A stretch of 64,000 nucleotides of DNA from a virus, in the IMG/VR virus record IMGVR_UViG_3300012642_000011, positions 352,001-416,000 of that record. One strand, given 5' to 3'. Numbering within the stretch: the stretch's first letter is position 1; each line of letters opens with the position of its first letter. The position numbers and the translations under genes were made by a program. This document shows positions 1 to 64,000 of the stretch, in pieces. Below the pieces are notes generated by a model. The model had not been told where the DNA came from. It saw only the letters and a list, made by a program, of their open reading frames with translations, and did not search any database.

Positions 1-1421
1 GCAGCAGCAAGTGTGAACATCTTGTAAGCAGAACCTGTACCTGTCCTGACAGAAGGAACATCGATAGTGGTCTTTCCGTCACCATCTCCGTATTCTCTGT
101 TCACATCAGCGGCAAGGATTCCACCTGTTCCGGGCTGGACGATAGCAGTAGGGGCAACGACACGATTCTCATAACCAAAGTCACTCTTCAGTCGATTGGT
201 TACCTTGTCCTGAACCTTAGGATCAAGATAAGTATGAATATGCAATCCGCCCTTATCAATGACAATAGCACGCTCTTCCTCAGTCTCTCCAAGACGAGGT
301 GAATTGCTCAATTCTTTAAGGACACGCTCACAATAAGACTCATACTCGGATGAGGTACAGTTTCCTGTAGAAGACTTCTTGTAGACAAGGTTCAACGGAG
401 TCGCATAAAACTCCTCAACCTTATCCTTGTCAATATGGCCCTCATCGGCCATTCTTGACAAGACCTCATTCTGACGTTCTTTAATCTTGATTGTTGTCTT
501 CTTCTGAGCCTCATCAATGTTTCCCTTCTCGATCTCCTTGTCGAGATACATTCTTGCCTGCTTAGAAGACTTTTCTACATAGATCTTAGAGTACTCGTTG
601 AAAACATCCTTGTTGACCTTGTTGAGATTTAGGCTAACTGGATTCTGCACAGTACCTACAAGGACTGCGGCTTCAGCCACATCAAGATCCTTGGCAGACT
701 TTCCAAAGAAGTACTTGGATGCTCCTTCAATGGAGTAAGTAGAGGGAGAGCCGAATGAAACAAGGTTCAAGTAGTTGAGAAGAATCTCATCCTTTGAGTG
801 GTTCTTCTCATAATCAAGAGAAAACTTCAACTCCTGAATCTTACGACTTAAAGTTGCCTCAATAGCCTTTTCCTTGTTTTTTCCAGCCATGTCATAGAAC
901 TGATAGTTCTTGATCAACTGCTGAGTAATACCAGATCCACCACCAGAACCACTAATGGCAGCACGTGCAGTTCCCACAGGGTCAAAACCACTGTGCTCAT
1001 AGAATCTCTTGTCCTCAGTGGAGATCAAAGCATTCTTTACGTTGTCACTCACCTTGTCGAGAGAATCAAGTACCACTCGATCCTGAGAATAGATTTCAGC
1101 GAAAGGCTCACCATTGATGTCATACATCACACTTCTCTGAGCAATGGTTGCATCAGGGAGACTTTCAGGAAGATTCTTATAACTCTCAACGCTCGGAGCA
1201 GCAATAGCCAAGGCAGGTGCCATCACGACAGATCCTGCTCCAAGTGCGGCAGTTCCAAAAACAAGACCTGCTGCGCCAAGAGTCAGCCATGTCTTCTTAG
1301 GAACACGCTTGTTAGCCACGGAATTGGGATCATACTCATCAGAGGGAAGACCCTTCTCCCCGAGCAATCCTGAGAGGTTAGTATCCTCTTCCTCTACTTT
1401 CCTGTCCTTGAAAAAACTCAC
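1..1421 (-). CDS. Class A penicillin-binding protein / GT51 peptidoglycan glycosyltransferase, N-terminal part (gene runs off the window start)
   Basis: Minus-strand frame is open from a GTG at 1419..1421 to position 1, with an AGGAAG RBS 6 nt upstream. Translation begins VSFFKDRKVEEED, has a TM anchor (WLTLGAAGLVFGTAALGAGSVVMAPALAIAA), then the GT51 motif ISTEDKRFYEHSGFDPVG (EDxxFxxHxG). The plus-strand ORF 993..1373 is its antisense shadow. Confidence 0.6.
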   Translation of the reverse strand, partial: MSFFKDRKVEEEDTNLSGLLGEKGLPSDEYDPNSVANKRVPKKTWLTLGAAGLVFGTAALGAGSVVMAPALAIAAPSVESYKNLPESLPDATIAQRSVMYDINGEPFAEIYSQDRVVLDSLDKVSDNVKNALISTEDKRFYEHSGFDPVGTARAAISGSGGGSGITQQLIKNYQFYDMAGKNKEKAIEATLSRKIQELKFSLDYEKNHSKDEILLNYLNLVSFGSPSTYSIEGASKYFFGKSAKDLDVAEAAVLVGTVQNPVSLNLNKVNKDVFNEYSKIYVEKSSKQARMYLDKEIEKGNIDEAQKKTTIKIKERQNEVLSRMADEGHIDKDKVEEFYATPLNLVYKKSSTGNCTSSEYESYCERVLKELSNSPRLGETEEERAIVIDKGGLHIHTYLDPKVQDKVTNRLKSDFGYENRVVAPTAIVQPGTGGILAADVNREYGDGDGKTTIDVPSVRTGTGSAYKMFTLAA

Positions 1422-1494
1422 TATTTCTTCCTAACTCTACGGTCTGGTTTGTACCTATGATAGCAAAGAGATCAGAAGAACACAAGTTGAATCA

Positions 1495-2211
1495 TTAGTC
1501 TTTGCTGAACATGTCTAACAAATCAGAGTCCTTCTTGTCTTCCAACACGATTACTGAATCCTTGAAAATCTCCTGAAGAATATCCTCTGCCCCTTCAATG
1601 TTTCCACAGAACTCATGGAAATCAATAGAAGATGAAACAATCAGGAATAATTCATTACTATAGATATGTTCAATCAATCTCTTCATAAAAGAAAGTTCTC
1701 TTGGATCGTAATGATCTCTAATCACGCCTGTAAGGACGTAGACTCTTTTATTCTTTGCGAAAAGTTTATCAACTTCTTTCTTACCCTCAAAACCTGATTT
1801 GGACAGGGCAGAAAGAGACTCTTCGTTAACAAAAGCAAAGTTCTCAAACCTCGCTCTGCCACCACTGACAAATCTTCTCCCGAGAGCATAACATATATCC
1901 ATCATCTCTGTTGTTGACCCATGACAGATGTAGACAGATGACACGCCTTTTTCATCTATGAGATCTTTGATCCTTTGCGCATTCTCTTCAGGTAGATTAT
2001 TGACTGTTACTTTTGACCATCTTTGTGGCACGCTTCGCACCCACTCCATCAAAGACTCTTTTCGTCTCTGTTTCTCAATGTCCCTGTTGACCTTGCCAAC
2101 ACCGCGCCTGATAGACTCTTTGACCTCTTTGAAAGACTCATAATCAGTCTCATTGTGGTTTACTGCCATCCTTCTTTCAGATACTCTGATTTCTGAGAGA
2201 TCCTTTGTCAT
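1495..2211 (-). CDS. Hypothetical protein (238 aa)
   Basis: Intact ORF, stop/start overlap with the upstream ORF. No motif I can name confidently. Confidence 0.4.
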   Translation of the reverse strand: MTKDLSEIRVSERRMAVNHNETDYESFKEVKESIRRGVGKVNRDIEKQRRKESLMEWVRSVPQRWSKVTVNNLPEENAQRIKDLIDEKGVSSVYICHGSTTEMMDICYALGRRFVSGGRARFENFAFVNEESLSALSKSGFEGKKEVDKLFAKNKRVYVLTGVIRDHYDPRELSFMKRLIEHIYSNELFLIVSSSIDFHEFCGNIEGAEDILQEIFKDSVIVLEDKKDSDLLDMFSKD

Positions 2212-2675
2212 GACGCCTTCCTCCTTCTATTGCGCGGGGATGCAGAATGTGATTCAGGAGACACTCCTGAAGTTGATCTTTTCTTAACATTTCTTGTTCG
2301 CTGAGTTGGCTTTTTATTCCTACTCCTCATTTGATCTAAAGATGATAGTGTATACTGATTGATGTCTCTCCTGTGATCAACAGCAAGATCAATCATCTCC
2401 ACTAACTTCCTCTCACTCCAATCCCCATTAAGCACCATAATCCTATACGTGTTCTTTACATCTGCCATGAATCGAGCAATCTCAGATTGAGACTTTTTAC
2501 TGAAGAGTTTCCTATACTTCTTAGCCGGTTCTTCGTTCTGGATATAAGTAAGAAATAAAGATAAGAAAGCATTCACCTTGTCTTCTGTTTCAGACTTCTT
2601 GAGAGCAGAAGCAATCTTATCATCTTCATCCAGACGCATAACATCTAGTAATCCATTAAAATCTGTCTGTGTCAT
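2208..2675 (-). CDS. Hypothetical protein with basic C-terminus, directly downstream of dnaB
   Basis: ORF overlaps the DnaB stop (ATGA-type coupling). Arg/Lys-rich tail. A helicase loader or partner role is only positional speculation. Confidence 0.35.
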   Translation of the reverse strand: MTQTDFNGLLDVMRLDEDDKIASALKKSETEDKVNAFLSLFLTYIQNEEPAKKYRKLFSKKSQSEIARFMADVKNTYRIMVLNGDWSERKLVEMIDLAVDHRRDINQYTLSSLDQMRSRNKKPTQRTRNVKKRSTSGVSPESHSASPRNRRRKAS

Positions 2676-4147
2676 AGGAAATCACTCACATCGTCATCAT
2701 CGAAATCGAAATCTTCAAAATCACTGCCCTCATCTCCTGCACTTTCTTCAATCTCTTCATCAATGTTATCAATCGAATCCTCTGTTTTAATCTCATCAAA
2801 TCGAGAATATTGGAGATTGGAATGACAATGGATGAATTTCTGCGATTCACCATCTCTGTTCTTTGCAAGGATGACTGTTGTCTTTGGTGTTGACCCATCC
2901 TTTGAAGGCTCTCTATGGAGAAGAATAACGATATCAGAATCCTGTCCCAAAGATCCAGACTCACGAATGTCATCAATCTTTGGCAGTTTATCCTCTTCTT
3001 CACTTTCGTTGCCGCTTGATCTCTTCAACTGAGCGAGCACCATCACAGGAACGCCAAGACTCTTTGCAATCAACTTCATATCTCTAGAGATTTCAGCAAC
3101 CTGTTCCTGACGGCTTCCATGTTTGCCTTTAGGTGTGATCAACTGAAGATAATCAATGATCACCATGTCTAATCCTGCCTCAGACTGTGCTTGACGATCA
3201 CAACGCGCACGAATGGAATCAGTAGTCAACTTCTCATCCGTATCAATTTTAATCTTCATGTCTTTAAATCGCTCAAGAGCAACGTCCAAGTTCTCTTGAT
3301 CTTCCTCATCAATATTTCCACTCTTCAAATTGTTCAAGGAAACGTTTGAAAGGCAAGAAACAATCCTGTCAACAATGGACGCATGTCCCATCTCCAATGA
3401 GAAGAAGAGAACAGATTTTCCTGCCGATGCAGCGCTCACGGCAGACATGACAGCAAAAACGGACTTACCAACACCAGTACGAGCACCCACTGTAATCAAC
3501 TGGCTATCTTGCCAGCCTCGCGTGTACTTGTCTAAAGTGTCTAACCACGAGGGGATTCCTTGCAACCCATTGGCAAGTTCCTTGTTCTCCTCTGCCTTGA
3601 TCTTCCTATCCTCAAGTATTTCATTGTAATTCTCAAGATACTCAGACAAGTCGGTTGTTGTAGCATTATCAGAAAGACTGATCAATTCCGTGTTGAAACT
3701 GCTCATCATACCAGAGATGGTCTCAGATGCTGTCACTCCTGAATCAAGCGAAAGGAAATCTTTGTTTTCCTCAAGTACCTTTTTGATTCTATTCTTTGTG
3801 GCGAACTCACTGACGACAGAAGAAAGTCTTTCTATTGTTGACTTTGTAGCGTACTCTTCGCCCTCGCTAGTCAATGAGTAAATTGCTGAAATACCACCAA
3901 TGGTTTCAAGATTGTTGGATCTTGCAAGTTCTTGGCTAACAGTATACTGGTTGATGTCACTGTCTGTTCTGGACAACTGGAAAATAGCATAGAAAATACT
4001 CTCCATGACTGGATCTTCGAAGTCTTCATAACTGACAATCTCAAGAGCTCTTTTAGATTCACTGCTATCATAGAGTAAAGACGCAACCAACTGTCTCTGC
4101 GCCAAATCATACAACTCTTTAGATTTGTCAGTCATCTCCAAAACCAC
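2672..4147 (-). CDS. dnaB: Replicative DNA helicase DnaB family
   Basis: Walker A GARTGVGKSVFA and Walker B VIIDYLQLI. The RecA-fold C-terminal domain carries the typical LAQLKRS arginine-finger region. The C-terminus is an acidic tail ending DFEDFDFDDDDVSDFL. Confidence 0.85.
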   Translation of the reverse strand: MVLEMTDKSKELYDLAQRQLVASLLYDSSESKRALEIVSYEDFEDPVMESIFYAIFQLSRTDSDINQYTVSQELARSNNLETIGGISAIYSLTSEGEEYATKSTIERLSSVVSEFATKNRIKKVLEENKDFLSLDSGVTASETISGMMSSFNTELISLSDNATTTDLSEYLENYNEILEDRKIKAEENKELANGLQGIPSWLDTLDKYTRGWQDSQLITVGARTGVGKSVFAVMSAVSAASAGKSVLFFSLEMGHASIVDRIVSCLSNVSLNNLKSGNIDEEDQENLDVALERFKDMKIKIDTDEKLTTDSIRARCDRQAQSEAGLDMVIIDYLQLITPKGKHGSRQEQVAEISRDMKLIAKSLGVPVMVLAQLKRSSGNESEEEDKLPKIDDIRESGSLGQDSDIVILLHREPSKDGSTPKTTVILAKNRDGESQKFIHCHSNLQYSRFDEIKTEDSIDNIDEEIEESAGDEGSDFEDFDFDDDDVSDFL

Positions 4148-4209
4148 CCCTATAAAAATTCTTCCGATTGAGATTCTATCAAAATCGCCGTCTGATCAGT
4201 TACTGTCTT

Positions 4210-5601
4210 TTAATCCTTGATGCTCTTGTTAGCGCTCTCACGCGCCTTATATGAAGCACCATGAACACCCTGATACAATCTTGTGATGCTCATCATCTGG
4301 TTGTTGAAGAACTCTTTCATCTTTTCTCTAATCTCATCTTCTCTGATACTAGAAATAGCCCGCTTCTGACTATCCATGAGTTTCATCACGTAAGGTGCAG
4401 CCTCTGATGACCTGTCTGCTCTTGCCAAGAATGTCAATACTTTGGCAAAATTATTGATTGACTTTGGATCAACTGAATTCTGTTCAGCATAGCGAAGAAC
4501 ATCATTGACCTCACTATGTGACAATGTTCCCCAACCATCAAAGGATTGGGGATCTGCAAATATTTCGGAGACGTTGATCCTTGACTCAAGATTATTTCTT
4601 TTCAGCCATCCCCTAAAGACACTAGCAGCCTTGATTCCAATAAGCCCCACAGCAGCATTATCCTCAATCATGGGGTCTGTTGTCTGCATAGAGGAAAGCA
4701 CTTTAATCAGATTATCCCAACTTCTTCTTGACGGCCATGCATACTGCATCACAGTCATAGATACATCGTCATTTATATCCCCCATCCCCATCATTGCAGC
4801 CATGCCGTCAATACTGGAATTGGACACTTGACGTGAGTTACCTTTCATCCTATCATTTAATGTTGAACCACTTACCGATTTACCATCATCTATAGTCCCA
4901 TCCATATTGTGTAGCCATCCAGGATTCTCCTTAATGAAGTCGTGAACAATCTGCCTCCATCTTTTCTCTTCATCAGAAAGTTGATCACCCTTTCCCCAAT
5001 TATCAATCATTCCCGATAACCATGATTCCACTGTTGGCTTCCACGCAATGAACATCATTCTGTTCACTGTTGCCTTATCCATCTCATAACCATCTGCTGC
5101 TGAAGACGTTGGGTTCATTGCCCCTACTAAAATCGTCTCCTCAGGAAGATAATCACCATTGGGAAATTGCCTGTCTTGGAAGAAGGAAAGCAATGATGCA
5201 CGCACTGATGGCGGTGTGTTGGAGAATTCATCAACGAAAACCATGACTCTCTTTTTCTCCATCACTATCCACTGCCAATATTGTGGAGCATATGCAGTCA
5301 TGATTCCTATTTTTTCGCCACTCTCATTGATAACGTCTTCTTTCGTAGGGAAACCAGAGATATCCTGTGGCTCCATTCTTGACGGCACAATAATGATCAA
5401 AAAATACCCTAAACGTTCTGCCAGTGCTTTAACCATAGCCGTCTTTGATGTTGCAGGATCGCCCACAAGCATAGGCATGATTCGGGCGCGCATGGCCGCT
5501 TCCATAGTGTGATAGGCTACAAAGTCTGTTTCTTTTAATGATACCATTGTCTTCCTTAAAATAAATAACTCTCCCAGAGTTATATCTGGGAGAGTTATCA
5601 A
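4210..5601 (-). CDS. AAA+ ATPase, AAA_5 / MoxR-NorQ-CbbQ-like
   Basis: Walker A LVGDPATSKTAMV, Walker B MVFVDEF, sensor-1 VGAMNPT. Paired with the VWA gene two ORFs upstream. Confidence 0.7.
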   Translation of the reverse strand: MITLPDITLGELFILRKTMVSLKETDFVAYHTMEAAMRARIMPMLVGDPATSKTAMVKALAERLGYFLIIIVPSRMEPQDISGFPTKEDVINESGEKIGIMTAYAPQYWQWIVMEKKRVMVFVDEFSNTPPSVRASLLSFFQDRQFPNGDYLPEETILVGAMNPTSSAADGYEMDKATVNRMMFIAWKPTVESWLSGMIDNWGKGDQLSDEEKRWRQIVHDFIKENPGWLHNMDGTIDDGKSVSGSTLNDRMKGNSRQVSNSSIDGMAAMMGMGDINDDVSMTVMQYAWPSRRSWDNLIKVLSSMQTTDPMIEDNAAVGLIGIKAASVFRGWLKRNNLESRINVSEIFADPQSFDGWGTLSHSEVNDVLRYAEQNSVDPKSINNFAKVLTFLARADRSSEAAPYVMKLMDSQKRAISSIREDEIREKMKEFFNNQMMSITRLYQGVHGASYKARESANKSIKD

Positions 5602-5619
5602 TTGGATGTTAGAAGATCA

Positions 5620-6783
5620 TCACTTCTTTGACTCAGGAGCCTTGATGGAAACAGTTTCCGTTTCCTCAACGGCAGCAAGATCCTCATCGATATCATCATT
5701 CAAATCAACTTCAAGGTTCTGAGAATCAAAACCACCTTCCTTCATGTTTTCACGAGCAGTTCTCATCATCCTATCAATGACATCGGGGTTTTCTGAGAGG
5801 AATGTCTCAGCCTCTGCCCTTGACTTACCGATGATTTCACCTGTCTCAGCGTCAATATAAGTCCTATTGTTCGGTCTCTGAATAACTCCGAACTTATCCC
5901 CAACTGTAAGAAGTTCTGCTACTCTATCCAGTCCTGACCCGAACCTGATAACTGTAGAACCCTTGGCACCGGGAGGTGCAATCTTGTTCTTCTTGACCTC
6001 GAACGTCAACTTTGATGCAGATGCTGCAGATTCATTGTTTCCTGAACGCTCTTCAATCTTCGACCTCTTAATTTCAATTCTCTGTGAAGCATAGAACTTC
6101 GTTGCCTTACCACCGGGAGTCGTCTGTGGTGTACCATAAGGAGAGAATCCACCAATCTGATCACGAGTCTGGTTGATCAAAATAAAAGTTGTTCCTGTCT
6201 GACTGGCGAGACCAATCAACTTTCTCAATCCCGCAGAGAGTTTACGAGCAAGAAGCCCAACAGTGATATCTTCTGCACCGCCTTCAAGTTCAGCAAGTGG
6301 AACCATAGCAGCAATAGAGTCCAAGACAACAAGTTTAAGCATGCCGTCTTCAGCAAGTTGACACATGAGATCAATTGCCTTTTCAGCATAAGAAGGCTGT
6401 GCATAAACCAATTTATCCATATCTACGCCCAATTTCGCAGCATAACTGGGATCAAGGGCATATTCCATGTCAATGAAACCCGCATAACCACCATTCTTAT
6501 GGACTTCAGCAATGGATGTCAAAGCGAACGTCGTCTTACCTGAGGATTCTGGCCCAAAGATCTCAATAACTCTGCCTACAGGGATTCCACCGCCCAAAGC
6601 ATTGTCCAGAACCATTGATCCTGTGCTTATAGTGGGAACATTCTTAGGCTTATCGCTCATAAGCATGATGCCAGAACTTTTGAAAACGCTCTTATCGTTG
6701 CTAAACGATTGTACATAATCCTGAATATTCTTTTCAATTTCACTTTTTGCTACCATTTGACATTCTCCTTTTATTTCTGGCAT
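5620..6783 (-). CDS. recA: Recombinase RecA
   Basis: GPESSGKTT Walker A, LVVLDSIAAM Walker B, and the TTPGGKATKFYASQRIEIKR L2 region. Overall collinear with RecA. The C-terminus is an acidic extension. Confidence 0.9.
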   Translation of the reverse strand: MPEIKGECQMVAKSEIEKNIQDYVQSFSNDKSVFKSSGIMLMSDKPKNVPTISTGSMVLDNALGGGIPVGRVIEIFGPESSGKTTFALTSIAEVHKNGGYAGFIDMEYALDPSYAAKLGVDMDKLVYAQPSYAEKAIDLMCQLAEDGMLKLVVLDSIAAMVPLAELEGGAEDITVGLLARKLSAGLRKLIGLASQTGTTFILINQTRDQIGGFSPYGTPQTTPGGKATKFYASQRIEIKRSKIEERSGNNESAASASKLTFEVKKNKIAPPGAKGSTVIRFGSGLDRVAELLTVGDKFGVIQRPNNRTYIDAETGEIIGKSRAEAETFLSENPDVIDRMMRTARENMKEGGFDSQNLEVDLNDDIDEDLAAVEETETVSIKAPESKK

Positions 6784-6853
6784 CTATACGTTAAAGTATT
6801 TCTTATCTCTTCGGACTCTGCCGACACAAGTCTATTTTAACTAAAGGCTGTTT

Positions 6854-8449
6854 CTAAAACTCAGAGAGTTGCAAAATTTTTATCAATCCTTTAATTCCTT
6901 CGGGAACAAGGTTGTCTTTTTCAGATATGACAAGCATTACATAAACGATTTGAGGGTTAGCGCTTACTATGTCAGCGATCTTCTGCCAATCATCTCCCCC
7001 GAGTTCGGCATCTGTGGCAAGTACGAAAACATCAGGCTGATCTTTACGAGGCAGTTCTGTCACATACCTATACCCTACAGACATCGTGGTGCCACCACCG
7101 ATACTCAAGTCAAGTTCTTTAAACGACCTTACTTTTCTGATCTGAGAAACAGAAGTTGATACCGCGAAAAAACTCATGTTCCTTCTTGTCTTGAAAGCCT
7201 TTGCAACAATTCCTTCTGCCTCAGATACAGCGGCCTCAATTTTCTCTGTCCCCATGGAACCAGAGATATCAGTTGCAAACATCAAAGTAGGCTCATAGGA
7301 GATTCTACCTGGCATGATGAAATCACCCTGTGACCTTCTGTTCACTCTCTTGTAAGAAAGGTGCTCATGACCTGATTTTGCTTCTGTGTAAGCCTGACTG
7401 ATCAGACGAGCAAACTCTTTTGTCCAATCCATCTTCGGCGCTGTGATATTAGCCACCATTGCCGCCAAAGCATCACTGACATTCTCGCTATATCCAGAAG
7501 AAGATTTGATTTCCTCTTCAATCCTTTGTATTGCAGATGAAATTGCATTAATCTGCTCTACTGATCCTGCCTTTTCAATACCTGCTTCATCAGCATGATG
7601 CTTTCTTTCATCATTCAGTTGGTCGCATTCATATCCTGCTTCAGAAGACTCTGCATAGCCTTCTGAAGCGTTAGAACCACTTGACCCTGACTCTGATCCT
7701 TCACCGTCTCCACTGCTCTCAGAATCGCTCTCAGCGCCCTCTCCGGCCCCTTCTCCTTCTTGGTTACCATCTCCCTCTTGGCTTTCATCACCATCACTAG
7801 AACTGTCCTCAGAGGAACTTCCCTCATCACCATCTTCCTCTATTTTGTTCTCTGTCTCATAGTAATCTTCTGAGTCAGACTCGCCCTCATTGACAGTTGC
7901 ATTTTCTTCCTCTTCTATCTCCTGATCTTCATCCTGTTCTTGTTCATCATAGTCATGAGGTTCATCTGTGATCTCAATGTCGTCAGGATTTCTTTTCTTC
8001 TTCGCATTTAATTTCTTTAAATAATATTCCATAGACTTTCGGGGAGCAAGTCCATATCTTTTGGGCGTTAAGATTCCTTGAGGTGCCTTTATCACAGTAA
8101 GTTTCATGGAATCCAACAATGTGGTGTTGATTTCAAGGTCTGCACTAATTTGAGCATCATCCAATTCGTACTCTTGGGTTCTAATCACATGGGCATTAAG
8201 CACATGCAATGCTTCATGTGTGACAACAAACGCTCTTTCTGCTGGCGTGGTTTTAGTGAAAAACCAATCGCTCAATCCCACTCTGATGTCAGCATCCACA
8301 TAGGCTGTTTTAGCAGTAGAGTCATAGAAAGGACGCATGGAAAGGAATATATCAATCAGGTGAGGCATCTCTGACTGTGCAAGGACGATAGCCCCATAGA
8401 AGGTCTCTTTCTCTTCTGGTGTCAAGTGTCTAATAAAATTCTTCTTCAT
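6854..8449 (-). CDS. VWA-domain protein with N-terminal HExxH putative metallopeptidase domain (DUF2201-like architecture), partner of the AAA_5 ATPase
   Basis: The HExxH motif sits in VVTHEALHVLNAH. The C-terminal VWA MIDAS motif is ATDISGSMG. A roughly 130-aa D/E/S/G low-complexity linker separates the two domains. Confidence 0.65.
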   Translation of the reverse strand: MKKNFIRHLTPEEKETFYGAIVLAQSEMPHLIDIFLSMRPFYDSTAKTAYVDADIRVGLSDWFFTKTTPAERAFVVTHEALHVLNAHVIRTQEYELDDAQISADLEINTTLLDSMKLTVIKAPQGILTPKRYGLAPRKSMEYYLKKLNAKKKRNPDDIEITDEPHDYDEQEQDEDQEIEEEENATVNEGESDSEDYYETENKIEEDGDEGSSSEDSSSDGDESQEGDGNQEGEGAGEGAESDSESSGDGEGSESGSSGSNASEGYAESSEAGYECDQLNDERKHHADEAGIEKAGSVEQINAISSAIQRIEEEIKSSSGYSENVSDALAAMVANITAPKMDWTKEFARLISQAYTEAKSGHEHLSYKRVNRRSQGDFIMPGRISYEPTLMFATDISGSMGTEKIEAAVSEAEGIVAKAFKTRRNMSFFAVSTSVSQIRKVRSFKELDLSIGGGTTMSVGYRYVTELPRKDQPDVFVLATDAELGGDDWQKIADIVSANPQIVYVMLVISEKDNLVPEGIKGLIKILQLSEF

Positions 8450-8454
8450 ACCTT

Positions 8455-8517
8455 ATAATAACAGAAAACAAATGTGGCCGTTGCTAACAATCAGATTGAT
8501 TATCAGCAACGGCCACA
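8455..8517 (-). terminator. Rho-independent terminator after the HNH gene
   Basis: Perfect 14-bp inverted repeat atgtggccgttgct / agcaacggccacat (8471..8484 and 8504..8517), followed on the minus strand by TTTGTTTTCTGTTATT. Confidence 0.5.
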
Positions 8518-8528
8518 TGATTCATGGA

Positions 8529-9143
8529 TTACATTGAGGCTGCACTGCCCTCCATGATAGCAGTGTAGATCAACTCTTCAAGACCGTCAACACTGGAAGG
8601 AGATGTCTCTACGTATCCTGGTGTGATGACAGGAGACTTGAATCCAACTTCCTCAGGAGTCTTGTCAGACTTCTTAGAGTTGCAAGCCTTGCAAGCGATC
8701 ACAAGGTTTCCCCAAGTGTTTGGGTTCTTTCCCTGCTTGATCAACTTGGACTTAGGCACAACGTGGTCAAGGGTGTCACCATAACCATTGCAGTACCTAC
8801 ACACCTTACCGTCCCTCTTCAAGATCTCATTCTTGTTAGAAGGAGAATCAAGTTCCCTCTTCTTCTTGTTTGAGTGATTTGGGCGAGAATAACGTGTCTG
8901 GCATACCACGAGAGGCCATGAGAACTCAAGATGAGCACTACGAATCAGGCTGTTATCTTCACGTGGCAGGATGACATATGCTTCATTTCTGCTTAGCAGT
9001 GTCGCTACATCCTTCCATGACTTCTTCTCAATCACCTGAAATGAGGGATTGACGATAACAGCAATGTCCTTAGTGATTCTCTTGTTTAACTCAATTAAGC
9101 TCTCCATCGGTATCTTCCTTGTGTTCATTGAAAGCACATACAA
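8529..9143 (-). CDS. HNH endonuclease
   Basis: CRYCNGYGDTLDHVVP ... NLVIACKACNSKKSD, a His-Me finger with a CxxC...CxxC zinc site. Confidence 0.75.
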   Translation of the reverse strand: MYVLSMNTRKIPMESLIELNKRITKDIAVIVNPSFQVIEKKSWKDVATLLSRNEAYVILPREDNSLIRSAHLEFSWPLVVCQTRYSRPNHSNKKKRELDSPSNKNEILKRDGKVCRYCNGYGDTLDHVVPKSKLIKQGKNPNTWGNLVIACKACNSKKSDKTPEEVGFKSPVITPGYVETSPSSVDGLEELIYTAIMEGSAASM

Positions 9144-9190
9144 GGTGCCTGTGGGTTCTTCTGTGACCCCACCGAGGTAAAGTATACCAC

Positions 9191-10654
9191 TTATCCATCC
9201 AAGATGTCAAGTCCGACCTTTCTAGCCGCTATAGTGATGAATCTTTTTCCATCCGCTTGCTTCAGATCCTCTTTGGATAAGCCGTGAAGAGACATCGCTG
9301 TTGACTTTGCTTCCTTGCTTGCATCAAGTTTCTGAATCTGCATTACTGCGTCCTTCTTCTCCTTGATGTGACTGAACTGTTGAGCGATCTCATAGCCTTT
9401 CAACTGCTCTGACAAGCCTTCAGTGAATGCCTTGTTCAGCATCTTCTTCCTCCTCTCAATCTCTTCAGCGTCATCCTTGGGATCAAGACCATTGGTTATA
9501 GTGTGGTTTGACTTCATCCATGATGAATCACCCTTCTTCAACGCTTCAAAGACTTCATACTGACTTGGATTCTCTTCACGCATAGCATTTCTGATGTCAA
9601 CGGGGGAGAAGTTTGTTCTCACCTTGTGCAAAGCAAGATAATCTTCCTGTTTGATCTTGATTTGCTTCTGTGTAGTAGGGTCATCAGTGATGATTCTGAC
9701 AATGATTCCTTCTGCGTTCTGCCTTGGAGGCAAAGCAAGAGCCTCATTGAGAGTGTTTGCCTTCATTGGAGACGTTCTGTTAAGACCTTTGTCTGCACTC
9801 CACACATCATTATAATCATCAAGAGGAACATACAATCCACTCTTCTTCTGGGTGATGCCGATAAGTCTTATATCTCGCTTATCGTATTTCAAAACAATCC
9901 TATTAGTAGGGCTGACGCCTTCGAAAATAAATGTGTTCTGAGAATGATTGTCAAGAAGATCGTTCATCGTATTGTACATGTTCTCATTCTCTTGAATATG
10001 CTTATTAAACTCTTTAGGCATGTCAAAGGAACCCTTGGTTGCCACTGCTGGCTGACCATCAGGGTCTCTGTAGAGAACAAGCATGGAACCATCAAGTTTA
10101 TCTGTGACTTCAGCCTTAGCATTGAAATCAATAGTGCCCAACTGATCGTCATCGACAGACTCTGTGCCTTCTTCATCATCTCCCAAATGCCAACCCGACT
10201 CCATCTGACTCAATGTATAGAACTTTTCCCATGGCCTCTGGACGACAACTGCGTCAGCAAAGTCATCTCTTGAAGACTGAACTATCAATCCTCTAGCCTG
10301 CCTAGTGATGTTGTTCCACTTGCCTTCCATCTGTGCTCGGGGTGCATAGCAGAGAATCCTCAAAGTATCATCCTTGGGGTGCTGCGGTGAACGGAGATAC
10401 TTATTCTTGATCAAAGGCTGAATCTGGGTAATATCCATGATGGAATCAAGTGAAACTTTCTTATCAGATTTCTTCAATGGTGTGCTCAAAGTCTGATTCA
10501 TTTCCTCATAAGCGGCTCTTGCTTCTGACTCATTACTGAAATGTTCTGAGTCCTTCTGATGTGGGCATGAGCCTACACTTGCAGTACACAATGTGACTTC
10601 ACCTGTTTTCACATTCAATGCATATTTTTTATTTGATGCCATTTTGCAATCCAC
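9191..10654 (-). CDS. ATP-dependent RNA/DNA ligase-like nucleotidyltransferase (Rnl1-like?)
   Basis: KxDG motif-I candidate in EVTDKLDGSMLVLYRD. The size (487 aa) and the phage-like neighbourhood are consistent with an RNA ligase. The call rests on one motif. Confidence 0.4.
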   Translation of the reverse strand: MDCKMASNKKYALNVKTGEVTLCTASVGSCPHQKDSEHFSNESEARAAYEEMNQTLSTPLKKSDKKVSLDSIMDITQIQPLIKNKYLRSPQHPKDDTLRILCYAPRAQMEGKWNNITRQARGLIVQSSRDDFADAVVVQRPWEKFYTLSQMESGWHLGDDEEGTESVDDDQLGTIDFNAKAEVTDKLDGSMLVLYRDPDGQPAVATKGSFDMPKEFNKHIQENENMYNTMNDLLDNHSQNTFIFEGVSPTNRIVLKYDKRDIRLIGITQKKSGLYVPLDDYNDVWSADKGLNRTSPMKANTLNEALALPPRQNAEGIIVRIITDDPTTQKQIKIKQEDYLALHKVRTNFSPVDIRNAMREENPSQYEVFEALKKGDSSWMKSNHTITNGLDPKDDAEEIERRKKMLNKAFTEGLSEQLKGYEIAQQFSHIKEKKDAVMQIQKLDASKEAKSTAMSLHGLSKEDLKQADGKRFITIAARKVGLDILDG

Positions 10655-10732
10655 TCCCTTGAAATAGGTTAAATGATATCTTCTTCTCTAAAGAGGCAAT
10701 TCTATCACAGAGCATGCCATTTTGCAAAGAAT

Positions 10733-10772
10733 GTCCACAAAGAAAACAGGCCAGAACGTATGCTCTGGCCTG
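10733..10772 (-). terminator. Rho-independent terminator after the BI-1 gene
   Basis: 9-bp stem caggccaga / tctggcctg with an 8-nt loop, followed on the minus strand by TTTTCTTTGT. Confidence 0.45.
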
Positions 10773-10799
10773 TAACGTGAACTGAATCAATTAGTCTTA

Positions 10800-11501
10800 T
10801 CAGTCTTTGGAAAGGAACCCCAAGATTTGCAGTAGACTGATGAAGATGTTGTAAATGTCAAGGAATATGTTCAAAGCGTAGATAGATGCCTTGTCTCCAA
10901 ATGCCCTTGTCTTCACAGCCTGCAAATCATATATGATGTAAAGGGAAAAGATGATCAAGACTCCAATGGAGATGACAAAGGAGATCATTGCTGACTTCAG
11001 AAGGAAGATATTCAGCAAGGAGAAAGCGATCAATCCAAGTACGATGGCAAAGAGATACTTGCCCATGGACATGAAGTTCTTCTTACTGGTCCATCCAATA
11101 GCAGCCATAATGCAGAAGATCATAGCAGTTCCAAGAAGAGCATTGATGACGACTGAACCCATACCTGCGCTAGTATACTGCGCTACTACAGCATAGATCA
11201 CAGGACCGAGTGCAGCAGGAACCACGATAGCGAAGAAATCAGCAAATTTGTATAAAAGGTTCCTTACAAATGAGGCAACCAGCAAGCCTACAAGCACAGC
11301 AATAGAGATGGGGAGCACCATTGCAGGTGGGACGAGTGGGCCAATGAAAAGGGCAGAAAGACCACAGATCACCAAAGTGGCCGCTGTCCATGTCAGGACA
11401 CTACGATAGAATTTCTGATTATTGTCAACTTCAGTGTCAGGATATCCCTGACTCATCTGATAGCCGTTCAAGGAAGATCCCTGATAAGTTTTTTGGTCCA
11501 T
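10800..11501 (-). CDS. Bax inhibitor-1 / YccA family membrane protein
   Basis: Seven predicted TM helices. The C-terminal region GDKASIYALNIFLDIYNIFISLLQIL is typical of the BI-1/YccA family. Confidence 0.65.
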   Translation of the reverse strand: MDQKTYQGSSLNGYQMSQGYPDTEVDNNQKFYRSVLTWTAATLVICGLSALFIGPLVPPAMVLPISIAVLVGLLVASFVRNLLYKFADFFAIVVPAALGPVIYAVVAQYTSAGMGSVVINALLGTAMIFCIMAAIGWTSKKNFMSMGKYLFAIVLGLIAFSLLNIFLLKSAMISFVISIGVLIIFSLYIIYDLQAVKTRAFGDKASIYALNIFLDIYNIFISLLQILGFLSKD

Positions 11502-11568
11502 GTGTTATTCCTCCGTTAGAAGTTTTCTTAACTATATTATCACAATAAGCAACGCAACTGATCATGCT

Positions 11569-12231
11569 TCAACTTGTGATCGAAGGGGGATTTGGTATGG
11601 AAATTTCAGAGTATTCCATTTCTTCAAACATCTGGTCTGCTGTGATCACTCTGCCTATAATGACAGGTATATTTTTGTCTTTCTTGTCTCTAGGGGATAA
11701 CGCCAGAATCTGTTGAAAAAATTCCCTTTTATCATACTTTTGAATAGAATTATTATCTTGTACTACTTCATCATCATAGAGGTCACGGACACTATAGTTG
11801 TCTTCTGCCACTGGTCCGATAGATGCAGCAATTCTTTGTAGAACGTTAATGACTGCTTGATCATTTTGGGCATCCATAAAAGATACTACTTCATGAAGAG
11901 ATACATCGTGGTCTCCTGTTTGATGAGTGTTGACGTAATCCCTGATGTCAGACATTTTATTATTATCATATTTTTTCAGGGTTTTCTTATCATTCTTCAC
12001 TCTAGTCGGATGGTAACTTGTATCAATAGAGGATTCCACATACATTAAATGATTTCCTGACACTTTTAGAGTATCCCCATTATCATTTTCTATCTCATAC
12101 ATTTTCTCTGGAATGTGATGATCGTATCCTTTCACCACTGTTACCAATTCACCATTAGGTCCGGGGATTTTATCCCCTTCTCTCAATTCACCTAAAGTTA
12201 CTTCTTCAAATCTTCCCATTATATACCTCAT
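11569..12231 (-). CDS. Hypothetical protein (220 aa), N-terminus weakly Hint/intein-like
   Basis: TLGELREGDKI ... TLKVSGNHLMYV resembles intein blocks A and B (TxxH-like SGNH). No C-terminal HN block. Weak. Confidence 0.3.
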   Translation of the reverse strand: MRYIMGRFEEVTLGELREGDKIPGPNGELVTVVKGYDHHIPEKMYEIENDNGDTLKVSGNHLMYVESSIDTSYHPTRVKNDKKTLKKYDNNKMSDIRDYVNTHQTGDHDVSLHEVVSFMDAQNDQAVINVLQRIAASIGPVAEDNYSVRDLYDDEVVQDNNSIQKYDKREFFQQILALSPRDKKDKNIPVIIGRVITADQMFEEMEYSEISIPNPPSITS

Positions 12232-13073
12232 TCCATTTCTATGATCATATCATCCAGAGTGGTCAAATACTTCTTATATGCCTCAAGTTTTTTCTTTTTC
12301 AGGTTGTTGACTTCCATGCCATATTCATTGATTTCTCGTGTGTTTGTCGAATGCAGAATCACATTGTGTTTTTTACTCTTAGAGTAACCTACACCTATCC
12401 AATCTTTTTTAGGCGTTCCAGATTCCACATATCTTTGAGGATAGAGAGAAGACATGGCATATGTGTTGGTATCACCTATGGCAGCAAACATATCGAATTT
12501 TTTAATGAGATCGTCTGGCATAGCAGTCACATCTTCAATAGCAAAGAATGGGTACACGTTCTTGTTGGGAGAAGTGATCAACACATGAATGGCTTTTGAT
12601 TCTGATGATGTCAACTTTCTATCCGCCAAAATAAAGAAAGGGATATAGAATCTCCTTGTAGAATCATAATAACCATAATTGGATTCATGAATTCTCTGTC
12701 TGTACTTTTGTATTCTTGTGACTTCTTTTTCAACACTGTGGGCATACTTGAAATTGATTGCTTTGCTATGTTCTCTGATGTTGTTCTTGAACTCATCTTT
12801 CTTGTTTTCAGAGAAATCAATGATTTCAAAGTACATGGAGTCTTGATGTGTCCTAGAATGATTTTTCACTCTTTGTAGAATATGATCAATTTCATCTTGG
12901 GTGTTGTATCCTATGAGCACACTTCTAGCATCCGTGGGTGACCACCTGAATGGACTCATCCTTGACCTATATAGAGTGAACTTCACGTCAGAGTGATTGA
13001 AATAGAAACCATTCTCAAACGCTTCATCTAACGGATCGTTTTCTACTTTTGACTTACCACGGTAACGTGCCAT
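12228..13073 (-). CDS. Hypothetical protein (281 aa)
   Basis: Intact ORF. Its ATG is in the same frame as the upstream ORF, separated only by a TGA at 13086..13088. Confidence 0.35.
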   Translation of the reverse strand: MARYRGKSKVENDPLDEAFENGFYFNHSDVKFTLYRSRMSPFRWSPTDARSVLIGYNTQDEIDHILQRVKNHSRTHQDSMYFEIIDFSENKKDEFKNNIREHSKAINFKYAHSVEKEVTRIQKYRQRIHESNYGYYDSTRRFYIPFFILADRKLTSSESKAIHVLITSPNKNVYPFFAIEDVTAMPDDLIKKFDMFAAIGDTNTYAMSSLYPQRYVESGTPKKDWIGVGYSKSKKHNVILHSTNTREINEYGMEVNNLKKKKLEAYKKYLTTLDDMIIEME

Positions 13074-13085
13074 AGACTGTTTCTC

Positions 13086-14096
13086 TCAATCTTCGACATA
13101 TCTCAAGACTTTGGTGTTGATGTCCTCTGCCTTGCCACCACCAGTACCACCTGCAATGAGTACCATGGGTGCTACAACGATTTCTCCACCTAATTTAACA
13201 CCATGTTTCTTGGCAAGGGAGACTTGCTCTCCTGCAAGATCAAATCCAAGAACATTCTCCTTTTCCCCTGTCTCTGGATCAACGAGTTCTACACCATTTT
13301 CAACGCCAAGAGCAATAGGGAAAAAGCTCCATGCAATTCTTTCATCCAGCACATACTTCTCACTCCATGGTGCTTTCATAGGCAATGGTGGCACAGCCTT
13401 GATAGTGTACTCTCCATTCTCTCCATCCCAACCAGGATTACCATTATCTTGAGTATTGTGCGTCACAAATGTGGTTTCTGATCCAAACACTTGATTGAAT
13501 TGTCTCAAGAACCCATCTTCAGCATTTTGGTCAAGTGTAGGTGGGATATAAAACTTTACTTCTTGGGGGTAAACAAGATCTCTCCATTCTTTTACTTCAA
13601 CAACAGCATTGGGGTTTTCAGCATACTCTCTTGAGATGCTCAATTTGGCAGCAGCAATTTCAAACATCTTCCCAATCTTATTGCTCCTAACATCAACTAC
13701 GCTCTTGGCACGATTCATAGCGTAGAATACCGCTATGAGAAACACACAGAATGCTGCTACGTATCCAAGAGCTTGATTCATAATTTCGCTTGAGAATGTT
13801 GAGTAAACCATCAGGATCATTCCTAGTATGTAGATTATTAAAGCGATCTGTCTATTTTGAAGTGATCCTAAAGTTGACTTACCAAAAGTGGCTACTCTCT
13901 TATCTTTGAAGGCAAAGGAAAGCCTTGGTCCCCATTTATTAGACCAGATAGGTTTAGGGATCTTTTTAGCCTTATTCTTCCTTGCCTTCTCCATAGCAGG
14001 CTTCACTCTCATTTCAGTATGCAATACAGCCATCAATCTAAAAAGAATAGGGTATACAAACAAGTATACGCATATCACTATAATTGCATTCGTCAT
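13086..14096 (-). CDS. FtsK/TcpA-like membrane protein truncated just after the P-loop (possible remnant)
   Basis: N-terminal TM helices. The C-terminal stretch FPIALGVENG ... APMVLIAGGTGGGKAEDINTKVLRYVED is collinear with the FtsK LPIALGKDI ... PHLLVAGTTGSGKS region. It stops 18 aa after the Walker A, and no Walker B follows in any frame. Confidence 0.4.
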   Translation of the reverse strand: MTNAIIVICVYLFVYPILFRLMAVLHTEMRVKPAMEKARKNKAKKIPKPIWSNKWGPRLSFAFKDKRVATFGKSTLGSLQNRQIALIIYILGMILMVYSTFSSEIMNQALGYVAAFCVFLIAVFYAMNRAKSVVDVRSNKIGKMFEIAAAKLSISREYAENPNAVVEVKEWRDLVYPQEVKFYIPPTLDQNAEDGFLRQFNQVFGSETTFVTHNTQDNGNPGWDGENGEYTIKAVPPLPMKAPWSEKYVLDERIAWSFFPIALGVENGVELVDPETGEKENVLGFDLAGEQVSLAKKHGVKLGGEIVVAPMVLIAGGTGGGKAEDINTKVLRYVED

Positions 14097-14111
14097 TTTT
14101 ACTCCTTATAA

Positions 14112-14837
14112 TCAATTCAATGATGAAGCCAAATCCTTGACAAAATCTACACTACTGTTCTTTGGTGTAAGGATCAGGAATCCAGATGAATTCTTTTCTC
14201 CCGTTGCTACCACAGTTCTGTTTTCACCTTTAAACGAAATATCACTTAAAGCCACGATTCTTCCCTTAACACCCTCAACCTGCTTGAATGCAGAAGGAGA
14301 ATTGAAGAAAAGAGAACCGGCAATGTCCTTGAAATAGTATACATCAATCTTTTCTCCCTTAAATTCCCCTTGTGCAACTAAACAGAAACTTTGGGGATCT
14401 GCAATTTGGCATGTATCGCTTTGAGCAGATGTAAGAGAAGCGTTCTTGAGAGCAAGACTGTTACCGTCTGATGCTGAAATAGTATTTTTGGATACTTTGA
14501 TGTTAACATGACCATATTTAACAGGATCAGGTTTCCCCATAGCCTCAAACATAGGCATGGAAAAGCTTTTATCATTTGATGATTTATTATTCAACGATAC
14601 CGGAGAAAGAAAAGAAAGAAGCACCAGATATGTCAGAATGGACACTGCCGCCAATGATGCCACGATAGCAACTGTGATCTTGAACCATTTTTGATGTGTC
14701 AATCTGTTCTGCTCAATATAGTTCTTGTTGTACACACTGACATCATATTCAATCTTTTCATCTCCATCCAAGAAGAATACGCTCTCGTTGTCTTTACCTT
14801 CTTCCTCTATGGCATCATTATCATATGTTGAACTCAT
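14112..14837 (-). CDS. Membrane-anchored protein (acidic N-terminus, one TM, extracellular domain)
   Basis: TM segment ITVAIVASLAAVSILTYLVLLSFL. No recognisable catalytic motif. Confidence 0.4.
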   Translation of the reverse strand: MSSTYDNDAIEEEGKDNESVFFLDGDEKIEYDVSVYNKNYIEQNRLTHQKWFKITVAIVASLAAVSILTYLVLLSFLSPVSLNNKSSNDKSFSMPMFEAMGKPDPVKYGHVNIKVSKNTISASDGNSLALKNASLTSAQSDTCQIADPQSFCLVAQGEFKGEKIDVYYFKDIAGSLFFNSPSAFKQVEGVKGRIVALSDISFKGENRTVVATGEKNSSGFLILTPKNSSVDFVKDLASSLN

Positions 14838-14967
14838 AACGTCCTCTTTTTAAAGTCTGCAGTATAATGGATCATCAATATGATCCCGAGAATGATCACG
14901 AACACAGTTGTGCCCTGATGATAACTCACTATCTTTTATATCAGACGTATAAATATACACATTGAAA

Positions 14968-14994
14968 GAGGGCCTGCCTTATTGGCAGACCCTC
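14968..14994 (-). terminator. Candidate terminator hairpin after the ssb-like gene
   Basis: Imperfect 10-bp stem agggcctgcc / ggcagaccct with one mismatch. The downstream tract is T-rich but not a clean run. Confidence 0.3.
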
Positions 14995-15028
14995 AAGGGA
15001 GTGATCAGAATGAAATTACTTTTTAATC

Positions 15029-15595
15029 TCAGAAGTCACTGAATTCATCATCATCAAAATCGTCAATATCATCGACAGGTTCTGACTTCTTAGCAGAAGT
15101 CGTCTTCTTTGAAGATGACGTTGAGGAAGATGAAGAACTTCTAGAACTAGAACCGCTATCGCCCCTCTTCTTCAGCATCTTCTCAAGACTCTCTTCTGCC
15201 TTAGTGCGCTTCTCCTCATCAGAGTACTGCATAGCATCCCACATGATATCAGGTCCACCATTAAGAACTGTGTATCGCTCGTAAACAGTCTCAGGACGGT
15301 CATTGGAATCAAGGATAACCTCGCCGTTCTTATCCTTCTTAGGCTCCAAATCTCTGCTCAATGAGAAGTATACCTTCATGCCTGGAACAAGTGTCTTTTC
15401 AAGAGCCTCAGCACGACTTCTCCATGCTGTACAGTTGTAGAACTTAGTGGCTTTAACATTCCACTCATTCTCTCCAACCTTCTCCCTATACTCTTCAACT
15501 ACGAGGAAGTTAAGAACGCTCTGGTTGTCCTTTCCAACCTTACGCATTTCCTCGATCTTGATAACGCTTCCCTCAACGTGAACTGGATCTTTCAT
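15029..15595 (-). CDS. ssb: Single-stranded DNA-binding protein-like (OB fold plus acidic tip)
   Basis: An OB-fold-like N-terminal half, an S-rich linker, and a C-terminal DDIDDFDDDEFSDF that resembles the canonical SSB DDDIPF tip. Strong RBS AAGGATGG. Confidence 0.5.
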   Translation of the reverse strand: MKDPVHVEGSVIKIEEMRKVGKDNQSVLNFLVVEEYREKVGENEWNVKATKFYNCTAWRSRAEALEKTLVPGMKVYFSLSRDLEPKKDKNGEVILDSNDRPETVYERYTVLNGGPDIMWDAMQYSDEEKRTKAEESLEKMLKKRGDSGSSSRSSSSSSTSSSKKTTSAKKSEPVDDIDDFDDDEFSDF

Positions 15596-15734
15596 GATTA
15601 TACCATCCTTTTTGTTACTCGCCTATTCGGCTATTTATGCGGGCTTCAGTTTACGAAGTCTGCCTCCTCACCCCTGTGGTGTGGACTATTTATATTCTAA
15701 CAAACACACTTCTATAAAACTCATCCTTGAAAAG

Positions 15735-15784
15735 AAACTTTAAAAACTTATATTTACAAAGAGAATTGGGGAAGGCAGTTCACC
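15735..15784 (-). terminator. Rho-independent terminator after ORF 15808..17514
   Basis: 12-bp perfect stem aattggggaagg / ccttccccaatt with a 7-nt loop, followed by CTCTTTGTAAATAT on the minus strand. The 212-bp intergenic region also holds the ssb promoter. Confidence 0.5.
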
Positions 15785-15807
15785 TTCCCCAATTCAGCAA
15801 ACAATGA

Positions 15808-17514
15808 TCACTGATTTTCTTTGATTACATCATCCACACTTCTCCAAGATTCAGGAATTGTCACATCGCTTGGAATGCTAGGTGCCTTAGGCTCCTTTGG
15901 ACGAGACTGTGTGAGGATACTTGGCTTCTCAGGAAGTTCTGTGCAGTCCTCTGGCCTGTCAGGAATGTCCTCAGCAATGATCTTCTTCTGTTCATCACTC
16001 AACTTATCAGGATCAAAGACTCTCTCTTTCCTTGTCTCCCCATCTTCCTCGATTTCCTTTTCCACAGTGGCAGAATTAATGATAGCATCCTGCTGAGCAT
16101 ACTTCTCGCCCCACTTTTCCTCCCACTCTGAAACCTTATCCTGCTGATCAACACACTTCTTCAATGCGGCGTCATAGCGATCAGATGCTGCCGCCTGCCT
16201 GTCATCAAAAGTGAACCAGTCCTCGTATCTGGAAATATACTCATTCCACGCGCCTTCAATCTTAGCGCGCTCAGTATTCAGATAATTCCACTTATCGTGA
16301 ACATTGTTGACCTTAGTAGAATATGTATTCCATGAATTAATAGCAGGTGTTAACTGCTCAATCTTATCTCTCCACGCCTTCTGATCATCTACATACTTCT
16401 GTGCAGTACGATCAACTTCAGACTGAACCTTTTGCTTCTCAGCATCAGCCTTCTGAGAGAGGGCAGGACGATCATAATTCAAAGCGTGCTGAGCACTCCA
16501 CTCCCAACCACAACCGGGACCATTGTCATCAGGAATCTCAAAGGAAGCGTACTGATCAAAGTCATCTGCCTTCTGGACAGGAATAGCAGCAGGAACCTCA
16601 GGCTTCTTCACTTCCTTATCAGGCATCTTTGGATAACTTGAAGGGATAGGAGACTCAGGCTGAGAAATATCCTTATCCTTAATCGATGTCAACTTGACTT
16701 CCTTGGGCTTAGGAACATCATTCACAGGAACGCTTGTAGACATCCTAGCCTTATCAAAGAGACCCTTATACTTGTCCTCTCCATAGAACGGAGAACGCGA
16801 ACTTGCTCCCTGAACCACGCTAAGATCACGACACTGAGTATCCTTCAAAGTAGAGAACATCTTCTCTTCATAGAACTTTACAGCACCGTCTCTTACCTTG
16901 CTGTCCTTGAACCCAAAGCCACCTACCATACCATCACCCATTGTGATGAGGAACCCATCGTCAAAAATAATAGCCTTACCATTACTGGTCTTGACTTCCT
17001 TGACATTGGAGCACGATTCAAGCATATTCTTATAAGCGTAGAACTGATCTGCAGCCTGACCGGCACCATATGCCTGCACATGAACGCTCATGGAATCACT
17101 GCCCGCTTTAAACGTTGAAGTCACAGTGGCAGGAACTTCCTTCATCTCAGAACATATAGAGGGATCAATAGGATGCTGAGGGGAGGAATTATCCTGAACA
17201 TTCCACTTATCATCCTTGGGTATGACAGATGGCCTCTGATTAGCAAGTGATCTAGCCCAATCCTTTGAAATGGAACTTACTTGAGAAACCTCAATATAAG
17301 GAGATTCCTTCTTCACAGGAGAAACAATGCTGTTGTAATTGTTAACATTCATGACAACACTGCCGCCGATTGCCAACGCGCCTGCAGCAGCAAGGGCCAC
17401 AAGACTGCCTGCTACAGCAGTATCAGAAATAGGATACTTCTTTCTTGTCCTTTTCTGTCCTGATGCAGCCTTGTTATCGGGATGGTTGTCATTCATCTGC
17501 TCTGGTGACGCCAT
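15808..17514 (-). CDS. Membrane-anchored extracellular protein (568 aa)
   Basis: N-terminal basic segment plus a TM (VAGSLVALAAAGALAIGGSVV), then a large extracytoplasmic domain. Confidence 0.45.
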   Translation of the reverse strand: MASPEQMNDNHPDNKAASGQKRTRKKYPISDTAVAGSLVALAAAGALAIGGSVVMNVNNYNSIVSPVKKESPYIEVSQVSSISKDWARSLANQRPSVIPKDDKWNVQDNSSPQHPIDPSICSEMKEVPATVTSTFKAGSDSMSVHVQAYGAGQAADQFYAYKNMLESCSNVKEVKTSNGKAIIFDDGFLITMGDGMVGGFGFKDSKVRDGAVKFYEEKMFSTLKDTQCRDLSVVQGASSRSPFYGEDKYKGLFDKARMSTSVPVNDVPKPKEVKLTSIKDKDISQPESPIPSSYPKMPDKEVKKPEVPAAIPVQKADDFDQYASFEIPDDNGPGCGWEWSAQHALNYDRPALSQKADAEKQKVQSEVDRTAQKYVDDQKAWRDKIEQLTPAINSWNTYSTKVNNVHDKWNYLNTERAKIEGAWNEYISRYEDWFTFDDRQAAASDRYDAALKKCVDQQDKVSEWEEKWGEKYAQQDAIINSATVEKEIEEDGETRKERVFDPDKLSDEQKKIIAEDIPDRPEDCTELPEKPSILTQSRPKEPKAPSIPSDVTIPESWRSVDDVIKENQ

Positions 17515-17643
17515 GTTGTCCTCTCGATTCCTTCAGATCTATAGCTATATCGATCATTCTGTAACAATCATACCAAAATTTCAACCCAAAGACAAATGGG
17601 CCGGATGTTTAACACCCAGCCCATTTTATCAGAGAACATCAGA

Positions 17644-19839
17644 TCACTCTGCTGTTGCCCTCACAAAGTCAATGACAATGTTGTAAGGGTTATTGTAAAT
17701 TCTTTCATCACCTTCAGTTTTATAAGCAAACGGATTATTGAAACCAGTTGAAGTTCCACTTCCTGTGTTTGCATTCAAGTACTCACTACCAAGATCCTCA
17801 GCGTTAGAGTTAAACATAGCAAAGCATCTACCCTCAATAGGTGCTTCCACTGTGCCAACGTTTTTCATGACAGGTGTAGAAACATTCTTAGATACTCCCA
17901 CCGTAGTTGGAATATCCGCTTTACCTGTCACATCATATTCCCATGCAGCATTCAATACTTGAGGATTACCCTTTTCTGAAGGCCAATTTGCTCTTACATT
18001 GAACACATTGTGAGATCCATCAAGAACGGAAACATTGGGGGATTTGAATGTCGCTTTATCCCAACCCTTTTGCTCTGCTACGGAATCAGATCCAAAAACA
18101 GAGTTCTTTTTACTATCGGTCATGACAAATTCTCCTGCAGAACCATCAGCACCAGGTGTGCCGTTGGGATCTTTGAAGACTGTTGTTGTCTTTGGTGTAG
18201 CCTTGGGAGCAATCTCAGGTCTCCAAAGGTTAATCGTAATCGTTCTTTTTGGATCGTTATCTCTGAAGATTGCCAAATTCTTTCCATCAAACTTACTATC
18301 ATCAGAAATCTTCACACCAGTTCCACCATCCTTGCCTGGAGAATAAGCAGGAAGTTCGTTGGGTTGAATCCTTCCATCATCGCCACCACTTACCCTTGAT
18401 GTAGGTGGAGCATAGCACTGAAGACCACATTCTTTATCATAGAAACCATTTTGTGCAGTTCTACGCAATACTCCATCAGTCTGACTTGGATTTCCAAGTT
18501 TCTTCTGAGTGGTATCATTATACATAATAGTCTTGATAACGCCAGCAGTTCCTGTTCCCTGATTAATTATCTCAGAAGAAAGTACTTCATTTTTCTGTTC
18601 ACCATTTTTCTGAACAGCATTTTCCAGAGTACTCTTGACCTTGTTAAATTCTTCAGGATTACACTGAACAACAAGGATCTGCCAGAAACCTACGTTCTCC
18701 TGTGTTGTATTTGTAGTGCTGACAGTGGAGCCAACCCCTACTTTCTCTTCACCCCATCCACTACAGGTTGTGCTTGGTACCCATTCTTCATTTTTCAATT
18801 CATACTTCTTTTCACATGTTCTCTTCTCAATCACTGTCTCAGTTTCTCGAACAGTAATTGTTCCTGGCTGATTGAACTGATTAATGGACATAACTCCACC
18901 TTCAGCAATAGCCTCCTTGTTTTGGTCATTTAAGTCCATCTCGTAAGAAGCGGCCTTGTCTTTAGACATAGCGCTTTCAACCAATGTATTTACATCTTCA
19001 ATGGATTTTCCATTAAGATCTTCTGCTTGAGCCTGTTTCCACAGGTTTCCAAACTGAGTTACATTTGCTTTTGACTGGCTCTGCAAAGCGATTTTTCCTG
19101 GGTCAAAATCTGGCTTTGCAATCAAGTTCACATTGATAGGATTGGTCCAGCTTTTCACCTTTCCTGTAGCCCTTGTCTTTTCAAGAGCATCATTCCTGTC
19201 TCTTGTGGCCTTACCATCTTTATCTTTGTACTCTGTCCACTTATTTCCCTGAGGCTGGGCACCAACAAGAGAGCCAGAGCAGACAAGCGTCCATGGCTGG
19301 GAGTTCAACTTAGCCGTACCATACTCCTTGATCATGGCATCAATCTGTTTCTGAGTTGGTTTGACTCCATATGTCAAAGCAGGGTTCAATACTGTTCCAT
19401 TGACACCAATTGCCTTGTGGTCAGCAGTGCTGGCAAGTTTACCATCCTTAGTCAAGATAGTTCTCTTATCTGTACCATTGATAGTGTTTACCCAATAATA
19501 ACTTCCATTATTATTATTTACCGTGTACCAAATAGTATTTGATTTTTCGCAGACTTCTCTATCAAAGTTTTTCAACTCATTAAGTTCACCATCAAGATAC
19601 TTTGGCTCAAGACCACTGAACTTTCGGAAGTTTTCCCAAGCAGTATTTCCATTTCTAGCAGATACGGAGAACCAGTTGACAGAATCAGAACTCAAGTTTT
19701 CTGTACTTGATCCGCCATCATTTCCCCAGATACCGAAATTAATACCCTGAGCAACAGCAGGAGCAGCCGTTGCTAGAGCAGTTCCGCCAGCAATGACGGA
19801 CAATGCCAACATGTTGACCTTTCGTGTTTGCTTTTTCAT
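17644..19839 (-). CDS. Secreted large surface protein (731 aa) with cleavable signal peptide
   Basis: Signal peptide MKKQTRKVNMLALSVIAGGTALATAAPAVAQG. G/N/T-rich. No LPXTG motif. Confidence 0.5.
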   Translation of the reverse strand: MKKQTRKVNMLALSVIAGGTALATAAPAVAQGINFGIWGNDGGSSTENLSSDSVNWFSVSARNGNTAWENFRKFSGLEPKYLDGELNELKNFDREVCEKSNTIWYTVNNNNGSYYWVNTINGTDKRTILTKDGKLASTADHKAIGVNGTVLNPALTYGVKPTQKQIDAMIKEYGTAKLNSQPWTLVCSGSLVGAQPQGNKWTEYKDKDGKATRDRNDALEKTRATGKVKSWTNPINVNLIAKPDFDPGKIALQSQSKANVTQFGNLWKQAQAEDLNGKSIEDVNTLVESAMSKDKAASYEMDLNDQNKEAIAEGGVMSINQFNQPGTITVRETETVIEKRTCEKKYELKNEEWVPSTTCSGWGEEKVGVGSTVSTTNTTQENVGFWQILVVQCNPEEFNKVKSTLENAVQKNGEQKNEVLSSEIINQGTGTAGVIKTIMYNDTTQKKLGNPSQTDGVLRRTAQNGFYDKECGLQCYAPPTSRVSGGDDGRIQPNELPAYSPGKDGGTGVKISDDSKFDGKNLAIFRDNDPKRTITINLWRPEIAPKATPKTTTVFKDPNGTPGADGSAGEFVMTDSKKNSVFGSDSVAEQKGWDKATFKSPNVSVLDGSHNVFNVRANWPSEKGNPQVLNAAWEYDVTGKADIPTTVGVSKNVSTPVMKNVGTVEAPIEGRCFAMFNSNAEDLGSEYLNANTGSGTSTGFNNPFAYKTEGDERIYNNPYNIVIDFVRATAE

Positions 19840-20873
19840 TATTCCTCCATAGTCAAAGAAGCATTATTAACTAATATCTTCCTTGAACTTTCAACGTTTT
19901 CCTTCTGACCAGAAATGAGATCCAAGACTAGTGTTCCTTGTTTCTCTATAGAGCCACCATTCTTTAAAAGAGCACGATAGGTGACATCAGCAGTCAATGT
20001 GACATCATATGCCGAAGAAGAATCATCATACTTCATCTGCGTTTTAATTCCATTGACCTCTCCATACCATCTATAGCCGAATTCAGGGAACTGACCAGCC
20101 ATACCATATTCATTGTTCCCCCAATCAAGAGGAAGACCAATATTGGTTTGCTTTGCGCCATCATTATCAATCTTTTCCTTAAGACTTGAACTCAAAACAG
20201 GATTCAATGATGTTGCTTTAAAGTTCTTTGCAGGATCAGATCCAGGCAACTCATACTCTCCCCACTCGCCAACATCAGGATTGGTGAACATTTCCAGAAT
20301 CATATTGGTATCAAAAACAAATTGCTCTTGAGTCCAGTAACTGTACATAGGGTTAGGGAATCCAGTTTCATCTACAGCCTTGGAATCATCAGAGGTGAAA
20401 CCTGCCTCTTCAGAAGGAAGCATGTTTGAAGCAGCGTAGAGATCGCTTTCCTGAGTGTTTACACTAGCAATCACAGCATCAACCATCTCTTTGTCCGCTT
20501 GAGTAGCCCATGTAGTACCATCAAAACTGATAGGAGAAGATTTTTCTGTGAACTTTTCCAGCCATTCAGGCTTATCATCAATGTCATTGCTATCAGCAAG
20601 GCTGAGGTCTTGAGCAATGTTTGCTTCTGTGTTTGTGTTCCCAGAATTAGGGTCACCCTTCTTCATATAATTGCTATCTGAAGAAGATGAATCGTCTTTA
20701 GGAGTATCATCCTTATCGTTATTGAGAAGAAGTAAAGTACCACCAGTCAGAGCGCCCACGACAGCCAGACTTGCTACGCCGCCGATGATGAGTTTCTTCC
20801 TCTCAGCCTCCTGTTTATCACGACCTTCATTGAGGTATTCCTCAAATGGATCATCATATTTCTTTTTAGCCAT
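19839..20873 (-). CDS. Membrane-anchored extracellular protein (344 aa)
   Basis: TM KKLIIGGVASLAVVGALTGGTLLLL, then an acidic extracellular domain. Confidence 0.45.
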   Translation of the reverse strand: MAKKKYDDPFEEYLNEGRDKQEAERKKLIIGGVASLAVVGALTGGTLLLLNNDKDDTPKDDSSSSDSNYMKKGDPNSGNTNTEANIAQDLSLADSNDIDDKPEWLEKFTEKSSPISFDGTTWATQADKEMVDAVIASVNTQESDLYAASNMLPSEEAGFTSDDSKAVDETGFPNPMYSYWTQEQFVFDTNMILEMFTNPDVGEWGEYELPGSDPAKNFKATSLNPVLSSSLKEKIDNDGAKQTNIGLPLDWGNNEYGMAGQFPEFGYRWYGEVNGIKTQMKYDDSSSAYDVTLTADVTYRALLKNGGSIEKQGTLVLDLISGQKENVESSRKILVNNASLTMEE

Positions 20874-20942
20874 GAATTGTCACTTTCCTGATCAGAGTTG
20901 CCAATGGTATCGTAATATGTATATCGAAAAAATTGATCTATT

Positions 20943-21485
20943 TTACAGCATTGTAGTAATAATAGTGGTCACTGCTGTCACCATTGCTGCTAACATCGCA
21001 GGGGAAATGAAGTGAATCCCACCAATCATCTTATTCCACTTGTCTTCTCCTACCTCTAACATGATACTTGCAGGAGTTCCTCCGGTGACTCCCCATTCTT
21101 TCTTTGCTTTGGAAAAACTTCTATATGTAGCAATTCCTATGAAAGCAATGAGCAAGACAACAAACATTGCAGACGGCCAGAATCCAATATACCATGGGAA
21201 CATAGACATGATGACAAGGAACACTTTGTAATCCTCAGCCCCTGCTTTCTGCCCAAACAGACCTGCCATTAAGAACAGTGCGGCCAATGACACGGCAAGA
21301 ACAATAAGCGGAGAGAATATGAGAATTGTCCCCAAAAGGAAGTAAGAAGCAACAATCTTCAAACCAGTCAGAAAAATCATCAGGAAGATGAATCTAACCA
21401 TATCCAACTTTGTCACTATCAATAATACGAAAGCAAGAAATAGCGGGATAAAATGCACCAAATAGGTCAATACGAATTCATTCAT
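20943..21485 (-). CDS. Polytopic membrane protein (180 aa, 5-6 TM)
   Basis: Hydrophobic throughout. A prepilin-peptidase-like role is conceivable, but no catalytic Asp motifs were recognised. Confidence 0.35.
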   Translation of the reverse strand: MNEFVLTYLVHFIPLFLAFVLLIVTKLDMVRFIFLMIFLTGLKIVASYFLLGTILIFSPLIVLAVSLAALFLMAGLFGQKAGAEDYKVFLVIMSMFPWYIGFWPSAMFVVLLIAFIGIATYRSFSKAKKEWGVTGGTPASIMLEVGEDKWNKMIGGIHFISPAMLAAMVTAVTTIITTML

Positions 21486-22687
21486 TTATCCCATCCTCCC
21501 TCGATGTCAAATTCATCATCTTCATCGATAAAGAAATCAGTATTAATTGTTTTCTGCTGCTTCACATTGTAATTTGATGAATCGTCATCATCTACATCAG
21601 GAAGATCAAAGTCATCATCGTGAACAACTCTTCTTTCATCAGAAGATAAAATTTCATCTTCTCTCTTCTCTTCTTGATAATTGAGTTCGTTTTGAAGTTC
21701 ATGGTTTGATTTTTCAATCTCTTCAAGTTGTGACAACAAGAGGGAATAATTATCTTCAAGAATTTTATACTTCTTATTGAGATCAGAGTATTTCTTCTGA
21801 ATTTCGCTATCACTCTGTGTAGCAATCATTTTCTCGATCTGTGCATTCTTTTCCTTTTTCAACTTGGCATTTTCGGCAAATAACAAGTTAACTTTAGTCT
21901 GAAGTTCATCGTTGGATTCGCCTGCCATAACACTCACGCTATTGTTTTTTGACACCATTTCATAATCGTATCTCATGTTATGCAAGTCAATGGTCTGTCT
22001 GTCAATAATGTTAGCAAGCACAACAATATGCTTGTTTCTCTCCTTGAGTTTATCTTGAAGAAATCCTACAGACGCTTTTACCCTTGAGACGAAACTGTTC
22101 ACTTGTGCAATGTCGTAGCCTTTGGGAACTTGGAAATCAAGCTCAAGGTCATCGAGATCTTCTCTTAAGAAAACATCATTGGGGATTTCAAATGTCTCAG
22201 GGATACTAAAGCCTTCAAGTATGTCACTTGCCCTCTTCTTCTTGCCCTCTTCAGTATTGAATTCAATGCCTTCAAAGGCATCATGATTATCTTCTACAAA
22301 AAATTCTGTTTCTTCTTCCTTTTCTTTCACTTTAGGTGTAGGTAAAGATGATTTGAGAGCATTGATCTTCTCCCCAAAGTTTACCTTCTTTCTTTCCTTC
22401 TTTGGCTTTTCTGGTTTAGCAACAGGATCAGGGTCTTCCTCTTCGTACTCTTCATCATCAAAGGAATCTTCTTCCTCATCATAATCATGAACGTCAGAGT
22501 CATCATAGTCTACATAGTTTTGATCGTCATCGTCGTCATCATACTGATCAAAATCATTCTCAATGGTCTCTTCTTCGTCATTATATTCATTTCTGGGGTC
22601 ATTCCAATCTACACGACGGATAGTTTCTTCCCCAAACCCCTCGCTATAAGCCTGAATTTTACTCTTTGCCTTATCCAAAAGTCCCAT
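21482..22687 (-). CDS. Acidic coiled-coil protein (401 aa)
   Basis: N-terminal poly-D/E/Y stretch, a central K/E-rich region, a heptad-like coiled coil, and an acidic C-terminus. Confidence 0.4.
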   Translation of the reverse strand: MGLLDKAKSKIQAYSEGFGEETIRRVDWNDPRNEYNDEEETIENDFDQYDDDDDDQNYVDYDDSDVHDYDEEEDSFDDEEYEEEDPDPVAKPEKPKKERKKVNFGEKINALKSSLPTPKVKEKEEETEFFVEDNHDAFEGIEFNTEEGKKKRASDILEGFSIPETFEIPNDVFLREDLDDLELDFQVPKGYDIAQVNSFVSRVKASVGFLQDKLKERNKHIVVLANIIDRQTIDLHNMRYDYEMVSKNNSVSVMAGESNDELQTKVNLLFAENAKLKKEKNAQIEKMIATQSDSEIQKKYSDLNKKYKILEDNYSLLLSQLEEIEKSNHELQNELNYQEEKREDEILSSDERRVVHDDDFDLPDVDDDDSSNYNVKQQKTINTDFFIDEDDEFDIEGGWDK

Positions 22688-22740
22688 TGTTATTCCTTTG
22701 ATTAGTTAGTGGATGAATTGTGCAATGAATATCACTGTCA

Positions 22741-23097
22741 TCACAGGTCTTCTTGTGTTTCTTCTAAATCTTGTTCGTCATATTTCTCTGATCTACGATA
22801 AATCTCTGAAGGAGTCATTGTGATGTCTACACCCAAATTCCCCTCATACAGTCTGATCCATCCTTGAATGAACTCAAGTGTCAGCCCATCATAATCAGAC
22901 TCATCCCACATTCTCGTAGATTCTCTTAAGTCAATATAATTGATAATTTCTGATGGATACCAGTCATCCATCTCTGAGAGGTCAAAACCTTGCTGTACTA
23001 ATTGCATATGCATATTAAACACTGGTTTCAATGCAGCTACTTTGGCAATGATTTCCCATGTAACAATATTGCTTTCTTCATCCATATTATGTCTCAC
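22741..23097 (-). CDS. Small acidic hypothetical protein (118 aa)
   Basis: Intact ORF immediately downstream of the 1105-aa gene. Confidence 0.35.
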   Translation of the reverse strand: MRHNMDEESNIVTWEIIAKVAALKPVFNMHMQLVQQGFDLSEMDDWYPSEIINYIDLRESTRMWDESDYDGLTLEFIQGWIRLYEGNLGVDITMTPSEIYRRSEKYDEQDLEETQEDL

Positions 23098-26000
23098 CTC
23101 TCTGTTTCAATTTTCTTCTCGTAAAGAGACAACAGGAACTCGTCATTGATAACGTTCTCGTTGAATTGATCTCTGAATCGATCAGCATAAGCAGTGATGT
23201 ACATGGATCGCACAGCATTGTAGTTTCCAAGTACCCAATGTTTATTGTACTCCTGCTCATCAATATAAGGCTTGATTTCCTCAGGAAGCGTTGGGATCAA
23301 ACTATCCTTGTTTTCATCTCCGCTTTCCCTATGCTCTACAATCCTTCTGTCAACCTCATTGATCTTGCGCTCAAAAGTATTTCTTACCTTCTCTTCAATG
23401 TATGGTCTCCTCTTGTCTGTAGCATCATTGATCATCTGTTGATACTTAGCGTAGAAATTATCTTCTTTCAAAGATTCAGTCTTGACGTGCTTAGCCCTGT
23501 TGTTGGCATCATTCATGGCAGCATAGATTCTTTCTGCTTGCTCACGTGTCAACTTTCCTCTACTGTTGACCTTATTCTGGTTCTTTGCAGTCTTCCTTTG
23601 ATGCTTTTGTTGCTTATGTAGCATCTTCTTCTCTATTCGTGCTGTTTCCCTTGCATCCTTAACAACCCTTTCAGGAGTCAAAACTTCCTCATGGTACTTG
23701 ACTTCTGAACCTTCATACTCTGCAATCTTAGATCTTCCATCGACGCCTTCAACAGTACTGTCCATCTCATCAAAGAAGCAGCGTCTGCAATAAAGGTTTC
23801 CAGCAGCATCCTTGCCGCCCTTGAAGTTAAAGGTTCCACTGTCAGGAGAGAGGTCTTGTCCACATCTGTTGCAGTGGTATTCTTTCTTACCTACCTTTGC
23901 TGTAACGGGGGAGAGAAGACCTGCTGTGTCCTCTTCAAGACAGGTGTTGCAGAAGTACTTTCCAGATGCATCTCTACCTCCATAGAACACCCCTGAACCG
24001 TCTCGATCAAGTGGTTCACCACAACCTCCACATGTATGTTGACCAATTGATGCATGGCCCATGTTCTGTTTTGAGATTTCGTACTGAGTAATAATGTTTC
24101 TCAAGTGCTTATTACGATAAGTGATGTTCGTCATCTCATTCTTGAAACCATAAGCGAGACCATTCAATGTGCTTCCACCATTTGCTCTTGCTGCTGCAGC
24201 ACCACCAGCGACAGATCCAATCATTCTTCCTGTTGCCACTGTTGGATCAACAGTTGTCTTGCTTACAGTTTTCTTCATTCCTGCAGATACTCTCTGAGCA
24301 GAACGCGTCATGCTGTATCCTGCAAAGCTGAAGGATGACATTGTTCTGAAGACCATTTCTCTTCCCTTGATCAATGCCAACATGGAAACAATGAGAAGAA
24401 GGATTCCCTGTATCCATCCAATATCTTCCATCATCTTCAATGCTGCTGATGTGAAGGCAATAGCAAGGACAAGAAGAATTCCTGCAGCAATACGCTTACC
24501 AGTTGCTTGCACTATCAAGGTGATCCAACTCTTAAAGATCTCCCAACCCTGACCTGGGAAACAACCGACCAAGAGGACTACAGGGGCAAACGCAATCATC
24601 AATGTCACACCGATAGCATAAATTGCTGAAAGAGATGCAAAAATGATGATACCAGAAGATCCGACTGCTGCAATGATGACAGCGCTACCTGCCACCCAAA
24701 TCCTCTCCATAGTGTTTCCACCAGTCCATGTGTCCCAATAAGGAGAAACGTTGATGTCATCAGCGATCACTTTGTATTCATCTGTAGGCTCGCCTGGTTC
24801 ACCAGAAGGAGGAACACTCTTCTCGTAGTATCCACTCAAGACATCCGCAACTCTCCACCAATCATTTGCAAGTCCAGTAGTCTTTTTGGCAACATCTCCC
24901 TCGTGACCGATAGGAGCGTGGACATTGGTCTGTGTGCTGATTTGGAACAATGCCCAGTTATGGATGAATGTTCCATCACCCATAGGAACAGCAGCATCTC
25001 CTACCATTTCAGCGTTTTCATCTCTGTTTTCCAGATCTGTTGCGCCATTAGGTGCCCAATCAGGAATTTCTCCTCTTGCCCAAAGATTATTCCAATCTGT
25101 GCCATACTGTGCCTGTGCCCATGGCTTGAGAAGAAGCATTTGCCACATTTGGCACCCTACAGATGACCTGATGGTGGTAGATGCTTGATCAATGATGCTC
25201 ATAGTCTTTTCTGGATTGTCAATTGCATAGTCAACATCAATGGATGAACTAAGAATCTTTCCTTCAAAGCTTCCAATGTCTGTAGCACACATTCCGCCAC
25301 CACCAGAAAGACTATTATTCATAGCGCTAAGAGTGACAGCCTGAATGATCATAGAGAGGTTATTGGGAAGCGTGATAACCCATCCTGGAGAGAACGAAAT
25401 GAAGATGGCGAGGAAGAACAGCACAATGGATCTAATCGTCTCTGAGAGGGCCTGTCTCGTCTTGCCACTGGCTCCTGCACGGATGATGCTAATACCAACA
25501 AACACAAAGACAAGGACAATGAACGGCATGAACACGCTATTGAAGAGAGCAGTGATGAAACCACCTGATGATCCCAATAGTGTGTCAAGACCGATCAAAG
25601 TGATGATGTCACTGAAGGCAATGCCAACAAGAGCAACCGTCAAAACTACAATAATCTTTGCCAGCGTGAAAATCCAGTTAGCAACAATGTTCATGAACGC
25701 TACGCCCACAGGAGGATAACCCTTATTGAAGATCTTTGTTCTAGGATCTTTACTGTCGTTGATGTCAGCCCACACGCTTCGTGGTTCTAGCCTGTCCTCA
25801 TAGAACAATCCCGCTTTAGGATCAGATGGTTCAGTATTTTGAGCACATGCATCAATGACCACATGCCTCCATTCACCCATGTAACCACTGAAAGTAAGTC
25901 CAGCAACACCGAACCTATCGAATGGGTTGATATGCGCGCCCTTATTGAACCTTTCCTCTGGATCAAGTTCCATGTCCACAGGGTATTTCATCTCAGTGAG

Positions 26001-26411
26001 TTCTGTCACATTATAGCCAAGAATATGGCTATTAAGTTCATTGATGTTGGTAACAGAAGTGAGATTTAATATACCGTTCAAAAAAGAATCTACTTTGTCT
26101 GCACCAGAAGTCATAGCACTCTTCGACCTGAAAGCAAACTGAAGATCAGTGGTAGAAGCATACTGATAGATTCTATCTGCAGGCTCAGGGAACACCTCAC
26201 ACATCATGAACTTATTCCATTCCAGTGCAGATGCTGAACTTACTGTAGGTTCATTCTTGTTGCCGAAAGTTGTCAAAGAAGTCATAGTAGGAAGCAAAGC
26301 AACAACAATGAAAAATCCTGCCATGAAGAAGGAGAATATTGATTTGAATGATGCAGGTTTCGTCTTCTTAAATGAAGATGCATCCATATACACTGCATTA
26401 TTCTTCATCAT
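23094..26411 (-). CDS. Giant VirB6/TrbL-like polytopic membrane protein (1105 aa) with C-terminal double zinc-ribbon and basic coiled-coil tail
   Basis: Multi-TM core with the segment AFAPVVLLVGCFPGQGWEIF, paralogous to cores in the 1397- and 1927-aa proteins. Two C4 ribbons: CGGCGEP ... CNTC and CNRCGQD ... CRRC. Confidence 0.55.
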   Translation of the reverse strand: MMKNNAVYMDASSFKKTKPASFKSIFSFFMAGFFIVVALLPTMTSLTTFGNKNEPTVSSASALEWNKFMMCEVFPEPADRIYQYASTTDLQFAFRSKSAMTSGADKVDSFLNGILNLTSVTNINELNSHILGYNVTELTEMKYPVDMELDPEERFNKGAHINPFDRFGVAGLTFSGYMGEWRHVVIDACAQNTEPSDPKAGLFYEDRLEPRSVWADINDSKDPRTKIFNKGYPPVGVAFMNIVANWIFTLAKIIVVLTVALVGIAFSDIITLIGLDTLLGSSGGFITALFNSVFMPFIVLVFVFVGISIIRAGASGKTRQALSETIRSIVLFFLAIFISFSPGWVITLPNNLSMIIQAVTLSAMNNSLSGGGGMCATDIGSFEGKILSSSIDVDYAIDNPEKTMSIIDQASTTIRSSVGCQMWQMLLLKPWAQAQYGTDWNNLWARGEIPDWAPNGATDLENRDENAEMVGDAAVPMGDGTFIHNWALFQISTQTNVHAPIGHEGDVAKKTTGLANDWWRVADVLSGYYEKSVPPSGEPGEPTDEYKVIADDINVSPYWDTWTGGNTMERIWVAGSAVIIAAVGSSGIIIFASLSAIYAIGVTLMIAFAPVVLLVGCFPGQGWEIFKSWITLIVQATGKRIAAGILLVLAIAFTSAALKMMEDIGWIQGILLLIVSMLALIKGREMVFRTMSSFSFAGYSMTRSAQRVSAGMKKTVSKTTVDPTVATGRMIGSVAGGAAAARANGGSTLNGLAYGFKNEMTNITYRNKHLRNIITQYEISKQNMGHASIGQHTCGGCGEPLDRDGSGVFYGGRDASGKYFCNTCLEEDTAGLLSPVTAKVGKKEYHCNRCGQDLSPDSGTFNFKGGKDAAGNLYCRRCFFDEMDSTVEGVDGRSKIAEYEGSEVKYHEEVLTPERVVKDARETARIEKKMLHKQQKHQRKTAKNQNKVNSRGKLTREQAERIYAAMNDANNRAKHVKTESLKEDNFYAKYQQMINDATDKRRPYIEEKVRNTFERKINEVDRRIVEHRESGDENKDSLIPTLPEEIKPYIDEQEYNKHWVLGNYNAVRSMYITAYADRFRDQFNENVINDEFLLSLYEKKIETER

Positions 26412-29400
26412 TGATCCCCTCCCTCATCTTTCTTATTGTTCTCATACTCTTTTGCTTCTTGAAGGATTCTGATCTCTTTCTCTTTCTCCCCCAAGATAAG
26501 ATCAGACAATGCGTAATTGAAGTCCTGACTTGCCCTGAACTTCTTAATTGCGTCTTCCATCTTTTCTGTAGATGTCCTTCTCTTCTTGATGATCCTTAGA
26601 CGACGCACCTTCACCTTTCCAGTAATCTCTACGTCTGGTGTTGAAACAGGGGATGTTGTTTCATCCTGCTCTGGCTGATGTTGATTGTTCATCTGTTCAC
26701 CGGATGTAGATGTATCATCCTGCTGCTGATCACCTTGATCTGCGTTGGCTTTGTTATAGGCAGCCCTTGCTTCAGAAACTGATGAGAAATCTGTTGAGTA
26801 AGAGTCATCTTCTGCAATCTTATCTATTTCCTCATCCCTCTTTTTAGCCCTAGCATCCATGTACTTTCTAGCAGCCCTTGCTTCAGAAGCAGAGTTGATG
26901 TCAATCTTAGGGTTAGATGGCTTGTAAATCCTTGAACTCTCTGGAATTCCAGCAAGTCCTCGTGTAAAGTCAATGTCATCCTCATTAGCTGGGTTGACTT
27001 TGAACTTCTTGCCATTTTCATCAACTCTCTCCTTGGTAGAGAGGTCATTGTATGCAGAGAGATTCTTTCCATAGTCGTACATACTCATAGTTGAATTTCT
27101 CTTATTCTCATCACCCTTCTGCTCCTCGAAGTCTTTCTTTGTTCCGTAAAGTTCATCTACTGCGCCATTCTCTCTCATCTCGTTTTCAAGATCGTTTCTA
27201 ATCTTATTACTTGTAGAAGAATATGCAGTTCCGAAGGACTCAAGTGCAGAGAATCCACGCCTCCTCTGGTTCTTGTGAACCTTTCCTGTCTCGTAATCGT
27301 AGCCAGCCTTTGCCCCTGCAAGAGCGCCCTTGAGGTCTCTGCTTCCAGACATGTAAGAACCAATTCCACCTGAAACCACGCCCTTGGCCGCAGCCTTAGT
27401 GTGCTCTGCACGATTAGAGATGAACCTGTTTTGACCAAGAACATTAATTGTAGACTTGATAGGCTCATTTGCAATTCCGGCAGCCACATGCCTTCCTATG
27501 CCATTGGTGATGTTAAACGCCCCTTCTAATGCTTCCTTCTTGAGTGAATAGAAGATTACTGCTCCAATACATACAAGGACAAGAGAAATCAGCGGGCTAC
27601 CGCCGAAGTTGGCGAACCCAATCAAAACTTTGAACATAAGAGACATGAGAACAACCAAAACAACACGCTGAATCATCAAGCCCAGAATGGTTGCAGCATA
27701 GCCTCTAAGCATCCTTCTACCTGGTCCGGGGAGGATTCCAACAAGCAGAACAAAAGGAAGCATGATCAGCATTATTGTTGTGATGATAGAAATCTGTATC
27801 TTGACTACAGAATAGGAAATGATCACCACAGATGACACTACAGATGTCACAGCACCAGAGAGACCACTTGTTATCCTGCTGCCATAGTCTTGACCTGTCC
27901 ATGCGCTGAAGTATCGTCCATCTGTTCCAGCACCGTTGTTTGGACCTGCCTGCATGTCAACAATTCTGTAGAAATCGGGATCAATAGAACCATTGGGTTC
28001 TGTCAGATCCTTCTCATAGGCAGTTCCGCTGGTTATTGTGCTCAAATGGTACAAAGCCCAGTTGTTCACAGTTTTTCCGCCGCCCATTTCTACAGGAGCA
28101 GATCCTACAAGTTGCTCATTGGAATTCTGCATGGTTCCCTTGACGCCTTCAGTTCCATTGGCATAAAGTTCGTCGTAGGAAGTTCCCCACTGGCCTACAA
28201 CCCATGGTGTGAATGAGAATGCTCTCCAACTTTCACACATCAAGAATCTCACGTTACCCTGAACACTGTTTCCTGTTGCTTCTCCATCAAATCCAACAGT
28301 GCTATCAGACATGGATTCACCTGTGACAGAACACAAGACATCCTGTGATTTTCCAAAATTAAAGATAGTTCCCATAACCCATGACTCAAAGTTGGTAGGA
28401 ATGGTCTCTACTGCTTTGATGGTTTCTGCTGGCCTAGTTAACAGCGCAACTCCTGCAATCATAGTGAGCATAGCAAGCAAAGCGTTGAGGAACTGCTCTC
28501 TGAAGTTTCTCTTGATAATAACTTGGAAAATCATGATCACGCCGACTGCTGCACCTATGATGACGCTGATAGGGAAGAAGATGCCATCTCTATATGATTC
28601 CATTAGGCTGACAACAATCTTATTGATTCCCAACTCTTCTCCAATAGGCATGAAGGAAAGATTGATGACAGTGTTGGCAATTCTGTTGAAGAAAATAGCA
28701 ATGTCGAGACCAGATTTGGCAATACTGCTGAAAATGAGGTCGATAGGGAAAATAACCTCAAACATACTCTTTTGTGACAATGTGTTTCTTGTATCTACGT
28801 CAGGCTTTGACTGCCCATCAACATATCCGTTTCCGAAGAAGCCATTTTGAATAGGAGGACGTGGAGCACCTCCCCCACACTGGTCATTCAAAGACCCGTC
28901 TGGGTTAAATACCTTAACATTGTGACCATTTATCCTGAGGTCTTTTCCTGAGGAATCAAGGCAAACAAACCTGTTCCATGGAGCATTAAAGTTTCTAGCG
29001 GGATCTTCTTGAATCCATTTAAGGAACTTTTGGCTACTGATAGCATCTTTAGTCCACTCTTTAGTGACTTCTTTTTCAGACTTAATCAGCGCTTCATCTC
29101 TGGCCTTGTTCCATTCCTCTGACCAGCAATTGACAACCTTGGCAACTTCTGCAGCCACAGCCTCTTCGTCTTTTACGTCCAGATTAGGCTTACATGCCAT
29201 GTTATACTTCTCACCGATGGAGAACGCCTTGTCTCTAGCAACCCATTCTTTCAATGACTCTGCTTTTTGGGTTCCATCTTCTGACCATGTATACTTTGCA
29301 TCGTCAACGTCAACAGCACCTTGAGCATCTTTTGCTCTGGACGCACATGCTTCCTCACTGATGCCAGGTGCTCTAGAGGGTTTGACCTTGACTACTTTCC

Positions 29401-30601
29401 CATTACGATCAGCATATTCACAGTAAGAGATGCCTTCTTTTGGACCCTGTGGTGGACTGGAGATGGACAGAAGATCAGCGGGAACTTTTGCCTCTTCTGG
29501 AGTTGTACCCATGACCATAGCAACAAGTTGTTTTACAGCCTCACGGGAGATTTCTTCATTGGAGAGTTCTCTGGCGTTATAGAGCGTGGAACCATAATTG
29601 TCCCTAAACCATGCGTAGTTTGCGACAACATTATAATCTGATGTGTCCAGAACAGTATTCACAGAATCTGTGACAGATCCAATGACAAATCCAGAGTAGA
29701 GACCGCCGATAGCGCCAATGATGTCGCCCTTTTTCATTCCACTGATGAATTCTTCACCGGCTATTCCTAAACCTTTATGTACGCCGGAAAATGCTGCTTT
29801 TCCTGACATACCAATCATGTCCATCATACCGAAGTTAGAAAGCATTCTTGCTGATGTAGCAACTCTAATCTGGTCCCATTCACCGTAGTAGTTGGTGTAT
29901 CTTAGGTTGTATCCGAAGAGTTCAAGACCAGAGTACTTGTAGTATCTTTTGCTTGGATCTGAAGAGGGTTCCATAGCCTTAGTAATTGCACTAGGCATTC
30001 CGAATGCAGGAGTGTCAATTTTAGAAGAGGTCACGTTTGCACCCTTGGGGCCTGTGAATCCAATGAAGGAGATAAGATCTTGAAGCATCTCTGTAGGAAC
30101 GTTAGGGATGTCACAGTTGTGATAGAGAGGCGTTCCTGCCCACTTGTCGTCAACATTACACATGAAGTTTTTATTGACTGTTGTGGGAGTGTCTTTACTG
30201 GTATATGCTAGGGGAGCTTGGTTTAGGTACTTTCCTGCACCTGCAACTCTAGCCAAGGCACCACCAATAGTGTTTCTTTCCTGAGTCGGGTCTACATAAT
30301 CAAATATTGGCTTTTCGCCTTCTTGGTCAGGGTCTTTGAATTCCTTGAAATAATTGTTGAAAGCCTCTCTGACTTTGTTTTGTAGTTCTCTTTCTTGTTT
30401 GTCTGATTCAGAACTTTGTGCGGATGCTGTAGTGGCTTGCATACTGGATGACAATCCTACAAAAGCGAAGGAGATAACCGCTAAAAGGGAAAAGAGCATA
30501 AAAAAGAAAGGTCTGATGATAGAAGTTTTTTCTATCACAGATTTTTCAAGATATACTGATCCCTTGTTCTTAGACATAGATATATTAATCTCCTGTAGCA
30601 C
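26408..30601 (-). CDS. Giant VirB6/TrbL-like polytopic membrane protein (1397 aa), paralog
   Basis: Signal/TM N-terminus, a large extracytoplasmic domain, then a multi-TM core containing GGGKTVNNWALYHLS ... IMLPFVLLVGILPGPGRRMLRGY. A disordered acidic C-terminal tail. Confidence 0.55.
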   Translation of the reverse strand: MLQEINISMSKNKGSVYLEKSVIEKTSIIRPFFFMLFSLLAVISFAFVGLSSSMQATTASAQSSESDKQERELQNKVREAFNNYFKEFKDPDQEGEKPIFDYVDPTQERNTIGGALARVAGAGKYLNQAPLAYTSKDTPTTVNKNFMCNVDDKWAGTPLYHNCDIPNVPTEMLQDLISFIGFTGPKGANVTSSKIDTPAFGMPSAITKAMEPSSDPSKRYYKYSGLELFGYNLRYTNYYGEWDQIRVATSARMLSNFGMMDMIGMSGKAAFSGVHKGLGIAGEEFISGMKKGDIIGAIGGLYSGFVIGSVTDSVNTVLDTSDYNVVANYAWFRDNYGSTLYNARELSNEEISREAVKQLVAMVMGTTPEEAKVPADLLSISSPPQGPKEGISYCEYADRNGKVVKVKPSRAPGISEEACASRAKDAQGAVDVDDAKYTWSEDGTQKAESLKEWVARDKAFSIGEKYNMACKPNLDVKDEEAVAAEVAKVVNCWSEEWNKARDEALIKSEKEVTKEWTKDAISSQKFLKWIQEDPARNFNAPWNRFVCLDSSGKDLRINGHNVKVFNPDGSLNDQCGGGAPRPPIQNGFFGNGYVDGQSKPDVDTRNTLSQKSMFEVIFPIDLIFSSIAKSGLDIAIFFNRIANTVINLSFMPIGEELGINKIVVSLMESYRDGIFFPISVIIGAAVGVIMIFQVIIKRNFREQFLNALLAMLTMIAGVALLTRPAETIKAVETIPTNFESWVMGTIFNFGKSQDVLCSVTGESMSDSTVGFDGEATGNSVQGNVRFLMCESWRAFSFTPWVVGQWGTSYDELYANGTEGVKGTMQNSNEQLVGSAPVEMGGGKTVNNWALYHLSTITSGTAYEKDLTEPNGSIDPDFYRIVDMQAGPNNGAGTDGRYFSAWTGQDYGSRITSGLSGAVTSVVSSVVIISYSVVKIQISIITTIMLIMLPFVLLVGILPGPGRRMLRGYAATILGLMIQRVVLVVLMSLMFKVLIGFANFGGSPLISLVLVCIGAVIFYSLKKEALEGAFNITNGIGRHVAAGIANEPIKSTINVLGQNRFISNRAEHTKAAAKGVVSGGIGSYMSGSRDLKGALAGAKAGYDYETGKVHKNQRRRGFSALESFGTAYSSTSNKIRNDLENEMRENGAVDELYGTKKDFEEQKGDENKRNSTMSMYDYGKNLSAYNDLSTKERVDENGKKFKVNPANEDDIDFTRGLAGIPESSRIYKPSNPKIDINSASEARAARKYMDARAKKRDEEIDKIAEDDSYSTDFSSVSEARAAYNKANADQGDQQQDDTSTSGEQMNNQHQPEQDETTSPVSTPDVEITGKVKVRRLRIIKKRRTSTEKMEDAIKKFRASQDFNYALSDLILGEKEKEIRILQEAKEYENNKKDEGGDQ

Positions 30602-30643
30602 CCATTATTTATATCAATTTTCTAATGGGATGATGTTTTATGA

Positions 30644-31195
30644 TCATTCAGATGAATCATCGTCAATGACGTAAGTGATCCCCTTGCATGTATCAGGCCA
30701 GTTGCCACAGAAGCGACATTCATATCCCCATCTCTTTGAATTCTCAGCAAAGTATCCATCTTGAATTTTCACTCTTCTGAAACCAAGCGTTTGTAGCACT
30801 TGTTGGTTCCCGATTAAGGGTACGCCTGGTTCACCATCCCTGTCCTCAACTCTTGGTGTCTTAAGAATAAGTTCTACTCTGCTTGCACCATAACTTGCAA
30901 TCTTCCTTAGCACACTGAAAGTGATCAGAGTCCCAAATCCATCTTTTCTGTAAGGTGTCGATACGCAAACACAGTCAATGACTCCTACTGTTTTGGTTCC
31001 TTTTCCAGGAATCCTTACATTTTTAAAATGGTAAAGTCCAAAACCCACAAATTCCCCGTTGGAAATCTTAATGACCATATGGTATGTATGAGCATAGCTG
31101 CCAAACATTGACTTGAGCACACCTGCACCCAAGGACTCGTTGGCTATCGCTTTGATCTCTGGTGGAAGAGAATTATATGTGAGTTTTGCCGTCAT
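30644..31195 (-). CDS. GNAT family N-acetyltransferase
   Basis: Motif-A-like VGVIDCVCVSTPYRKDGFGTLI. 183 aa. Confidence 0.5.
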   Translation of the reverse strand: MTAKLTYNSLPPEIKAIANESLGAGVLKSMFGSYAHTYHMVIKISNGEFVGFGLYHFKNVRIPGKGTKTVGVIDCVCVSTPYRKDGFGTLITFSVLRKIASYGASRVELILKTPRVEDRDGEPGVPLIGNQQVLQTLGFRRVKIQDGYFAENSKRWGYECRFCGNWPDTCKGITYVIDDDSSE

Positions 31196-31265
31196 TTCTT
31201 CTCTCTTTTCTGTGTTATCCTAATCATATTGTTGAATATCATAGATGGGTGTGCTCTTTTATTGA

Positions 31266-31619
31266 TCATTTTTGCTTCGTATTAGGAATAACATGATCTA
31301 ATGCTAATTGTCTCCACGTGTCCTTTGTTGGCTTATCAATCTTTCCATTGTTCATGAGTTTCCACAGTTGTCTGATCTTCCAACTCAAACTTGTTTTCAG
31401 CCTTTTGGACTTCCCATATGTTGACTTATTATGCTCATAACTCGTGATCTCAATGAATCCTGGTATCTTTAATTCTCCATTATTCATGATTTCATCAACA
31501 ATGATATCAATGGTCCCATCGATCACATCATGGACAATATCCGGCCTGATTCCAACATGAGTTGAGACTTTTCTTGCAAGTTCTCTTGTGTTTCCTGTTG
31601 CTTTCCTTGGCTCAGGCAT
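31266..31619 (-). CDS. Divergent HU/IHF-like DNA-binding protein (tentative)
   Basis: The N-terminal half aligns in pattern with the HU helix-turn and arm (TRELARKVS ... GELKIPGFIEITS). Confidence 0.35.
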   Translation of the reverse strand: MPEPRKATGNTRELARKVSTHVGIRPDIVHDVIDGTIDIIVDEIMNNGELKIPGFIEITSYEHNKSTYGKSKRLKTSLSWKIRQLWKLMNNGKIDKPTKDTWRQLALDHVIPNTKQK

Positions 31620-32058
31620 ATGATCCTACTCCATACATGATTGCTGTTCTCAAGAACTTATCTAGCATAGTCATAATCTCTGATTGCAATTCATTCAATG
31701 GGATTGATCCCTTGTTGTTCTCATAGTCAAAGGACCATTTCTTGCTCTCTCGTAGAACGCTTTTGTTCATATGAGAACCGAGATCTTCTGGAATGTCTAT
31801 TTCTATGTCTTCGTAATGATCAACTCTGATAGACACTTTCTTTTGGCCTATTTCCCAGTCAGTTCTTGCAATTTCTTTAACTTTGAATTCCAATTGTTTG
31901 AATGAATGATAGAAAATGTTGTCTTTTTCCTCAGAAGTCAAATTGAGTTTATATTTTGTTGACGCAGTTCTCATTTCTTCGTATGCAGCAAGTTTGAGAT
32001 CATCGACATAATGCTCTGGAAGTGTAATGTTGATGAATGCTTTATTGTTCAGTCTCAT
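31612..32058 (-). CDS. Hypothetical protein (148 aa)
   Basis: Intact ORF overlapping the downstream gene. Confidence 0.35.
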   Translation of the reverse strand: MRLNNKAFINITLPEHYVDDLKLAAYEEMRTASTKYKLNLTSEEKDNIFYHSFKQLEFKVKEIARTDWEIGQKKVSIRVDHYEDIEIDIPEDLGSHMNKSVLRESKKWSFDYENNKGSIPLNELQSEIMTMLDKFLRTAIMYGVGSYA

Positions 32059-32114
32059 ATCGCCCCTGTCTGTTTACGCTTATCAGGAAAACAAAAAATA
32101 TTTATATCTTCTAT

Positions 32115-32163
32115 TTCCTCCCATAATATAACAAAAGAGGGAGGAAATAATTCCTCCCTCTTT
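32115..32163 (-). terminator. Strong rho-independent terminator after the hup-like gene
   Basis: 13-bp perfect stem aaagagggaggaa / ttcctccctcttt with a 4-nt loop, then TTTTGTTATATTAT on the minus strand. An extra upstream copy of gggaggaaata could form an alternative pairing. Confidence 0.55.
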
Positions 32164-32195
32164 ACATATTAAATTGTTGTTGAGTTATTCTCAGA

Positions 32196-32486
32196 TCACT
32201 CGCCAGCAACTGTGCGCTTGATAACAGCAGCAGGTGTGAACTTGACTCGCTTCTTGGCAGGAATATCAATCTCCTCGCGGGTACGTGGGTGAACACCCTT
32301 ACGTGCCTCGCTGGTGGAGACCTTAGCAGTGAACAACCCGCTAATCTTCACGTCGTTGCCATCGCCCAACTCGTTCTTGATCAAGTCAATTACGAGGTCA
32401 ACAATGCGTGCTGCCTCAGCCTTGGAGATGTCCTTCTTTGTTGCAACATCAGCAACAAGATCTGCCTTTGTGTAAGTCTCAGCCAT
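32196..32486 (-). CDS. hup: HU family DNA-binding protein
   Basis: 96 aa. The DNA-binding arm reads GLFTAKVSTSEARKGVHPRTREEIDIPAKKRVKFTPAAVIK. Confidence 0.8.
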   Translation of the reverse strand: MAETYTKADLVADVATKKDISKAEAARIVDLVIDLIKNELGDGNDVKISGLFTAKVSTSEARKGVHPRTREEIDIPAKKRVKFTPAAVIKRTVAGE

Positions 32487-32627
32487 AAGCTTCTCCTTTG
32501 TCTTTTTAGTTCATCAGGAACTTCCTGAATCACATTCAGTGTATCAATTCATCATGAGAATCACTCACATGACACTACATAATATCAAAACTTTGCCATT
32601 TTGCCTACAATTATCATAGCATTGATA

Positions 32628-32870
32628 TCATTTGATGGTATTAATCTCGTCATCTTCCAAGAAGAAGACAGATTCTTCATCTTCTTCCTCAATAACGACC
32701 TTTTTCTGAGGCTTTTCTACTACTCCATCCTCATCAGGAAGGACATCGTGAAGGTCATCATACCTCCTCTTCACAGTGAGTACAATGACTACTATGGCAA
32801 CAATGATGATGATTGCACATAACGCATACATCCCCCACTGCACAATCAGACTCGTAGGTATAGCATTCAT
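32628..32870 (-). CDS. Small single-pass membrane protein with acidic C-terminus
   Basis: 80 aa with one TM helix (LCAIIIIVAIVVIVLTV). Confidence 0.35.
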   Translation of the reverse strand: MNAIPTSLIVQWGMYALCAIIIIVAIVVIVLTVKRRYDDLHDVLPDEDGVVEKPQKKVVIEEEDEESVFFLEDDEINTIK

Positions 32871-33919
32871 TATTTCGCTCCTTTATTAAAGAGTTTGGAA
32901 TAATTCGTATTCCTCGTCTCGCTTTCTTGTTCTATCCTTGATATCAACGCTCCCACATGGAACTCCTCATGAGGATCTTTCTCAAGATCCTTAAGGAAGG
33001 AGAAGAAGAGAGAATGTGGATCACGAAGGTATTTCTTCCATACCGTAGCCAAAGATCTGTACTCAGAAGGCGTCATTGTTGACACCACATTTAAAAGATA
33101 ATCACCCATAGAAGGCACATTCATCTCAGAAAGAAGAACGGCTTTAGCCTGATCTGTGAAATCTCCTGTCTCAAGAAAACGGCCAAAAAGACTCTCCCCT
33201 AAAATCTCGCTGTCATGATCAGAGAAAGAACCTGTAGAGACAGTATCCTGAGTATCAATGGACACTACGCCCATGTCGCCTTTATACAATGCTTCTTGCT
33301 CTTCAATGAGATCAATAGTCATCTTCTTATTGGATTCATAAGCAACATCTGAAGAACCCACGCGTCCATTCTTGTTTTCAATGTCAGCAGAACCAGAATG
33401 GAAATACTCAAGCACTTCTTCATTGGAGACTTCTCTTCCACGCTCCGAAGAAAGTTTCGATCTTACAGCAGCAATCTTCTTCATCTTCTGATACCTACTA
33501 GGAGCAATGCCTTCAGGTGTTTCCAAAGAAAGCATCTCCTTCTTGCTATAAGTAGTGATCCACTGAAGAAGATAATTAGTAGAAGAGACATTGATCTTGT
33601 CTACATCAAACTTTCTCAAACCCCTGATCATTCCACCGATTCCAGCTTGGTACACAGTATCGAAGATAGTGGGATCTTGAGAAATGGGGATTCTAGAAGA
33701 TTTAATAATTGAAGCCACTTCTTTTACAATCAATGGCGCGCACAAGTCGCTGATCCTAGAGATAGCAATTGACCTCATACGAGCCACTGATTCCAACCTG
33801 TTCCTCTCATGAGGATCAAGGTCTTCTTCTAACAATAAATCCATAGCATGATCTGCTTGCTGGAAGATGGGAACATAGTGTCTTAAATCCTCTACGGTGA
33901 TCCTATCTGATCTTCTCAT
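32870..33919 (-). CDS. Sigma-70 family-like protein (region 2 recognisable)
   Basis: FDTVYQAGIGGMIRGLRKFDVDKINVSSTNYLLQWITTY matches the sigma region 2.1-2.4 pattern. Region 4 is not clearly recognisable. Confidence 0.45.
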   Translation of the reverse strand: MRRSDRITVEDLRHYVPIFQQADHAMDLLLEEDLDPHERNRLESVARMRSIAISRISDLCAPLIVKEVASIIKSSRIPISQDPTIFDTVYQAGIGGMIRGLRKFDVDKINVSSTNYLLQWITTYSKKEMLSLETPEGIAPSRYQKMKKIAAVRSKLSSERGREVSNEEVLEYFHSGSADIENKNGRVGSSDVAYESNKKMTIDLIEEQEALYKGDMGVVSIDTQDTVSTGSFSDHDSEILGESLFGRFLETGDFTDQAKAVLLSEMNVPSMGDYLLNVVSTMTPSEYRSLATVWKKYLRDPHSLFFSFLKDLEKDPHEEFHVGALISRIEQESETRNTNYSKLFNKGAK

Positions 33920-35196
33920 ATTGTCCTTCCGCTACCACCTGTTTTAAATGGATTGCTACCAATGTTACTCAAAGGTGTTGATGTCTTGTGCGCTGATGCT
34001 GGGTCATAGTGAGTGGGCCTTGACATATGTGCAGGTTGTGGAACATTCGGCGCGCTGTCCAAGAACTGTTGAATGTCAGCAGATTTCTTCTGCAACTTCT
34101 CACGGAGTTCATCACTGAACTGACTCTTCTTTAAGAAGACATCCTTTTCTTCATCCCACTGGTAAAGCGTGGAGGAAGTCATCTTTGCGTCCTCTCCCTG
34201 ACCAACACCTCTTAAGACTTCTTCAATGTGGCTGACCCTGTGCTTGTCTTTATGCTTGACCAACTGAACAATAATGTCAACAGATGCACCAATGGATTGG
34301 TTAACCATTCTAATGTTTGATCCTGGCCTGCCCGCAGATGTGAACTCTGACATCTTTGTTAAGCATGCTCTTGGGTTGTCAGCGTGCATTGTGGTCATAG
34401 ATCCATCCATACCAGAGTTAGCGGCAATCAGGAATGATGAGAACTCTTTACCTCTAATCTCACCAACGAGAAGTTTGTCTGTTCTCATTCTCTGGAACTG
34501 CTGGATAACCCATTCAAGAGTAACCACATTGTTGACATCCATACCAGGTGAATAAGGCACCGACTGAAGGTAAGAAACGTTTGGTTGGATCAACTCAAGT
34601 TCTGGCAAGTCCTCAGCAATACCGATTCTATACTCTGGATCAATAATTTTCGTCACTGCTTCCATCATCGTGGTCTTTCCTGCACCTGTACCACCACTAA
34701 ACACCACAGTGAGATCAGATGCTACAGCACACTCTAAGAAGTTCTTCATCTCTGTTGACATGGACCCTTGCCCTGCAATGGAATCCAATGTGCTCAATGA
34801 GATACTCTTCTTAGCAATGGTCACCTGAGGAGCATATGTTGCAGCAGGGGGCAATACGACGTGGCATCTTGCCCTGACTCTTGTCTTGGCATCGGGAACA
34901 TTATACATAAGGATGCCTTCGAACAGTGATACATCCCACGAGAATTCACCATATGCCCTCATGACCTTTTTATTTTTCATAGTCTCTTCAAGGGCTTCAT
35001 TGTACTGTTTTTCTGTCATATTAATATGAGAAATATGAATCCTTCTACCATTCTTCTTCATAAAAAACTTATCAGGGCCATTGGCTTCGATTTCAGAGAC
35101 AGAAGGATCAAGAAGAAGATTGAAGCAATCATTCCATGCATCATTCTCCACAATCTTGTATTTTGAGATAGTATTTGATTCAAAAGAAAGACTCAC
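33916..35196 (-). CDS. VirB11/CpaF(TadA)-family secretion traffic ATPase
   Basis: Walker A VVFSGGTGAGKTTMMEA, Asp box RIGIAEDLPEL, Walker B LLVGEIRGKE, His box ANSGMDGSMTTMHADN. Confidence 0.8.
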   Translation of the reverse strand: MSLSFESNTISKYKIVENDAWNDCFNLLLDPSVSEIEANGPDKFFMKKNGRRIHISHINMTEKQYNEALEETMKNKKVMRAYGEFSWDVSLFEGILMYNVPDAKTRVRARCHVVLPPAATYAPQVTIAKKSISLSTLDSIAGQGSMSTEMKNFLECAVASDLTVVFSGGTGAGKTTMMEAVTKIIDPEYRIGIAEDLPELELIQPNVSYLQSVPYSPGMDVNNVVTLEWVIQQFQRMRTDKLLVGEIRGKEFSSFLIAANSGMDGSMTTMHADNPRACLTKMSEFTSAGRPGSNIRMVNQSIGASVDIIVQLVKHKDKHRVSHIEEVLRGVGQGEDAKMTSSTLYQWDEEKDVFLKKSQFSDELREKLQKKSADIQQFLDSAPNVPQPAHMSRPTHYDPASAHKTSTPLSNIGSNPFKTGGSGRTI

Positions 35197-35296
35197 GATA
35201 ACTCCTATATTGGTGCCTTATAACTATTTTCAATATCATGAATCCAAAGGTGTTTTCAGCATATCAAAAGCATATTAGCAACCCAGAATCCTGACT

Positions 35297-35341
35297 GCTG
35301 AAGAAAAGAAAAGCGCCTTCTCGACCAATACGAGAAGGCGC
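35297..35341 (-). terminator. Rho-independent terminator after the sbcC-like gene
   Basis: 11-bp perfect stem gcgccttctcg / cgagaaggcgc with a 7-nt loop, followed by TTTTCTTTTCTTC. Confidence 0.55.
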
Positions 35342-35357
35342 ACAATGAAGTCAGAGA

Positions 35358-37661
35358 TCAATCATCCCTGTTCAGTTCAAAGTTCTGATCAGAAACCTCA
35401 TGGATAACACTGCTATGCGCAATCAAGATGATCTGACCATGGAAATAATCCTTGACTACAGAAAGAATCCTCTCAGATCTCTCCAAATCCTGTGAAACCA
35501 ATGCTTCATCAAGAATGAGAAGACTTGTGTCCAAAACAATAGCAATAGCCAACCTGATAGCAATGGCTGCTGCTGACATTTCTCCACCTGACAACGTACC
35601 AATAGGAACCTTTACACCATTTGCTCTGACAATGGATACATTGAAGTTATGATCCATCAGAATCTGAGTGAACTTTCCAGAAGTAAAACGGTTCATCATT
35701 TCAGACGCATGTGCTTCAATCAAAGGAATTGATTCAGAGATTCTATCTTCACGATACTCTTCAACAACCTTCAATGCTGACACAGACCTCTCCACAGCAA
35801 GCAAAGACTTCTCGTACTTCTCAACGCTTTCCTTCATAGCATCAAGTTCTTTCTGCTTGTACTTCAGACTTTCCTCAATCTCTTTGTAATCAGCCTTGTC
35901 AGATGAATACTTCTCAGCGACCTTGATGTACGCATCAGATGCAGCATCCATCTTCTTTCTCAAAGAAGCCATTTTGGCCTCACTCAATGGCTTATTTTCA
36001 CCTATTGACTCTTCCAAAGAGGACAGCTGTGTTTTCAAACCAGACAGTACCTCATCAGCCTTATTGTAGCGAGCAATAATTCTGTCATACTCATCCTTCT
36101 TCGACTTCAAATCCCTTGCATCAGCAAGATCAGATTCCGCGCTCTTGATCTTGTTCGAAACAATCTTTTCCTTGAACTCGTAATCCATGATCTCCTTCTT
36201 CATGGACTCAATGGTTTCAATGTCCTCTGCAATGGACTTCCATGACACTCTGATCTGATTCAACTCATCAAAATTAGTTTTCTTCTCTGCAAGAAGCGCC
36301 TTCTTCTCTTCAATAGAGGACTTGATCTCCTTGTTTTTCTTCCTCAAAGAAGCCACCTGCCCTTGAAGCAACTCAACTGCTTCTGAAGGATCAGCAACTC
36401 TCTGCAAGCATGTGGGGCAAGTTCCATCATCTTGCGTCAAAGCATCAATAGCAACATTGATCTTCTTTCCTTCTGAGACAACTGAAGAAGACTGATCCTG
36501 AAGATCATTGATTTCATTTTGCAATGATTCGGAGTCTGCCTTGAGAGTTCTCATCTCACCTATGAGATCTTCTATCTTCTCATAGCCCTTTTTTGCAATA
36601 GATTCATCTAAAGATTTCTTCTTACTCTCAATAGAAGAAACCCTAGACTCAAGATTGATCCTTGCTGATGACAATGAAGACATCTCTGCGTTCAGTGAAG
36701 ACATGGCTTTCTCTGCCGCATCCAAAGTCATAGGTGAATGACCAAAGACAGTGAGTTCTTTCTTCTTATCCTGTCTCTCTTGGAGAAGATCAGAAACAGT
36801 GACTTCACCAGCTTTAATTCTTCCCTTGATCTCGATGATCTTCTCGGAATTCATCTTATTCTGATCAACAATCTCCTGTTGCTGACGAACTTCTTCCTTT
36901 AATTGATCAAAGGATTCCTTCTTCTCTTTAGCATCATCCCTGACAGATACAAGTGCTTCTCTCTTATCTCCTACCTTTGGAATCAGTGCATCTACCTCTG
37001 CCTGCAGCGCATTCAAGTCATCCCTGCTGGCCGTGAAGAATTCACTTGTTTTCTTCAGATCACGATGCTCTTCTCTAGCCTTCTTTAAAGCAATAGTCAA
37101 CGATGAAATACCCGTAAGATCCTCAATGACCTTTCCTCGCTCAGCCTTACCGCTGAGAATAATTCCGTCAACTTCCTTTTGGGCTACCTTAACGGCAGTA
37201 AGAAAACCCTTCTCGTCCATGCCAAGGATTCTCTTGACTTCTCTGGATACATCGGAGACACCAGCAGCAAAGGGATCACGATCCTCAATCTCCATTTTTC
37301 CTTCGGATTTATCATTCTTATAATCCTCCAATGAGGGGGAACGATAAATTTCTGCTTCTGTCAGAGAGGCACTTTTGATTGTCCTGATCACTCTGTAAAC
37401 AGTGTCTCCTGAAATGAAATCTACCTTGACAAAGACCTCTGTTTTCTTCGGATCAACACCTTCTCGAATCAGATCAGAGTTCTTAGAGATGCCCTTATGC
37501 TTTGTGCCGTATAAGGCCCATTCCACAGCATTGACAATAGAAGACTTTCCAGACCCATTAGGACCTGTGATAGTGACTAAACCTGTCTGTTTAGGTTCAA
37601 AAACCACATTCTTATGCAATCTGAAATTATTCAACTCTACTCTAGCCAAGGTTAATGACAT
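35358..37661 (-). CDS. SbcC/Rad50-like SMC-family ATPase (767 aa) with CxxC zinc hook
   Basis: N-terminal Walker A ITGPNGSGKSSIVNAVEWALYG, a long coiled coil, the hook motif DGTCPTCLQ, the ABC signature LSGGEMSAAAIA, and Walker B with D-loop LLILDEALVSQD. No adjacent SbcD/Mre11-type nuclease. Confidence 0.75.
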   Translation of the reverse strand: MSLTLARVELNNFRLHKNVVFEPKQTGLVTITGPNGSGKSSIVNAVEWALYGTKHKGISKNSDLIREGVDPKKTEVFVKVDFISGDTVYRVIRTIKSASLTEAEIYRSPSLEDYKNDKSEGKMEIEDRDPFAAGVSDVSREVKRILGMDEKGFLTAVKVAQKEVDGIILSGKAERGKVIEDLTGISSLTIALKKAREEHRDLKKTSEFFTASRDDLNALQAEVDALIPKVGDKREALVSVRDDAKEKKESFDQLKEEVRQQQEIVDQNKMNSEKIIEIKGRIKAGEVTVSDLLQERQDKKKELTVFGHSPMTLDAAEKAMSSLNAEMSSLSSARINLESRVSSIESKKKSLDESIAKKGYEKIEDLIGEMRTLKADSESLQNEINDLQDQSSSVVSEGKKINVAIDALTQDDGTCPTCLQRVADPSEAVELLQGQVASLRKKNKEIKSSIEEKKALLAEKKTNFDELNQIRVSWKSIAEDIETIESMKKEIMDYEFKEKIVSNKIKSAESDLADARDLKSKKDEYDRIIARYNKADEVLSGLKTQLSSLEESIGENKPLSEAKMASLRKKMDAASDAYIKVAEKYSSDKADYKEIEESLKYKQKELDAMKESVEKYEKSLLAVERSVSALKVVEEYREDRISESIPLIEAHASEMMNRFTSGKFTQILMDHNFNVSIVRANGVKVPIGTLSGGEMSAAAIAIRLAIAIVLDTSLLILDEALVSQDLERSERILSVVKDYFHGQIILIAHSSVIHEVSDQNFELNRDD

Positions 37662-37900
37662 AATGCCCCTCTTTATATTAATAGGATACTCTTTTCGATA
37701 CCACTATCTTAACAAAAATAAGGGTTGATCGAGTCCATGATCAACCGTTAATCTAAATAGTAGTAAATAGATTATCGCTTACGCGATTGTGAGAATCCTG
37801 CTCTCACTAATCGCTTCACAGACAGGAGTTTCACTTGGTGAAACCAAGCCAGCGCTTCCGTCTCCACGACCGTTTAACGTCTCCCCGCAACTCTGGGCGA
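37662..37900 (-). ncRNA. Predicted omega RNA (reRNA) region overlapping the tnpB 3' end and right end
   Basis: By analogy with IS605 TnpB systems, the guide RNA spans the tnpB 3' end to the element's right end. The 8-bp-stem hairpin at 37723..37746 sits in this region. Not verified. Confidence 0.25.
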
Positions 37901-39175
37901 CGGCTTGTTTCTCAATATTAATCGCAGCATTCAGATCCCTATCGATCCTAACACCACAATTATCACACTCAAATACTCTCACATGCAACAAGATCTTGAC
38001 TTTCGATCTTGCACCACATTGAGAACACACTTGAGTGCTCGGGTAAAACCTGTCAATCAGGACAGTTTTCGACCCATACCATGCAGACTTATACGCCACC
38101 AATTGACGCAACTTGCCAAACTGAGCATGAGCAATACGACGAGACAAACGATGATTCTTCACCATACCCGCCACGTTCAAGTCCTCCAAGCCAATTAATG
38201 AGTAATCATCCACCAGCCTCTTGCTTAACTTGTGAAGATTATCCTCCTCAATATTGGCGATTTTAGCATGCATTTTTGCCACATCTGCTTTCGCCCTCTC
38301 GTACCGGCGTGAAGGCATCTGCCCCGTTTTCTTGTCCAAACCTTGACGACGTGACAGCCTCTTGTTCAAACGGCGGAGTTTTTTCAAGTATTTCTCGTAT
38401 ATTCTCGGATTCTCGATCACAGTTCCGTCCGAGAACACAGCAAGATTCTTCACACCGAGATCGACACCAATGGCGGATCTCTTTTTGTCTTTCTTAGTGC
38501 GCTTCAAGTGGTATTGCTGCTCTAAATCCTCATTTACTCTGAAAGTAAGAGTGACGAACCATCGGGTTCTCGAATATTTAACACTGGCGAGAGTGAGTTT
38601 TGCTCCGTGGTTGAGTAACCATCGCGCTTTAGTGGCTTTCTCGTGGAGTTTGATGGTTTCTAAACGTGGCAGGGTGATGTGTTTATCCCCTTGCTCTAAA
38701 CGTCTGGTTCCGGTTGTGAAAGTCACACCTTCAGAGTGATTCAGATCTCGCTTCTTGAATTTGGGGAGTCCAGTGCGTTTATTGTAGTAGCCTTTCAGCG
38801 CAAGGGAGAGATTATTGGCTCCTGTGGCGAAGGCTTCCTTGCTGTTTTCTTTCCACCATGGTGCTACTTCTTCTTTGTGGGCGTTCAAGTGATTTCTCAG
38901 TGCGTAGGATGAGGTGTTGAGGTACTCATTAGTTTCACTGTTTTTGACTTTTGCCCAGTTGTCAAGTATTTCATTGAGAAGCCAGTTGTATGCAAATCTT
39001 ACTGCTCCGCTGTGGGATTTGAGTTTTTCTTCTTGTTCTGTGGTGGGGTTGAGGGCATATTGTAAAACAATGGTGCTCATTCTCTCCCCCTTCTTTTGTT
39101 CTGATGTCTTTATCTTATAGTATAGCAAAATTACTTTAGAATACTATCTGGGGCAACAGTTGCCAACCCTTATTT
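37716..39175 (-). mobile_element. IS200/IS605-family insertion carrying only tnpB (about 1.46 kb)
   Basis: The intact tnpB is bracketed by the 12-bp inverted sequences aaataagggttg (37716..37727) and caacccttattt (39164..39175). Subterminal hairpins lie at ggttgatcgagtccatgatcaacc (37723..37746) and ggcaacagttgcc (39152..39164). No tnpA is present. Confidence 0.6.
37779..39128 (-). CDS. tnpB: TnpB (IS605 OrfB) RNA-guided nuclease
   Basis: RuvC-I GVDLGVKNLAV, RuvC-II IGLEDLNVAGM, zinc finger CSQCGARS ... CDNCG, RuvC-III DRDLNAAINI. N-terminal OrfB helix-turn-helix region. Confidence 0.9.
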   Translation of the reverse strand: MLYYKIKTSEQKKGERMSTIVLQYALNPTTEQEEKLKSHSGAVRFAYNWLLNEILDNWAKVKNSETNEYLNTSSYALRNHLNAHKEEVAPWWKENSKEAFATGANNLSLALKGYYNKRTGLPKFKKRDLNHSEGVTFTTGTRRLEQGDKHITLPRLETIKLHEKATKARWLLNHGAKLTLASVKYSRTRWFVTLTFRVNEDLEQQYHLKRTKKDKKRSAIGVDLGVKNLAVFSDGTVIENPRIYEKYLKKLRRLNKRLSRRQGLDKKTGQMPSRRYERAKADVAKMHAKIANIEEDNLHKLSKRLVDDYSLIGLEDLNVAGMVKNHRLSRRIAHAQFGKLRQLVAYKSAWYGSKTVLIDRFYPSTQVCSQCGARSKVKILLHVRVFECDNCGVRIDRDLNAAINIEKQAVAQSCGETLNGRGDGSAGLVSPSETPVCEAISESRILTIA

Positions 39176-39185
39176 AATCCTCGAC

Positions 39186-39881
39186 TTACGAAGATGGGGA
39201 GGATTCAGATTGGGATTCAGATGCTTGCTGGGAGAATCTGGCAACATCATCAATGAATGTTTTGGGAGCGAACTCCCATTTGCCCTCAACGTAAACCATA
39301 TGGAAATCAAATGCTCCTGTTGAATGGAATACTGTCAATGGAACAAGAGCATACCCTGCTTCCTGATCCACGAAAGCCTGATTCCAAGCATCATCTTGGA
39401 CAAGATTGACCTTACCCTTTTCGTCCTTGACTGCATCAGCAACAACAACCAAAGACTGCAATGTATTGACAGTTCTTATATTCTTAGTAATAGGATCAAA
39501 TCCATCAGTTCTGATCATTGACTTGAGATCATCTGTCACAACGCCATCTTCTTCTTTTTCGATAGCATCAACTTGAGACATCAAATCTGGCTTGTTTGAA
39601 GGGTTTTTAGCAGCCTCTTCAATGATTCTTCTTATGGACTCTACAGCATCTTTCTTGTCTTCTTCAACAGTCTTTCCCGACAGTGTTCTGCTTATCTGAT
39701 CCACCTGTTGACTACTACTGGCAGGACTGCTCTCGCTATTGTCTTTCACTACACTGTCTTTATTGACACCATTGATGACAAGGAAAATCAAGCCAATCGT
39801 GATGATGAGGAATGCAATTAAAATACCGATTAGAATCTTTATCTTCAAGTCCTGTTTTTGCTTTGTTGTCCTGTTACTCAC
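39186..39881 (-). CDS. Membrane-anchored extracytoplasmic protein (231 aa)
   Basis: N-terminal TM ILIGILIAFLIITIGLIFLVI. Confidence 0.4.
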   Translation of the reverse strand: MSNRTTKQKQDLKIKILIGILIAFLIITIGLIFLVINGVNKDSVVKDNSESSPASSSQQVDQISRTLSGKTVEEDKKDAVESIRRIIEEAAKNPSNKPDLMSQVDAIEKEEDGVVTDDLKSMIRTDGFDPITKNIRTVNTLQSLVVVADAVKDEKGKVNLVQDDAWNQAFVDQEAGYALVPLTVFHSTGAFDFHMVYVEGKWEFAPKTFIDDVARFSQQASESQSESSPSS

Positions 39882-40483
39882 TGACCGTTCCTATTCTTCT
39901 GATCATTTAAAAACTTTTCGATATCAGTGTCTTCTGCAGGAAACTCATTTTCAACTTCGTCTACTGTGTTGAAAGAATCCATATACTGCTCTTCCTCATC
40001 ACTCAAAGAATCACTTTTTGAATCTTCTACGCTATCGGATTCTTGAAGGAGCATATTTTTATCATCTATCTTTTTAATCCTTCTCAATTCAAGAAGCAGC
40101 ATGAGTATGGAAAGCATGAGGAACAGAGCAAAGAGACCAAGAATAATCGCCCACTTGTAATCATAAATGGAGAGAAGGAAATAATCCTTGGTCTCTTTAG
40201 CGTAAACCAATCCTCCACTTTCAAGAATGTACTTGATAGTATCAACACTATAGACCTTTTCCAAAGCCATGAAGAGAGCAAGAGTGGCACCAGATGACAC
40301 TAGAGCGCAGATGAAAAAGAAAGCAGACCATGTAATGTATCTCTTCCACCATGGGATTCTATTGTATTCTTCAGCAGTAGAATAAAGTACCTCATCTTCT
40401 GATGTGACTTCACCGGATGCGAGTTTAGCCCTTCTTCTGGACTCTTCAATAAAATCCATATCTTCTCTGCTTCTTGAGGTCAT
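39878..40483 (-). CDS. Two-TM membrane protein with acidic C-terminus (201 aa)
   Basis: Two hydrophobic helices. Stop/start overlaps on both sides. Confidence 0.4.
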   Translation of the reverse strand: MTSRSREDMDFIEESRRRAKLASGEVTSEDEVLYSTAEEYNRIPWWKRYITWSAFFFICALVSSGATLALFMALEKVYSVDTIKYILESGGLVYAKETKDYFLLSIYDYKWAIILGLFALFLMLSILMLLLELRRIKKIDDKNMLLQESDSVEDSKSDSLSDEEEQYMDSFNTVDEVENEFPAEDTDIEKFLNDQKNRNGQ

Positions 40484-41766
40484 TGATCATCAACTCCCAT
40501 GTGCCTTCCCAGTGACTCAATAAACTCGGGGGAAATAGTCCTGATAGAATTCATATCAATATCACTGGTGCCCATTTGTTTGATCATTTTGATTGCTTCA
40601 TCATATCGACTTGTCATCAACGCTGTCTTGATGATAGCATGGGAAATATTTGAAGCAAGGATGTCATCTGATTCATGGCTAAAGACTGGACCTCCATAGA
40701 TAGAAGACTCCACCATTTTTTCTTCGGAACTTTCATCCCATGTCAATGGGGTGTTCTTCCTAGTCTCAACCCACATCTTGTGTTGCTCTTCCAAATCCTT
40801 GAACTCAATGATAGGAAGTCCCATTGCTCTTGCAACTTCCTCATTGGAAAACACGTGGTCATCAGGCTTGCCTTGCTGCTTCCTCATCTCTTTGATTTTT
40901 CTTGACCTGTTTTTTTGGAACTCAGCAAGTTCTTTACCAAGATAAATCACAGGCAAATCATAGGGCCTTTTTGACAGCACTGAATGCAAGTATCCTGAGA
41001 ATGGTACGGGAGCGTCTTGATTGAACTTTTCAATAGCATCAATAACCCACGTCATGATCTGTGAATCTTGATCCTCTGGTTCAGGAAGGAAGATCTTGAT
41101 AGTGTCCATTTCTTTTCTGACTAACGTCTTCCCGAACTTAGAATAGAAATCAATGATCCCATGGGAGAATGCAGTAGAGAAATCAACCAGTTCTCTTCTC
41201 ATGGTGATCGCTCTTGCATATGTCTTAGCCTTACCTTCTCCTAATTCAGCAAGTGTGGACTTGATGATAGGAGCAATGTATGTAGAACTCAAACAGAATG
41301 CCTTGTACTTGCCAGGAATCTCTTGGCTTCTAATCTTTGCTATACCTTTTAATCTTTCCTGAATCACTTTCAACGCTTCAGGGGATGCTTGGAAGGAAAC
41401 CACGCCAAGTTCTCTTAGCGGAGCATCAATGAATCCTTCTGTTTCAGTTTTCTTATCCCAAACACGTGAAGGGAAGATGTCACTGATAATCTGAGAACCC
41501 ATCTCTATACGGTTTTCCTTCATCCATTTGACCAATGAATCATAAGACATACGATATGATTTTGAGCCATCAGATGCTGGGATTACTACACCATCTTTTA
41601 CAGCCTGATCAATCCATTCTGTGATTTCATCATAGGATGCCTTTGTATACTTTTCGATTTTCTCCTTGGTATACCACATACCATCAGAAAAGATAGCGCC
41701 TATCCTGAATTCTATCGGTTGAAGTTTAAAGGTTTCTTTAGTGAACAATGGTTTATTGTTACTCAT
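40480..41766 (-). CDS. Hypothetical cytoplasmic protein (428 aa)
   Basis: Intact ORF within the operon. Confidence 0.35.
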   Translation of the reverse strand: MSNNKPLFTKETFKLQPIEFRIGAIFSDGMWYTKEKIEKYTKASYDEITEWIDQAVKDGVVIPASDGSKSYRMSYDSLVKWMKENRIEMGSQIISDIFPSRVWDKKTETEGFIDAPLRELGVVSFQASPEALKVIQERLKGIAKIRSQEIPGKYKAFCLSSTYIAPIIKSTLAELGEGKAKTYARAITMRRELVDFSTAFSHGIIDFYSKFGKTLVRKEMDTIKIFLPEPEDQDSQIMTWVIDAIEKFNQDAPVPFSGYLHSVLSKRPYDLPVIYLGKELAEFQKNRSRKIKEMRKQQGKPDDHVFSNEEVARAMGLPIIEFKDLEEQHKMWVETRKNTPLTWDESSEEKMVESSIYGGPVFSHESDDILASNISHAIIKTALMTSRYDEAIKMIKQMGTSDIDMNSIRTISPEFIESLGRHMGVDDQ

Positions 41767-42071
41767 GAGTCAATACCCTCTTTCTGAACAAAACGTGGAA
41801 GAAATTTCTCTTTATGCGTTTCTAAGAAGATGTCCATCTTAACGAAGAAATCATTCAAGTTCTTCTCAGACATTCTGCCAGGAGTATCTATCTGATAGAC
41901 AATTTCTCCACCGAATCCTGAACTCTCTGTCACCCTGTCCCAACGCTGGGAGAACAATCGGGATAATGACTTGGAAATTACAGCATCGGCAGAAGACTGT
42001 GTTTCCTCTTGCGGAACTTTAATACATACAAAGAAAGCATCAATCCTTTTGCTGTCTGGACTCATAAGCAA
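41763..42071 (-). CDS. Hypothetical protein (102 aa)
   Basis: Intact ORF, translationally coupled. Confidence 0.3.
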   Translation of the reverse strand: MLMSPDSKRIDAFFVCIKVPQEETQSSADAVISKSLSRLFSQRWDRVTESSGFGGEIVYQIDTPGRMSEKNLNDFFVKMDIFLETHKEKFLPRFVQKEGIDS

Positions 42072-42087
42072 TCACCAAAATTTCATC

Positions 42088-43023
42088 TCACAAGACATCA
42101 CTCTTTGTAATGCCGTTTTTTTCAAGTGCCACTTTAAGTTTAACAAGAGACTTCTTCCCAAACTCTTCAACTTCCTCCGGCGTGTTAAATTTATACTTAC
42201 TCTTTGCTCTAACCTTCTTTAAGGTAACAACGCCCTTCTTCTTTCCATCTCCTAAACCGAAGAGAGCACGAATACAATCCTGCTCTTTTTCAGTCAATGA
42301 AAGGAAGCAATCCCTGATCTTGGAGTTCACGTCTGCTCGCTCAGCAGCCTCCATAGCATTATCATCCGCATACTTATAAGAGATGAGATCAGTAATATCT
42401 TTCTCCTCATCACCATCAGCAGAGAAACCATTCAGTGAGATAGTGGAAGAAGATGCATTGGAAATCACAGTAATGTCTTCTCTGGTCAGATTTCTCTCTT
42501 CAAAAGCCATTCTTTCGATCTCTGCAGTGGACAATTCGGGGAAATCCCTATGAAGACTCTGCAGGTAAGAGTTGTCAGCAACTCTGTTCTCTGGAAGCCT
42601 GATCAACTTTGCTTCCTTGTTATAGGTTCTAGTGATCTCCTGATAGATCCACCATGTTGCAACTGTGGAGAGATTATTTCCTCTAGATGGGTCATACTTT
42701 CGAATAGCAGTAAAGAGTCCATTCATACCACACTGAATCATGTCATCCTCGTCATAACTGGTTGAGGATGGAATTTTGCTTGCAAAAGCCTTAACCTGAG
42801 ACGTAACTAAACCAACATTAGCCTTAATGAGAGTCTCTGTTGCATCATTGTACGCTTTGATCTCATGGTAGTACTTCTTACGCAGTTCTGCTTTCTCTTC
42901 ACTACTCAGATTGGGATCAATAGACTTCTCATAGAAAGGTAAGTTCTTCTGAACAATCTCCCCTAAACGAAGCTGCTCTTCCTTATCCAACTTACTGATA
43001 GACTCATACTTTACAGTAGACAT
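42088..43023 (-). CDS. Sigma-70 family RNA polymerase sigma factor (RpoD/SigA-like regions 2 and 4)
   Basis: Region 2 DMIQCGMNGLFTAIRKYDPSRGNNLSTVATWWIYQEITRTY. Region 4 CIRALFGLGDGKKKGVVTLKKV ... LVKLKVAL. Confidence 0.8.
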   Translation of the reverse strand: MSTVKYESISKLDKEEQLRLGEIVQKNLPFYEKSIDPNLSSEEKAELRKKYYHEIKAYNDATETLIKANVGLVTSQVKAFASKIPSSTSYDEDDMIQCGMNGLFTAIRKYDPSRGNNLSTVATWWIYQEITRTYNKEAKLIRLPENRVADNSYLQSLHRDFPELSTAEIERMAFEERNLTREDITVISNASSSTISLNGFSADGDEEKDITDLISYKYADDNAMEAAERADVNSKIRDCFLSLTEKEQDCIRALFGLGDGKKKGVVTLKKVRAKSKYKFNTPEEVEEFGKKSLVKLKVALEKNGITKSDVL

Positions 43024-43092
43024 ATCTCAGACCACTACTCCTATACCTAACTCGCGTGTTTCCGCTTTTACTGAACTTACATTGTATCGCTA

Positions 43093-43106
43093 ACAGAGTT
43101 CTCTGT
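43093..43106. promoter_or_regulatory. Palindrome ACAGAGTTCTCTGT about 70 nt upstream of the sigma-factor gene
   Basis: Perfect 6+6 inverted repeat with a 2-nt spacer. A candidate operator. Confidence 0.25.
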
Positions 43107-43116
43107 CAACTACATG

Positions 43117-43464
43117 TTAAAACTCCTCATCGAAGTAATCTATTCCCTCTTCCATCTCTTCTTTTTCTATTTTAATGGAGTTATAAGAATGAAGATCATT
43201 GCTAAAATGAACAGCATCGTTCATTGCATCATTAATGAGTTCCTCAATAGTGCAATCATCATCATCCTCGAACTCGATTCTTGATTCCCGAGATAGAACC
43301 CCATGCTCTTTCAAATGATAGTTGATCTTATCAATAGCATTTCTATTTACCTCTGTCAACTTAGGGGGCAGAGAATTCTTCGAGAACTCCTCAATGGGAT
43401 CAGTACTCATCCAGATCACCTCGTAGTATCGCCTGTTTATCATTAATACAGATATCGTTGACAA
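43117..43464 (-). CDS. Small acidic hypothetical protein
   Basis: Overlaps the upstream ORF by 65 nt. The true start is probably the internal Met of MSTDPIEEF. Confidence 0.3.
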   Translation of the reverse strand: MSTISVLMINRRYYEVIWMSTDPIEEFSKNSLPPKLTEVNRNAIDKINYHLKEHGVLSRESRIEFEDDDDCTIEELINDAMNDAVHFSNDLHSYNSIKIEKEEMEEGIDYFDEEF

Positions 43465-43855
43465 AATACTGCAATCCCAACTTCTTCACAGCAAAAACAA
43501 TGCTCTTCAAAATAGCATCAGAATCAACAGGAAAATCTAAAGAAGGAATAATTGCCAAAGCCAAAGCGCAACGATAGTGACCATCGATCTCATATATCCT
43601 CACTCTGATCTCCATATCGGAAATCAGAAAAGAATCAACTTTATTCTTCTTTAACGCATTCATGATGATCTGATTCAAGTAAGAATAGAGATGTTGCTGT
43701 ACTTTAGTCTCATTATTACGAGAAAGAGTTTCGAGATGATCAGTCAACTGTTTAACAGAAGAAACGTCTTGAGAGGAAGATCTCATTGCAACCAAAGTAT
43801 CCAAGACAGTCATACTGTGTATGTTCTCTTTGTTCACATCCCCCTCCTTTCTCAT
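43400..43855 (-). CDS. Hypothetical protein (151 aa)
   Basis: Intact ORF. Confidence 0.3.
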   Translation of the reverse strand: MRKEGDVNKENIHSMTVLDTLVAMRSSSQDVSSVKQLTDHLETLSRNNETKVQQHLYSYLNQIIMNALKKNKVDSFLISDMEIRVRIYEIDGHYRCALALAIIPSLDFPVDSDAILKSIVFAVKKLGLQYFVNDICINDKQAILRGDLDEY

Positions 43856-43903
43856 GTCTCATCATCACGATAACCTTACACTGTGGTTTTGTCAACTTTG
43901 ATC

Positions 43904-44137
43904 TCAGCCAGAGTAAAGAGAAATCATCCACCATACGAACCATACAATCAAACCGATTGCAATCAAAGAAGCAACGGTTCTGACAAAAATCACGTTCAAG
44001 ACAAAAGTGCTTGGCTTAACAGAGGATGAACGGTACTTCTTAATCCCCTTGACTTTCTTATCTGTCCTCTTCAGGTCTTGAACTACTCTCTTCTCAGGCT
44101 CTTTTTGTTTCTCACCTACAAGATCTTCAAACCTCAT
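43904..44137 (-). CDS. Small membrane protein (77 aa)
   Basis: C-terminal TM VASLIAIGLIVWFVWWMISLY. Confidence 0.3.
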   Translation of the reverse strand: MRFEDLVGEKQKEPEKRVVQDLKRTDKKVKGIKKYRSSSVKPSTFVLNVIFVRTVASLIAIGLIVWFVWWMISLYSG

Positions 44138-44683
44138 TCACTTTACCTCCTCATCTAAGGGTAAACCATACACATTGTTTGCAGGAAGAATCATCAATTC
44201 TCCCTTGTTACATGCTCCCTCAACACACTTGGCAACATACTCATTATCAAGAAGTTTCTTTCCTTCTGCTGACTGGGGCAATACTCCATCCATAGGAACA
44301 TTGTCAACAGTGAAAGCACCATCACCTGATTCAGAGATCTTCCCAAATGGTCCAGAAAGAATCTCCACCTTTGCCACGTTTTTCTGCGGAATGAAAGACT
44401 GACGGGCACGATCAACAATGCTTTCACCCTGTTCTTGAGTAGTGTTCACAATTGCAAAATTACCTGCTGTAATATTTCCTCCAGGGAAAATGTTATTCCT
44501 CACAGGTGCTACATGACCACCTAATGCACCAACACCAGATGTGTTAGGAATTACTCTAAGAAGTGTCAGTGACATCACTGTATACAGCAAGAACGCTAAC
44601 ACAATAGAGAATGTAATTGTTTTGACAATAATAGAGACATTCAATTTTGCGACAGCCGTCTTGGAAACTCGTGTTTGAGACAT
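44138..44683 (-). CDS. Membrane-anchored periplasmic/extracellular protein (CpaB/SAF-like?)
   Basis: N-terminal TM, then a beta-rich domain. The CpaB assignment is speculative. Confidence 0.3.
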   Translation of the reverse strand: MSQTRVSKTAVAKLNVSIIVKTITFSIVLAFLLYTVMSLTLLRVIPNTSGVGALGGHVAPVRNNIFPGGNITAGNFAIVNTTQEQGESIVDRARQSFIPQKNVAKVEILSGPFGKISESGDGAFTVDNVPMDGVLPQSAEGKKLLDNEYVAKCVEGACNKGELMILPANNVYGLPLDEEVK

Positions 44684-44719
44684 TTTATCTATCCTTCATT
44701 GCTTCTTTGAAACGAAATA

Positions 44720-45244
44720 TCAGATGACTATCATGAAGATCAAAAGGATAATGAAAGCAAGAAGAAAGCCGGTTTTGATCTTATTTTTAGACAACCACTC
44801 AATGATGTCCTTGTCAGTAGAATGACTCACTCTCTTCTTCCCTGACATTGTTTCATATATGTCATTCAATGATGAGGAAAGTGTTCTTGCAAGTTCCTGA
44901 GTGATTTTAAAATTGATAACATCCCCGTTGTTGTTTTCAACAATCAATGTAGGAGGATCATTCCTCATTTTTTTAGCACTGACGATATCGCCTGTATCTT
45001 GGTCCCTATAGCCTTCAAGCCTCCACGAGATAATGCCATCATACTGATCAATAATAGCAGAGTAATCATCACCATCAATCAAGAAGTCATCTGAGTTCAA
45101 CCTTCTCAAATCATCTTCCAGATAAGGATCAGATTCCTCTTCCTCTACGACTTCAACTTCCTCTACTCCCATCATGGAATTGAACTCATCAATAGAAAGA
45201 TCTCTTTCCTTGTTCTCTTCCTCATTGTTCTCAATATTACTCAT
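44720..45244 (-). CDS. C-terminally membrane-anchored acidic protein (174 aa)
   Basis: C-terminal TM FLLAFIILLIFMIVI. Confidence 0.3.
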   Translation of the reverse strand: MSNIENNEEENKERDLSIDEFNSMMGVEEVEVVEEEESDPYLEDDLRRLNSDDFLIDGDDYSAIIDQYDGIISWRLEGYRDQDTGDIVSAKKMRNDPPTLIVENNNGDVINFKITQELARTLSSSLNDIYETMSGKKRVSHSTDKDIIEWLSKNKIKTGFLLAFIILLIFMIVI

Positions 45245-45245
45245 G

Positions 45246-46253
45246 TCAATTACTTCCTTTGCTTGAAGAAGGGGATGGGGAACTCGTATTTGCAGGCTCT
45301 GGCTTTGCGTCAGACTTAGAAGGAGTACTTGAAGGTTTCATACCTGGATAACCCGAACCTGTATACGTGGAATTGGGGCTGGGAACTGATGTTGGCTTAG
45401 GAAGATCAGAAGGTTCCAACTTCTTAGCAGAACTCTGCCATTGCTCTACAGTGATGAATTCTCCATACCCTTCACTCATGTCAGAGATATTGGGGTTCGA
45501 CCATGTAGCCAAAAGGAAAGGATGCTGAATATCTTTAACATTATAAACATTCCATCCATTTCCTGCTGAAGTCATTGTCAACACTGCAGAATCATTATAT
45601 GTCTGCTCATTCACATTGAACTTACCATCCCAACTCACATCATCAGCAGTTTTTTGAAACTCTCTCTGAAGTGATTCAAAATTCACCTTGATATCAACTG
45701 CAATAGTATTCTTCCCTTCTCCTTGAGAAAGGAAATATGGATCAGAAACAACTTCAGAAGAGACATTGTTAATTTTAAAACCAGTCATCTTAGATGCCTC
45801 AAGCCTATCCCACTGAGAAACAGCATTTGTGCTGTAAGACACAGGAGAATTATTCAAAATCCTTGATCTCAAGGACTCATAGACATCTGAACGCGAAACA
45901 TAGTATCGATCAACGTCAACACCATCATGATTGATTACAGATGATGCTTCCCAGACGTTTTTATCACTGAGAGAATCCAACCTGATACCAAAAGTTCCAT
46001 CCTCACGAATGAATTCAGAAGCCTCCGTTTTAGCCTCACTGATTTGATCAGAAGAGAGTTCAGCTTTGATGTTCTCTTCATCTCCGCCCATCAGATTGGT
46101 CACTAAAATAGTAACACCTATCACTATAGCGACGATCACAATGCTCAAAATGGCAGCGGGCACCACTTTTGTCTTGCCTGATTCATCAATAAACCAGTTC
46201 GCCATTTCCAGACCTCTCTCCCACAAACCTGTAACCGTAGTATGCTCTACCAC
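45246..46253 (-). CDS. Membrane-anchored extracellular protein with S/P-rich C-terminus (335 aa)
   Basis: N-terminal TM AAILSIVIVAIVIGVTILV. Confidence 0.35.
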   Translation of the reverse strand: MVEHTTVTGLWERGLEMANWFIDESGKTKVVPAAILSIVIVAIVIGVTILVTNLMGGDEENIKAELSSDQISEAKTEASEFIREDGTFGIRLDSLSDKNVWEASSVINHDGVDVDRYYVSRSDVYESLRSRILNNSPVSYSTNAVSQWDRLEASKMTGFKINNVSSEVVSDPYFLSQGEGKNTIAVDIKVNFESLQREFQKTADDVSWDGKFNVNEQTYNDSAVLTMTSAGNGWNVYNVKDIQHPFLLATWSNPNISDMSEGYGEFITVEQWQSSAKKLEPSDLPKPTSVPSPNSTYTGSGYPGMKPSSTPSKSDAKPEPANTSSPSPSSSKGSN

Positions 46254-47604
46254 TTGTATCTACCAAATTTTCATTCAAATAACTAGATGGATCGATTCCA
46301 GCAACCCTATCCTGATAAGATGCATGGGCAATACTGTCAGTTCCGTTCACATCACCAATATAAAGGATGATGTGACCACTTGTTTGTGTTACCCAAACGT
46401 CTCCCGGCTTTGCTTCAGACTTCTTTGTGTACCTCTCCCAGTTAGGAGAATTAGCAAAGTACTCAGTCTGATGACTTGTTGCTCCCCATGGGACATTCTT
46501 ATCCACAGTAAGTTTTAATACTGTAGCAACAAATCGGTCACAAGACGCATACAGGGTTTCCAAAGGATCTCTGTCTGCTGTATCCATAGCCTGCTTCTTA
46601 GCCTGAATATACTCTGCTTTAGCCACAGACTGACCACTGAGATCACTAGGATCAACATAAGATTGACCTGATGTTGGGTATGACAGTCTTGCAGCCAACT
46701 GTGCAACATCAGATGTATCTAAAGTATTGGCAGAATTCATAGTACAACTTCCACCTGATGTTCCACCAGCATAACCGCCATTGAACTGTGCAAGGAAGTC
46801 ATTGGCGAACTGGATTCTTCTTTCATAGTGTGGCTTTCCTGCTCGCTCGAATCCCTTCTCAAATGCAATCACCATTTCTTCTGCATTCTTGGTGATGTCA
46901 TTGAATCCAAATTCAAAAGTCATCACAGACATCTCATTCTCAAGTTCATAAGCAAAGAATTCAAGTTGGATTGACATATCATTCCATTGAACACCCCTCT
47001 CTTGAGCAAACTGGACTAATCGTGGACGACGAACACCATCCCACTGAGCAAGACCAATAGCCTTTCCTCCGACATCTCCCCATGAAAGGATCTCTTCATT
47101 GCTTAAATCTGGCCTTGATTGACCGGGCTGAACTGCAGAAGGGTTATACATTGACTCCTGACCCCAGTTTCCAAGGATTCCAGCAGCCTGATTCAAAGTC
47201 ATTGGCTTGTTTCCCAGAACAGCAAAGTTATGAGACAATAGCCATGTAGCAATAGCATTAGCATTTCCCCACATGTCTCCTGTATCGGGAACGTTTACAC
47301 TTCCGCCTCCTTTGCCTCTGGGACCACCGATTCCAAAGCAACCATCAGCATTCTCATTCCTTCCAAAAGTTTGAGAAACAGCCATTCCGCCAACGACAAT
47401 ACTGAATAAAAGAGCCACAACGAGAGCAGCGACCCATGTTGCAGGATTCATTAAAACAGAAGCCAAGTTGGAGAAAGTGGAAGTTGAAAGTTGCGCAACT
47501 TTCCGAGCACGACGAATCGTATCTCTTGTTTTCTGAATTCTTTCTGAATTAGAAGAAACAGCATCAACGGCCTTTGATTTTAGATCATCCTTCAAAGCCA
47601 TCAC
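46186..47604 (-). CDS. Membrane-anchored peptidoglycan hydrolase (phage-tail-lysozyme-like domain plus CHAP/NlpC-like C-terminal domain)
   Basis: N-terminal TM. The lysozyme-like segment is NQAAGILGNWGQESMYNP ... IGLAQWDGVRRPRL. A C-terminal Cys/His papain-like region is present. This architecture is typical of transfer-apparatus hydrolases in monoderm type IV secretion systems. Confidence 0.6.
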   Translation of the reverse strand: MMALKDDLKSKAVDAVSSNSERIQKTRDTIRRARKVAQLSTSTFSNLASVLMNPATWVAALVVALLFSIVVGGMAVSQTFGRNENADGCFGIGGPRGKGGGSVNVPDTGDMWGNANAIATWLLSHNFAVLGNKPMTLNQAAGILGNWGQESMYNPSAVQPGQSRPDLSNEEILSWGDVGGKAIGLAQWDGVRRPRLVQFAQERGVQWNDMSIQLEFFAYELENEMSVMTFEFGFNDITKNAEEMVIAFEKGFERAGKPHYERRIQFANDFLAQFNGGYAGGTSGGSCTMNSANTLDTSDVAQLAARLSYPTSGQSYVDPSDLSGQSVAKAEYIQAKKQAMDTADRDPLETLYASCDRFVATVLKLTVDKNVPWGATSHQTEYFANSPNWERYTKKSEAKPGDVWVTQTSGHIILYIGDVNGTDSIAHASYQDRVAGIDPSSYLNENLVDTSGRAYYGYRFVGERSGNGELVY

Positions 47605-50600
47605 GAATCACGCTCTTCCTTCATTCTTCTGTCCACCTTGGGAGCAACCCTTCTCAACTTAGGCTTATTGTCAGGTTCAGATTTGTTTTCAGACATATAT
47701 CTTCTTACCTCAGAATCCGTATCCCTATCAGCCATTGTTCCTCGTGGGTCCACGTTTCGACTTCCCACATTTCTCTCTACCCTGTCTGCTTCAGAACCGA
47801 TCTTGTCAGCCTCTCTCAAAGCCGCCTCTGCCTGCTCTCTGATTCTTCTAGCATTATCAGAGATAGACCTTGCTTTTTGTCTCGTAGAATCGCTCTCACC
47901 TCTGTTAGAATCGACATTTTCACTTCTTCTATCATTTCCAGCAGTAGAAGATTCATCCTTACTTCTGAAGAAAGATCCAACTCTATCAGCCAACGTTGTC
48001 TCCTCACCATCACGTCTCTGTGAAGAACCCTCGCCAGAAGGACGTGTCTGAGAATCATTCTCAACTACCCTCTGCGATGCATTATTCTCTGAAGGAACTG
48101 TCCTCTCAACAACGGCAGGAACTTCCTTCTCTACAGTCACTACCTTTGGCTCAACAGGTGTATCACGCTGTGGTTTAACTGTTTCAACCTTTTCTGCTCT
48201 AGGTGCCTCAGTTCTGGTGTCTGAAGGAGTTGCTGATGCATCTCTATCAATCACTACATTGTCGATTCTGTCATTCACTCTAGGTGCAGACTCATTGTTT
48301 TCTACCACTGCTGGCTTCTCAGAAGGAACCTGCCTTGTCTCGTTAATTACAGGTCTTGCTTCTGTTGCATCCACATTGCTTCTTCTGCTTTCAGCAGGTG
48401 TTGTGTCAACGTTGTTTACAGGAGTTGCCACATTGCGATCCACAGATGGAGTAGGAGCAACAGAAGATGCATCATCTACCACAATGTTCTCTGGAAGAGC
48501 ACTGCTATCGATCTGCGGCGCTCTCACATCATCTTGACGTGATTGTGCGCTGAACTCATTCTGACGCTTCTCAGAGGCAACAGGGGCTTCCCTAACAGGA
48601 ATAGTTGGAGCAACACCCTCTCTATCTACAACAGCATCATTCATGTTGTCAGACCTTGATGGGAGATCTCTTATCGCCCCTTCAGAAAGGCTATCTGCTA
48701 CTACCGCCCTGTCTGCTACAGTATCAGTATTTGCCTGCTGTGCCCTAGCAAGTCTTTCAGCCTCAGCCCTCAAGTACTCTTGTGCATTTCTGTTAGCAAC
48801 ATCAGCATCTCTCAACTCATTTTCGGCATCCCTCAAGACATTATTGTCATTTTGAGTTGGGACTGCTCTATCATCAGAGTTGTCAACACTTGGAACCACA
48901 CGATCATTGTTCTCATTCACTACACGACTTGTCTCATCAGATGAGCGTGGTGTGCGAACTTCCTCTGTTTGCACTGGATCTCGTGTTCCCTCAACTGGTG
49001 CAGATTCCACTCGTGTCAGAGTCTCATCTGGCCTGTCAACGATTGATTCTACAGGTGTTGAAGGGATAACATCAGGCATCTCTCCTGAAGGAACTCTTCT
49101 GTCCTCAGATGTTGGAACAGCCATTGGTACTTCGTCACGAACTGGTCCCTGATCACGAACTGGTCTTTCGTTACGGGCAGTTGTTGTGTCGGTTTCAACA
49201 GGAGTCTCCACCTCAGGTACGCTGTCCACATTTCTGTCCTGACTTGAGGTACTGTCAAAAGATGCATCAACATGCTGGTCCTGTGGCTGTTGTACTGGAT
49301 CAACAGGAACAACAACAGGTGGTACTGTCTCTGCTCGTGTATCAACAGGTGTTGTTGCAGATGGAAGATCCGTTGAAGATGAAACTTCAGGTCTGTTATC
49401 AGGATACATCTCTGCAATCTCTTCATCACTGTACCTTGACAAGTCCTCAGCGGTTCGTGCAGGAGCATCAAAGTCTCTTGCAGATTCAGATACAGCAGGA
49501 TCAGGGTACATCTCTGCGATCTCTTCATCACTGTACCTTGACAAGTCCTCAGCGGTTCGTGCAGGAGCATCAAAGTCTCTTGCAGATTCAGATACAGCAG
49601 GATCAGGATACATTTCTGCGATCTCTTCATCACTGTATCTTGACAAGTCCTCACGAGTATATGGCTTGTCAGTATCAGGAGTGGAGAACTGGTAGCCTGC
49701 AGCCTGCATCTCTTCGACTTCTTCCTGAGTATAATTCTCATTTGTAACAGGATCAACGAATGGCGCATCGTCATCATCAGGCAGATCATCACTATAAGAG
49801 TCATCATAACCATATGGCATGGTTTCAGGCGTAGGCATCTCGTAATCAATAGGCTCATCATCAGCAGCGGTATTAAACCTGCCTGTAGTCCTATCGCTAT
49901 CGAGTGGGCGCTCATAGTCGCGTGTTCTTGGACCCTCATTATCACCACTGTTGACATTATCATCGTCAGGAAGATCGTTTGGATCGTCGTTTCCGTTAGG
50001 ATCTCTTAGATCATCATCGTTAGGGAGATCGTTTGGATCATCATTACCGCGAGGATCAATGGTGTCTTCCCAATTGAAGTCTCTTCTTGAAGCGGTGTCC
50101 ATGTCAAACTCATCAATAGACACACCTTCAGATGTTCTTCTAAAACGATCAGCATCCTCTATGTGAGAGAGATTTGCATTATCCTTGAGAGCATTAGTGT
50201 TCAATGGTGTAGCATCATTTCCCCATTTGTCCTTGAAGTCTTGAACATCGTATTCATCTTCAGGGTCCATAACTCTCTCAGAATCTCTGAATCTCTGGTA
50301 GTAGTTGGTGTCCATGTAGTCTTCACCGTTCCACTTCTCAGCGAACTCTTCTGGTGTCATTTGTCCATCAATGACTCTTTGAACATCCTGACTCTTCATG
50401 ACTTCATTTTCTGTCCTCTCAACATCCTTGTGGGTGTACAGATCAGATGCATTCAAATCATAGTATTTGTTGGAGTAAGCATCATGAGCAATCTTTGATG
50501 CTGCCAATGTAGATGCTGCAATAGCAAGATCATTTCCACGACTTGTTACATCATCAGAGATGTTTGCAAGTGCTTCTTTGTCTTCAGCAAGTTTCACAAC

Positions 50601-53384
50601 ATGCTCAACCATTGCGGATTCGGAATCGGCATCAAAGCGCTCAATGTCTCTGATAGAGAGTTCGGTTTCGAACTCCATCTCGAACTTCTCCTTGGCATTG
50701 TTCCATTCTTCAGTAGAATGCCTTCCCATGAGTTCTTGCTTCTCATCCTTGAGGTCTTGCAACTGATTCTCAAGCGCAGTAGTATCTTCGCCGTTGGCTT
50801 CAGCAACTTGAATGTTCAACTTCATGTCACGGATAGCATTTTCAAGTTCTTTCAACTCGGCAAGGTCAGCATACATTTGCTGGTTGCTCTTGGTAGAACT
50901 GGTCTGCTCGAACTGGGAGATGGCCTCCTGCTTCTCTTCATCACTCAATGATTCATCATTATTGATGTCATTAATGAATTGTTGATGCTTATTGTATTCG
51001 GATTCTTGCATGTCATAGAGTACGTCCTGAGCAGCCTGATCGTTGGCCTTCTTGTTCTGGTCAAGATAAGAAAGCTTTGCCTGATGATCTCGTACAGATT
51101 CCGATCTTCCCTCTGCATCCTGCTTTACAGTGTTGTAAGAAGAGACTGCTGCATTGTGTGTAGCCTCTGCATTTCTGACAGCATTTGCAGACTGCTCCAT
51201 CTTGGCCTTGAGTTCTTTCCTGTTCTGAAGGCTTGTACGATCCATAGCACGCATAGTGGCTGCCAGAGTGGTGTTGCCCTTCTTGAGTTCTCTGGTTGCA
51301 CCATCCACAACTCCAGCCTTGAGGCTTCCACCAGCAAAGGCTGATCCCACAGCACCGCCCATTGCACTTCTGCTGACTCTCTTCCAACGTTCTCCATCGT
51401 TGCCGAACCTCTGCTTAAGCGCATCAGTGGTCTTACGTCCTATCTGTTCTCCACCCATATTGACACGACCAATGAGTTCCATTATTTCTGACCTGTAGTA
51501 CCACAGAACAAGGCTGATAAGGATGATGAAAATCATAGTCATCAAAATGTTGTCCATGCCTGCAAGTGCTGCACCATAGAATGCTATAGTGATGACCAAG
51601 AACAAAGCGGATACGACATATTTGATCAGGTAGCCAACAACATTCTCAAGCCAGCCGAAGAAGATCCTCTTTCCTCTACCTGGATGTGCTGCAAAGAGCA
51701 AGAAGAAGGGAGCAAAGATCAACATGATCAAAGACAGTATGTAGAACATGAGGGCAGAGAGTCCAATAGCCATCAAGATCAGCCCACCAACAATGGACAT
51801 GAAGACAGCCAATCCACTCATGGTCAAGTCTTCTGTGAATCCCATTGAATTATTGGAATTCCATGAAGACCACATTCCTTGATCTTGGGCAATGACGTTG
51901 ACCAACTTATACCAATCAGCGTCTCTTGATTCAGGATTATTGAGAGCATCTATGGTAATGTCTGGTTGCATTGAAGCCTTTGAAGACAAGAATGCTTGAT
52001 AGATCATCAAGTTACAAATCTGCACATCTGACTTGTCTAGAACGAGAATACCATTCTTCATGCTGTCAGCAGACCTACTTGACCCCATGTTGACACAGAA
52101 ATCTTCTGGACTATATCCTGCTTTCTCAATCAATGGTCTAACCTGAGGACTATATGCATCAAGTCTTTCAAAACTTGTACCAAAAGATCCGTAGGAAATG
52201 GGGTTAAGAACAAAACTCTTCCAAATTTGGCAATTAATGGAATTGACTGTCATGGACATGGTTTTTCCTGATCCAATTCCAGAACCATTTGATGAGGAAA
52301 CACACAGGTTATCTCTTGATGATGTACCATTCTCAGGCACCAAAGATACACCACGTTCTCCTGTCAAACAGTTATCTCCACCCATGACGCCAATTACACA
52401 AGATGCCATGGTGTTAGTGATCTCCATAGGGGCACGTGCAAGAAGTTGTGGGTTACCGAGGAATCCAATACCGAGCATAACCACGACAATAGACCACAAT
52501 GCTCCACCTAGTGCTGACCTTACTCGTCTCTTGCCTCCTTCCCAAATAATCCACATTCCAGAAAGCACAGACATCAAAACAAGGAGAGGGAAATAAATAC
52601 TCTTGGTGAGAGAAGCGATCAGACCTTCTTCACTTCCTCCATCTCCACCAATAAATCCAAGAAGGTTAAAGCATACTGTGCCTTCTGGGGCATTTGGCTG
52701 GCAGATGAATTCAGGGTTGAACGCCCAACTGATAACCGCTCCTGAGACAAACGAGAATCCATTGGCAAGTGCAAGACCAAGATTAGCAACAGTTCTTCCT
52801 AGAGGGTTTATAATACACCCAGCGCCACCTCGTGAACTCTGAATGTCTTCCATGCGTGGGTTCTCACCCCATGCCTCTTGGTTCACATCTCTTGCAAAGA
52901 AGAACCAGCCAGGGTTCTCATTCTCACCATAAAAGTTGACAAAGAAAGCGTTGTTAGCAAATGCCTCTTGTGCAGTGAATACTCTGTTCTCTGATTCTCC
53001 ATTAGGGAAAGTACTTAGTGGTGTAGTCCAATCATTTTTATCACCCATTCCAACGCCTAGTCCTGGGCTACAGAACAATGATGCCTCTGCCTGACCTACA
53101 GAAACAGAATGCTGATCGGGAGAACCTGAATTATTATTTGTAAGAGAAGAAATACCTAAAGGAAGAAAGGTCATCACAAGCACAATTAAGGCCAGAGCAA
53201 TCGCACTGGCTGCATTGAAAACAGATGTGATCTTCTTCGTCTCAACTGGTGAAGTGTACTGAGAACTCAGGTAGTTTGCATTCCCGCTCAAGGTTATTCT
53301 CCTGCTCGTCTTTTTGGTTCTGGTATCAGTTTTCTCTAAATAGACACAAAAAGAGAAGGCCGCTGACTCTATTTTCAATATCAC
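47601..53384 (-). CDS. Giant VirB6/TrbL-like polytopic membrane protein (up to 1927 aa) with roughly 800-aa disordered repeat-containing tail
   Basis: Membrane core with IFAPFFLLFAAHPGRGKRIF, paralogous to the other two giants. A coiled-coil region precedes a D/E/P/V/R-rich tail with 34-aa tandem repeats. The likely true start is a TTG near 53291, preceded by AGGAGAATAACC. Confidence 0.55.
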   Translation of the reverse strand: MILKIESAAFSFCVYLEKTDTRTKKTSRRITLSGNANYLSSQYTSPVETKKITSVFNAASAIALALIVLVMTFLPLGISSLTNNNSGSPDQHSVSVGQAEASLFCSPGLGVGMGDKNDWTTPLSTFPNGESENRVFTAQEAFANNAFFVNFYGENENPGWFFFARDVNQEAWGENPRMEDIQSSRGGAGCIINPLGRTVANLGLALANGFSFVSGAVISWAFNPEFICQPNAPEGTVCFNLLGFIGGDGGSEEGLIASLTKSIYFPLLVLMSVLSGMWIIWEGGKRRVRSALGGALWSIVVVMLGIGFLGNPQLLARAPMEITNTMASCVIGVMGGDNCLTGERGVSLVPENGTSSRDNLCVSSSNGSGIGSGKTMSMTVNSINCQIWKSFVLNPISYGSFGTSFERLDAYSPQVRPLIEKAGYSPEDFCVNMGSSRSADSMKNGILVLDKSDVQICNLMIYQAFLSSKASMQPDITIDALNNPESRDADWYKLVNVIAQDQGMWSSWNSNNSMGFTEDLTMSGLAVFMSIVGGLILMAIGLSALMFYILSLIMLIFAPFFLLFAAHPGRGKRIFFGWLENVVGYLIKYVVSALFLVITIAFYGAALAGMDNILMTMIFIILISLVLWYYRSEIMELIGRVNMGGEQIGRKTTDALKQRFGNDGERWKRVSRSAMGGAVGSAFAGGSLKAGVVDGATRELKKGNTTLAATMRAMDRTSLQNRKELKAKMEQSANAVRNAEATHNAAVSSYNTVKQDAEGRSESVRDHQAKLSYLDQNKKANDQAAQDVLYDMQESEYNKHQQFINDINNDESLSDEEKQEAISQFEQTSSTKSNQQMYADLAELKELENAIRDMKLNIQVAEANGEDTTALENQLQDLKDEKQELMGRHSTEEWNNAKEKFEMEFETELSIRDIERFDADSESAMVEHVVKLAEDKEALANISDDVTSRGNDLAIAASTLAASKIAHDAYSNKYYDLNASDLYTHKDVERTENEVMKSQDVQRVIDGQMTPEEFAEKWNGEDYMDTNYYQRFRDSERVMDPEDEYDVQDFKDKWGNDATPLNTNALKDNANLSHIEDADRFRRTSEGVSIDEFDMDTASRRDFNWEDTIDPRGNDDPNDLPNDDDLRDPNGNDDPNDLPDDDNVNSGDNEGPRTRDYERPLDSDRTTGRFNTAADDEPIDYEMPTPETMPYGYDDSYSDDLPDDDDAPFVDPVTNENYTQEEVEEMQAAGYQFSTPDTDKPYTREDLSRYSDEEIAEMYPDPAVSESARDFDAPARTAEDLSRYSDEEIAEMYPDPAVSESARDFDAPARTAEDLSRYSDEEIAEMYPDNRPEVSSSTDLPSATTPVDTRAETVPPVVVPVDPVQQPQDQHVDASFDSTSSQDRNVDSVPEVETPVETDTTTARNERPVRDQGPVRDEVPMAVPTSEDRRVPSGEMPDVIPSTPVESIVDRPDETLTRVESAPVEGTRDPVQTEEVRTPRSSDETSRVVNENNDRVVPSVDNSDDRAVPTQNDNNVLRDAENELRDADVANRNAQEYLRAEAERLARAQQANTDTVADRAVVADSLSEGAIRDLPSRSDNMNDAVVDREGVAPTIPVREAPVASEKRQNEFSAQSRQDDVRAPQIDSSALPENIVVDDASSVAPTPSVDRNVATPVNNVDTTPAESRRSNVDATEARPVINETRQVPSEKPAVVENNESAPRVNDRIDNVVIDRDASATPSDTRTEAPRAEKVETVKPQRDTPVEPKVVTVEKEVPAVVERTVPSENNASQRVVENDSQTRPSGEGSSQRRDGEETTLADRVGSFFRSKDESSTAGNDRRSENVDSNRGESDSTRQKARSISDNARRIREQAEAALREADKIGSEADRVERNVGSRNVDPRGTMADRDTDSEVRRYMSENKSEPDNKPKLRRVAPKVDRRMKEERDS
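49401..49655. repeat. 102-bp tandem repeat (about 2.5 copies) inside the 1927-aa gene
   Basis: Copies start near 49401, 49503 and 49605. They encode TAEDLSRYSDEEIAEMYPDPAVSESARDFDAPAR and are nearly identical. Confidence 0.8.
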
Positions 53385-53434
53385 AATAGGGTCAACGGCC
53401 TTCTGAATTATTCAGTTATTTGATCTGAAGAGCA

Positions 53435-54892
53435 TCACTTTTCCAAGATAGCAGATGCCACCTCTGCAATCTTAGACCTCTCTGTCTTCTTCAATGTGAT
53501 GTGAGCAGCAACGCCCTTGTCCTTAAGCTGGTCGATCAACTTCCACACATCAGCATTCTGACCAGACCTTAAGTACTTATTATCTACCTGAGCCGCATCA
53601 AAAGTGAGGATGATCTTAGAATCCTTTCCTGCTCTGGAAAGAATGTGCAGCAACTCTGAAGAAGAGAAGTTCTGCGCCTCTTCAATAATCAAAATAGCGT
53701 TGGAGATGGAGCGGCCTCTGAGGTAAGTGATAGGCTGTACTTCAATGAACTCATACAGTTTCTCCTTCTCCTTATTAATATTCTCCTTTGATGTACTCTT
53801 ATTCTTAGACTCATTGGAAATTGTGGCAATGGATTCCAAAGCATCATCAATAGCACCTGCCCATGGTGCCATCTTGTCTTCAATAGTACCTGGCAGGAAT
53901 CCCATCTCCTGACCCTGACCCATCTCGTGAAGACTCCTAAAGACAAGCACCTTTCTGTAAGGCGTATGCGCGTCTTTTACTTGAGCGATAGAGGCAGCAA
54001 GAGCAACCATCGTCTTTCCACCACCTGCATTTCCACCTACAGAGACGACAGGAATGCTATCTGATGACTCATTGATGTATTCCACCAATGCCTTCTGCTC
54101 AATTGATCTTGGAACAATATTGATGCTATTATTCCTTGCTTTGATTCTACATGCTTCACTAGAAAGATTCTTGACAATCTTCCTATTGACCATCAAATAG
54201 GTCATTGCCTTGTTCTGATTTATCACGATGAGAGCACTACTTGCAGCGCCCTCTGGCAGTCTACTGAGAACAAGAGTTTGGAACTCAGCAGAGACCACAC
54301 CACTATCATCCTCATCATAGGCCATGTTGACTTCCTCATCGGAGAGGTTTACATGATAAACACCATCGAAAGGTCGCACTTCAGTTGAAAGATCATAAGC
54401 ATCTTTTTCAAGATGCAACTTGGCATTGATCCTCATAGGTAGATCTCTTGAAAGAAGCACTACATCTTTTCTCTCATCTGCGCTTTTGGCTTTTTCCTCT
54501 TCGGATCGATTCTTAAGGACGGCAAGGATTGTGCTGTCATTGCTTCCATCCTGAAGAGGAAGTGGAAGTGTGCTCTGATTCTTGTGATTCATCTCAATAG
54601 ATAGATACACATTATCTGTTTCTGGGATCAATACACCCTTTTCAAAATTATCCTTACCATCAGAGATGAGAGTATCCTCAATCAGATGCAACCATGCTCT
54701 TGCAGAATAGCCAAGCGTGCTGTGTGATCTCTTTTCCTCCAACTCCCTGATCACCACTGCTGGAATCACAAAAACGCAATTGCTGAATTCCTGCAACATG
54801 GAGGGGCTGAAATCAAGAAGAATTGATGTATCGACAACCACCTCCTTTTCCTTGAGAAATTCGGAAACCTTGGTGTTGTTATCGTTGATCAT
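53435..54892 (-). CDS. PIN-domain PhoH-like ATPase (PhoH2/YlaK architecture)
   Basis: N-terminal PIN VVVDTSILLDF ... VFVIPAVVIRELE. C-terminal PhoH P-loop VVSVGGNAGGGKTMVALAAS, plus DE and TGD motifs. Confidence 0.75.
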   Translation of the reverse strand: MINDNNTKVSEFLKEKEVVVDTSILLDFSPSMLQEFSNCVFVIPAVVIRELEEKRSHSTLGYSARAWLHLIEDTLISDGKDNFEKGVLIPETDNVYLSIEMNHKNQSTLPLPLQDGSNDSTILAVLKNRSEEEKAKSADERKDVVLLSRDLPMRINAKLHLEKDAYDLSTEVRPFDGVYHVNLSDEEVNMAYDEDDSGVVSAEFQTLVLSRLPEGAASSALIVINQNKAMTYLMVNRKIVKNLSSEACRIKARNNSINIVPRSIEQKALVEYINESSDSIPVVSVGGNAGGGKTMVALAASIAQVKDAHTPYRKVLVFRSLHEMGQGQEMGFLPGTIEDKMAPWAGAIDDALESIATISNESKNKSTSKENINKEKEKLYEFIEVQPITYLRGRSISNAILIIEEAQNFSSSELLHILSRAGKDSKIILTFDAAQVDNKYLRSGQNADVWKLIDQLKDKGVAAHITLKKTERSKIAEVASAILEK

Positions 54893-54996
54893 GGACTCTC
54901 CCTATCTAATAGACTATTGAACTTTTCTCGGCAAAGTTCCGCGCCGTATTGCTTATTCAGTTGTACTATAGACATCATAGCATCTTGACCATAGAA

Positions 54997-55061
54997 AAAC
55001 CGAGGTTAACAGATTTTTCTTTAGAAGTTTTAATAACCTCCTGATCTGTTAGCCTCGGTTT
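54997..55061 (-). terminator. Long inverted repeat / terminator between the pseudopilin block and phoH2
   Basis: 18-bp arms aaaccgaggttaacagat / atctgttagcctcggttt with one mismatch and a 29-nt loop, followed by TTTTTCTATGG on the minus strand. Confidence 0.45.
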
Positions 55062-55130
55062 CAATATTTTAATGCTATCACATCATATCATGAATGTCAA
55101 TGATGATACTTTATTCTCTAATGATAGAGA

Positions 55131-55862
55131 TCATGGAGATGGCGATTCAGAAGACTCACTATAAGCATCCGTGCTCATAGAAATAGCAGCGCTGACTTCA
55201 GCCTCCTGCACATTACAAGTAGATACCCATGGCTCAAGATGGAACATACTCTGTGAAGCATCATAGATCTTTACTCTCAAGATGTCATAAGACCCTGATG
55301 AAGCCTCGTTTTCAGGAAGTTCTGCCGCGCCATGTGAAAGAGGTACTATACCGGAAGCTGTAGTTCCCCCATATCCCTTATAAGATCCTCGACCTTCCAC
55401 AAGTCCATTATCATTGATCCTGTCAGAAAGGTTCCCACTTACACCAGATGATACTAGCTGGAATTCATAATAGGGAGCACTCACCACTTTTGAATCTTTT
55501 CTTAATTGTCCATCAAGACCAACAGTACCCTTCAAATCAATCGTATCACAAACGCCTTCTGCAGATGCCTGTCCTACTGTCCTTGTTTGATCGGAGTTCT
55601 CATACGCACTAATAGTAGCATTGATAGCCTTGTTCTTATGAATAAAACCATCGCCTTTGATTTGGGATGCTCCCCTGTTGACAGCATTCTGTGCAAGCGA
55701 CCTCTGTGTAGCAGCGTTAACAGCCTGATCTGAAATTGACATTCCCATGACCCACATTCCAACCAATAATGGGATGCCAATCAGGAAGGGGGTGAGGACA
55801 GAATCACCATCATCTTTTCCGTCTTTGAATTTATGCTGGATAGTCTCTTTAAAGTATTTCAT
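55131..55862 (-). CDS. TadE/TadG-like pseudopilin (243 aa)
   Basis: Short charged leader, then GDSVLTPFLIGIPLLVGMWVMG as a single N-terminal hydrophobic helix, then a secreted beta-rich domain. Confidence 0.45.
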   Translation of the reverse strand: MKYFKETIQHKFKDGKDDGDSVLTPFLIGIPLLVGMWVMGMSISDQAVNAATQRSLAQNAVNRGASQIKGDGFIHKNKAINATISAYENSDQTRTVGQASAEGVCDTIDLKGTVGLDGQLRKDSKVVSAPYYEFQLVSSGVSGNLSDRINDNGLVEGRGSYKGYGGTTASGIVPLSHGAAELPENEASSGSYDILRVKIYDASQSMFHLEPWVSTCNVQEAEVSAAISMSTDAYSESSESPSP

Positions 55863-56458
55863 TTATTCTTTCCTCCGCACATCTCTGTTGTAGAAGATTC
55901 TCCCTTAGCCAACTTCACTTCAGATCCTGCAGTAGCACATGTACGTTGAACTGTCTCCTCACCTTCAATTGCATTTTGCAAACTCAAGAATGAAAGAGGG
56001 AATGATCCATATGTCCAATCAATTTGGCACCACATTGTTGAACCTACGCCTGTTGACTGATCTGGACCACAAGCAACTTTGTTCACATCAATGTTCACCA
56101 TTCCATGACCATCAGCGTTGGCAATACTGTTCAATACTCCACATTCAACAGGTTTAGAAGCAACAGCGTCTGGGAATTTCTTCTTTCCAATCCCATCACA
56201 CGCCCCCTTCATGCCGCCTTGTTCATAAGAAACTTTGGTATACACCTCTGGAACATCTTCCGCTTTCGTTGATCCGAAAGAAGCAACAGAGTCAGCACCT
56301 GATTTGGCAAGAGAAGTCATCACAGTGGAATTGGTATTGTATACGTGGAAATCAAGAAGACTTATAGCACATACTATCATAGGGAAAACAACCAGCAGCA
56401 TGCTTACAAGGGTATCACCCCTATCGCTTTTAAGTTTTTTAAGTATTCTTGAAATCAT
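55859..56458 (-). CDS. TadE-like pseudopilin (199 aa)
   Basis: Leader KSDRGDTLVSMLLVVFPMIVCAISLL. Same architecture as its two neighbours. Confidence 0.45.
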   Translation of the reverse strand: MISRILKKLKSDRGDTLVSMLLVVFPMIVCAISLLDFHVYNTNSTVMTSLAKSGADSVASFGSTKAEDVPEVYTKVSYEQGGMKGACDGIGKKKFPDAVASKPVECGVLNSIANADGHGMVNIDVNKVACGPDQSTGVGSTMWCQIDWTYGSFPLSFLSLQNAIEGEETVQRTCATAGSEVKLAKGESSTTEMCGGKNK

Positions 56459-56503
56459 TTTGATCCCCCATTAAATAAGGTTTATATTACTTTAATATCT
56501 AAT

Positions 56504-57085
56504 TCACGCAACAGAAGTAGAACATTTCTCTGTTGACTTGATACCATTAGGATTCATTGCCACTTCTGCTGCTGCTGTTCCACATGTAAGATTGGAATGT
56601 TTTGCCTTAGGAGCCATCGCTTGATATGCTGCCCTAAGGCTTCCTGCCAATGCAGGACTTTCCCATTCTACTTCACAGAAAGTCAACTCATTGACTTCTG
56701 TTGTTGTGCGAGGGGCACAGTGAACATTGTGAATCACAATGTTTCCTATTCCTTTTCCTTCAACTGCTGAGATCCTATTGATGATTTCACATTCAGTGGC
56801 AGATTTTCCAACAGTGCTTCCCTTGTACAACTTTGTATTCAAATTTTCACAGTTATCATTTACGCCTACAGTTTTAGACAATTTACTTGACTCATTACCA
56901 CCAAGGACAGCAACAGTAGTTGCACCATCTCTTGCAATCGTTTGAATAGCCGCTTGGTTTTTCTGAAGGATCGCAAAATCAGGGATGGTGAACACCATGA
57001 CCGCTAAAATGGCAATGACAATGATAAAACTCACTAAAGAGTCACCTGTATCATCCTTGAACCTATCTATAATTCTTTGTTTCAT
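56504..57085 (-). CDS. TadE-like pseudopilin (193 aa)
   Basis: Leader DDTGDSLVSFIIVIAILAVMVFTIPDF, resembling the TadE consensus (G-S/A-x-x-V-E-F-hydrophobic). Confidence 0.45.
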   Translation of the reverse strand: MKQRIIDRFKDDTGDSLVSFIIVIAILAVMVFTIPDFAILQKNQAAIQTIARDGATTVAVLGGNESSKLSKTVGVNDNCENLNTKLYKGSTVGKSATECEIINRISAVEGKGIGNIVIHNVHCAPRTTTEVNELTFCEVEWESPALAGSLRAAYQAMAPKAKHSNLTCGTAAAEVAMNPNGIKSTEKCSTSVA

Positions 57086-57116
57086 TGTGTGCTATCCTCC
57101 ATGGCAGAAACAATGA

Positions 57117-58004
57117 TCAATTTCCAAACTTCTTGATCTTGTCAAGTTCTTCTCTAAGGTTCCTAATGAGATCTAAATAATTCATGCATTGTGAGCAATT
57201 GTAGATCTTGGGGACATCTCCCCAACCATTCTCGGCCACATCAATGATAGATATGTAGAACCTTCTTTTTGCGTCAAGACTAAGGTGGGCATCAGAGATA
57301 CTATTAGGTTCCAAAGCGAAGATCATCATTCTTAAGTAATCAGATGATGAGATCATTAATCTCTGTGCTCTCCATTTGATTGTCTCTGCTTCTGCTGTGG
57401 ACATTCTTCCAGAAAGACGATTGGATCTTTTTACTTTTTGTGAAATAAGTTTACCCAGTTTATCATCGATTTCGCTGATCCTTTTCTGATGCATGTATAC
57501 TTCATCTTCATCTTCTTCGTTGTCCATCATGTCATAGGCAGCAAAACGTTCTTTCTGAAGAGCGTTCTTGTTCTTCTCAATGTCGTCTAGTTCCTCTAAA
57601 GCCTTCTCTGCCCTATCTCTCCAATGTGGGAGATCGATGCTGGCAATGGACCTTGATCTGATGATCTCGGCCATAGAGGTTTTCTCGCCAATCTTCTTAA
57701 TCTTTTCAATCTCATTGTCTAAAGATGTCCTCTCTGAATCAGTAACTGTGATAGTAACTCTCTGATCGAGGGGAGCGCCTCGTTTTTTAGCAGGAGATCT
57801 TCTTGGCTTCCATTCCTCTTTGAAAAGTTCTGCAAGGTCTTCCCTATTGTACCTTTTCAAAAGTTCAAGTTTGGCATTGACATCCATCTCTTCAGTAGCA
57901 ACAGTATATTTTTTACTTTCTGCTTCCTCTTGAGATTTCTGTTTTCTCAAATCAGATTTGATCTTCTCCACACGTGAATTTGATCTCTTAGTCATAGTAG
58001 CCAT
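57117..58004 (-). CDS. Hypothetical charged coiled-coil protein (295 aa)
   Basis: Intact ORF. Confidence 0.3.
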   Translation of the reverse strand: MATMTKRSNSRVEKIKSDLRKQKSQEEAESKKYTVATEEMDVNAKLELLKRYNREDLAELFKEEWKPRRSPAKKRGAPLDQRVTITVTDSERTSLDNEIEKIKKIGEKTSMAEIIRSRSIASIDLPHWRDRAEKALEELDDIEKNKNALQKERFAAYDMMDNEEDEDEVYMHQKRISEIDDKLGKLISQKVKRSNRLSGRMSTAEAETIKWRAQRLMISSSDYLRMMIFALEPNSISDAHLSLDAKRRFYISIIDVAENGWGDVPKIYNCSQCMNYLDLIRNLREELDKIKKFGN

Positions 58005-58024
58005 TCTTATCTCCTTTTTAAAAC

Positions 58025-58816
58025 TCAGCAGGTAGCAAGAGCTTTAGACAATTCCTTTTTATCGTCTTCTGTGACGGATACTTTGTACTTATCTGCCACA
58101 GTGATCCATGAGACAGCATAATCGCAATGGAGTGACTTATTGGGTGGCATGTACTCAGAGGGGCCTTTGCTTCCTTTCTTTCTGTTCTCTGATGCTGATG
58201 CAGCAATCAGATTCAAAGGATCGTTGGCAAATGACTCTTTCGTATTTTTATCCCAACTCACTCCACCATGAGATGATGCGTACTCAAGGGGTATGATGTG
58301 ATCAATATCAAGTTCACCTGGGTCTGTAATCTCTACATTGCTGTACGGATCAACCCATTTACCTGACTCAACTCTGCATGCAGTGCCTGATCGCATTGCA
58401 ATGTTAGTTCCGTCACGTTTAAGGGTGTCCTGTCGAGAATCACAGCCGTTACCATCTGGATCACTCCAATGCTTCCAATCGGATCTGCTATAACCTTGTG
58501 TCACTGGTGCCGAAACAGCAATTCCCTTAAGTTTGTTCTCCATCTTGCCAACTTCTTCTTTTGTTGGAGCGGGAGATTCTTTGCTGTCCTTACCACCTGG
58601 CTTCAAAGAGCCTTCAATGTAATCACAATCTTTAAACCAGCTGGTAACACACTGAGACCATCGATCAGATTGACTCCTTAGGTTCTCTATGAGATCCTTT
58701 GAAGATTTGACGTTGTTTACATTCATGGCAGCGTAAACTAAACCGCCTACCAAGAATAACGCCACAATACTCGTGATCGCGTTACCCAAACCCATTCCTG
58801 AAGACTTCTTTGCCAT
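58025..58816 (-). CDS. Membrane-anchored His-Me finger (HNH/DUF1524-like) nuclease
   Basis: Signal anchor NAITSIVALFLVGGLVYAA. C-terminal DIDHIIPLEYASSHGG ... NLIAASASENRKKGSKG, matching the DHxxP...N...N pattern of secreted His-Me nucleases. Confidence 0.5.
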   Translation of the reverse strand: MAKKSSGMGLGNAITSIVALFLVGGLVYAAMNVNNVKSSKDLIENLRSQSDRWSQCVTSWFKDCDYIEGSLKPGGKDSKESPAPTKEEVGKMENKLKGIAVSAPVTQGYSRSDWKHWSDPDGNGCDSRQDTLKRDGTNIAMRSGTACRVESGKWVDPYSNVEITDPGELDIDHIIPLEYASSHGGVSWDKNTKESFANDPLNLIAASASENRKKGSKGPSEYMPPNKSLHCDYAVSWITVADKYKVSVTEDDKKELSKALATC

Positions 58817-58835
58817 ATGTGATCACATTCTCCTC

Positions 58836-60221
58836 TCATGCAACATCAATTTCGTCGCCAACCTCTGAATTGAAATTAAATCCCGATGTTGCCATGAAGG
58901 CAAGGTTGGCATGTTGAACAAAGTCTTTGTCTCTCATCCTGTCACCAGGCATCTGCTCAAGCAGAGCATCTACTTGATCGGCACCTGTCCTTCTCAACTT
59001 CACTTGGTGTCTTTCATAAGATGAGATAATGGATGCACACTTCTTGTTCAAATCTTCAAGGGTGCTTGCTTCCACAGCAATTCTGAATTTTCCTTCAATC
59101 CATGGGCTTGCATCAGATGCCAAAATGTCACTCAGAATATTGATGTCAGAGAGAGACTTGTAAGCATCTGATGGTATTCCCGTGATCTGGGCATCATATC
59201 TATCCTGTCCTGCCTCAATGTTCTTCATCTCGTCCTTGTGTTCTTTTCTTTTCTTCTCTACTTCCCTTCTCATCTTTGAGGATGGGACCAAAATAAATCT
59301 GCCGTAACAGGTGAATGGTTCCCTGAGCATGGAAGAGTAGTAGAGAAATGGTGGCATACCAGGGAAATTGAAAGTGTCTGGGAACTTCTCAAAAACAAGA
59401 GATGCTCTGTATCCTTCAAGTTCAATGTCCTCAAACATTTGAGTGAACTTCAAGTGATTCCACTTCTTTTCAATATGAGATCCGACCTCTCTGGCAATGT
59501 CTCCAGGACCCACTCTGGTCTTATCGCTGACAAGCAAGTAAGGGGAAGGCATACCAGGATAAAGTGGTCTTTTAACCATGAGGAGGATTTCTTCTGTTGT
59601 TGCTCTTTCCGCCTTGAAGTCGCCTGTGCTGATCACTCTAAAGAAGTCTTGTTCTCTTCTTCTCATTGCTCTTTCTTCTTCTTCTGAGATTTTGCTGCCA
59701 GGTGGGGAAGCGATTTTATCAATGAGATCGTAAATATAATTCTTTGCTTCTACCAATCCAGCTTCAAACACATTGGGAATGTCAAGAGCACCTCTATTGG
59801 CAATCTTCACTCCAATGTATGTTGTCTTCTTAGTAAATGCCTCTCTTTCAAGGAATGCATCCTGAGCATCAAGGTAGTTGCTTAGTTCAGGAGATGTTTC
59901 CCATCCTTCAGATTCCACTTCAATCTGTGCTCTCCATGCATCAATGTCAATAGGGACGTGTGTAGCAATAATTTGGATTTCGAGTTCTTGATCAGAATTG
60001 AGGGCAAGGGAAGATAGCGCCCTGCCTGTCATCAATGCTGTTGAGATTCGCTGCTGTATATCAAGAAAGTCAAAGGACATAGTACTGATTTTGTAATAGG
60101 CATAAACATCTTTTTTGGAGAATGTGATGTTGTCTATGATTCCATTGATGGCAATGTCTAGCACCTTTCCTTTCTTCCTTGGCTCACGATTTTTGCTCTT
60201 GGCCTTATCTCTTCCTGCCAT
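58836..60221 (-). CDS. Hypothetical cytoplasmic protein (461 aa)
   Basis: Intact ORF. No Walker motifs and no recognisable relaxase motifs. Confidence 0.3.
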   Translation of the reverse strand: MAGRDKAKSKNREPRKKGKVLDIAINGIIDNITFSKKDVYAYYKISTMSFDFLDIQQRISTALMTGRALSSLALNSDQELEIQIIATHVPIDIDAWRAQIEVESEGWETSPELSNYLDAQDAFLEREAFTKKTTYIGVKIANRGALDIPNVFEAGLVEAKNYIYDLIDKIASPPGSKISEEEERAMRRREQDFFRVISTGDFKAERATTEEILLMVKRPLYPGMPSPYLLVSDKTRVGPGDIAREVGSHIEKKWNHLKFTQMFEDIELEGYRASLVFEKFPDTFNFPGMPPFLYYSSMLREPFTCYGRFILVPSSKMRREVEKKRKEHKDEMKNIEAGQDRYDAQITGIPSDAYKSLSDINILSDILASDASPWIEGKFRIAVEASTLEDLNKKCASIISSYERHQVKLRRTGADQVDALLEQMPGDRMRDKDFVQHANLAFMATSGFNFNSEVGDEIDVA

Positions 60222-60254
60222 CCCTGTTCTCCTTAAAAATCAATATTTTCCATG

Positions 60255-60305
60255 ATAAAAATCAATATCATAAAATAAGGAGAGGTGGCTAAATGCCACC
60301 TCTCC
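60255..60305 (-). terminator. Strong rho-independent terminator after the small pilin-like gene
   Basis: 11-bp perfect stem ggagaggtggc / gccacctctcc with a 5-nt loop, followed by a T-rich tract (TTATTTTATGATATTGATTTTT). Confidence 0.55.
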
Positions 60306-60331
60306 ACTATCTATCCGCATTATGAGACGAA

Positions 60332-60619
60332 TCAGTTACCACTTACTTCATCTATAACGCTCTTACCCGCACCTGATAGGTTTCCCTTCTCGCCAAAGAG
60401 TGAGTCTCCACTGAAGATGAAGAGAGACGCGATCACAGCGATAAGTGCGAATGTCAGGAAGCCCATAACCTGTTTCCTCACGGCAAGCGTGATGGCAATA
60501 ACAGCGATGATGGCGATGAAAGCTGGTCCAAGCCAGTCACTGATGACAGTGTTGGTAAGGTTTCCCAGTCCCTGTCCCTGTACAAAGATAAGGTCATTTG
60601 CAATTGCAAGAATTTCCAT
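60332..60619 (-). CDS. Small two-helix membrane protein, VirB2/pilin-like candidate (95 aa)
   Basis: Good RBS GGAGTGATAAACAATG. Two hydrophobic helices and a strong terminator downstream, the usual signature of a highly expressed pilin or VirB2-like gene. Confidence 0.35.
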   Translation of the reverse strand: MEILAIANDLIFVQGQGLGNLTNTVISDWLGPAFIAIIAVIAITLAVRKQVMGFLTFALIAVIASLFIFSGDSLFGEKGNLSGAGKSVIDEVSGN

Positions 60620-60746
60620 TGTTTATCACTCCGTTAATAGTTTTCTGATCAGAAAGGGTCTTCCTCATCAGCGCCATTCAGAATCCCCTACATACAATAT
60701 CTAAGAAGATTTATTGAATGCGATTTATTTTCTAATAACTTCCTTA

Positions 60747-62342
60747 TTAATTTTCTGTATTTGGATCAGCAATATACAAATAAGGTCTAAAATCGCTCAC
60801 CAAATACTTTTCTCCACCCTTCTTTATAGTGATTACATATTTAGAACTGTGGGAAGTAGTGTTAGTTCCACTATTATCATCGGCTGCAGGCTTTTCTCCT
60901 GCAGGAGTAACCTGCTTCTTCAAGTTCAGATCTGCAACAACCTTGAACACAGTGGGATCATCTGTCTCATACAATGTATACTGAATTGTTTCTGAACCCA
61001 GTTGATAAGCATTGTCAAAACCGCTCTTCAGCGTGACGGGAGGATCAGATACAGTATACTGCTGAAGACTCTTATAGTCTTGAGGAGATGATGACATGTA
61101 AGCCTTGACGAATCCTTCTACAGTTGCTCTTGCATCTTCCCCAATTTCAGAATTGGCGGTTCCATTTCCAACCATCAAAGCCTTTGGATTATCGGCAGGA
61201 GATCCAATTCCCACTGGCGCAACCAATGTAGGAGAACCTTCAGCAATAGAGTACATTCCTGTTACGGAGTTGTAGTACACATTCACGTTATAGAACTCTC
61301 TGTCCACTACAGTCTCTGTCTTTGGCTTTGACTTGGAGTTTGAAGCCTGCTCAGTAGTGATAGTTCTCTGCACATTTACACCAATGATATAACTTGCACT
61401 GTTAGGGCTTAAAGCATTCTGTTGGTAAATAACAGCACCATCCACAGGAGATTGTTTAATCCCTGCACCAATACTTCTTCGCGCAGAACCATTAGCAGAT
61501 TGACCGTTCTGATAATCTGAAAGAATACTATCAGTACCCTTGTTGCCATTTGTCAAATATGCTTCAATGAATTGAGTAGCGAATGCTCCACCACCCTCAA
61601 CAGGGAATCCTGTTCGACCAAACTCACTATTAGCAATGCCTCTGATTTCTTCTTCATTATAGTTTTTTGGAGGGAAAAAAACATTCTTAAGCACTATAGC
61701 CGCAATAAGTGCTATCAATCCTAGGACAAGATTTCTGACAAGTTTACGCTTCTTCTCAAGATTTTCTCGGGTGTCATATCGACTTTCCCTGACAACCATG
61801 CCACCAAAGGGGAGGATCTTCTTTTTGTCCTTATCAATGAACTCATCTCTTCCTTGAGGATCTTTGCCTCTTGAAGAAGGACTCTTCTGCTTCAAAGAAG
61901 CCTTAGTTTCCTTCAAAGCATTAGATGTCCCTTCTCTTTGCCTTAAATCTCGTTGCTTCCTCACCCTGTTGATCTTTGCCTGATCAGGGGCATCTCTTGA
62001 ATCCTCACGCATCCTCGCAATTTCGTCCAATGTCTGTTTGCTATATTCAACACTATCGTTGAAATCTTTTTCCTCTTGCTCAAACTGATCAAAAGAAATT
62101 GATTCAAAAGCATCTTCATCATTATCACTTGACTCATCAACCATAGAATCTTCTCTTGATTTCACATCAGGTACATCAGGAGTCTCATCATATGGCGTTT
62201 TTGGCCTAGGCTTCAAATTGATTGTGTCATCAGGGAGATCATCATCCTCAAATTCAATATGGAAATCCGATCCTTCATTCATCTTTGGCCTACTTGGCTG
62301 AGGTAGGTTAAAGTTTCTTTCGTTTTTCTTTGGAAGTGCCAT
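60747..62342 (-). CDS. TcpC/VirB8-like bitopic conjugation protein (tentative)
   Basis: Acidic cytoplasmic N-terminus and a single TM (LVLGLIALIAAIVL). Two extracytoplasmic domains each open with an F..AY(L/M) helix (AFATQFIEAYLT, VEGFVKAYMS), as in the NTF2-like TcpC/VirB8 folds. Confidence 0.4.
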   Translation of the reverse strand: MALPKKNERNFNLPQPSRPKMNEGSDFHIEFEDDDLPDDTINLKPRPKTPYDETPDVPDVKSREDSMVDESSDNDEDAFESISFDQFEQEEKDFNDSVEYSKQTLDEIARMREDSRDAPDQAKINRVRKQRDLRQREGTSNALKETKASLKQKSPSSRGKDPQGRDEFIDKDKKKILPFGGMVVRESRYDTRENLEKKRKLVRNLVLGLIALIAAIVLKNVFFPPKNYNEEEIRGIANSEFGRTGFPVEGGGAFATQFIEAYLTNGNKGTDSILSDYQNGQSANGSARRSIGAGIKQSPVDGAVIYQQNALSPNSASYIIGVNVQRTITTEQASNSKSKPKTETVVDREFYNVNVYYNSVTGMYSIAEGSPTLVAPVGIGSPADNPKALMVGNGTANSEIGEDARATVEGFVKAYMSSSPQDYKSLQQYTVSDPPVTLKSGFDNAYQLGSETIQYTLYETDDPTVFKVVADLNLKKQVTPAGEKPAADDNSGTNTTSHSSKYVITIKKGGEKYLVSDFRPYLYIADPNTEN

Positions 62343-62405
62343 TCCTGCTCCTAAATGGATAAATAATCTGATGAAAACAATATCATTGATGTGGTACCCT
62401 TATAA

Positions 62406-64000
62406 TTAATCATCATCTGGAAGATCATCACTTTCTTCATCATCAAATGACATAGAACTCAAAGTAGACACAGAACGCATTGCTGAATGATCAACTGCGC
62501 TACTCACACTCTGATCATGACGAGAAGAATCAGCACGAGACTTGAAAGGAGATTCTGAAAGAGCAGAAAAATCCATCTTTTCCTTACTCAAAATCTCCTC
62601 CTCCGTCTTTGCAACCGTGGGATCACTCTTCTTTTCAGATGAAGATGTGCTTCTCCTTGAATCAGAAATCAAAGATTCCTTTGCGGGCAATTCCCTCTTA
62701 ACTCTTTCTTTTCTTTGGTTTATAATATGCTGTGCAGCATCAGGAGATTCAAAGAAATTACCAGAATCTACAAGAGGCTCCGGTTCCTTTTTGGAAGGCT
62801 GATACTCTGTGTCATCAATCTGCTCTATGCCCTCATTGATGATTTCACCTTCTTCTATTCGAGAAATGGTGAAATCATCATCATCAATGATCTCATCACT
62901 TTCATTCATCTGACCATAATACTCATCATAACTCACTTGAGATACATGTTCTGCATCAACATCATTATATGCGGTATCAAAATCTGAATCATCATAGTGA
63001 TCACCGTTTTCAGAAACGAAATCTCCGTCCTCATCTACAACAGGAGGAAGTTCAACTCTCTCAAGAACCTTGGATGCAGGGATCATCCAGCACTCTTCAG
63101 CAACAGCGCCGACAATGCCATCATGCCTTGGGTCAGCAGAAGACTTCTTCACAATGATAGCAGTGGCCTTCCAACCGTTACTTGGGTTAGGCATGCTTAG
63201 TCCCATCATCTTTCTTGGCGGAACTTTCCAATCCTCGACTTCCTCAATCCTCACATTGTTGTTTCTCTTGTTCTTGAAGTTAAGGGAGAAGAATCCTGTC
63301 TTTGACATATTGGTTTGAGAGTATCGCGTCACTCTTTCCTGACCAATGACTTTACTAACTCGCTCTGCTGAACTTTGTGCTGAACCACCATGAATGAAAT
63401 AGTTTGCCACTGTATCCAGAATAGAGTTCAACTGTGCTTCTCCATTAGAGCCTGCTGCAGCAATGACCTGCTCAAAAGACTGAGAAGCAATAGTCATAGC
63501 AAGATAAGATGAACGTGCTTTCTCCAACAATGGTCTGAGTACTTGGGGGTCAACTGCTTGGAACTCATCAATGTACACACAAACCTGATTATTGATAGTA
63601 TTGTTTCTTCTCTTTGCAGATACCTGAGCAAGATCTGCCATGATCAAAGATCCAAAATACTTTGAAAAGTCAGGAGAACCATCAGCGTCAATGGAGAAAA
63701 GAACAACATTTCCACCAGTCTTGGTCAATTCAAATAGATTGATGTTGTTTGTGCTTTCTGAAGATGTTTTCAGCCATTGACCATATCCTGAAGCAATCAT
63801 TGTTCTCAACGTTCCCTGAAGTTCTCCAAAAGCCTGATGCAATGTGCTCTTAGACGACTGGATTGCTTCTGCAACCTGCATGAATGGGATACCTATTTCT
63901 GGATGATGCTTTTTAACACTCTCACCAAGAGTAATAAAACTTGAGTCACTTTCTACTGCAGAATAAACCTTATATATTTCACCATGATCCCAATCAATAT
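62406..64000 (-). CDS. Type IV coupling protein (VirD4/TraG family) C-terminal part (gene continues past the window end)
   Basis: Walker B VCVYIDEFQAV, then AMTIASQSFEQV (the TraG/VirD4 Q-motif region). The frame stays open from 63881 to 64000. A long acidic C-terminal tail ends DDEESDDLPDDD. Confidence 0.65.
   Translation of the reverse strand, partial: IDWDHGEIYKVYSAVESDSSFITLGESVKKHHPEIGIPFMQVAEAIQSSKSTLHQAFGELQGTLRTMIASGYGQWLKTSSESTNNINLFELTKTGGNVVLFSIDADGSPDFSKYFGSLIMADLAQVSAKRRNNTINNQVCVYIDEFQAVDPQVLRPLLEKARSSYLAMTIASQSFEQVIAAAGSNGEAQLNSILDTVANYFIHGGSAQSSAERVSKVIGQERVTRYSQTNMSKTGFFSLNFKNKRNNNVRIEEVEDWKVPPRKMMGLSMPNPSNGWKATAIIVKKSSADPRHDGIVGAVAEECWMIPASKVLERVELPPVVDEDGDFVSENGDHYDDSDFDTAYNDVDAEHVSQVSYDEYYGQMNESDEIIDDDDFTISRIEEGEIINEGIEQIDDTEYQPSKKEPEPLVDSGNFFESPDAAQHIINQRKERVKRELPAKESLISDSRRSTSSSEKKSDPTVAKTEEEILSKEKMDFSALSESPFKSRADSSRHDQSVSSAVDHSAMRSVSTLSSMSFDDEESDDLPDDD

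Follow-up and report, generated by a model that had tools for sequence, protein, structure and literature searches.

Three giant genes in the 64,000-nucleotide stretch of DNA that we analysed (the window), here called A, B and C, encode proteins that the evidence supports as copies of VirB6, the channel or stalk subunit of type IV (conjugation-type) secretion machines. Our preferred reading, to which we assign a probability of roughly 0.6, is that they are non-redundant extended VirB6 proteins within the conserved backbone of a giant, plasmid-like extrachromosomal relative of the oral Inocles, acting as specialised subunits of an envelope-spanning transfer apparatus in which B and A make an obligate pair and C is the relaxosome-proximal copy.

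The three giant open reading frames of 1105, 1397 and 1927 aa described in the first-pass annotation are present, all on the minus strand: A at 23094..26411 (1105 aa), B at 26408..30601 (maximal ORF 1397 aa) and C at 47601..53384 (maximal ORF 1927 aa). The real start of B is most likely the ATG at 30577, behind an AGGAG, which gives 1389 aa, the length of a 99%-identical relative (P0093). That of C is most likely the TTG at 53291, again behind an AGGAG, which gives 1896 aa and agrees with the family alignment. The stop of B and the start of A overlap in an ATGA preceded by GAGGGAGG, the stop of A overlaps the start of the first downstream gene, and the stop of C overlaps the start of a lysozyme gene. 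A family HMM search of the window gave these three copies and nothing further.

The motifs originally quoted as evidence of paralogy were all recovered: NWALYHLS in B, NWALFQIS in A, and the segments IMLPFVLLVGILPGPGRR (B), AFAPVVLLVGCFPGQGW (A) and IFAPFFLLFAAHPGRGKR (C). Pairwise identity among the proteins is 22-26%, with BLASTP E values of 9e-21 (A-B), 5e-25 (B-C) and 3e-26 (A-C). Family profiles of A and B aligned over 521 columns (E = 2.2e-61, probability 100%), and hhalign placed the C family against the A family over 636 columns (E = 4.1e-61, probability 100%). This similarity is well above what chance would give, and the hydrophilic loop is conserved as well as or better than the hydrophobic helices (0.62 versus 0.56-0.58 in A; 0.57 versus 0.47-0.49 in B). 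Both pairwise and profile alignments thus found collinear conservation where generic hydrophobic helices had been named as the refuting outcome.

The family comprises 1470 representatives (clustered at 50% identity, E <= 1e-3). Average-linkage clustering of cores separated three groups that were exactly the A (167), B (81) and C (65) types, equally distant from one another, with core identities of 0.38-0.41 inside one type and 0.21-0.22 across types. As judged by sequence comparison, A, B and C are confirmed as genuine, anciently diverged paralogues representing three separate, widely represented orthologous groups, and because each type is widely conserved with features of its own (the zinc ribbon of A-type proteins, for example), we regard them as non-redundant. 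The view that the copies are recent redundant duplicates, decaying genes, or proteins alike merely as generic hydrophobic helices has the low pairwise identity in its favour and nothing else, and is refuted by the dozens to hundreds of intact orthologues per type, the clean three-way clustering with its within-type identity, the hydrophilic character of the best-conserved segment, the profile scores and the specificity of the fold matches.

Assignment to VirB6/TrbL is direct for C, which matched Pfam PF04610 at 39.6 bits (gathering cut-off 25.9; E = 6.5e-10; residues 464-627), as did 13 of 18 C-type relatives (E <= 0.001). A and B had no match to PF04610 at E <= 1; precomputed matches exist for 24 of 89 orthologues of the A type and for 5 of 72 of the B type. 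We count A and B as VirB6/TrbL proteins on the basis of these orthologues, the profile homology at ~1e-61 and the fold matches. Predicted models of A and B show the VirB6 fold seen in TrwI and DotA, and the matches are specific. The first-pass annotation had also stated that its proposal would fall if no VirB6/TrbL relationship were detectable; such a relationship was found, through the PF04610 match in C and the profile homology that links A and B. The nearest curated model was NCBIfam NF046089, the CD3337/EF1877 family mobilome membrane protein of Firmicutes mobile elements, which all three proteins matched over the C-terminal helix bundle. Because they score 47.1 (A), 37.9 (B) and 50.6 bits (C) against a curated cut-off of 120, we consider them related to the CD3337/EF1877 family but not members of it; all NCBIfam matches of A, B and C lie under curated cut-offs.

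A consists, in order, of an N-terminal anchor helix, an ectodomain of ~190 aa, hydrophobic helices, a conserved loop of ~180 aa carrying NWALFQIST and DWWRV.D, a C-terminal helix bundle carrying APVVLLVGCFPGQG, and a 417-aa tail. Two Cys4 zinc ribbons occupy residues 794-824 and 847-878 of that tail (23778..24032, minus strand), and their Cys columns are nearly invariant in the A-type alignment; at least one such ribbon is present in 152 of 166 A-type tails, 0 of 81 B-type tails and 0 of 64 C-type tails. The N-terminal ectodomain of B spans ~560-615 aa and gave no structural match. C, whose core is collinear with that of A, ends in an acidic tail of ~1290 aa with tandem repeats (102 bp x 2.5 copies, encoding the 34-aa unit EDLSRYSDEEIAEMYPDPAVSESARDFDAPARTA, at 49398..49653, minus strand; and 27 bp x 3.1 at 49973..50057). 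The description of differing long tails was thus borne out by the zinc ribbons of A and the acidic, repeat-bearing tail of C. The companion claim, a different large insert in each protein, holds for the N-terminal ectodomain of B only, A and C being collinear from the N-terminus onward.

By definition, an extended VirB6 combines the VirB6 core with at least one large hydrophilic domain in a central or C-proximal position (PMC12857230). The window proteins fit this, with ectodomains of ~170-615 aa and tails that range from 372 to 1292 aa. A hydropathy scan combined with model secondary structure placed at least five hydrophobic helices and a large central hydrophilic loop in them, with an uncertain number of membrane spans; hydropathy is an unreliable guide to VirB6 topology because only two helices of TrwI cross the membrane (PMC12857230). 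Some A-type orthologues carry M23, VanY, NlpC/P60, glucosaminidase or lysozyme domains inserted in the loop, directly before the TrbL region, and these wall-hydrolase inserts suggest that the loop of A-type proteins may lie outside the cell.

We compared related loci to assess the conservation of the trio. B lies immediately upstream of A in 49/49 informative loci (locus GC 0.29-0.62), and the order C...B-A recurs on IMG/VR contigs of 20-420 kb (locus GC 0.31, 0.37, 0.42 and 0.49) with 17-24 kb between C and the pair; where enough sequence is at hand, all three types are present together. Three copies had been called unusual; they are not peculiar to this element and are invariant across a superfamily of giant elements. 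A 437,576-bp contig encodes near-identical proteins, assemblies of ~345 kb recur, and the locus is also found on contigs of 670-828 kb (one of 828,236 bp). No relatives were found in 185,579 GTDB species genomes, by the same kind of pattern that gave 51 IMG/VR loci, or among PLSDB plasmids and phage records. On this comparative evidence, the trio in fixed order is a constant feature of giant plasmid-like elements that make up an extensive family, hardly described so far, in human-associated microbiomes.

The 64-kb window contains no tRNA, rRNA, ribosomal-protein, housekeeping or metabolic genes, and its gene set (PhoH, T4-type RNA ligase, HNH, TnpB, GmrSD, NikA and a coupling protein) is typical of mobile elements; the best plasmid matches of TnpB are weak (<40% identity) and actinobacterial. 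GC content is 0.39-0.47 (mean ~0.42), all genes lie on one strand, and GC skew is steady. We treat the window as part of an element rather than a chromosome because it lacks tRNA and housekeeping genes, no relatives were found in the GTDB species genomes, ~345 kb assemblies recur, and Inocles are reported as oral elements of 245-395 kb with VirB4 and VirD4 (PMC12340149). It is very improbable that it derives instead from the chromosome of an unbinned ultra-small, Patescibacteria-like bacterium whose chromosomal type IV secretion system (T4SS) bears these VirB6 copies: the 670-828 kb contigs do match small cellular genomes in size, one-strand genes and steady skew would suit such an origin, and Patescibacteria retain a monoderm-type T4SS with VirB6 (PMC12102498), but the missing cellular genes, the GTDB result set against the 51 IMG/VR loci, the recurrent assemblies and the mobile-element-like gene set all oppose it, and Inocles reportedly lack bacterial marker genes as well (PMC12340149).

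The T4SS-related genes recognised in the window, besides the trio, encode a coupling protein, a VirB4-N-like protein, a VirB11-like ATPase, a lysozyme and a NikA-like protein. The lysozyme (46186..47604, minus strand) is a membrane-anchored Phage_lysozyme2 wall hydrolase with a VirB1-like role, and its gene is always downstream of C-type genes in relatives. A VirB11/TrbB/TadA-like secretion ATPase (33916..35196, minus strand; Pfam T2SSE, 4e-25; synteny) scored 1.7e-39 against the VirB11 model TIGR02788, under the model cut-off, and holds a conserved position upstream of the B-A pair. Upstream of both is another conserved neighbour, a Rad50/SbcC/SMC-like ATPase (35358..37661, minus strand). The NikA-like protein, a ribbon-helix-helix relaxosome accessory (57117..58004, minus strand), is conserved directly upstream of C-type genes. 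The 461-aa VirB4 N-terminal-domain-like protein (58836..60221, minus strand) aligns to positions 3-429 of the 813 in the NCBIfam TcpF model (1.2e-11) and also matches CD1110, TraC and VirB4_CagE; its Walker A motif and ATPase half are absent, and relatives keep an equal length. At 62406..63881 (minus strand) lies the C-terminal part of a VirD4/TraD-like type IV coupling protein (Pfam TraG-D_C and TrwB_AAD_bind; TIGR03743, CD1115), whose gene probably continues beyond the window end; a relative in another locus (L005) has 834 aa. Downstream of A, in the same orientation, conserved genes at 15808..23097 (minus strand; ORFs and synteny) encode a 118-aa acidic protein, a 401-aa acidic coiled-coil protein, a 180-aa polytopic protein, a 344-aa anchored protein, a 731-aa protein secreted by signal peptide and a 568-aa anchored protein, the last three without known domains. 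An ORF scan of the window recognised no complete VirB4 ATPase, relaxase, VirB3 or VirB8 homologue, so the transfer machine is incomplete as seen there; nor did the window show a recognisable VirB5/IcmX partner or VirB2 pilin.

If TrwI and DotA are a guide, each of the three proteins would probably oligomerise through its conserved loop and helix bundle, and the oligomers would serve as the stalk or protochannel at the centre of a type IV secretion apparatus that passes through membrane and cell wall. B and A most likely act together, since they are co-translated and always adjacent, and would make one two-component stalk in which the ectodomain of B extends outward and the zinc-ribbon tail of A lies on the cytoplasmic side. 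C would be the copy dedicated to the DNA-transfer route, a role that is most likely because its gene always stands beside those for the NikA-like, VirB4-N-like and coupling proteins and is coupled to that of the wall lysozyme.

That A, B and C build one stalk or translocon together, mixed or stacked in a hetero-oligomer and with no division of labour between B-A and C, appears improbable. There is one coupling protein, one VirB4-like protein, one VirB11-like ATPase and one stand-alone lysozyme for three VirB6 proteins, the block is fully co-oriented, and the three types occur together, as a shared structure would predict. C nevertheless lies at its distance from B-A with its own translationally coupled partner, the three types are equidistant, and a five-fold ring would be hard to share among three subunit types.

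A more serious competitor, though still an unlikely one, is that a non-conjugative type IV function, such as protein export, surface-structure assembly or cell-cell contact, is served by the whole trio or, at a minimum, by the B-A operon together with the VirB11-like ATPase and the downstream secreted and anchored proteins. The domainless 731-, 344- and 568-aa proteins encoded after A would suit such a function, as would the ~17 kb that separate B-A from the coupling-protein/NikA module. Elsewhere, multiple extended VirB6 proteins typify effector-type Rickettsiales systems (PMC7648143; PMC12857230), and Patescibacteria depend on a T4SS for their epibiotic lifestyle, a Southlakia VirB6 gene being needed for growth (PMC12102498). 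Against this, the coupling protein and the NikA-like accessory are encoded in the same co-oriented block, and neither effector-like nor toxin domains came up; the effector-like functions once suggested for the trio are speculation.

Returning to the specialised transfer backbone, we raise as a tentative possibility that it represents a separate type IV apparatus class, not yet described and found only on giant (~250-830 kb) Inocle-like replicons, perhaps comprising the three extended VirB6 types together with a VirB11-like ATPase, a VirB4-N-only protein and a Rad50-like ATPase. If so, stacked or paired VirB6 paralogues, some with wall hydrolases in the outer loop, would build a wall-spanning conduit and replace VirB5, VirB2 and VirB8, and very large DNA would pass between monoderm cells.

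The closest folds are those of TrwI (the VirB6 of plasmid R388) and DotA (Legionella Dot/Icm; PDB 7o3v, 8rtd, 9ngy), both from diderm hosts. Sequence identity to them is 6-13%, a PDB sequence search with the window proteins gave no match, and the window proteins have four to seven times the length of TrwI and DotA and carry an N-terminal ectodomain as well as 370-1290 aa tails.

A monoderm-type element is plausible: the best matches are to the Firmicutes models TcpF, CD1110, CD1115 and CD3337, the window yielded no outer-membrane core genes, and wall-hydrolase domains are inserted in orthologues. With the extended VirB6 proteins of the monoderm MPF_FA conjugation class the trio shares a polytopic core with large additional hydrophilic or unstructured domains, and neighbouring VirB4-like and coupling proteins that best match Firmicutes-type models (TcpF, CD1110, CD1115). 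The window proteins are larger, at 1105 to ~1900 aa against 700-900 residues, and there are three per element against a single VirB6 in each Gram-positive model system (PMC12857230). The VirB11-like ATPase fits a monoderm host awkwardly, since Gram-positive T4SSs are reported to lack one without exception (PMC12857230).

Rickettsiales (Anaplasma, Ehrlichia, Rickettsia rvh) likewise have several oversized VirB6 proteins per system, in part encoded in tandem, whose long extensions diverge (PMC7648143; PMC12857230). Theirs are effector-type systems encoded on the chromosomes of diderm, obligately intracellular bacteria, whereas the trio sits on a plasmid-like element with relaxosome and coupling-protein genes, and no close sequence relationship was seen. 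We also rejected the patescibacterial chromosomal T4SS, whose locus has full VirB4, TrsD, PrgI and VirB2-like arrays adjacent (PMC12102498); no relatives were found in GTDB species representatives, and the window shows no full VirB4 and no VirB2 array.

Inocles are giant oral extrachromosomal elements, circular, of 245-395 kb and 24-32% GC, in all of which VirB4 and VirD4 are reported and whose marker is the InoC gene with a Replic_Relax domain; the main text of that paper makes no mention of VirB6/TrbL (Kiguchi et al. 2025; PMC12340149). The window does not match this description, given its GC of ~0.42 and the lack of an InoC marker, with no Replic_Relax match among the scanned window ORFs. 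Its C...B-A backbone is nonetheless common to IMG/VR contigs of up to 325 kb with locus GC ~0.31, whose sample ids resemble Human Microbiome Project samples and which, matched by published description rather than by sequence, would be Inocles.

The three giant membrane proteins A, B and C are encoded on the minus strand at 23094..26411 (A, 1105 aa), 26408..30601 (B, maximal ORF of 1397 aa) and 47601..53384 (C, maximal ORF of 1927 aa). The first-pass annotation had placed all three at these coordinates, where they are indeed present, but the start sites that it gave for B and C need correcting. The most likely start of B is the ATG at 30577, which lies behind an AGGAG and yields 1389 aa, the length of a 99%-identical relative. 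For C it is most likely the TTG at 53291, again behind AGGAG, yielding 1896 aa. Read from this TTG, the N-terminus of C (MSGNANYL...) aligns with those of A (MMKNNAVYM...) and B (MSKNKGSVYL...) and fits the family alignment.

The proposed similarity among A, B and C proved real and collinear, and every motif quoted for them was found in the sequence. Pairwise BLASTP gave E values of 9e-21 (A-B), 5e-25 (B-C) and 3e-26 (A-C). Comparison of family profiles matched A with B at a probability of 100% (E 2.2e-61, 521 columns, A178-759 with B559-1100), and C with A at the same probability from the N-terminus on (E 4.1e-61, 636 columns). The hydrophilic loop that separates the hydrophobic blocks ranks first or close to first in conservation among the segments, and carries the common signatures C..W..P....G, NWAL and DW[WY]R. 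With a family HMM, the window yields three copies and no more; apart from these, its only paralogues are two small membrane proteins that form an unrelated pair.

A, B and C are almost certainly three paralogues of the VirB6 family, and several lines of evidence uphold their designation as VirB6/TrbL-like. C exceeds the gathering score of Pfam PF04610, as 13 of 18 C-type relatives also match at E <= 0.001. A and B themselves gave no PF04610 match; precomputed matches exist for 24/89 A-type and 5/72 B-type orthologues. The C-terminal helix bundle of each of the three proteins gives a match to NCBIfam NF046089 (CD3337/EF1877 mobilome membrane protein) with E values between 1e-10 and 1e-13, under the model's cut-off. 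AlphaFold models from deep alignments, predicted with confidence, cover A residues 1-780 (pLDDT 83, pTM 0.78) and B residues 1-1100 (pLDDT 77, pTM 0.68). We found no structural match for the large ectodomain of B, and a PDB sequence search with a family profile returned no match.

The three proteins share one layout: a short N-terminal cytoplasmic motif, a single anchor helix, an ectodomain, a hydrophobic block, the conserved loop of ~180-200 aa, a helix bundle containing the Pfam TrbL region, and a tail. The TrwI protein spans the membrane with just two helices (PMC12857230), so helix counts from hydropathy leave the topology unfixed. Ectodomains measure ~190 aa in A, 560-615 aa in B and ~170 aa in C, and tails 417, 372 and 1292 aa, respectively. 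As first described, the long tails differ, and they do so by type. A Cys4 zinc ribbon occurs in 152/166 A-type tails (twice in the A of the window) and in none of the B-type or C-type tails; the C tail is acidic, with 102-bp and 27-bp tandem repeats.

Wall-hydrolase domains of A-type proteins had been expected at the C-terminus, and were found instead within the outer loop, immediately ahead of the TrbL region. Six orthologues (P0024, P0052, P0057, P0078, P0091 and P0092) carry such insertions at the same spot, drawn from five different peptidoglycan-hydrolase domains (M23, VanY, NlpC/P60, glucosaminidase or phage lysozyme2); in the window's A this spot corresponds to the short variable stretch A531-558. 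The presence of hydrolase domains within the loop means that the loop must face the cell wall. We found no literature description of such a VirB6-VirB1 fusion, with a wall hydrolase in the VirB6 loop. One A-type orthologue, P0066, has an endonuclease/exonuclease/phosphatase domain within its N-terminal ectodomain.

Searched exhaustively with an HMM, 1.84 billion representatives yielded 1470 relatives at E <= 1e-3, of which 588 remained at E <= 1e-30. The sequences retrieved fell into three clean groups (A-type 167, B-type 81, C-type 65), with core identities of 0.38-0.41 within a type and 0.21-0.22 between types. A word-indexed search, with 3 matches, had made the C-type seem very rare; the exhaustive search gives at least 64 C-type representatives. 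In 49 of the 51 A-anchored IMG/VR loci B lies directly upstream of A, the other two being cut by the contig end, and C-type genes lie 14-25 kb upstream on the same contigs. Loci of GC 0.31, anchored on a conserved 428-aa protein, show the order 461-aa, GmrSD, NikA, C, ..., sigma, 428-aa, 231-aa, SMC-like, B, A. The trio was found at locus GC values from 0.31 to 0.49 and the B-A pair at 0.29-0.62, and two metagenomic contigs, of 697,643 bp (L061) and 828,236 bp (L059), carry the same backbone. At the B/A junction the stop codon of B overlaps the start of A (ATGA), with GAGGGAGG before it; the stop of A overlaps the next ORF, and that of C the start of a lysozyme gene. Judged from sequence, the trio is ancient and conserved.

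One co-oriented, minus-strand block of the window holds A, B and C together with T4SS-type genes. These encode a coupling protein truncated where the window ends, a NikA-like protein (a ribbon-helix-helix relaxosome accessory protein), the membrane-anchored lysozyme, a VirB11/TrbB/TadA-like ATPase (33916..35196) and a Rad50/SbcC-like ATPase (35358..37661). The last two genes adjoin upstream of B-A and are conserved in all related loci. A 461-aa protein (58836..60221) corresponds to just the N-terminal half of VirB4-type conjugation ATPases, aligning with positions 3-429 of the 813 in the TcpF model (E 1.2e-11); the ATPase half and the Walker A motif are missing. Related elements encode it at the same length, which excludes a local truncation. 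The 731-aa ORF at 17644..19839 was considered as a VirB4 candidate and discarded as a secreted protein, having a signal peptide, no Walker A motif and no matches. VirB11 is universally absent from Gram-positive T4SSs, according to a recent review (PMC12857230), and a VirB11-like ATPase would be unexpected in a monoderm host. The apparatus must then differ from known monoderm systems, unless the host is something other than a classical monoderm.

Several other minus-strand genes accompany this block. A TnpB gene (IS605/IS607-type OrfB, 37779..39128) lies between the 231-aa and Rad50-like genes, which are adjacent in the GC 0.31 relatives; it is therefore a local insertion. As a host indicator it was a failed lead, since its best plasmid matches are actinobacterial but weak, under 40% identity. 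Between the VirB11-like gene and B lie two HU-like genes (31266..31619 and 32196..32486), the second a 96-aa ORF below the first ORF-length cut-off, together with an RHH protein and a GNAT acetyltransferase (30644..31195) with 57-65% identity to its counterpart in most relatives of locus GC 0.42-0.57. Tandem paralogous single-helix membrane proteins of 199 and 193 aa (55859..56458 and 56504..57085; BLASTP 9e-25), with no family match, lie between the NikA-like gene and PhoH, and two related loci (L062 and L063) have a homologue at the same position. Downstream of the B-A block, a polytopic 336-aa protein (13086..14096) weakly matches SpoIIIAE (Pfam E 0.002), a sporulation protein that is a component of another envelope-spanning channel.

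We propose, with a probability of about 0.6 for the full statement, that the element's type IV apparatus uses A, B and C as stalk or translocon subunits with non-redundant roles. Co-translated, B and A would form a working pair, with the B ectodomain reaching outward through the wall and the A zinc-ribbon tail on the cytoplasmic side; the copy serving the module of relaxosome, coupling protein and lysozyme would be C. The analysis demonstrates the paralogy, the fold, the orthologous groups, the synteny and the coupling of genes; to these the proposal adds, by inference, an oligomeric state, a tail topology, a division of labour, a conjugative function and a monoderm host. The alternative that survives best gives the trio a non-conjugative role in secretion or adhesion. 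The block also encodes several secreted or anchored proteins of unknown fold, and the window shows no recognisable full VirB4 ATPase, relaxase, VirB3 or VirB8; the coupling protein and NikA-like protein speak for conjugation. A second alternative places A, B and C together in one machine, as their shared block would allow; the separate position of C, beside its own module, is more in keeping with a division of labour.

A cellular origin is far less probable than the extrachromosomal element assumed in the stalk-subunit proposal. All ~50 plausible genes of the window lie on the minus strand, with uniformly negative GC skew and a GC of ~0.42; there is no tRNA and no ribosomal, metabolic or other housekeeping gene, and an Rfam scan at gathering thresholds detected no RNA family. 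More than half of the proteins lack a Pfam, NCBIfam or PHROG match. The window encodes DnaB, RecA, SSB, the two HU-like proteins, sigma-like factors, PhoH, HNH and GmrSD nucleases, TnpB and the Rad50-like ATPase. RecA lies between a MoxR-type AAA ATPase and a DUF2201 metallopeptidase/VWA protein; these two, with a T4-type RNA ligase and a Hint/intein-like protein, occupy 4210..5601, 6854..8449, 9191..10654 and 11569..12231; such accessory functions are more typical of large phages and mobile elements. Scans of 185,579 GTDB species genomes found no A-family relatives, and a RecA scan of GTDB genomes gave no match. A Patescibacterial chromosomal origin was considered and rejected, as was a huge phage: no structural phage genes were found, and Inocles, giant oral extrachromosomal elements, are reported to be intracellular.

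Neither PLSDB plasmids nor phage records gave a megablast match to 24 kb of the window, and tblastn of the C core against plasmids found a single weak one, in Nonomuraea. Near-identical proteins occur on a 437,576-bp contig, and a 42%-identical relative on independent 343-347 kb assemblies. The locus recurs on contigs from ~345 kb (repeatedly, in near-equal assemblies) to 828 kb, at locus GC 0.29 to 0.62, and relatives are common in IMG/VR contigs whose sample ids resemble Human Microbiome Project samples. From this spread of sizes and GC, the giant replicons would seem to form a very broad family, of which many members are classed as viral in IMG/VR. Redundancy or chance similarity of A, B and C is the weakest alternative, as the conserved hydrophilic loop and shared signatures rule out generic hydrophobic helices.

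The fixed VirB6 trio offers a concrete, testable handle on the transfer or secretion machine of giant elements, and its family profiles are sensitive metagenome markers for them, many now being filed as IMG/VR viral contigs. It also bears on the role of the extra domains in 'extended VirB6', an open question in the T4SS literature, by bringing together three natural variants: a huge ectodomain (B), a zinc-ribbon tail (A) and a very long acidic repeat tail (C). The protein family itself is already known, and so are extended or multiple VirB6 copies, from Rickettsiales and MPF_FA systems (PMC12857230). New, as far as the literature we found extends, are a fixed trio of equally distant types in a giant Inocle-like backbone, its type-specific tails, the VirB6 loop with inserted wall-hydrolase domains, and the association of the trio with a VirB11-like ATPase and a VirB4 N-terminal-domain-only protein.

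Inocles are 245-395 kb in size, with a GC of 24-32%; they are oral and intracellular, are lost on liquid culture, and may have Streptococcus salivarius as host (Kiguchi et al. 2025, PMC12340149). The presence of VirB4 and VirD4 in all of them is the sole published evidence on their cell-to-cell movement, and the main text of that paper mentions neither VirB6 nor TrbL (PMC12340149). Our GC 0.31 group, whose contigs reach 325 kb, agrees with the published description of Inocles, whereas the window, at GC 0.42, falls outside the four described Inocle taxa and would belong to a wider Inocle-like superfamily.

Follow-up and report, generated by a model that had tools for sequence, protein, structure and literature searches.

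Gram-positive type IV secretion systems (T4SSs) have been described without pilins or conjugative pili (PMC12102498, PMC12857230), and an earlier note on this DNA called those of MPF_FA type pilus-less and without VirB11. The locus analyzed here raises the question of what TadE-like, pseudopilin-related genes are doing inside a conjugation cluster of this kind, and whether they form a hybrid of a Tad pseudopilus and a T4SS. It lies in a window of 64,000 nucleotides – the whole stretch of DNA analyzed – and the open reading frames named in that note are all present, on the minus strand. The observation is partly confirmed and the hybrid interpretation partly supported: the interleaved genes are conserved in 25 related loci, but the TadE-like leader is degenerate, and searches of the window and the fetched loci recovered neither an A24 prepilin peptidase nor an Flp pilin.

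The transfer gene cluster

One side of the cluster begins with a VirD4/TcpA-like type IV coupling protein (62406–64000), represented by its C-terminal part; the frame is open to base 64000, the window edge, and orthologs in relatives are 710–839 aa long. It matches Pfam TraG-D_C (E 1.8e-9) and TrwB_AAD_bind (E 2.2e-6), together with NCBIfam TraD/CD1115 models. Beside it is a 531-aa TcpC/VirB8-like bitopic protein (60747–62342) with an acidic N-terminal region, a predicted transmembrane segment at residues 199–225 and a large external domain; searched singly it has no Pfam match, and 7 of 13 members of its family match TcpC (PF12642, best E 2.2e-11). The adjacent 95-aa gene (60332–60619) had been read as a two-helix, pilin-like gene, a reading that we reject. 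Its product has two predicted transmembrane segments and matches NCBIfam TcpD at E 0.042 singly, TcpD models are matched by 6 of 14 family members (best E 2.2e-4), and the gene sits just upstream of the VirB4-like gene, a VirB3-like position.

The VirB4-like protein itself (VirB4N, 461 aa; 58836–60221) matches NCBIfam TcpF over positions 3–429 of 813 (E 1.2e-11) and has no Walker A motif, and every one of its 33 homologs is 451–489 aa long. The best Foldseek matches of its AF2 model (pLDDT 81) are R388 TrwK/VirB4 (E 1.6e-13). As read from its sequence, the window VirB4 is thus an N-terminal domain without the ATPase domain. A strong terminator-like hairpin (60279–60305; 11-bp stem with 8 G-C pairs and a T-rich tail) separates the TcpD-like gene from the VirB4N operon. 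Long perfect hairpins of unrelated sequence occupy the same place in 12 of 12 type-I loci folded; there is none at that place in L022, where the gap is only 27 nt.

The other side comprises PhoH2, a PIN plus PhoH ATPase protein (53435–54892; Pfam PhoH E 1.1e-36, PIN_4 E 1.7e-14; NCBIfam PhoH2 E 3.8e-81, below its cutoff), a giant VirB6/TrbL-like protein of 1927 aa (47601–53384) and a cell-wall hydrolase (46186–47604). The VirB6 giant, assigned by a TrbL match (PF04610, E 6.5e-10) and predicted to be polytopic, has a long acidic repetitive C-terminal tail and a 102-bp tandem repeat, with orthologs in all loci and two further paralogs within the window. The hydrolase has a phage-tail-lysozyme-type domain (PF18013, E 4.1e-27), its relatives show additional faint NLPC_P60 and weak VanY matches, and it is a VirB1/TcpG analogue. 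These Pfam, NCBIfam and PF18013 matches, with the TcpC matches of the 531-aa family, bear out the placement of the TadE-like genes between a VirD4/TcpC-like and a VirB6/lysozyme side.

Between VirB4N and the TadE-like genes lie two further genes. The first (58025–58816) encodes a His-Me DUF1524/GmrSD_C nuclease (PF07510, E 6.3e-14, 52.5 bits against a cutoff of 23) with a single N-terminal hydrophobic segment at residues 8–34, a signal or anchor, so that the earlier description of it as membrane-anchored holds in the sense that it is predicted to be exported or anchored. Its D..DH..P, ND and N-R-x-K motifs are invariant or at least 90% conserved across the family, and six cysteines are conserved among 10 relatives. 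One of ten copies, that of L005, has the catalytic His and the Asn/Arg/Lys altered, and nuclease activity may therefore be dispensable. The second (57117–58004) encodes a NikA-like ribbon-helix-helix protein, a putative relaxosome accessory (PF21983, E 1.9e-6, 28.4 bits against a cutoff of 27), which is strongly conserved between loci (E 1e-50 to 1e-82; dN/dS 0.05) and lies directly upstream of the TadE-like genes in every locus covering the position.

From VirB4N to the last TadE-like gene the spacing consists of gaps of 19–45 nt and one 4-nt overlap, and the hairpin precedes the run; judging by this spacing, the trio appears to be co-transcribed with VirB4N, the nuclease and the NikA-like gene. 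The operon is flanked by the VirD4-, TcpC- and TcpD-like genes and by PhoH2, VirB6 and the lysozyme. All genes have dN/dS below 1, with higher values for the predicted external proteins (0.43 for p3, 0.33 for p1 and 0.42 for the TcpD-like protein) than for cytoplasmic ones (0.05–0.14).

The TadE-like proteins

The three genes are p3 (56504–57085, 193 aa), p2 (55859–56458, 199 aa) and p1 (55131–55862, 243 aa), the start of p1 overlapping the stop of p2 by 4 nt. None of the products matches Pfam TadE singly at E<=0.1. An exhaustive HMMER search with a p2/p3 profile gave 167 cluster representatives, of which 126 members were aligned; 108 of the 126 match TadE (PF07811, best E 1.8e-10) and 12 match Tad (PF13400). 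The family shares a charged leader, a helix and an ARDGAR-type motif. In p3, placed by family membership, the leader reads KDDTG up to position -1 and DSLVSF from +1, after which come a hydrophobic helix of 20 residues and the motif ARDGA; p2 matches the family profile, of which p2 and p3 are themselves rows, at E 2.5e-53. These two are plainly paralogous to each other (26% identity, E 9e-27), p2 being a tandem duplicate present only in the window and L001, with a single copy in other loci. The p1 protein (TadE2) is orthologous to a second, more divergent TadE-like gene found in every related locus, and 3 of 14 members of its family weakly match PF13400. Because it matches the TadE family profile (E 2e-6) only in the N-terminal leader and helix, the trio is best described as two TadE-family paralogs and one divergent TadE-like paralog, rather than as the three equal pseudopilins first proposed.

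The pilin character of these proteins is less clear than their family membership. In p2 and p3 the leader is non-canonical, with Gly at -1 and Ser at +5 in place of Glu5. Among the 126 aligned members this column holds Ser in 56, Thr in 30, Glu in 21 and Ala in 13 – Ser or Thr in 86 – and the Gly-to-Glu spacing is one residue off in most; the class-III leader of the family is, in its sequence, degenerate. The AF2 model of p3 (pLDDT 63) has the long N-terminal helix and a small alpha/beta domain, but a fold search did not recover the pilin fold. Cys pairs are conserved in the external domains. Searches of the 64-kb window gave neither an A24 prepilin peptidase signature nor an Flp-type pilin nor a T2SSF platform protein, and those of the 29 fetched loci of these elements likewise gave no A24 signature and no Flp-type pilin.

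Related loci and the Tad motor

The NikA-TadE-TadE2 block is contiguous in all 25 related loci, directly upstream of VirB6 or of PhoH2 and VirB6, and its genes are full-length in 24. PhoH2 lies between TadE2 and VirB6 in the window and in 20 of the 25, the nuclease shares an operon with the pseudopilin-like genes in 22, and the complete VirD4-to-lysozyme gene set is present in 17; in L022/L024-type loci the TadE pair is present and the nuclease is not nearby. Since this conservation extends over VirB4N identities of 33–61% (near-identical L001 left out), the linkage of TadE-like genes to the T4SS is not accidental.

Relatives carry a second block, T2SSF-T2SSE-T2SSF-(RusA-like)-TcpE-VirB4 ATPase domain-CpaB-like-TadZ-like, in which the T2SSE and two single-domain T2SSF proteins were assigned by Pfam, and the CpaB-like and TadZ/CpaE-like proteins by a CbiA Pfam match and sequence reading. 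TcpE and the ATPase-domain-only VirB4 gene are flanked by TadA/B/C, CpaB-like and TadZ-like genes, so that Tad and T4SS parts are interleaved. In L022 and L024 this motor block is directly beside NikA-TadE-TadE2-VirB6, and the blocks of L028–L030 are about 140 kb from the type-I clusters L014, L015 and L017 on the same contigs. A full-length VirB4 of 827 aa from a Nocardiopsis plasmid matches the window VirB4N over residues 11–423 and the 395-aa protein of the relatives over residues 429–798; VirB4 is split into separate N-domain and ATPase-domain genes, and the structural match of VirB4N to TrwK agrees with this. For the window element itself, a motor block of this kind is a prediction from these relatives.

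The VirB11/CpaF-type ATPase noted earlier in the window (33916–35196, 426 aa) is a genuine T2SSE protein (PF00437, E 4e-25), with NCBIfam matches to VirB11 (E 1.7e-39), TadA-family (E 3.8e-38) and TrbB (E 2.6e-33) models, all below their own cutoffs. However, it lies 20 kb from the cluster, beside a sigma-like gene rather than a platform protein, and differs from the motor T2SSE of the relatives, which is 530–572 aa and absent from the window. Its membership in the transfer machine is uncertain.

The element and its host

The window is part of an uncultured giant element, extrachromosomal and plasmid-like, rather than of an ordinary ICE or plasmid. No relatives were found in 185,579 reference genomes (one per species), and tblastn of the TadE-like proteins against 72,556 plasmids found no similar protein; related loci are on IMG/VR contigs of 109–420 kb and ENA contigs of 358 and 727 kb. 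The element resembles the Inocles (Kiguchi et al. 2025, PMC12340149) in its contigs of hundreds of kilobases lacking reference-genome relatives, its genes on one strand with steady GC skew, its PBP1A-type (bifunctional PBP-type) transglycosylase and RpoS-like sigma factors, its DNA repair genes and IS element, and the presence of VirB4 and VirD4. The likeness is by published description and Inocle identity is unproven: the 64-kb window does not contain InoC, the marker protein with a Replic_Relax domain, and Inocles as reported are smaller than the 727-kb contig. The main text of that paper emphasizes cell-surface and host-interaction genes and has VirB4 and VirD4 in one sentence; in that main text TadE and pilus are never named, and 'pili' occurs only in connection with a cited review of sortase pili. 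The host is probably an oral Streptococcus, and presumably monoderm.

Comparison with known systems

The cluster shares with the pCW3 Tcp locus and other MPF_FA systems (Tn916, ICEBs1, ICESt3) the VirD4/TcpA-type coupling protein, VirB8-like TcpC, the TcpF/VirB4 N-domain, a small two-TM TcpD/TcpE-type protein by VirB4, a polytopic VirB6/TcpH-type protein and a peptidoglycan hydrolase. It differs in its split VirB4, whose cluster copy has no ATPase domain, in having TadE-like proteins, an exported DUF1524 nuclease, a NikA-like protein and PhoH2 as fixed members, and in a VirB6 of 1100–1900 aa. With Tad/Flp (type IVc) systems it shares the N-terminal TadE-type domain of TadE/TadF, with short charged leader, Gly/Ala, hydrophobic helix and AR(D/E)GAR-like motif, and two divergent adjoining paralogs, while relatives encode TadA-like T2SSE, two single-domain T2SSF, CpaB-like and TadZ/CpaE-like proteins. 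Unlike those systems, it mostly has Ser or Thr for Glu5, the Flp pilin and the TadV/CpaA peptidase were not found, and in place of a separate tad locus it has Tad-type genes interspersed with those of the T4SS.

Partnerships of VirB4 and VirD4 with a machine of other ancestry are known – T4SS with type IV pilus in diderms (the IncI R64 thin pilus and the PAPI-1 island) and with a T7SS in mycobacterial pRAW – and a T4SS review treats both kinds as hybrid or chimeric (PMC12857230). R64 and PAPI-1 have type IVb pili encoded in separate operons, Gram-negative hosts, and recognizable pilins and peptidases; the present cluster departs from these in its Tad-type partner, presumably monoderm host, intermixed genes and a VirB4 divided between two blocks. 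A machine with TadE-like proteins and an exported nuclease as fixed parts is not described in the literature searched, and would be a variant of these partnerships.

Discussion

We propose, at about an even chance, that the transfer apparatus combines, as a mosaic, parts of a Gram-positive T4SS of Tcp/MPF_FA type with parts of a Tad system, the trio forming a pseudopilus over VirB6; the genomic evidence suggests such a hybrid pilus/secretion machine. The best-surviving alternative, which we regard as possible but unlikely, is that the TadE-like proteins are uncleaved, unpolymerized bitopic membrane proteins with a TadE-type anchor, serving as fixed T4SS accessories such as wall-spanning spacers, VirB6 partners or mating adhesins. 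This would accommodate the loss of Glu5 in about 83% of the family, the irregular Gly spacing, the failure to find a prepilin peptidase or major pilin in the window or fetched loci, a Pfam TadE match covering essentially the hydrophobic N-terminus only, the unrecovered pilin fold, and adhesin-like external domains with conserved Cys pairs and relatively fast evolution. However, these elements have retained an entire Tad-type motor (TadA, TadB, TadC, TadZ-like, CpaB-like), with TcpE and the ATPase domain of VirB4 joined to it; such a motor needs a pilin-like substrate, for which the TadE-like proteins are the sole candidates seen. Moreover, 21 of 126 members keep the canonical Glu, and a divergent paralog pair is the usual minor-pilin (TadE/TadF) arrangement.

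A competence-like uptake device, in which a pseudopilus would capture DNA, the exported nuclease degrade one strand or cut, and T4SS parts import, is improbable. Its analogues would be streptococcal ComG/EndA and Helicobacter ComB. Pairing of the nuclease with pseudopilin-like genes in one operon would suit it, as would RecA, SSB and DnaB on the element, a RadA-like gene recognized by eye in one relative, and the finding, cited in PMC5696575, that transformation in Micrococcus luteus can depend on Tad loci. Against it, VirD4 and the NikA-like protein are conserved, whereas the ComB uptake T4SS has no VirD4 (PMC12857230); searches of the window gave no ComEC/ComEA-like channel, one lineage has lost the catalytic His, and L022/L024-type loci have the TadE pair with no nuclease nearby.

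An ordinary adhesive Tad/Flp pilus for niche colonization, merely adjacent to conjugation genes, is very improbable: Cutibacterium acnes linear plasmids do carry TadE-containing pilus genes beside VirB4, TcpC and FtsK-like genes, read as adhesive (PMC5696575), and the Inocle main text stresses surface genes, but the C. acnes tad locus is complete and separate, and a putative pilin subunit from it was detected on the cell surface. Here, TadE-like genes lie between NikA/VirB4N and VirB6, and TadC and CpaB/TadZ enclose TcpE and the ATPase domain of VirB4; each arrangement is kept over deep divergence, and searches of the window and the fetched loci gave no Flp major pilin.

In the mosaic machine we favor, the T4SS side would comprise VirD4, TcpC/VirB8, TcpD/VirB3-like, VirB6, the wall hydrolase and the two VirB4 genes. 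The trio subunits, with their short charged leader, N-terminal hydrophobic helix and small Cys-containing external domain, would be drawn out of the membrane and stacked on top of the VirB6 channel as a short stalk or pseudopilus. A Tad-type ATPase and platform encoded on another part of the element would supply the energy, perhaps together with the window's VirB11-like ATPase. Because VirD4 and the NikA-like protein are present, and T4SSs for DNA uptake have no VirD4 (PMC12857230), the direction would be export, with VirD4, NikA and a relaxase feeding DNA outward. The weakest step concerns the nuclease: it may shorten or remove extracellular DNA where the mating cells join, or be directed against competing DNA. 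By way of the stalk, the conjugative channel or mating contact would reach across the thick wall, a role that VirB2/VirB5 fill in diderms.

Organization of the transfer cluster

Every gene in the window is encoded on the minus strand, and GC skew is steadily negative. The transfer cluster opens with a gene for a VirD4-type coupling protein (62406-64000, with a reading frame that runs on to the edge of the window; matches to Pfam TraG-D_C and TrwB_AAD_bind and to NCBIfam TraD/CD1115), followed by genes for a TcpC-like 531-aa bitopic protein (60747-62342; 7 of 13 family members match TcpC PF12642, best 2.2e-11) and a TcpD-like 95-aa protein with two transmembrane segments (60332-60619; 6 of 14 family members match TcpD models, best 2.2e-4). 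A strong hairpin with a T-rich tail (60279-60305) stands 3′ of the TcpD-like gene. Then come a VirB4-like protein of 461 aa comprising the N-terminal domain only (VirB4N, 58836-60221), a 263-aa nuclease of the DUF1524/GmrSD_C type, hydrophobic in a single N-terminal segment (58025-58816), a 295-aa NikA-like ribbon-helix-helix protein recognised by Pfam (57117-58004), and a trio of TadE-like proteins, p3, p2 and p1 (56504-57085, 55859-56458 and 55131-55862). PhoH2 (PIN + PhoH; 53435-54892; Pfam and NCBIfam), a VirB6/TrbL protein of 1927 aa (47601-53384) and a lysozyme-type hydrolase (46186-47604) complete the cluster. Intergenic gaps from the VirB4-like gene to p1 are 19-45 nt, with p2 and p1 overlapping by 4 nt, and this stretch therefore reads as one operon.

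A single cluster holds the genes for coupling, VirB8/TcpC-like, VirB3-like and VirB6-like proteins and a wall hydrolase that are expected of an MPF_FA/Tcp-type system, in an order kept across related loci. The earlier note had named the coupling protein, the TcpC-like gene, the VirB6-like giant and the lysozyme, and these identities are borne out by Pfam and NCBIfam, that of TcpC through its family. The 95-aa gene, described there as pilin-like, is instead TcpD-like by its family matches and directly precedes the VirB4-like gene; in MPF_FA systems, VirB3-like proteins are recognised by this position and topology (PMC12857230), and on present evidence it is no pilin candidate. Scans of window ORFs detected no relaxase domain, the NikA-like accessory protein being the only relaxosome-associated product.

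The VirB6 giant carries in its acidic C-terminal tail a 102-bp tandem repeat (49398-49653; 2.5 copies, 96% identical) encoding repeated ...LSRYSDEEIAEMYPDPAVSESARDFDAP... units, and tail length differs greatly among relatives, whose VirB6 proteins range with that of the window from 911 to 1927 aa. Two more giant polytopic proteins of 1105 and 1397 aa (23094-26411 and 26408-30601, minus strand) are distant paralogs of the VirB6 giant, matching a relative's VirB6 with E values of 2.3e-10 and 2.6e-15, and are followed by several bitopic proteins (15808-22687); together these may form a second membrane apparatus.

The TadE-like proteins

Scanned directly, none of p1, p2 and p3 has a match in Pfam (at E<=0.1) or in NCBIfam. 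Two of them, p2 and p3, are paralogs that share 26% identity (E 9e-27). A k-mer-seeded search with p3 returned a single homolog, 95% identical, and an exhaustive HMMER search with a p2/p3 profile returned 167 cluster representatives; it took this second search to reveal the family. When scanned individually, 108 of 126 family members match PF07811 TadE (best 1.8e-10) and 12 of the 126 match PF13400. The window proteins belong to the family over their full length at E of about 1e-52, to a profile that itself includes them, and their pairwise matches to the TadE genes of relatives reach 1.4e-22. The fit of p1 to the family profile covers its N-terminal part only (E 2e-6). In every related locus the first TadE-like gene is followed by another that is more divergent (TadE2), of which p1 is the ortholog; three of 14 such orthologs weakly match PF13400. 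A search of PDB sequences with the family profile gave no match. The proposed likeness of the trio to TadE is seen for p2 and p3 at the level of the family only, and for p1 over its N-terminus only.

Family members share a leader, [KR]-S-D-[RK]-[GA]-D-S-x-[LT]-[VI]-[STE], after which come a hydrophobic stretch of about 20 residues and an ARDGAR-like motif, and within the whole window such a leader is found in the trio only. The trio departs from the prepilin-peptidase site G/XXXXE(F/Y), which has Gly at -1 and Glu at +5. The corresponding regions are TG|DSLVSF in p3, RG|DTLVSM in p2 and DG|DSVLTP in p1; p2 and p3 have Gly at -1 and Ser at +5. The family column aligned to Glu5 holds Ser in 56, Thr in 30, Glu in 21 and Ala in 13 members (n=126), and in most members there is one extra residue between the Gly and this position. 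As read from these sequences, the prepilin motif of the trio is non-canonical.

The main alternative to a pseudopilus is that the TadE-like proteins are unprocessed bitopic accessory subunits or adhesins. The degenerate prepilin motif favours it, as does the lack of a peptidase and of a major pilin: there is no Peptidase_A24 (TadV/CpaA) or Flp match among the scanned window ORFs, and neither a GxGD[VI]K signature nor a Flp-like short ORF in the window or in the 30 loci. On the reading of these proteins as pseudopilins, a peptidase may be supplied by the host or by the rest of the element instead.

A predicted exported nuclease

Of the membrane-anchored His-Me nuclease predicted beside the trio, the nuclease assignment proved sound. 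The protein scores 52.5 bits against PF07510 (curated cutoff 23), has one N-terminal hydrophobic segment and keeps the catalytic motifs of the DUF1524/GmrSD_C His-Me finger nucleases, with D..DH..P, ND and N-R-x-K varying little or not at all (>=90% conserved) across the aligned family. Six cysteines are conserved in the family, which fits an extracytoplasmic enzyme. By eye, its N-terminus can be read either as a signal anchor or, with cleavage at VYA|A, as a signal peptide. The nuclease of one related locus (L005, 9667-10440) has lost the catalytic His (DF for DH) and the N-R-x-K motif and keeps its place in the operon.

Conservation of the cluster and the Tad-motor block

The order NikA-TadE-TadE2, then VirB6 with or without an intervening PhoH2, is invariant across 25 fetched loci. 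The full gene set of the window (VirD4, TcpC, TcpD, VirB4N and nuclease through to lysozyme) is present in 17 of the 25, among which VirB4N identity falls to 33%; 16 of these 17 have PhoH2, the exception being L025. The extra TadE copy is confined to the window and the near-identical locus L001. Comparison of these two gives dN/dS below 1 for all genes, indicating purifying selection, with the highest values in predicted external proteins. Among all related loci, PhoH2 (a PIN RNase joined to a PhoH ATPase) lies between TadE2 and VirB6 in 20 of 25, as in the window, and is absent from L019-, L020-, L022-, L024- and L025-type loci. One relative (L003, 3718-7746) has a VirD4 gene of 1342 aa with weak to faint homing-endonuclease matches (Hom_end, LAGLIDADG), which suggest an intein within it. 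In the window, a weak Hint/intein-like match falls in a separate 220-aa ORF (11569-12231).

A long perfect hairpin 3′ of the TcpD-like gene is present in all 12 loci of the window type that were folded, in unrelated sequences, which suggests a conserved transcription boundary or attenuator ahead of the VirB4N-to-TadE2 operon. The hairpin is often followed by a common GTGTGCGC...TGATATT-like motif before the VirB4N gene.

Relatives also carry a second conserved block, T2SSF - T2SSE (530-572 aa) - T2SSF - RusA-like - TcpE - VirB4 ATPase domain - CpaB-like - TadZ/CbiA-like, in which the RusA-like, CpaB-like and TadZ-like labels come from sequences read by eye and a CbiA Pfam match. In two loci (L022 and L024) this Tad-motor block directly abuts NikA-TadE-TadE2-VirB6-...-TcpC-TcpD, and on three IMG/VR contigs it shares the contig with a window-type cluster about 140 kb away; presumably the block is present elsewhere on the window's element. 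The RusA-like-motif protein (PPTRRRLDP...DDDDW, by eye only) stands between the second T2SSF gene and TcpE (L022 3596-3961; L028 8687-9304), and a RadA/Sms-like gene lies upstream in L028.

For the TadA ATPase and TadB-TadC platform, the relatives thus have a block that is adjacent or on the same contig, and the window has a 426-aa T2SSE protein (33916-35196, minus strand) about 20 kb from the trio and no T2SSF. This protein had been put forward as a VirB11/CpaF-type ATPase. It is indeed a T2SSE protein, and its assignment goes little further: it scores about equally with VirB11, a TadA-family conjugal-transfer-associated model and TrbB, all below cutoffs, and it has no platform neighbour. The gene downstream of it was considered as a TadB/C platform and rejected, its product being soluble and sigma-factor-like. 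IMG/VR searches with the 426-aa protein, as a single protein or as an alignment, yielded no relatives.

A divided VirB4

VirB4-family ATPase, the signature subunit of MPF_FA, is represented in the window by an N-terminal domain with no Walker A motif. The VirB4-like protein matches positions 3-429 of the 813 of TcpF, and its AF2 model (pLDDT 81) matches R388 TrwK/VirB4 with E 1.6e-13. Its 33 homologs are all 451-489 aa long. Neither a listing of Walker A motifs nor jackhmmer found a VirB4 ATPase domain or AAA_10-type protein in the window. The 827-aa full-length VirB4 of a Nocardiopsis plasmid aligns at residues 11-423 to the window protein and at residues 429-798, including Walker A, to a separate gene of 395-401 aa in related elements. 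VirB4 is split in this lineage, with the N-domain gene in the T4SS cluster and the ATPase-domain gene amid Tad motor genes; coordinates of the split VirB4 are 58836-60221 for the N-domain gene of the window, together with 4397-5584 in L022 and 9989-11194 in L028. Both blocks thus intermix Tad and T4SS genes, and VirB4 is divided between them.

The replicon and its relatives

Replicon-style housekeeping genes occupy 1-1421, 2672-8449, 15029-15595, 31266-33919 and 42088-43023, the set comprising a PBP1A-type bifunctional transglycosylase, DnaB, a MoxR/VWA pair, RecA, SSB, two HU-like and two sigma-like proteins. An SbcC-like ATPase, an RNA ligase and TnpB are also encoded. The TnpB/IS605 OrfB-type gene (Cas12f-like TNB domain; 37779-39128, minus strand) lies between the SbcC-like ATPase and membrane proteins, and relatives have TnpB-like copies near their clusters (e.g. 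L022 18355-19572). No tRNA, rRNA or other Rfam RNA was found in the 64-kb window.

Fifteen homologs of the VirB4-like protein are on IMG/VR contigs of 109-420 kb, classed there as viral, and others are on ENA contigs of 358 and 727 kb; two scans of reference genomes from 185,579 species found none. One close contig, 95-98% identical, comes from SRR25400133. A CPR/Saccharibacteria chromosome, first weighed for the RecA, DnaB, SSB, strand bias and 727-kb contig, was dropped because of this distribution – no relatives in the reference genomes against 15 IMG/VR contigs. A known plasmid and a known phage were likewise rejected: megablast with 11 kb gave no plasmid match and tblastn of VirB4N no phage match. 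The latter search found only VirB4 genes 21-29% identical, in plasmid records of Nocardiopsis, Nonomuraea and Enterocloster, and tblastn of the TadE-like proteins against 72,556 plasmids found no similar protein.

Inocles are circular elements of 293-395 kb in oral Streptococcus that isolate genomes lack. They have a conserved bifunctional transglycosylase, sigma factors of RpoS type, repair genes, IS elements, VirB4 and VirD4, and a marker, InoC, of ~454 aa with Replic_Relax PF13814 (PMC12340149). The window agrees with them indirectly, in gene content, absence from reference genomes and size of related contigs; PF13814 has no match in the 64-kb window. By this profile of features the element appears Inocle-like and may be an Inocle. 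The main text of the Inocle paper makes no mention of TadE or a pilus (PMC12340149).

Discussion

The best-supported reading of the cluster is a conjugative export machine of Tcp/MPF_FA ancestry with an incorporated assembly system of Tad type. In this reading the TadE-like proteins, extracted from the membrane, would make up a short pseudopilus or stalk above VirB6, and DNA would be delivered by VirD4, NikA and a putative relaxase. The analysis directly shows homology, gene architecture and synteny, the split of VirB4 and purifying selection; we infer polymerisation and processing of the subunits and the energy source, as well as the direction of transfer and a role for the nuclease. As to direction, export is favoured over uptake because VirD4 and NikA are present, whereas the DNA-uptake T4SS ComB has no VirD4 (PMC12857230). 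It is possible, if on balance rather unlikely, that fusion of a Tad (type IVc) motor with a Tcp-type T4SS has produced a single monoderm DNA-transfer apparatus building a TadE-based pseudopilus, with the VirB4 N-domain placed with the pseudopilins and VirB6, and the ATPase domain with TadABC and TcpE.

Diderms are known to pair a T4SS with a type IV pilus (R64 and PAPI-1), and mycobacteria a T4SS with a T7SS (PMC12857230). Plasmids of C. acnes have a tad locus beside conjugation-like genes but separate from them (PMC5696575), whereas the TadE-like genes of the window are inside the T4SS operon. The open-access literature searched yielded no account of TadE-like genes within a Gram-positive T4SS operon, and none of a split VirB4.

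Gram-positive conjugation systems are described as being without pilins (PMC12102498, PMC12857230). The cluster, which bears on how DNA passes the thick wall in Gram-positive conjugation, challenges this view in having pilus-type subunits and, in relatives, a Tad motor hard-wired into a T4SS. To our knowledge, VirB4 is regarded as the sole universal T4SS ATPase, and its division into two genes in different blocks challenges that view as well. If the merged machine is real, it would be the first Gram-positive conjugation system with a pilus or pseudopilus, a previously unrecognised class, and could explain cell-to-cell movement of elements of 300-700 kb. The elements appear to be the recently reported and highly prevalent Inocle-type giant replicons of the human mouth, and the conserved set – VirB4N, nuclease, NikA, TadE, TadE2 and VirB6, with the TadABC-TcpE-VirB4 ATPase-domain block – offers concrete targets for work on how they spread, and a natural example of two secretion/pilus lineages recombining.
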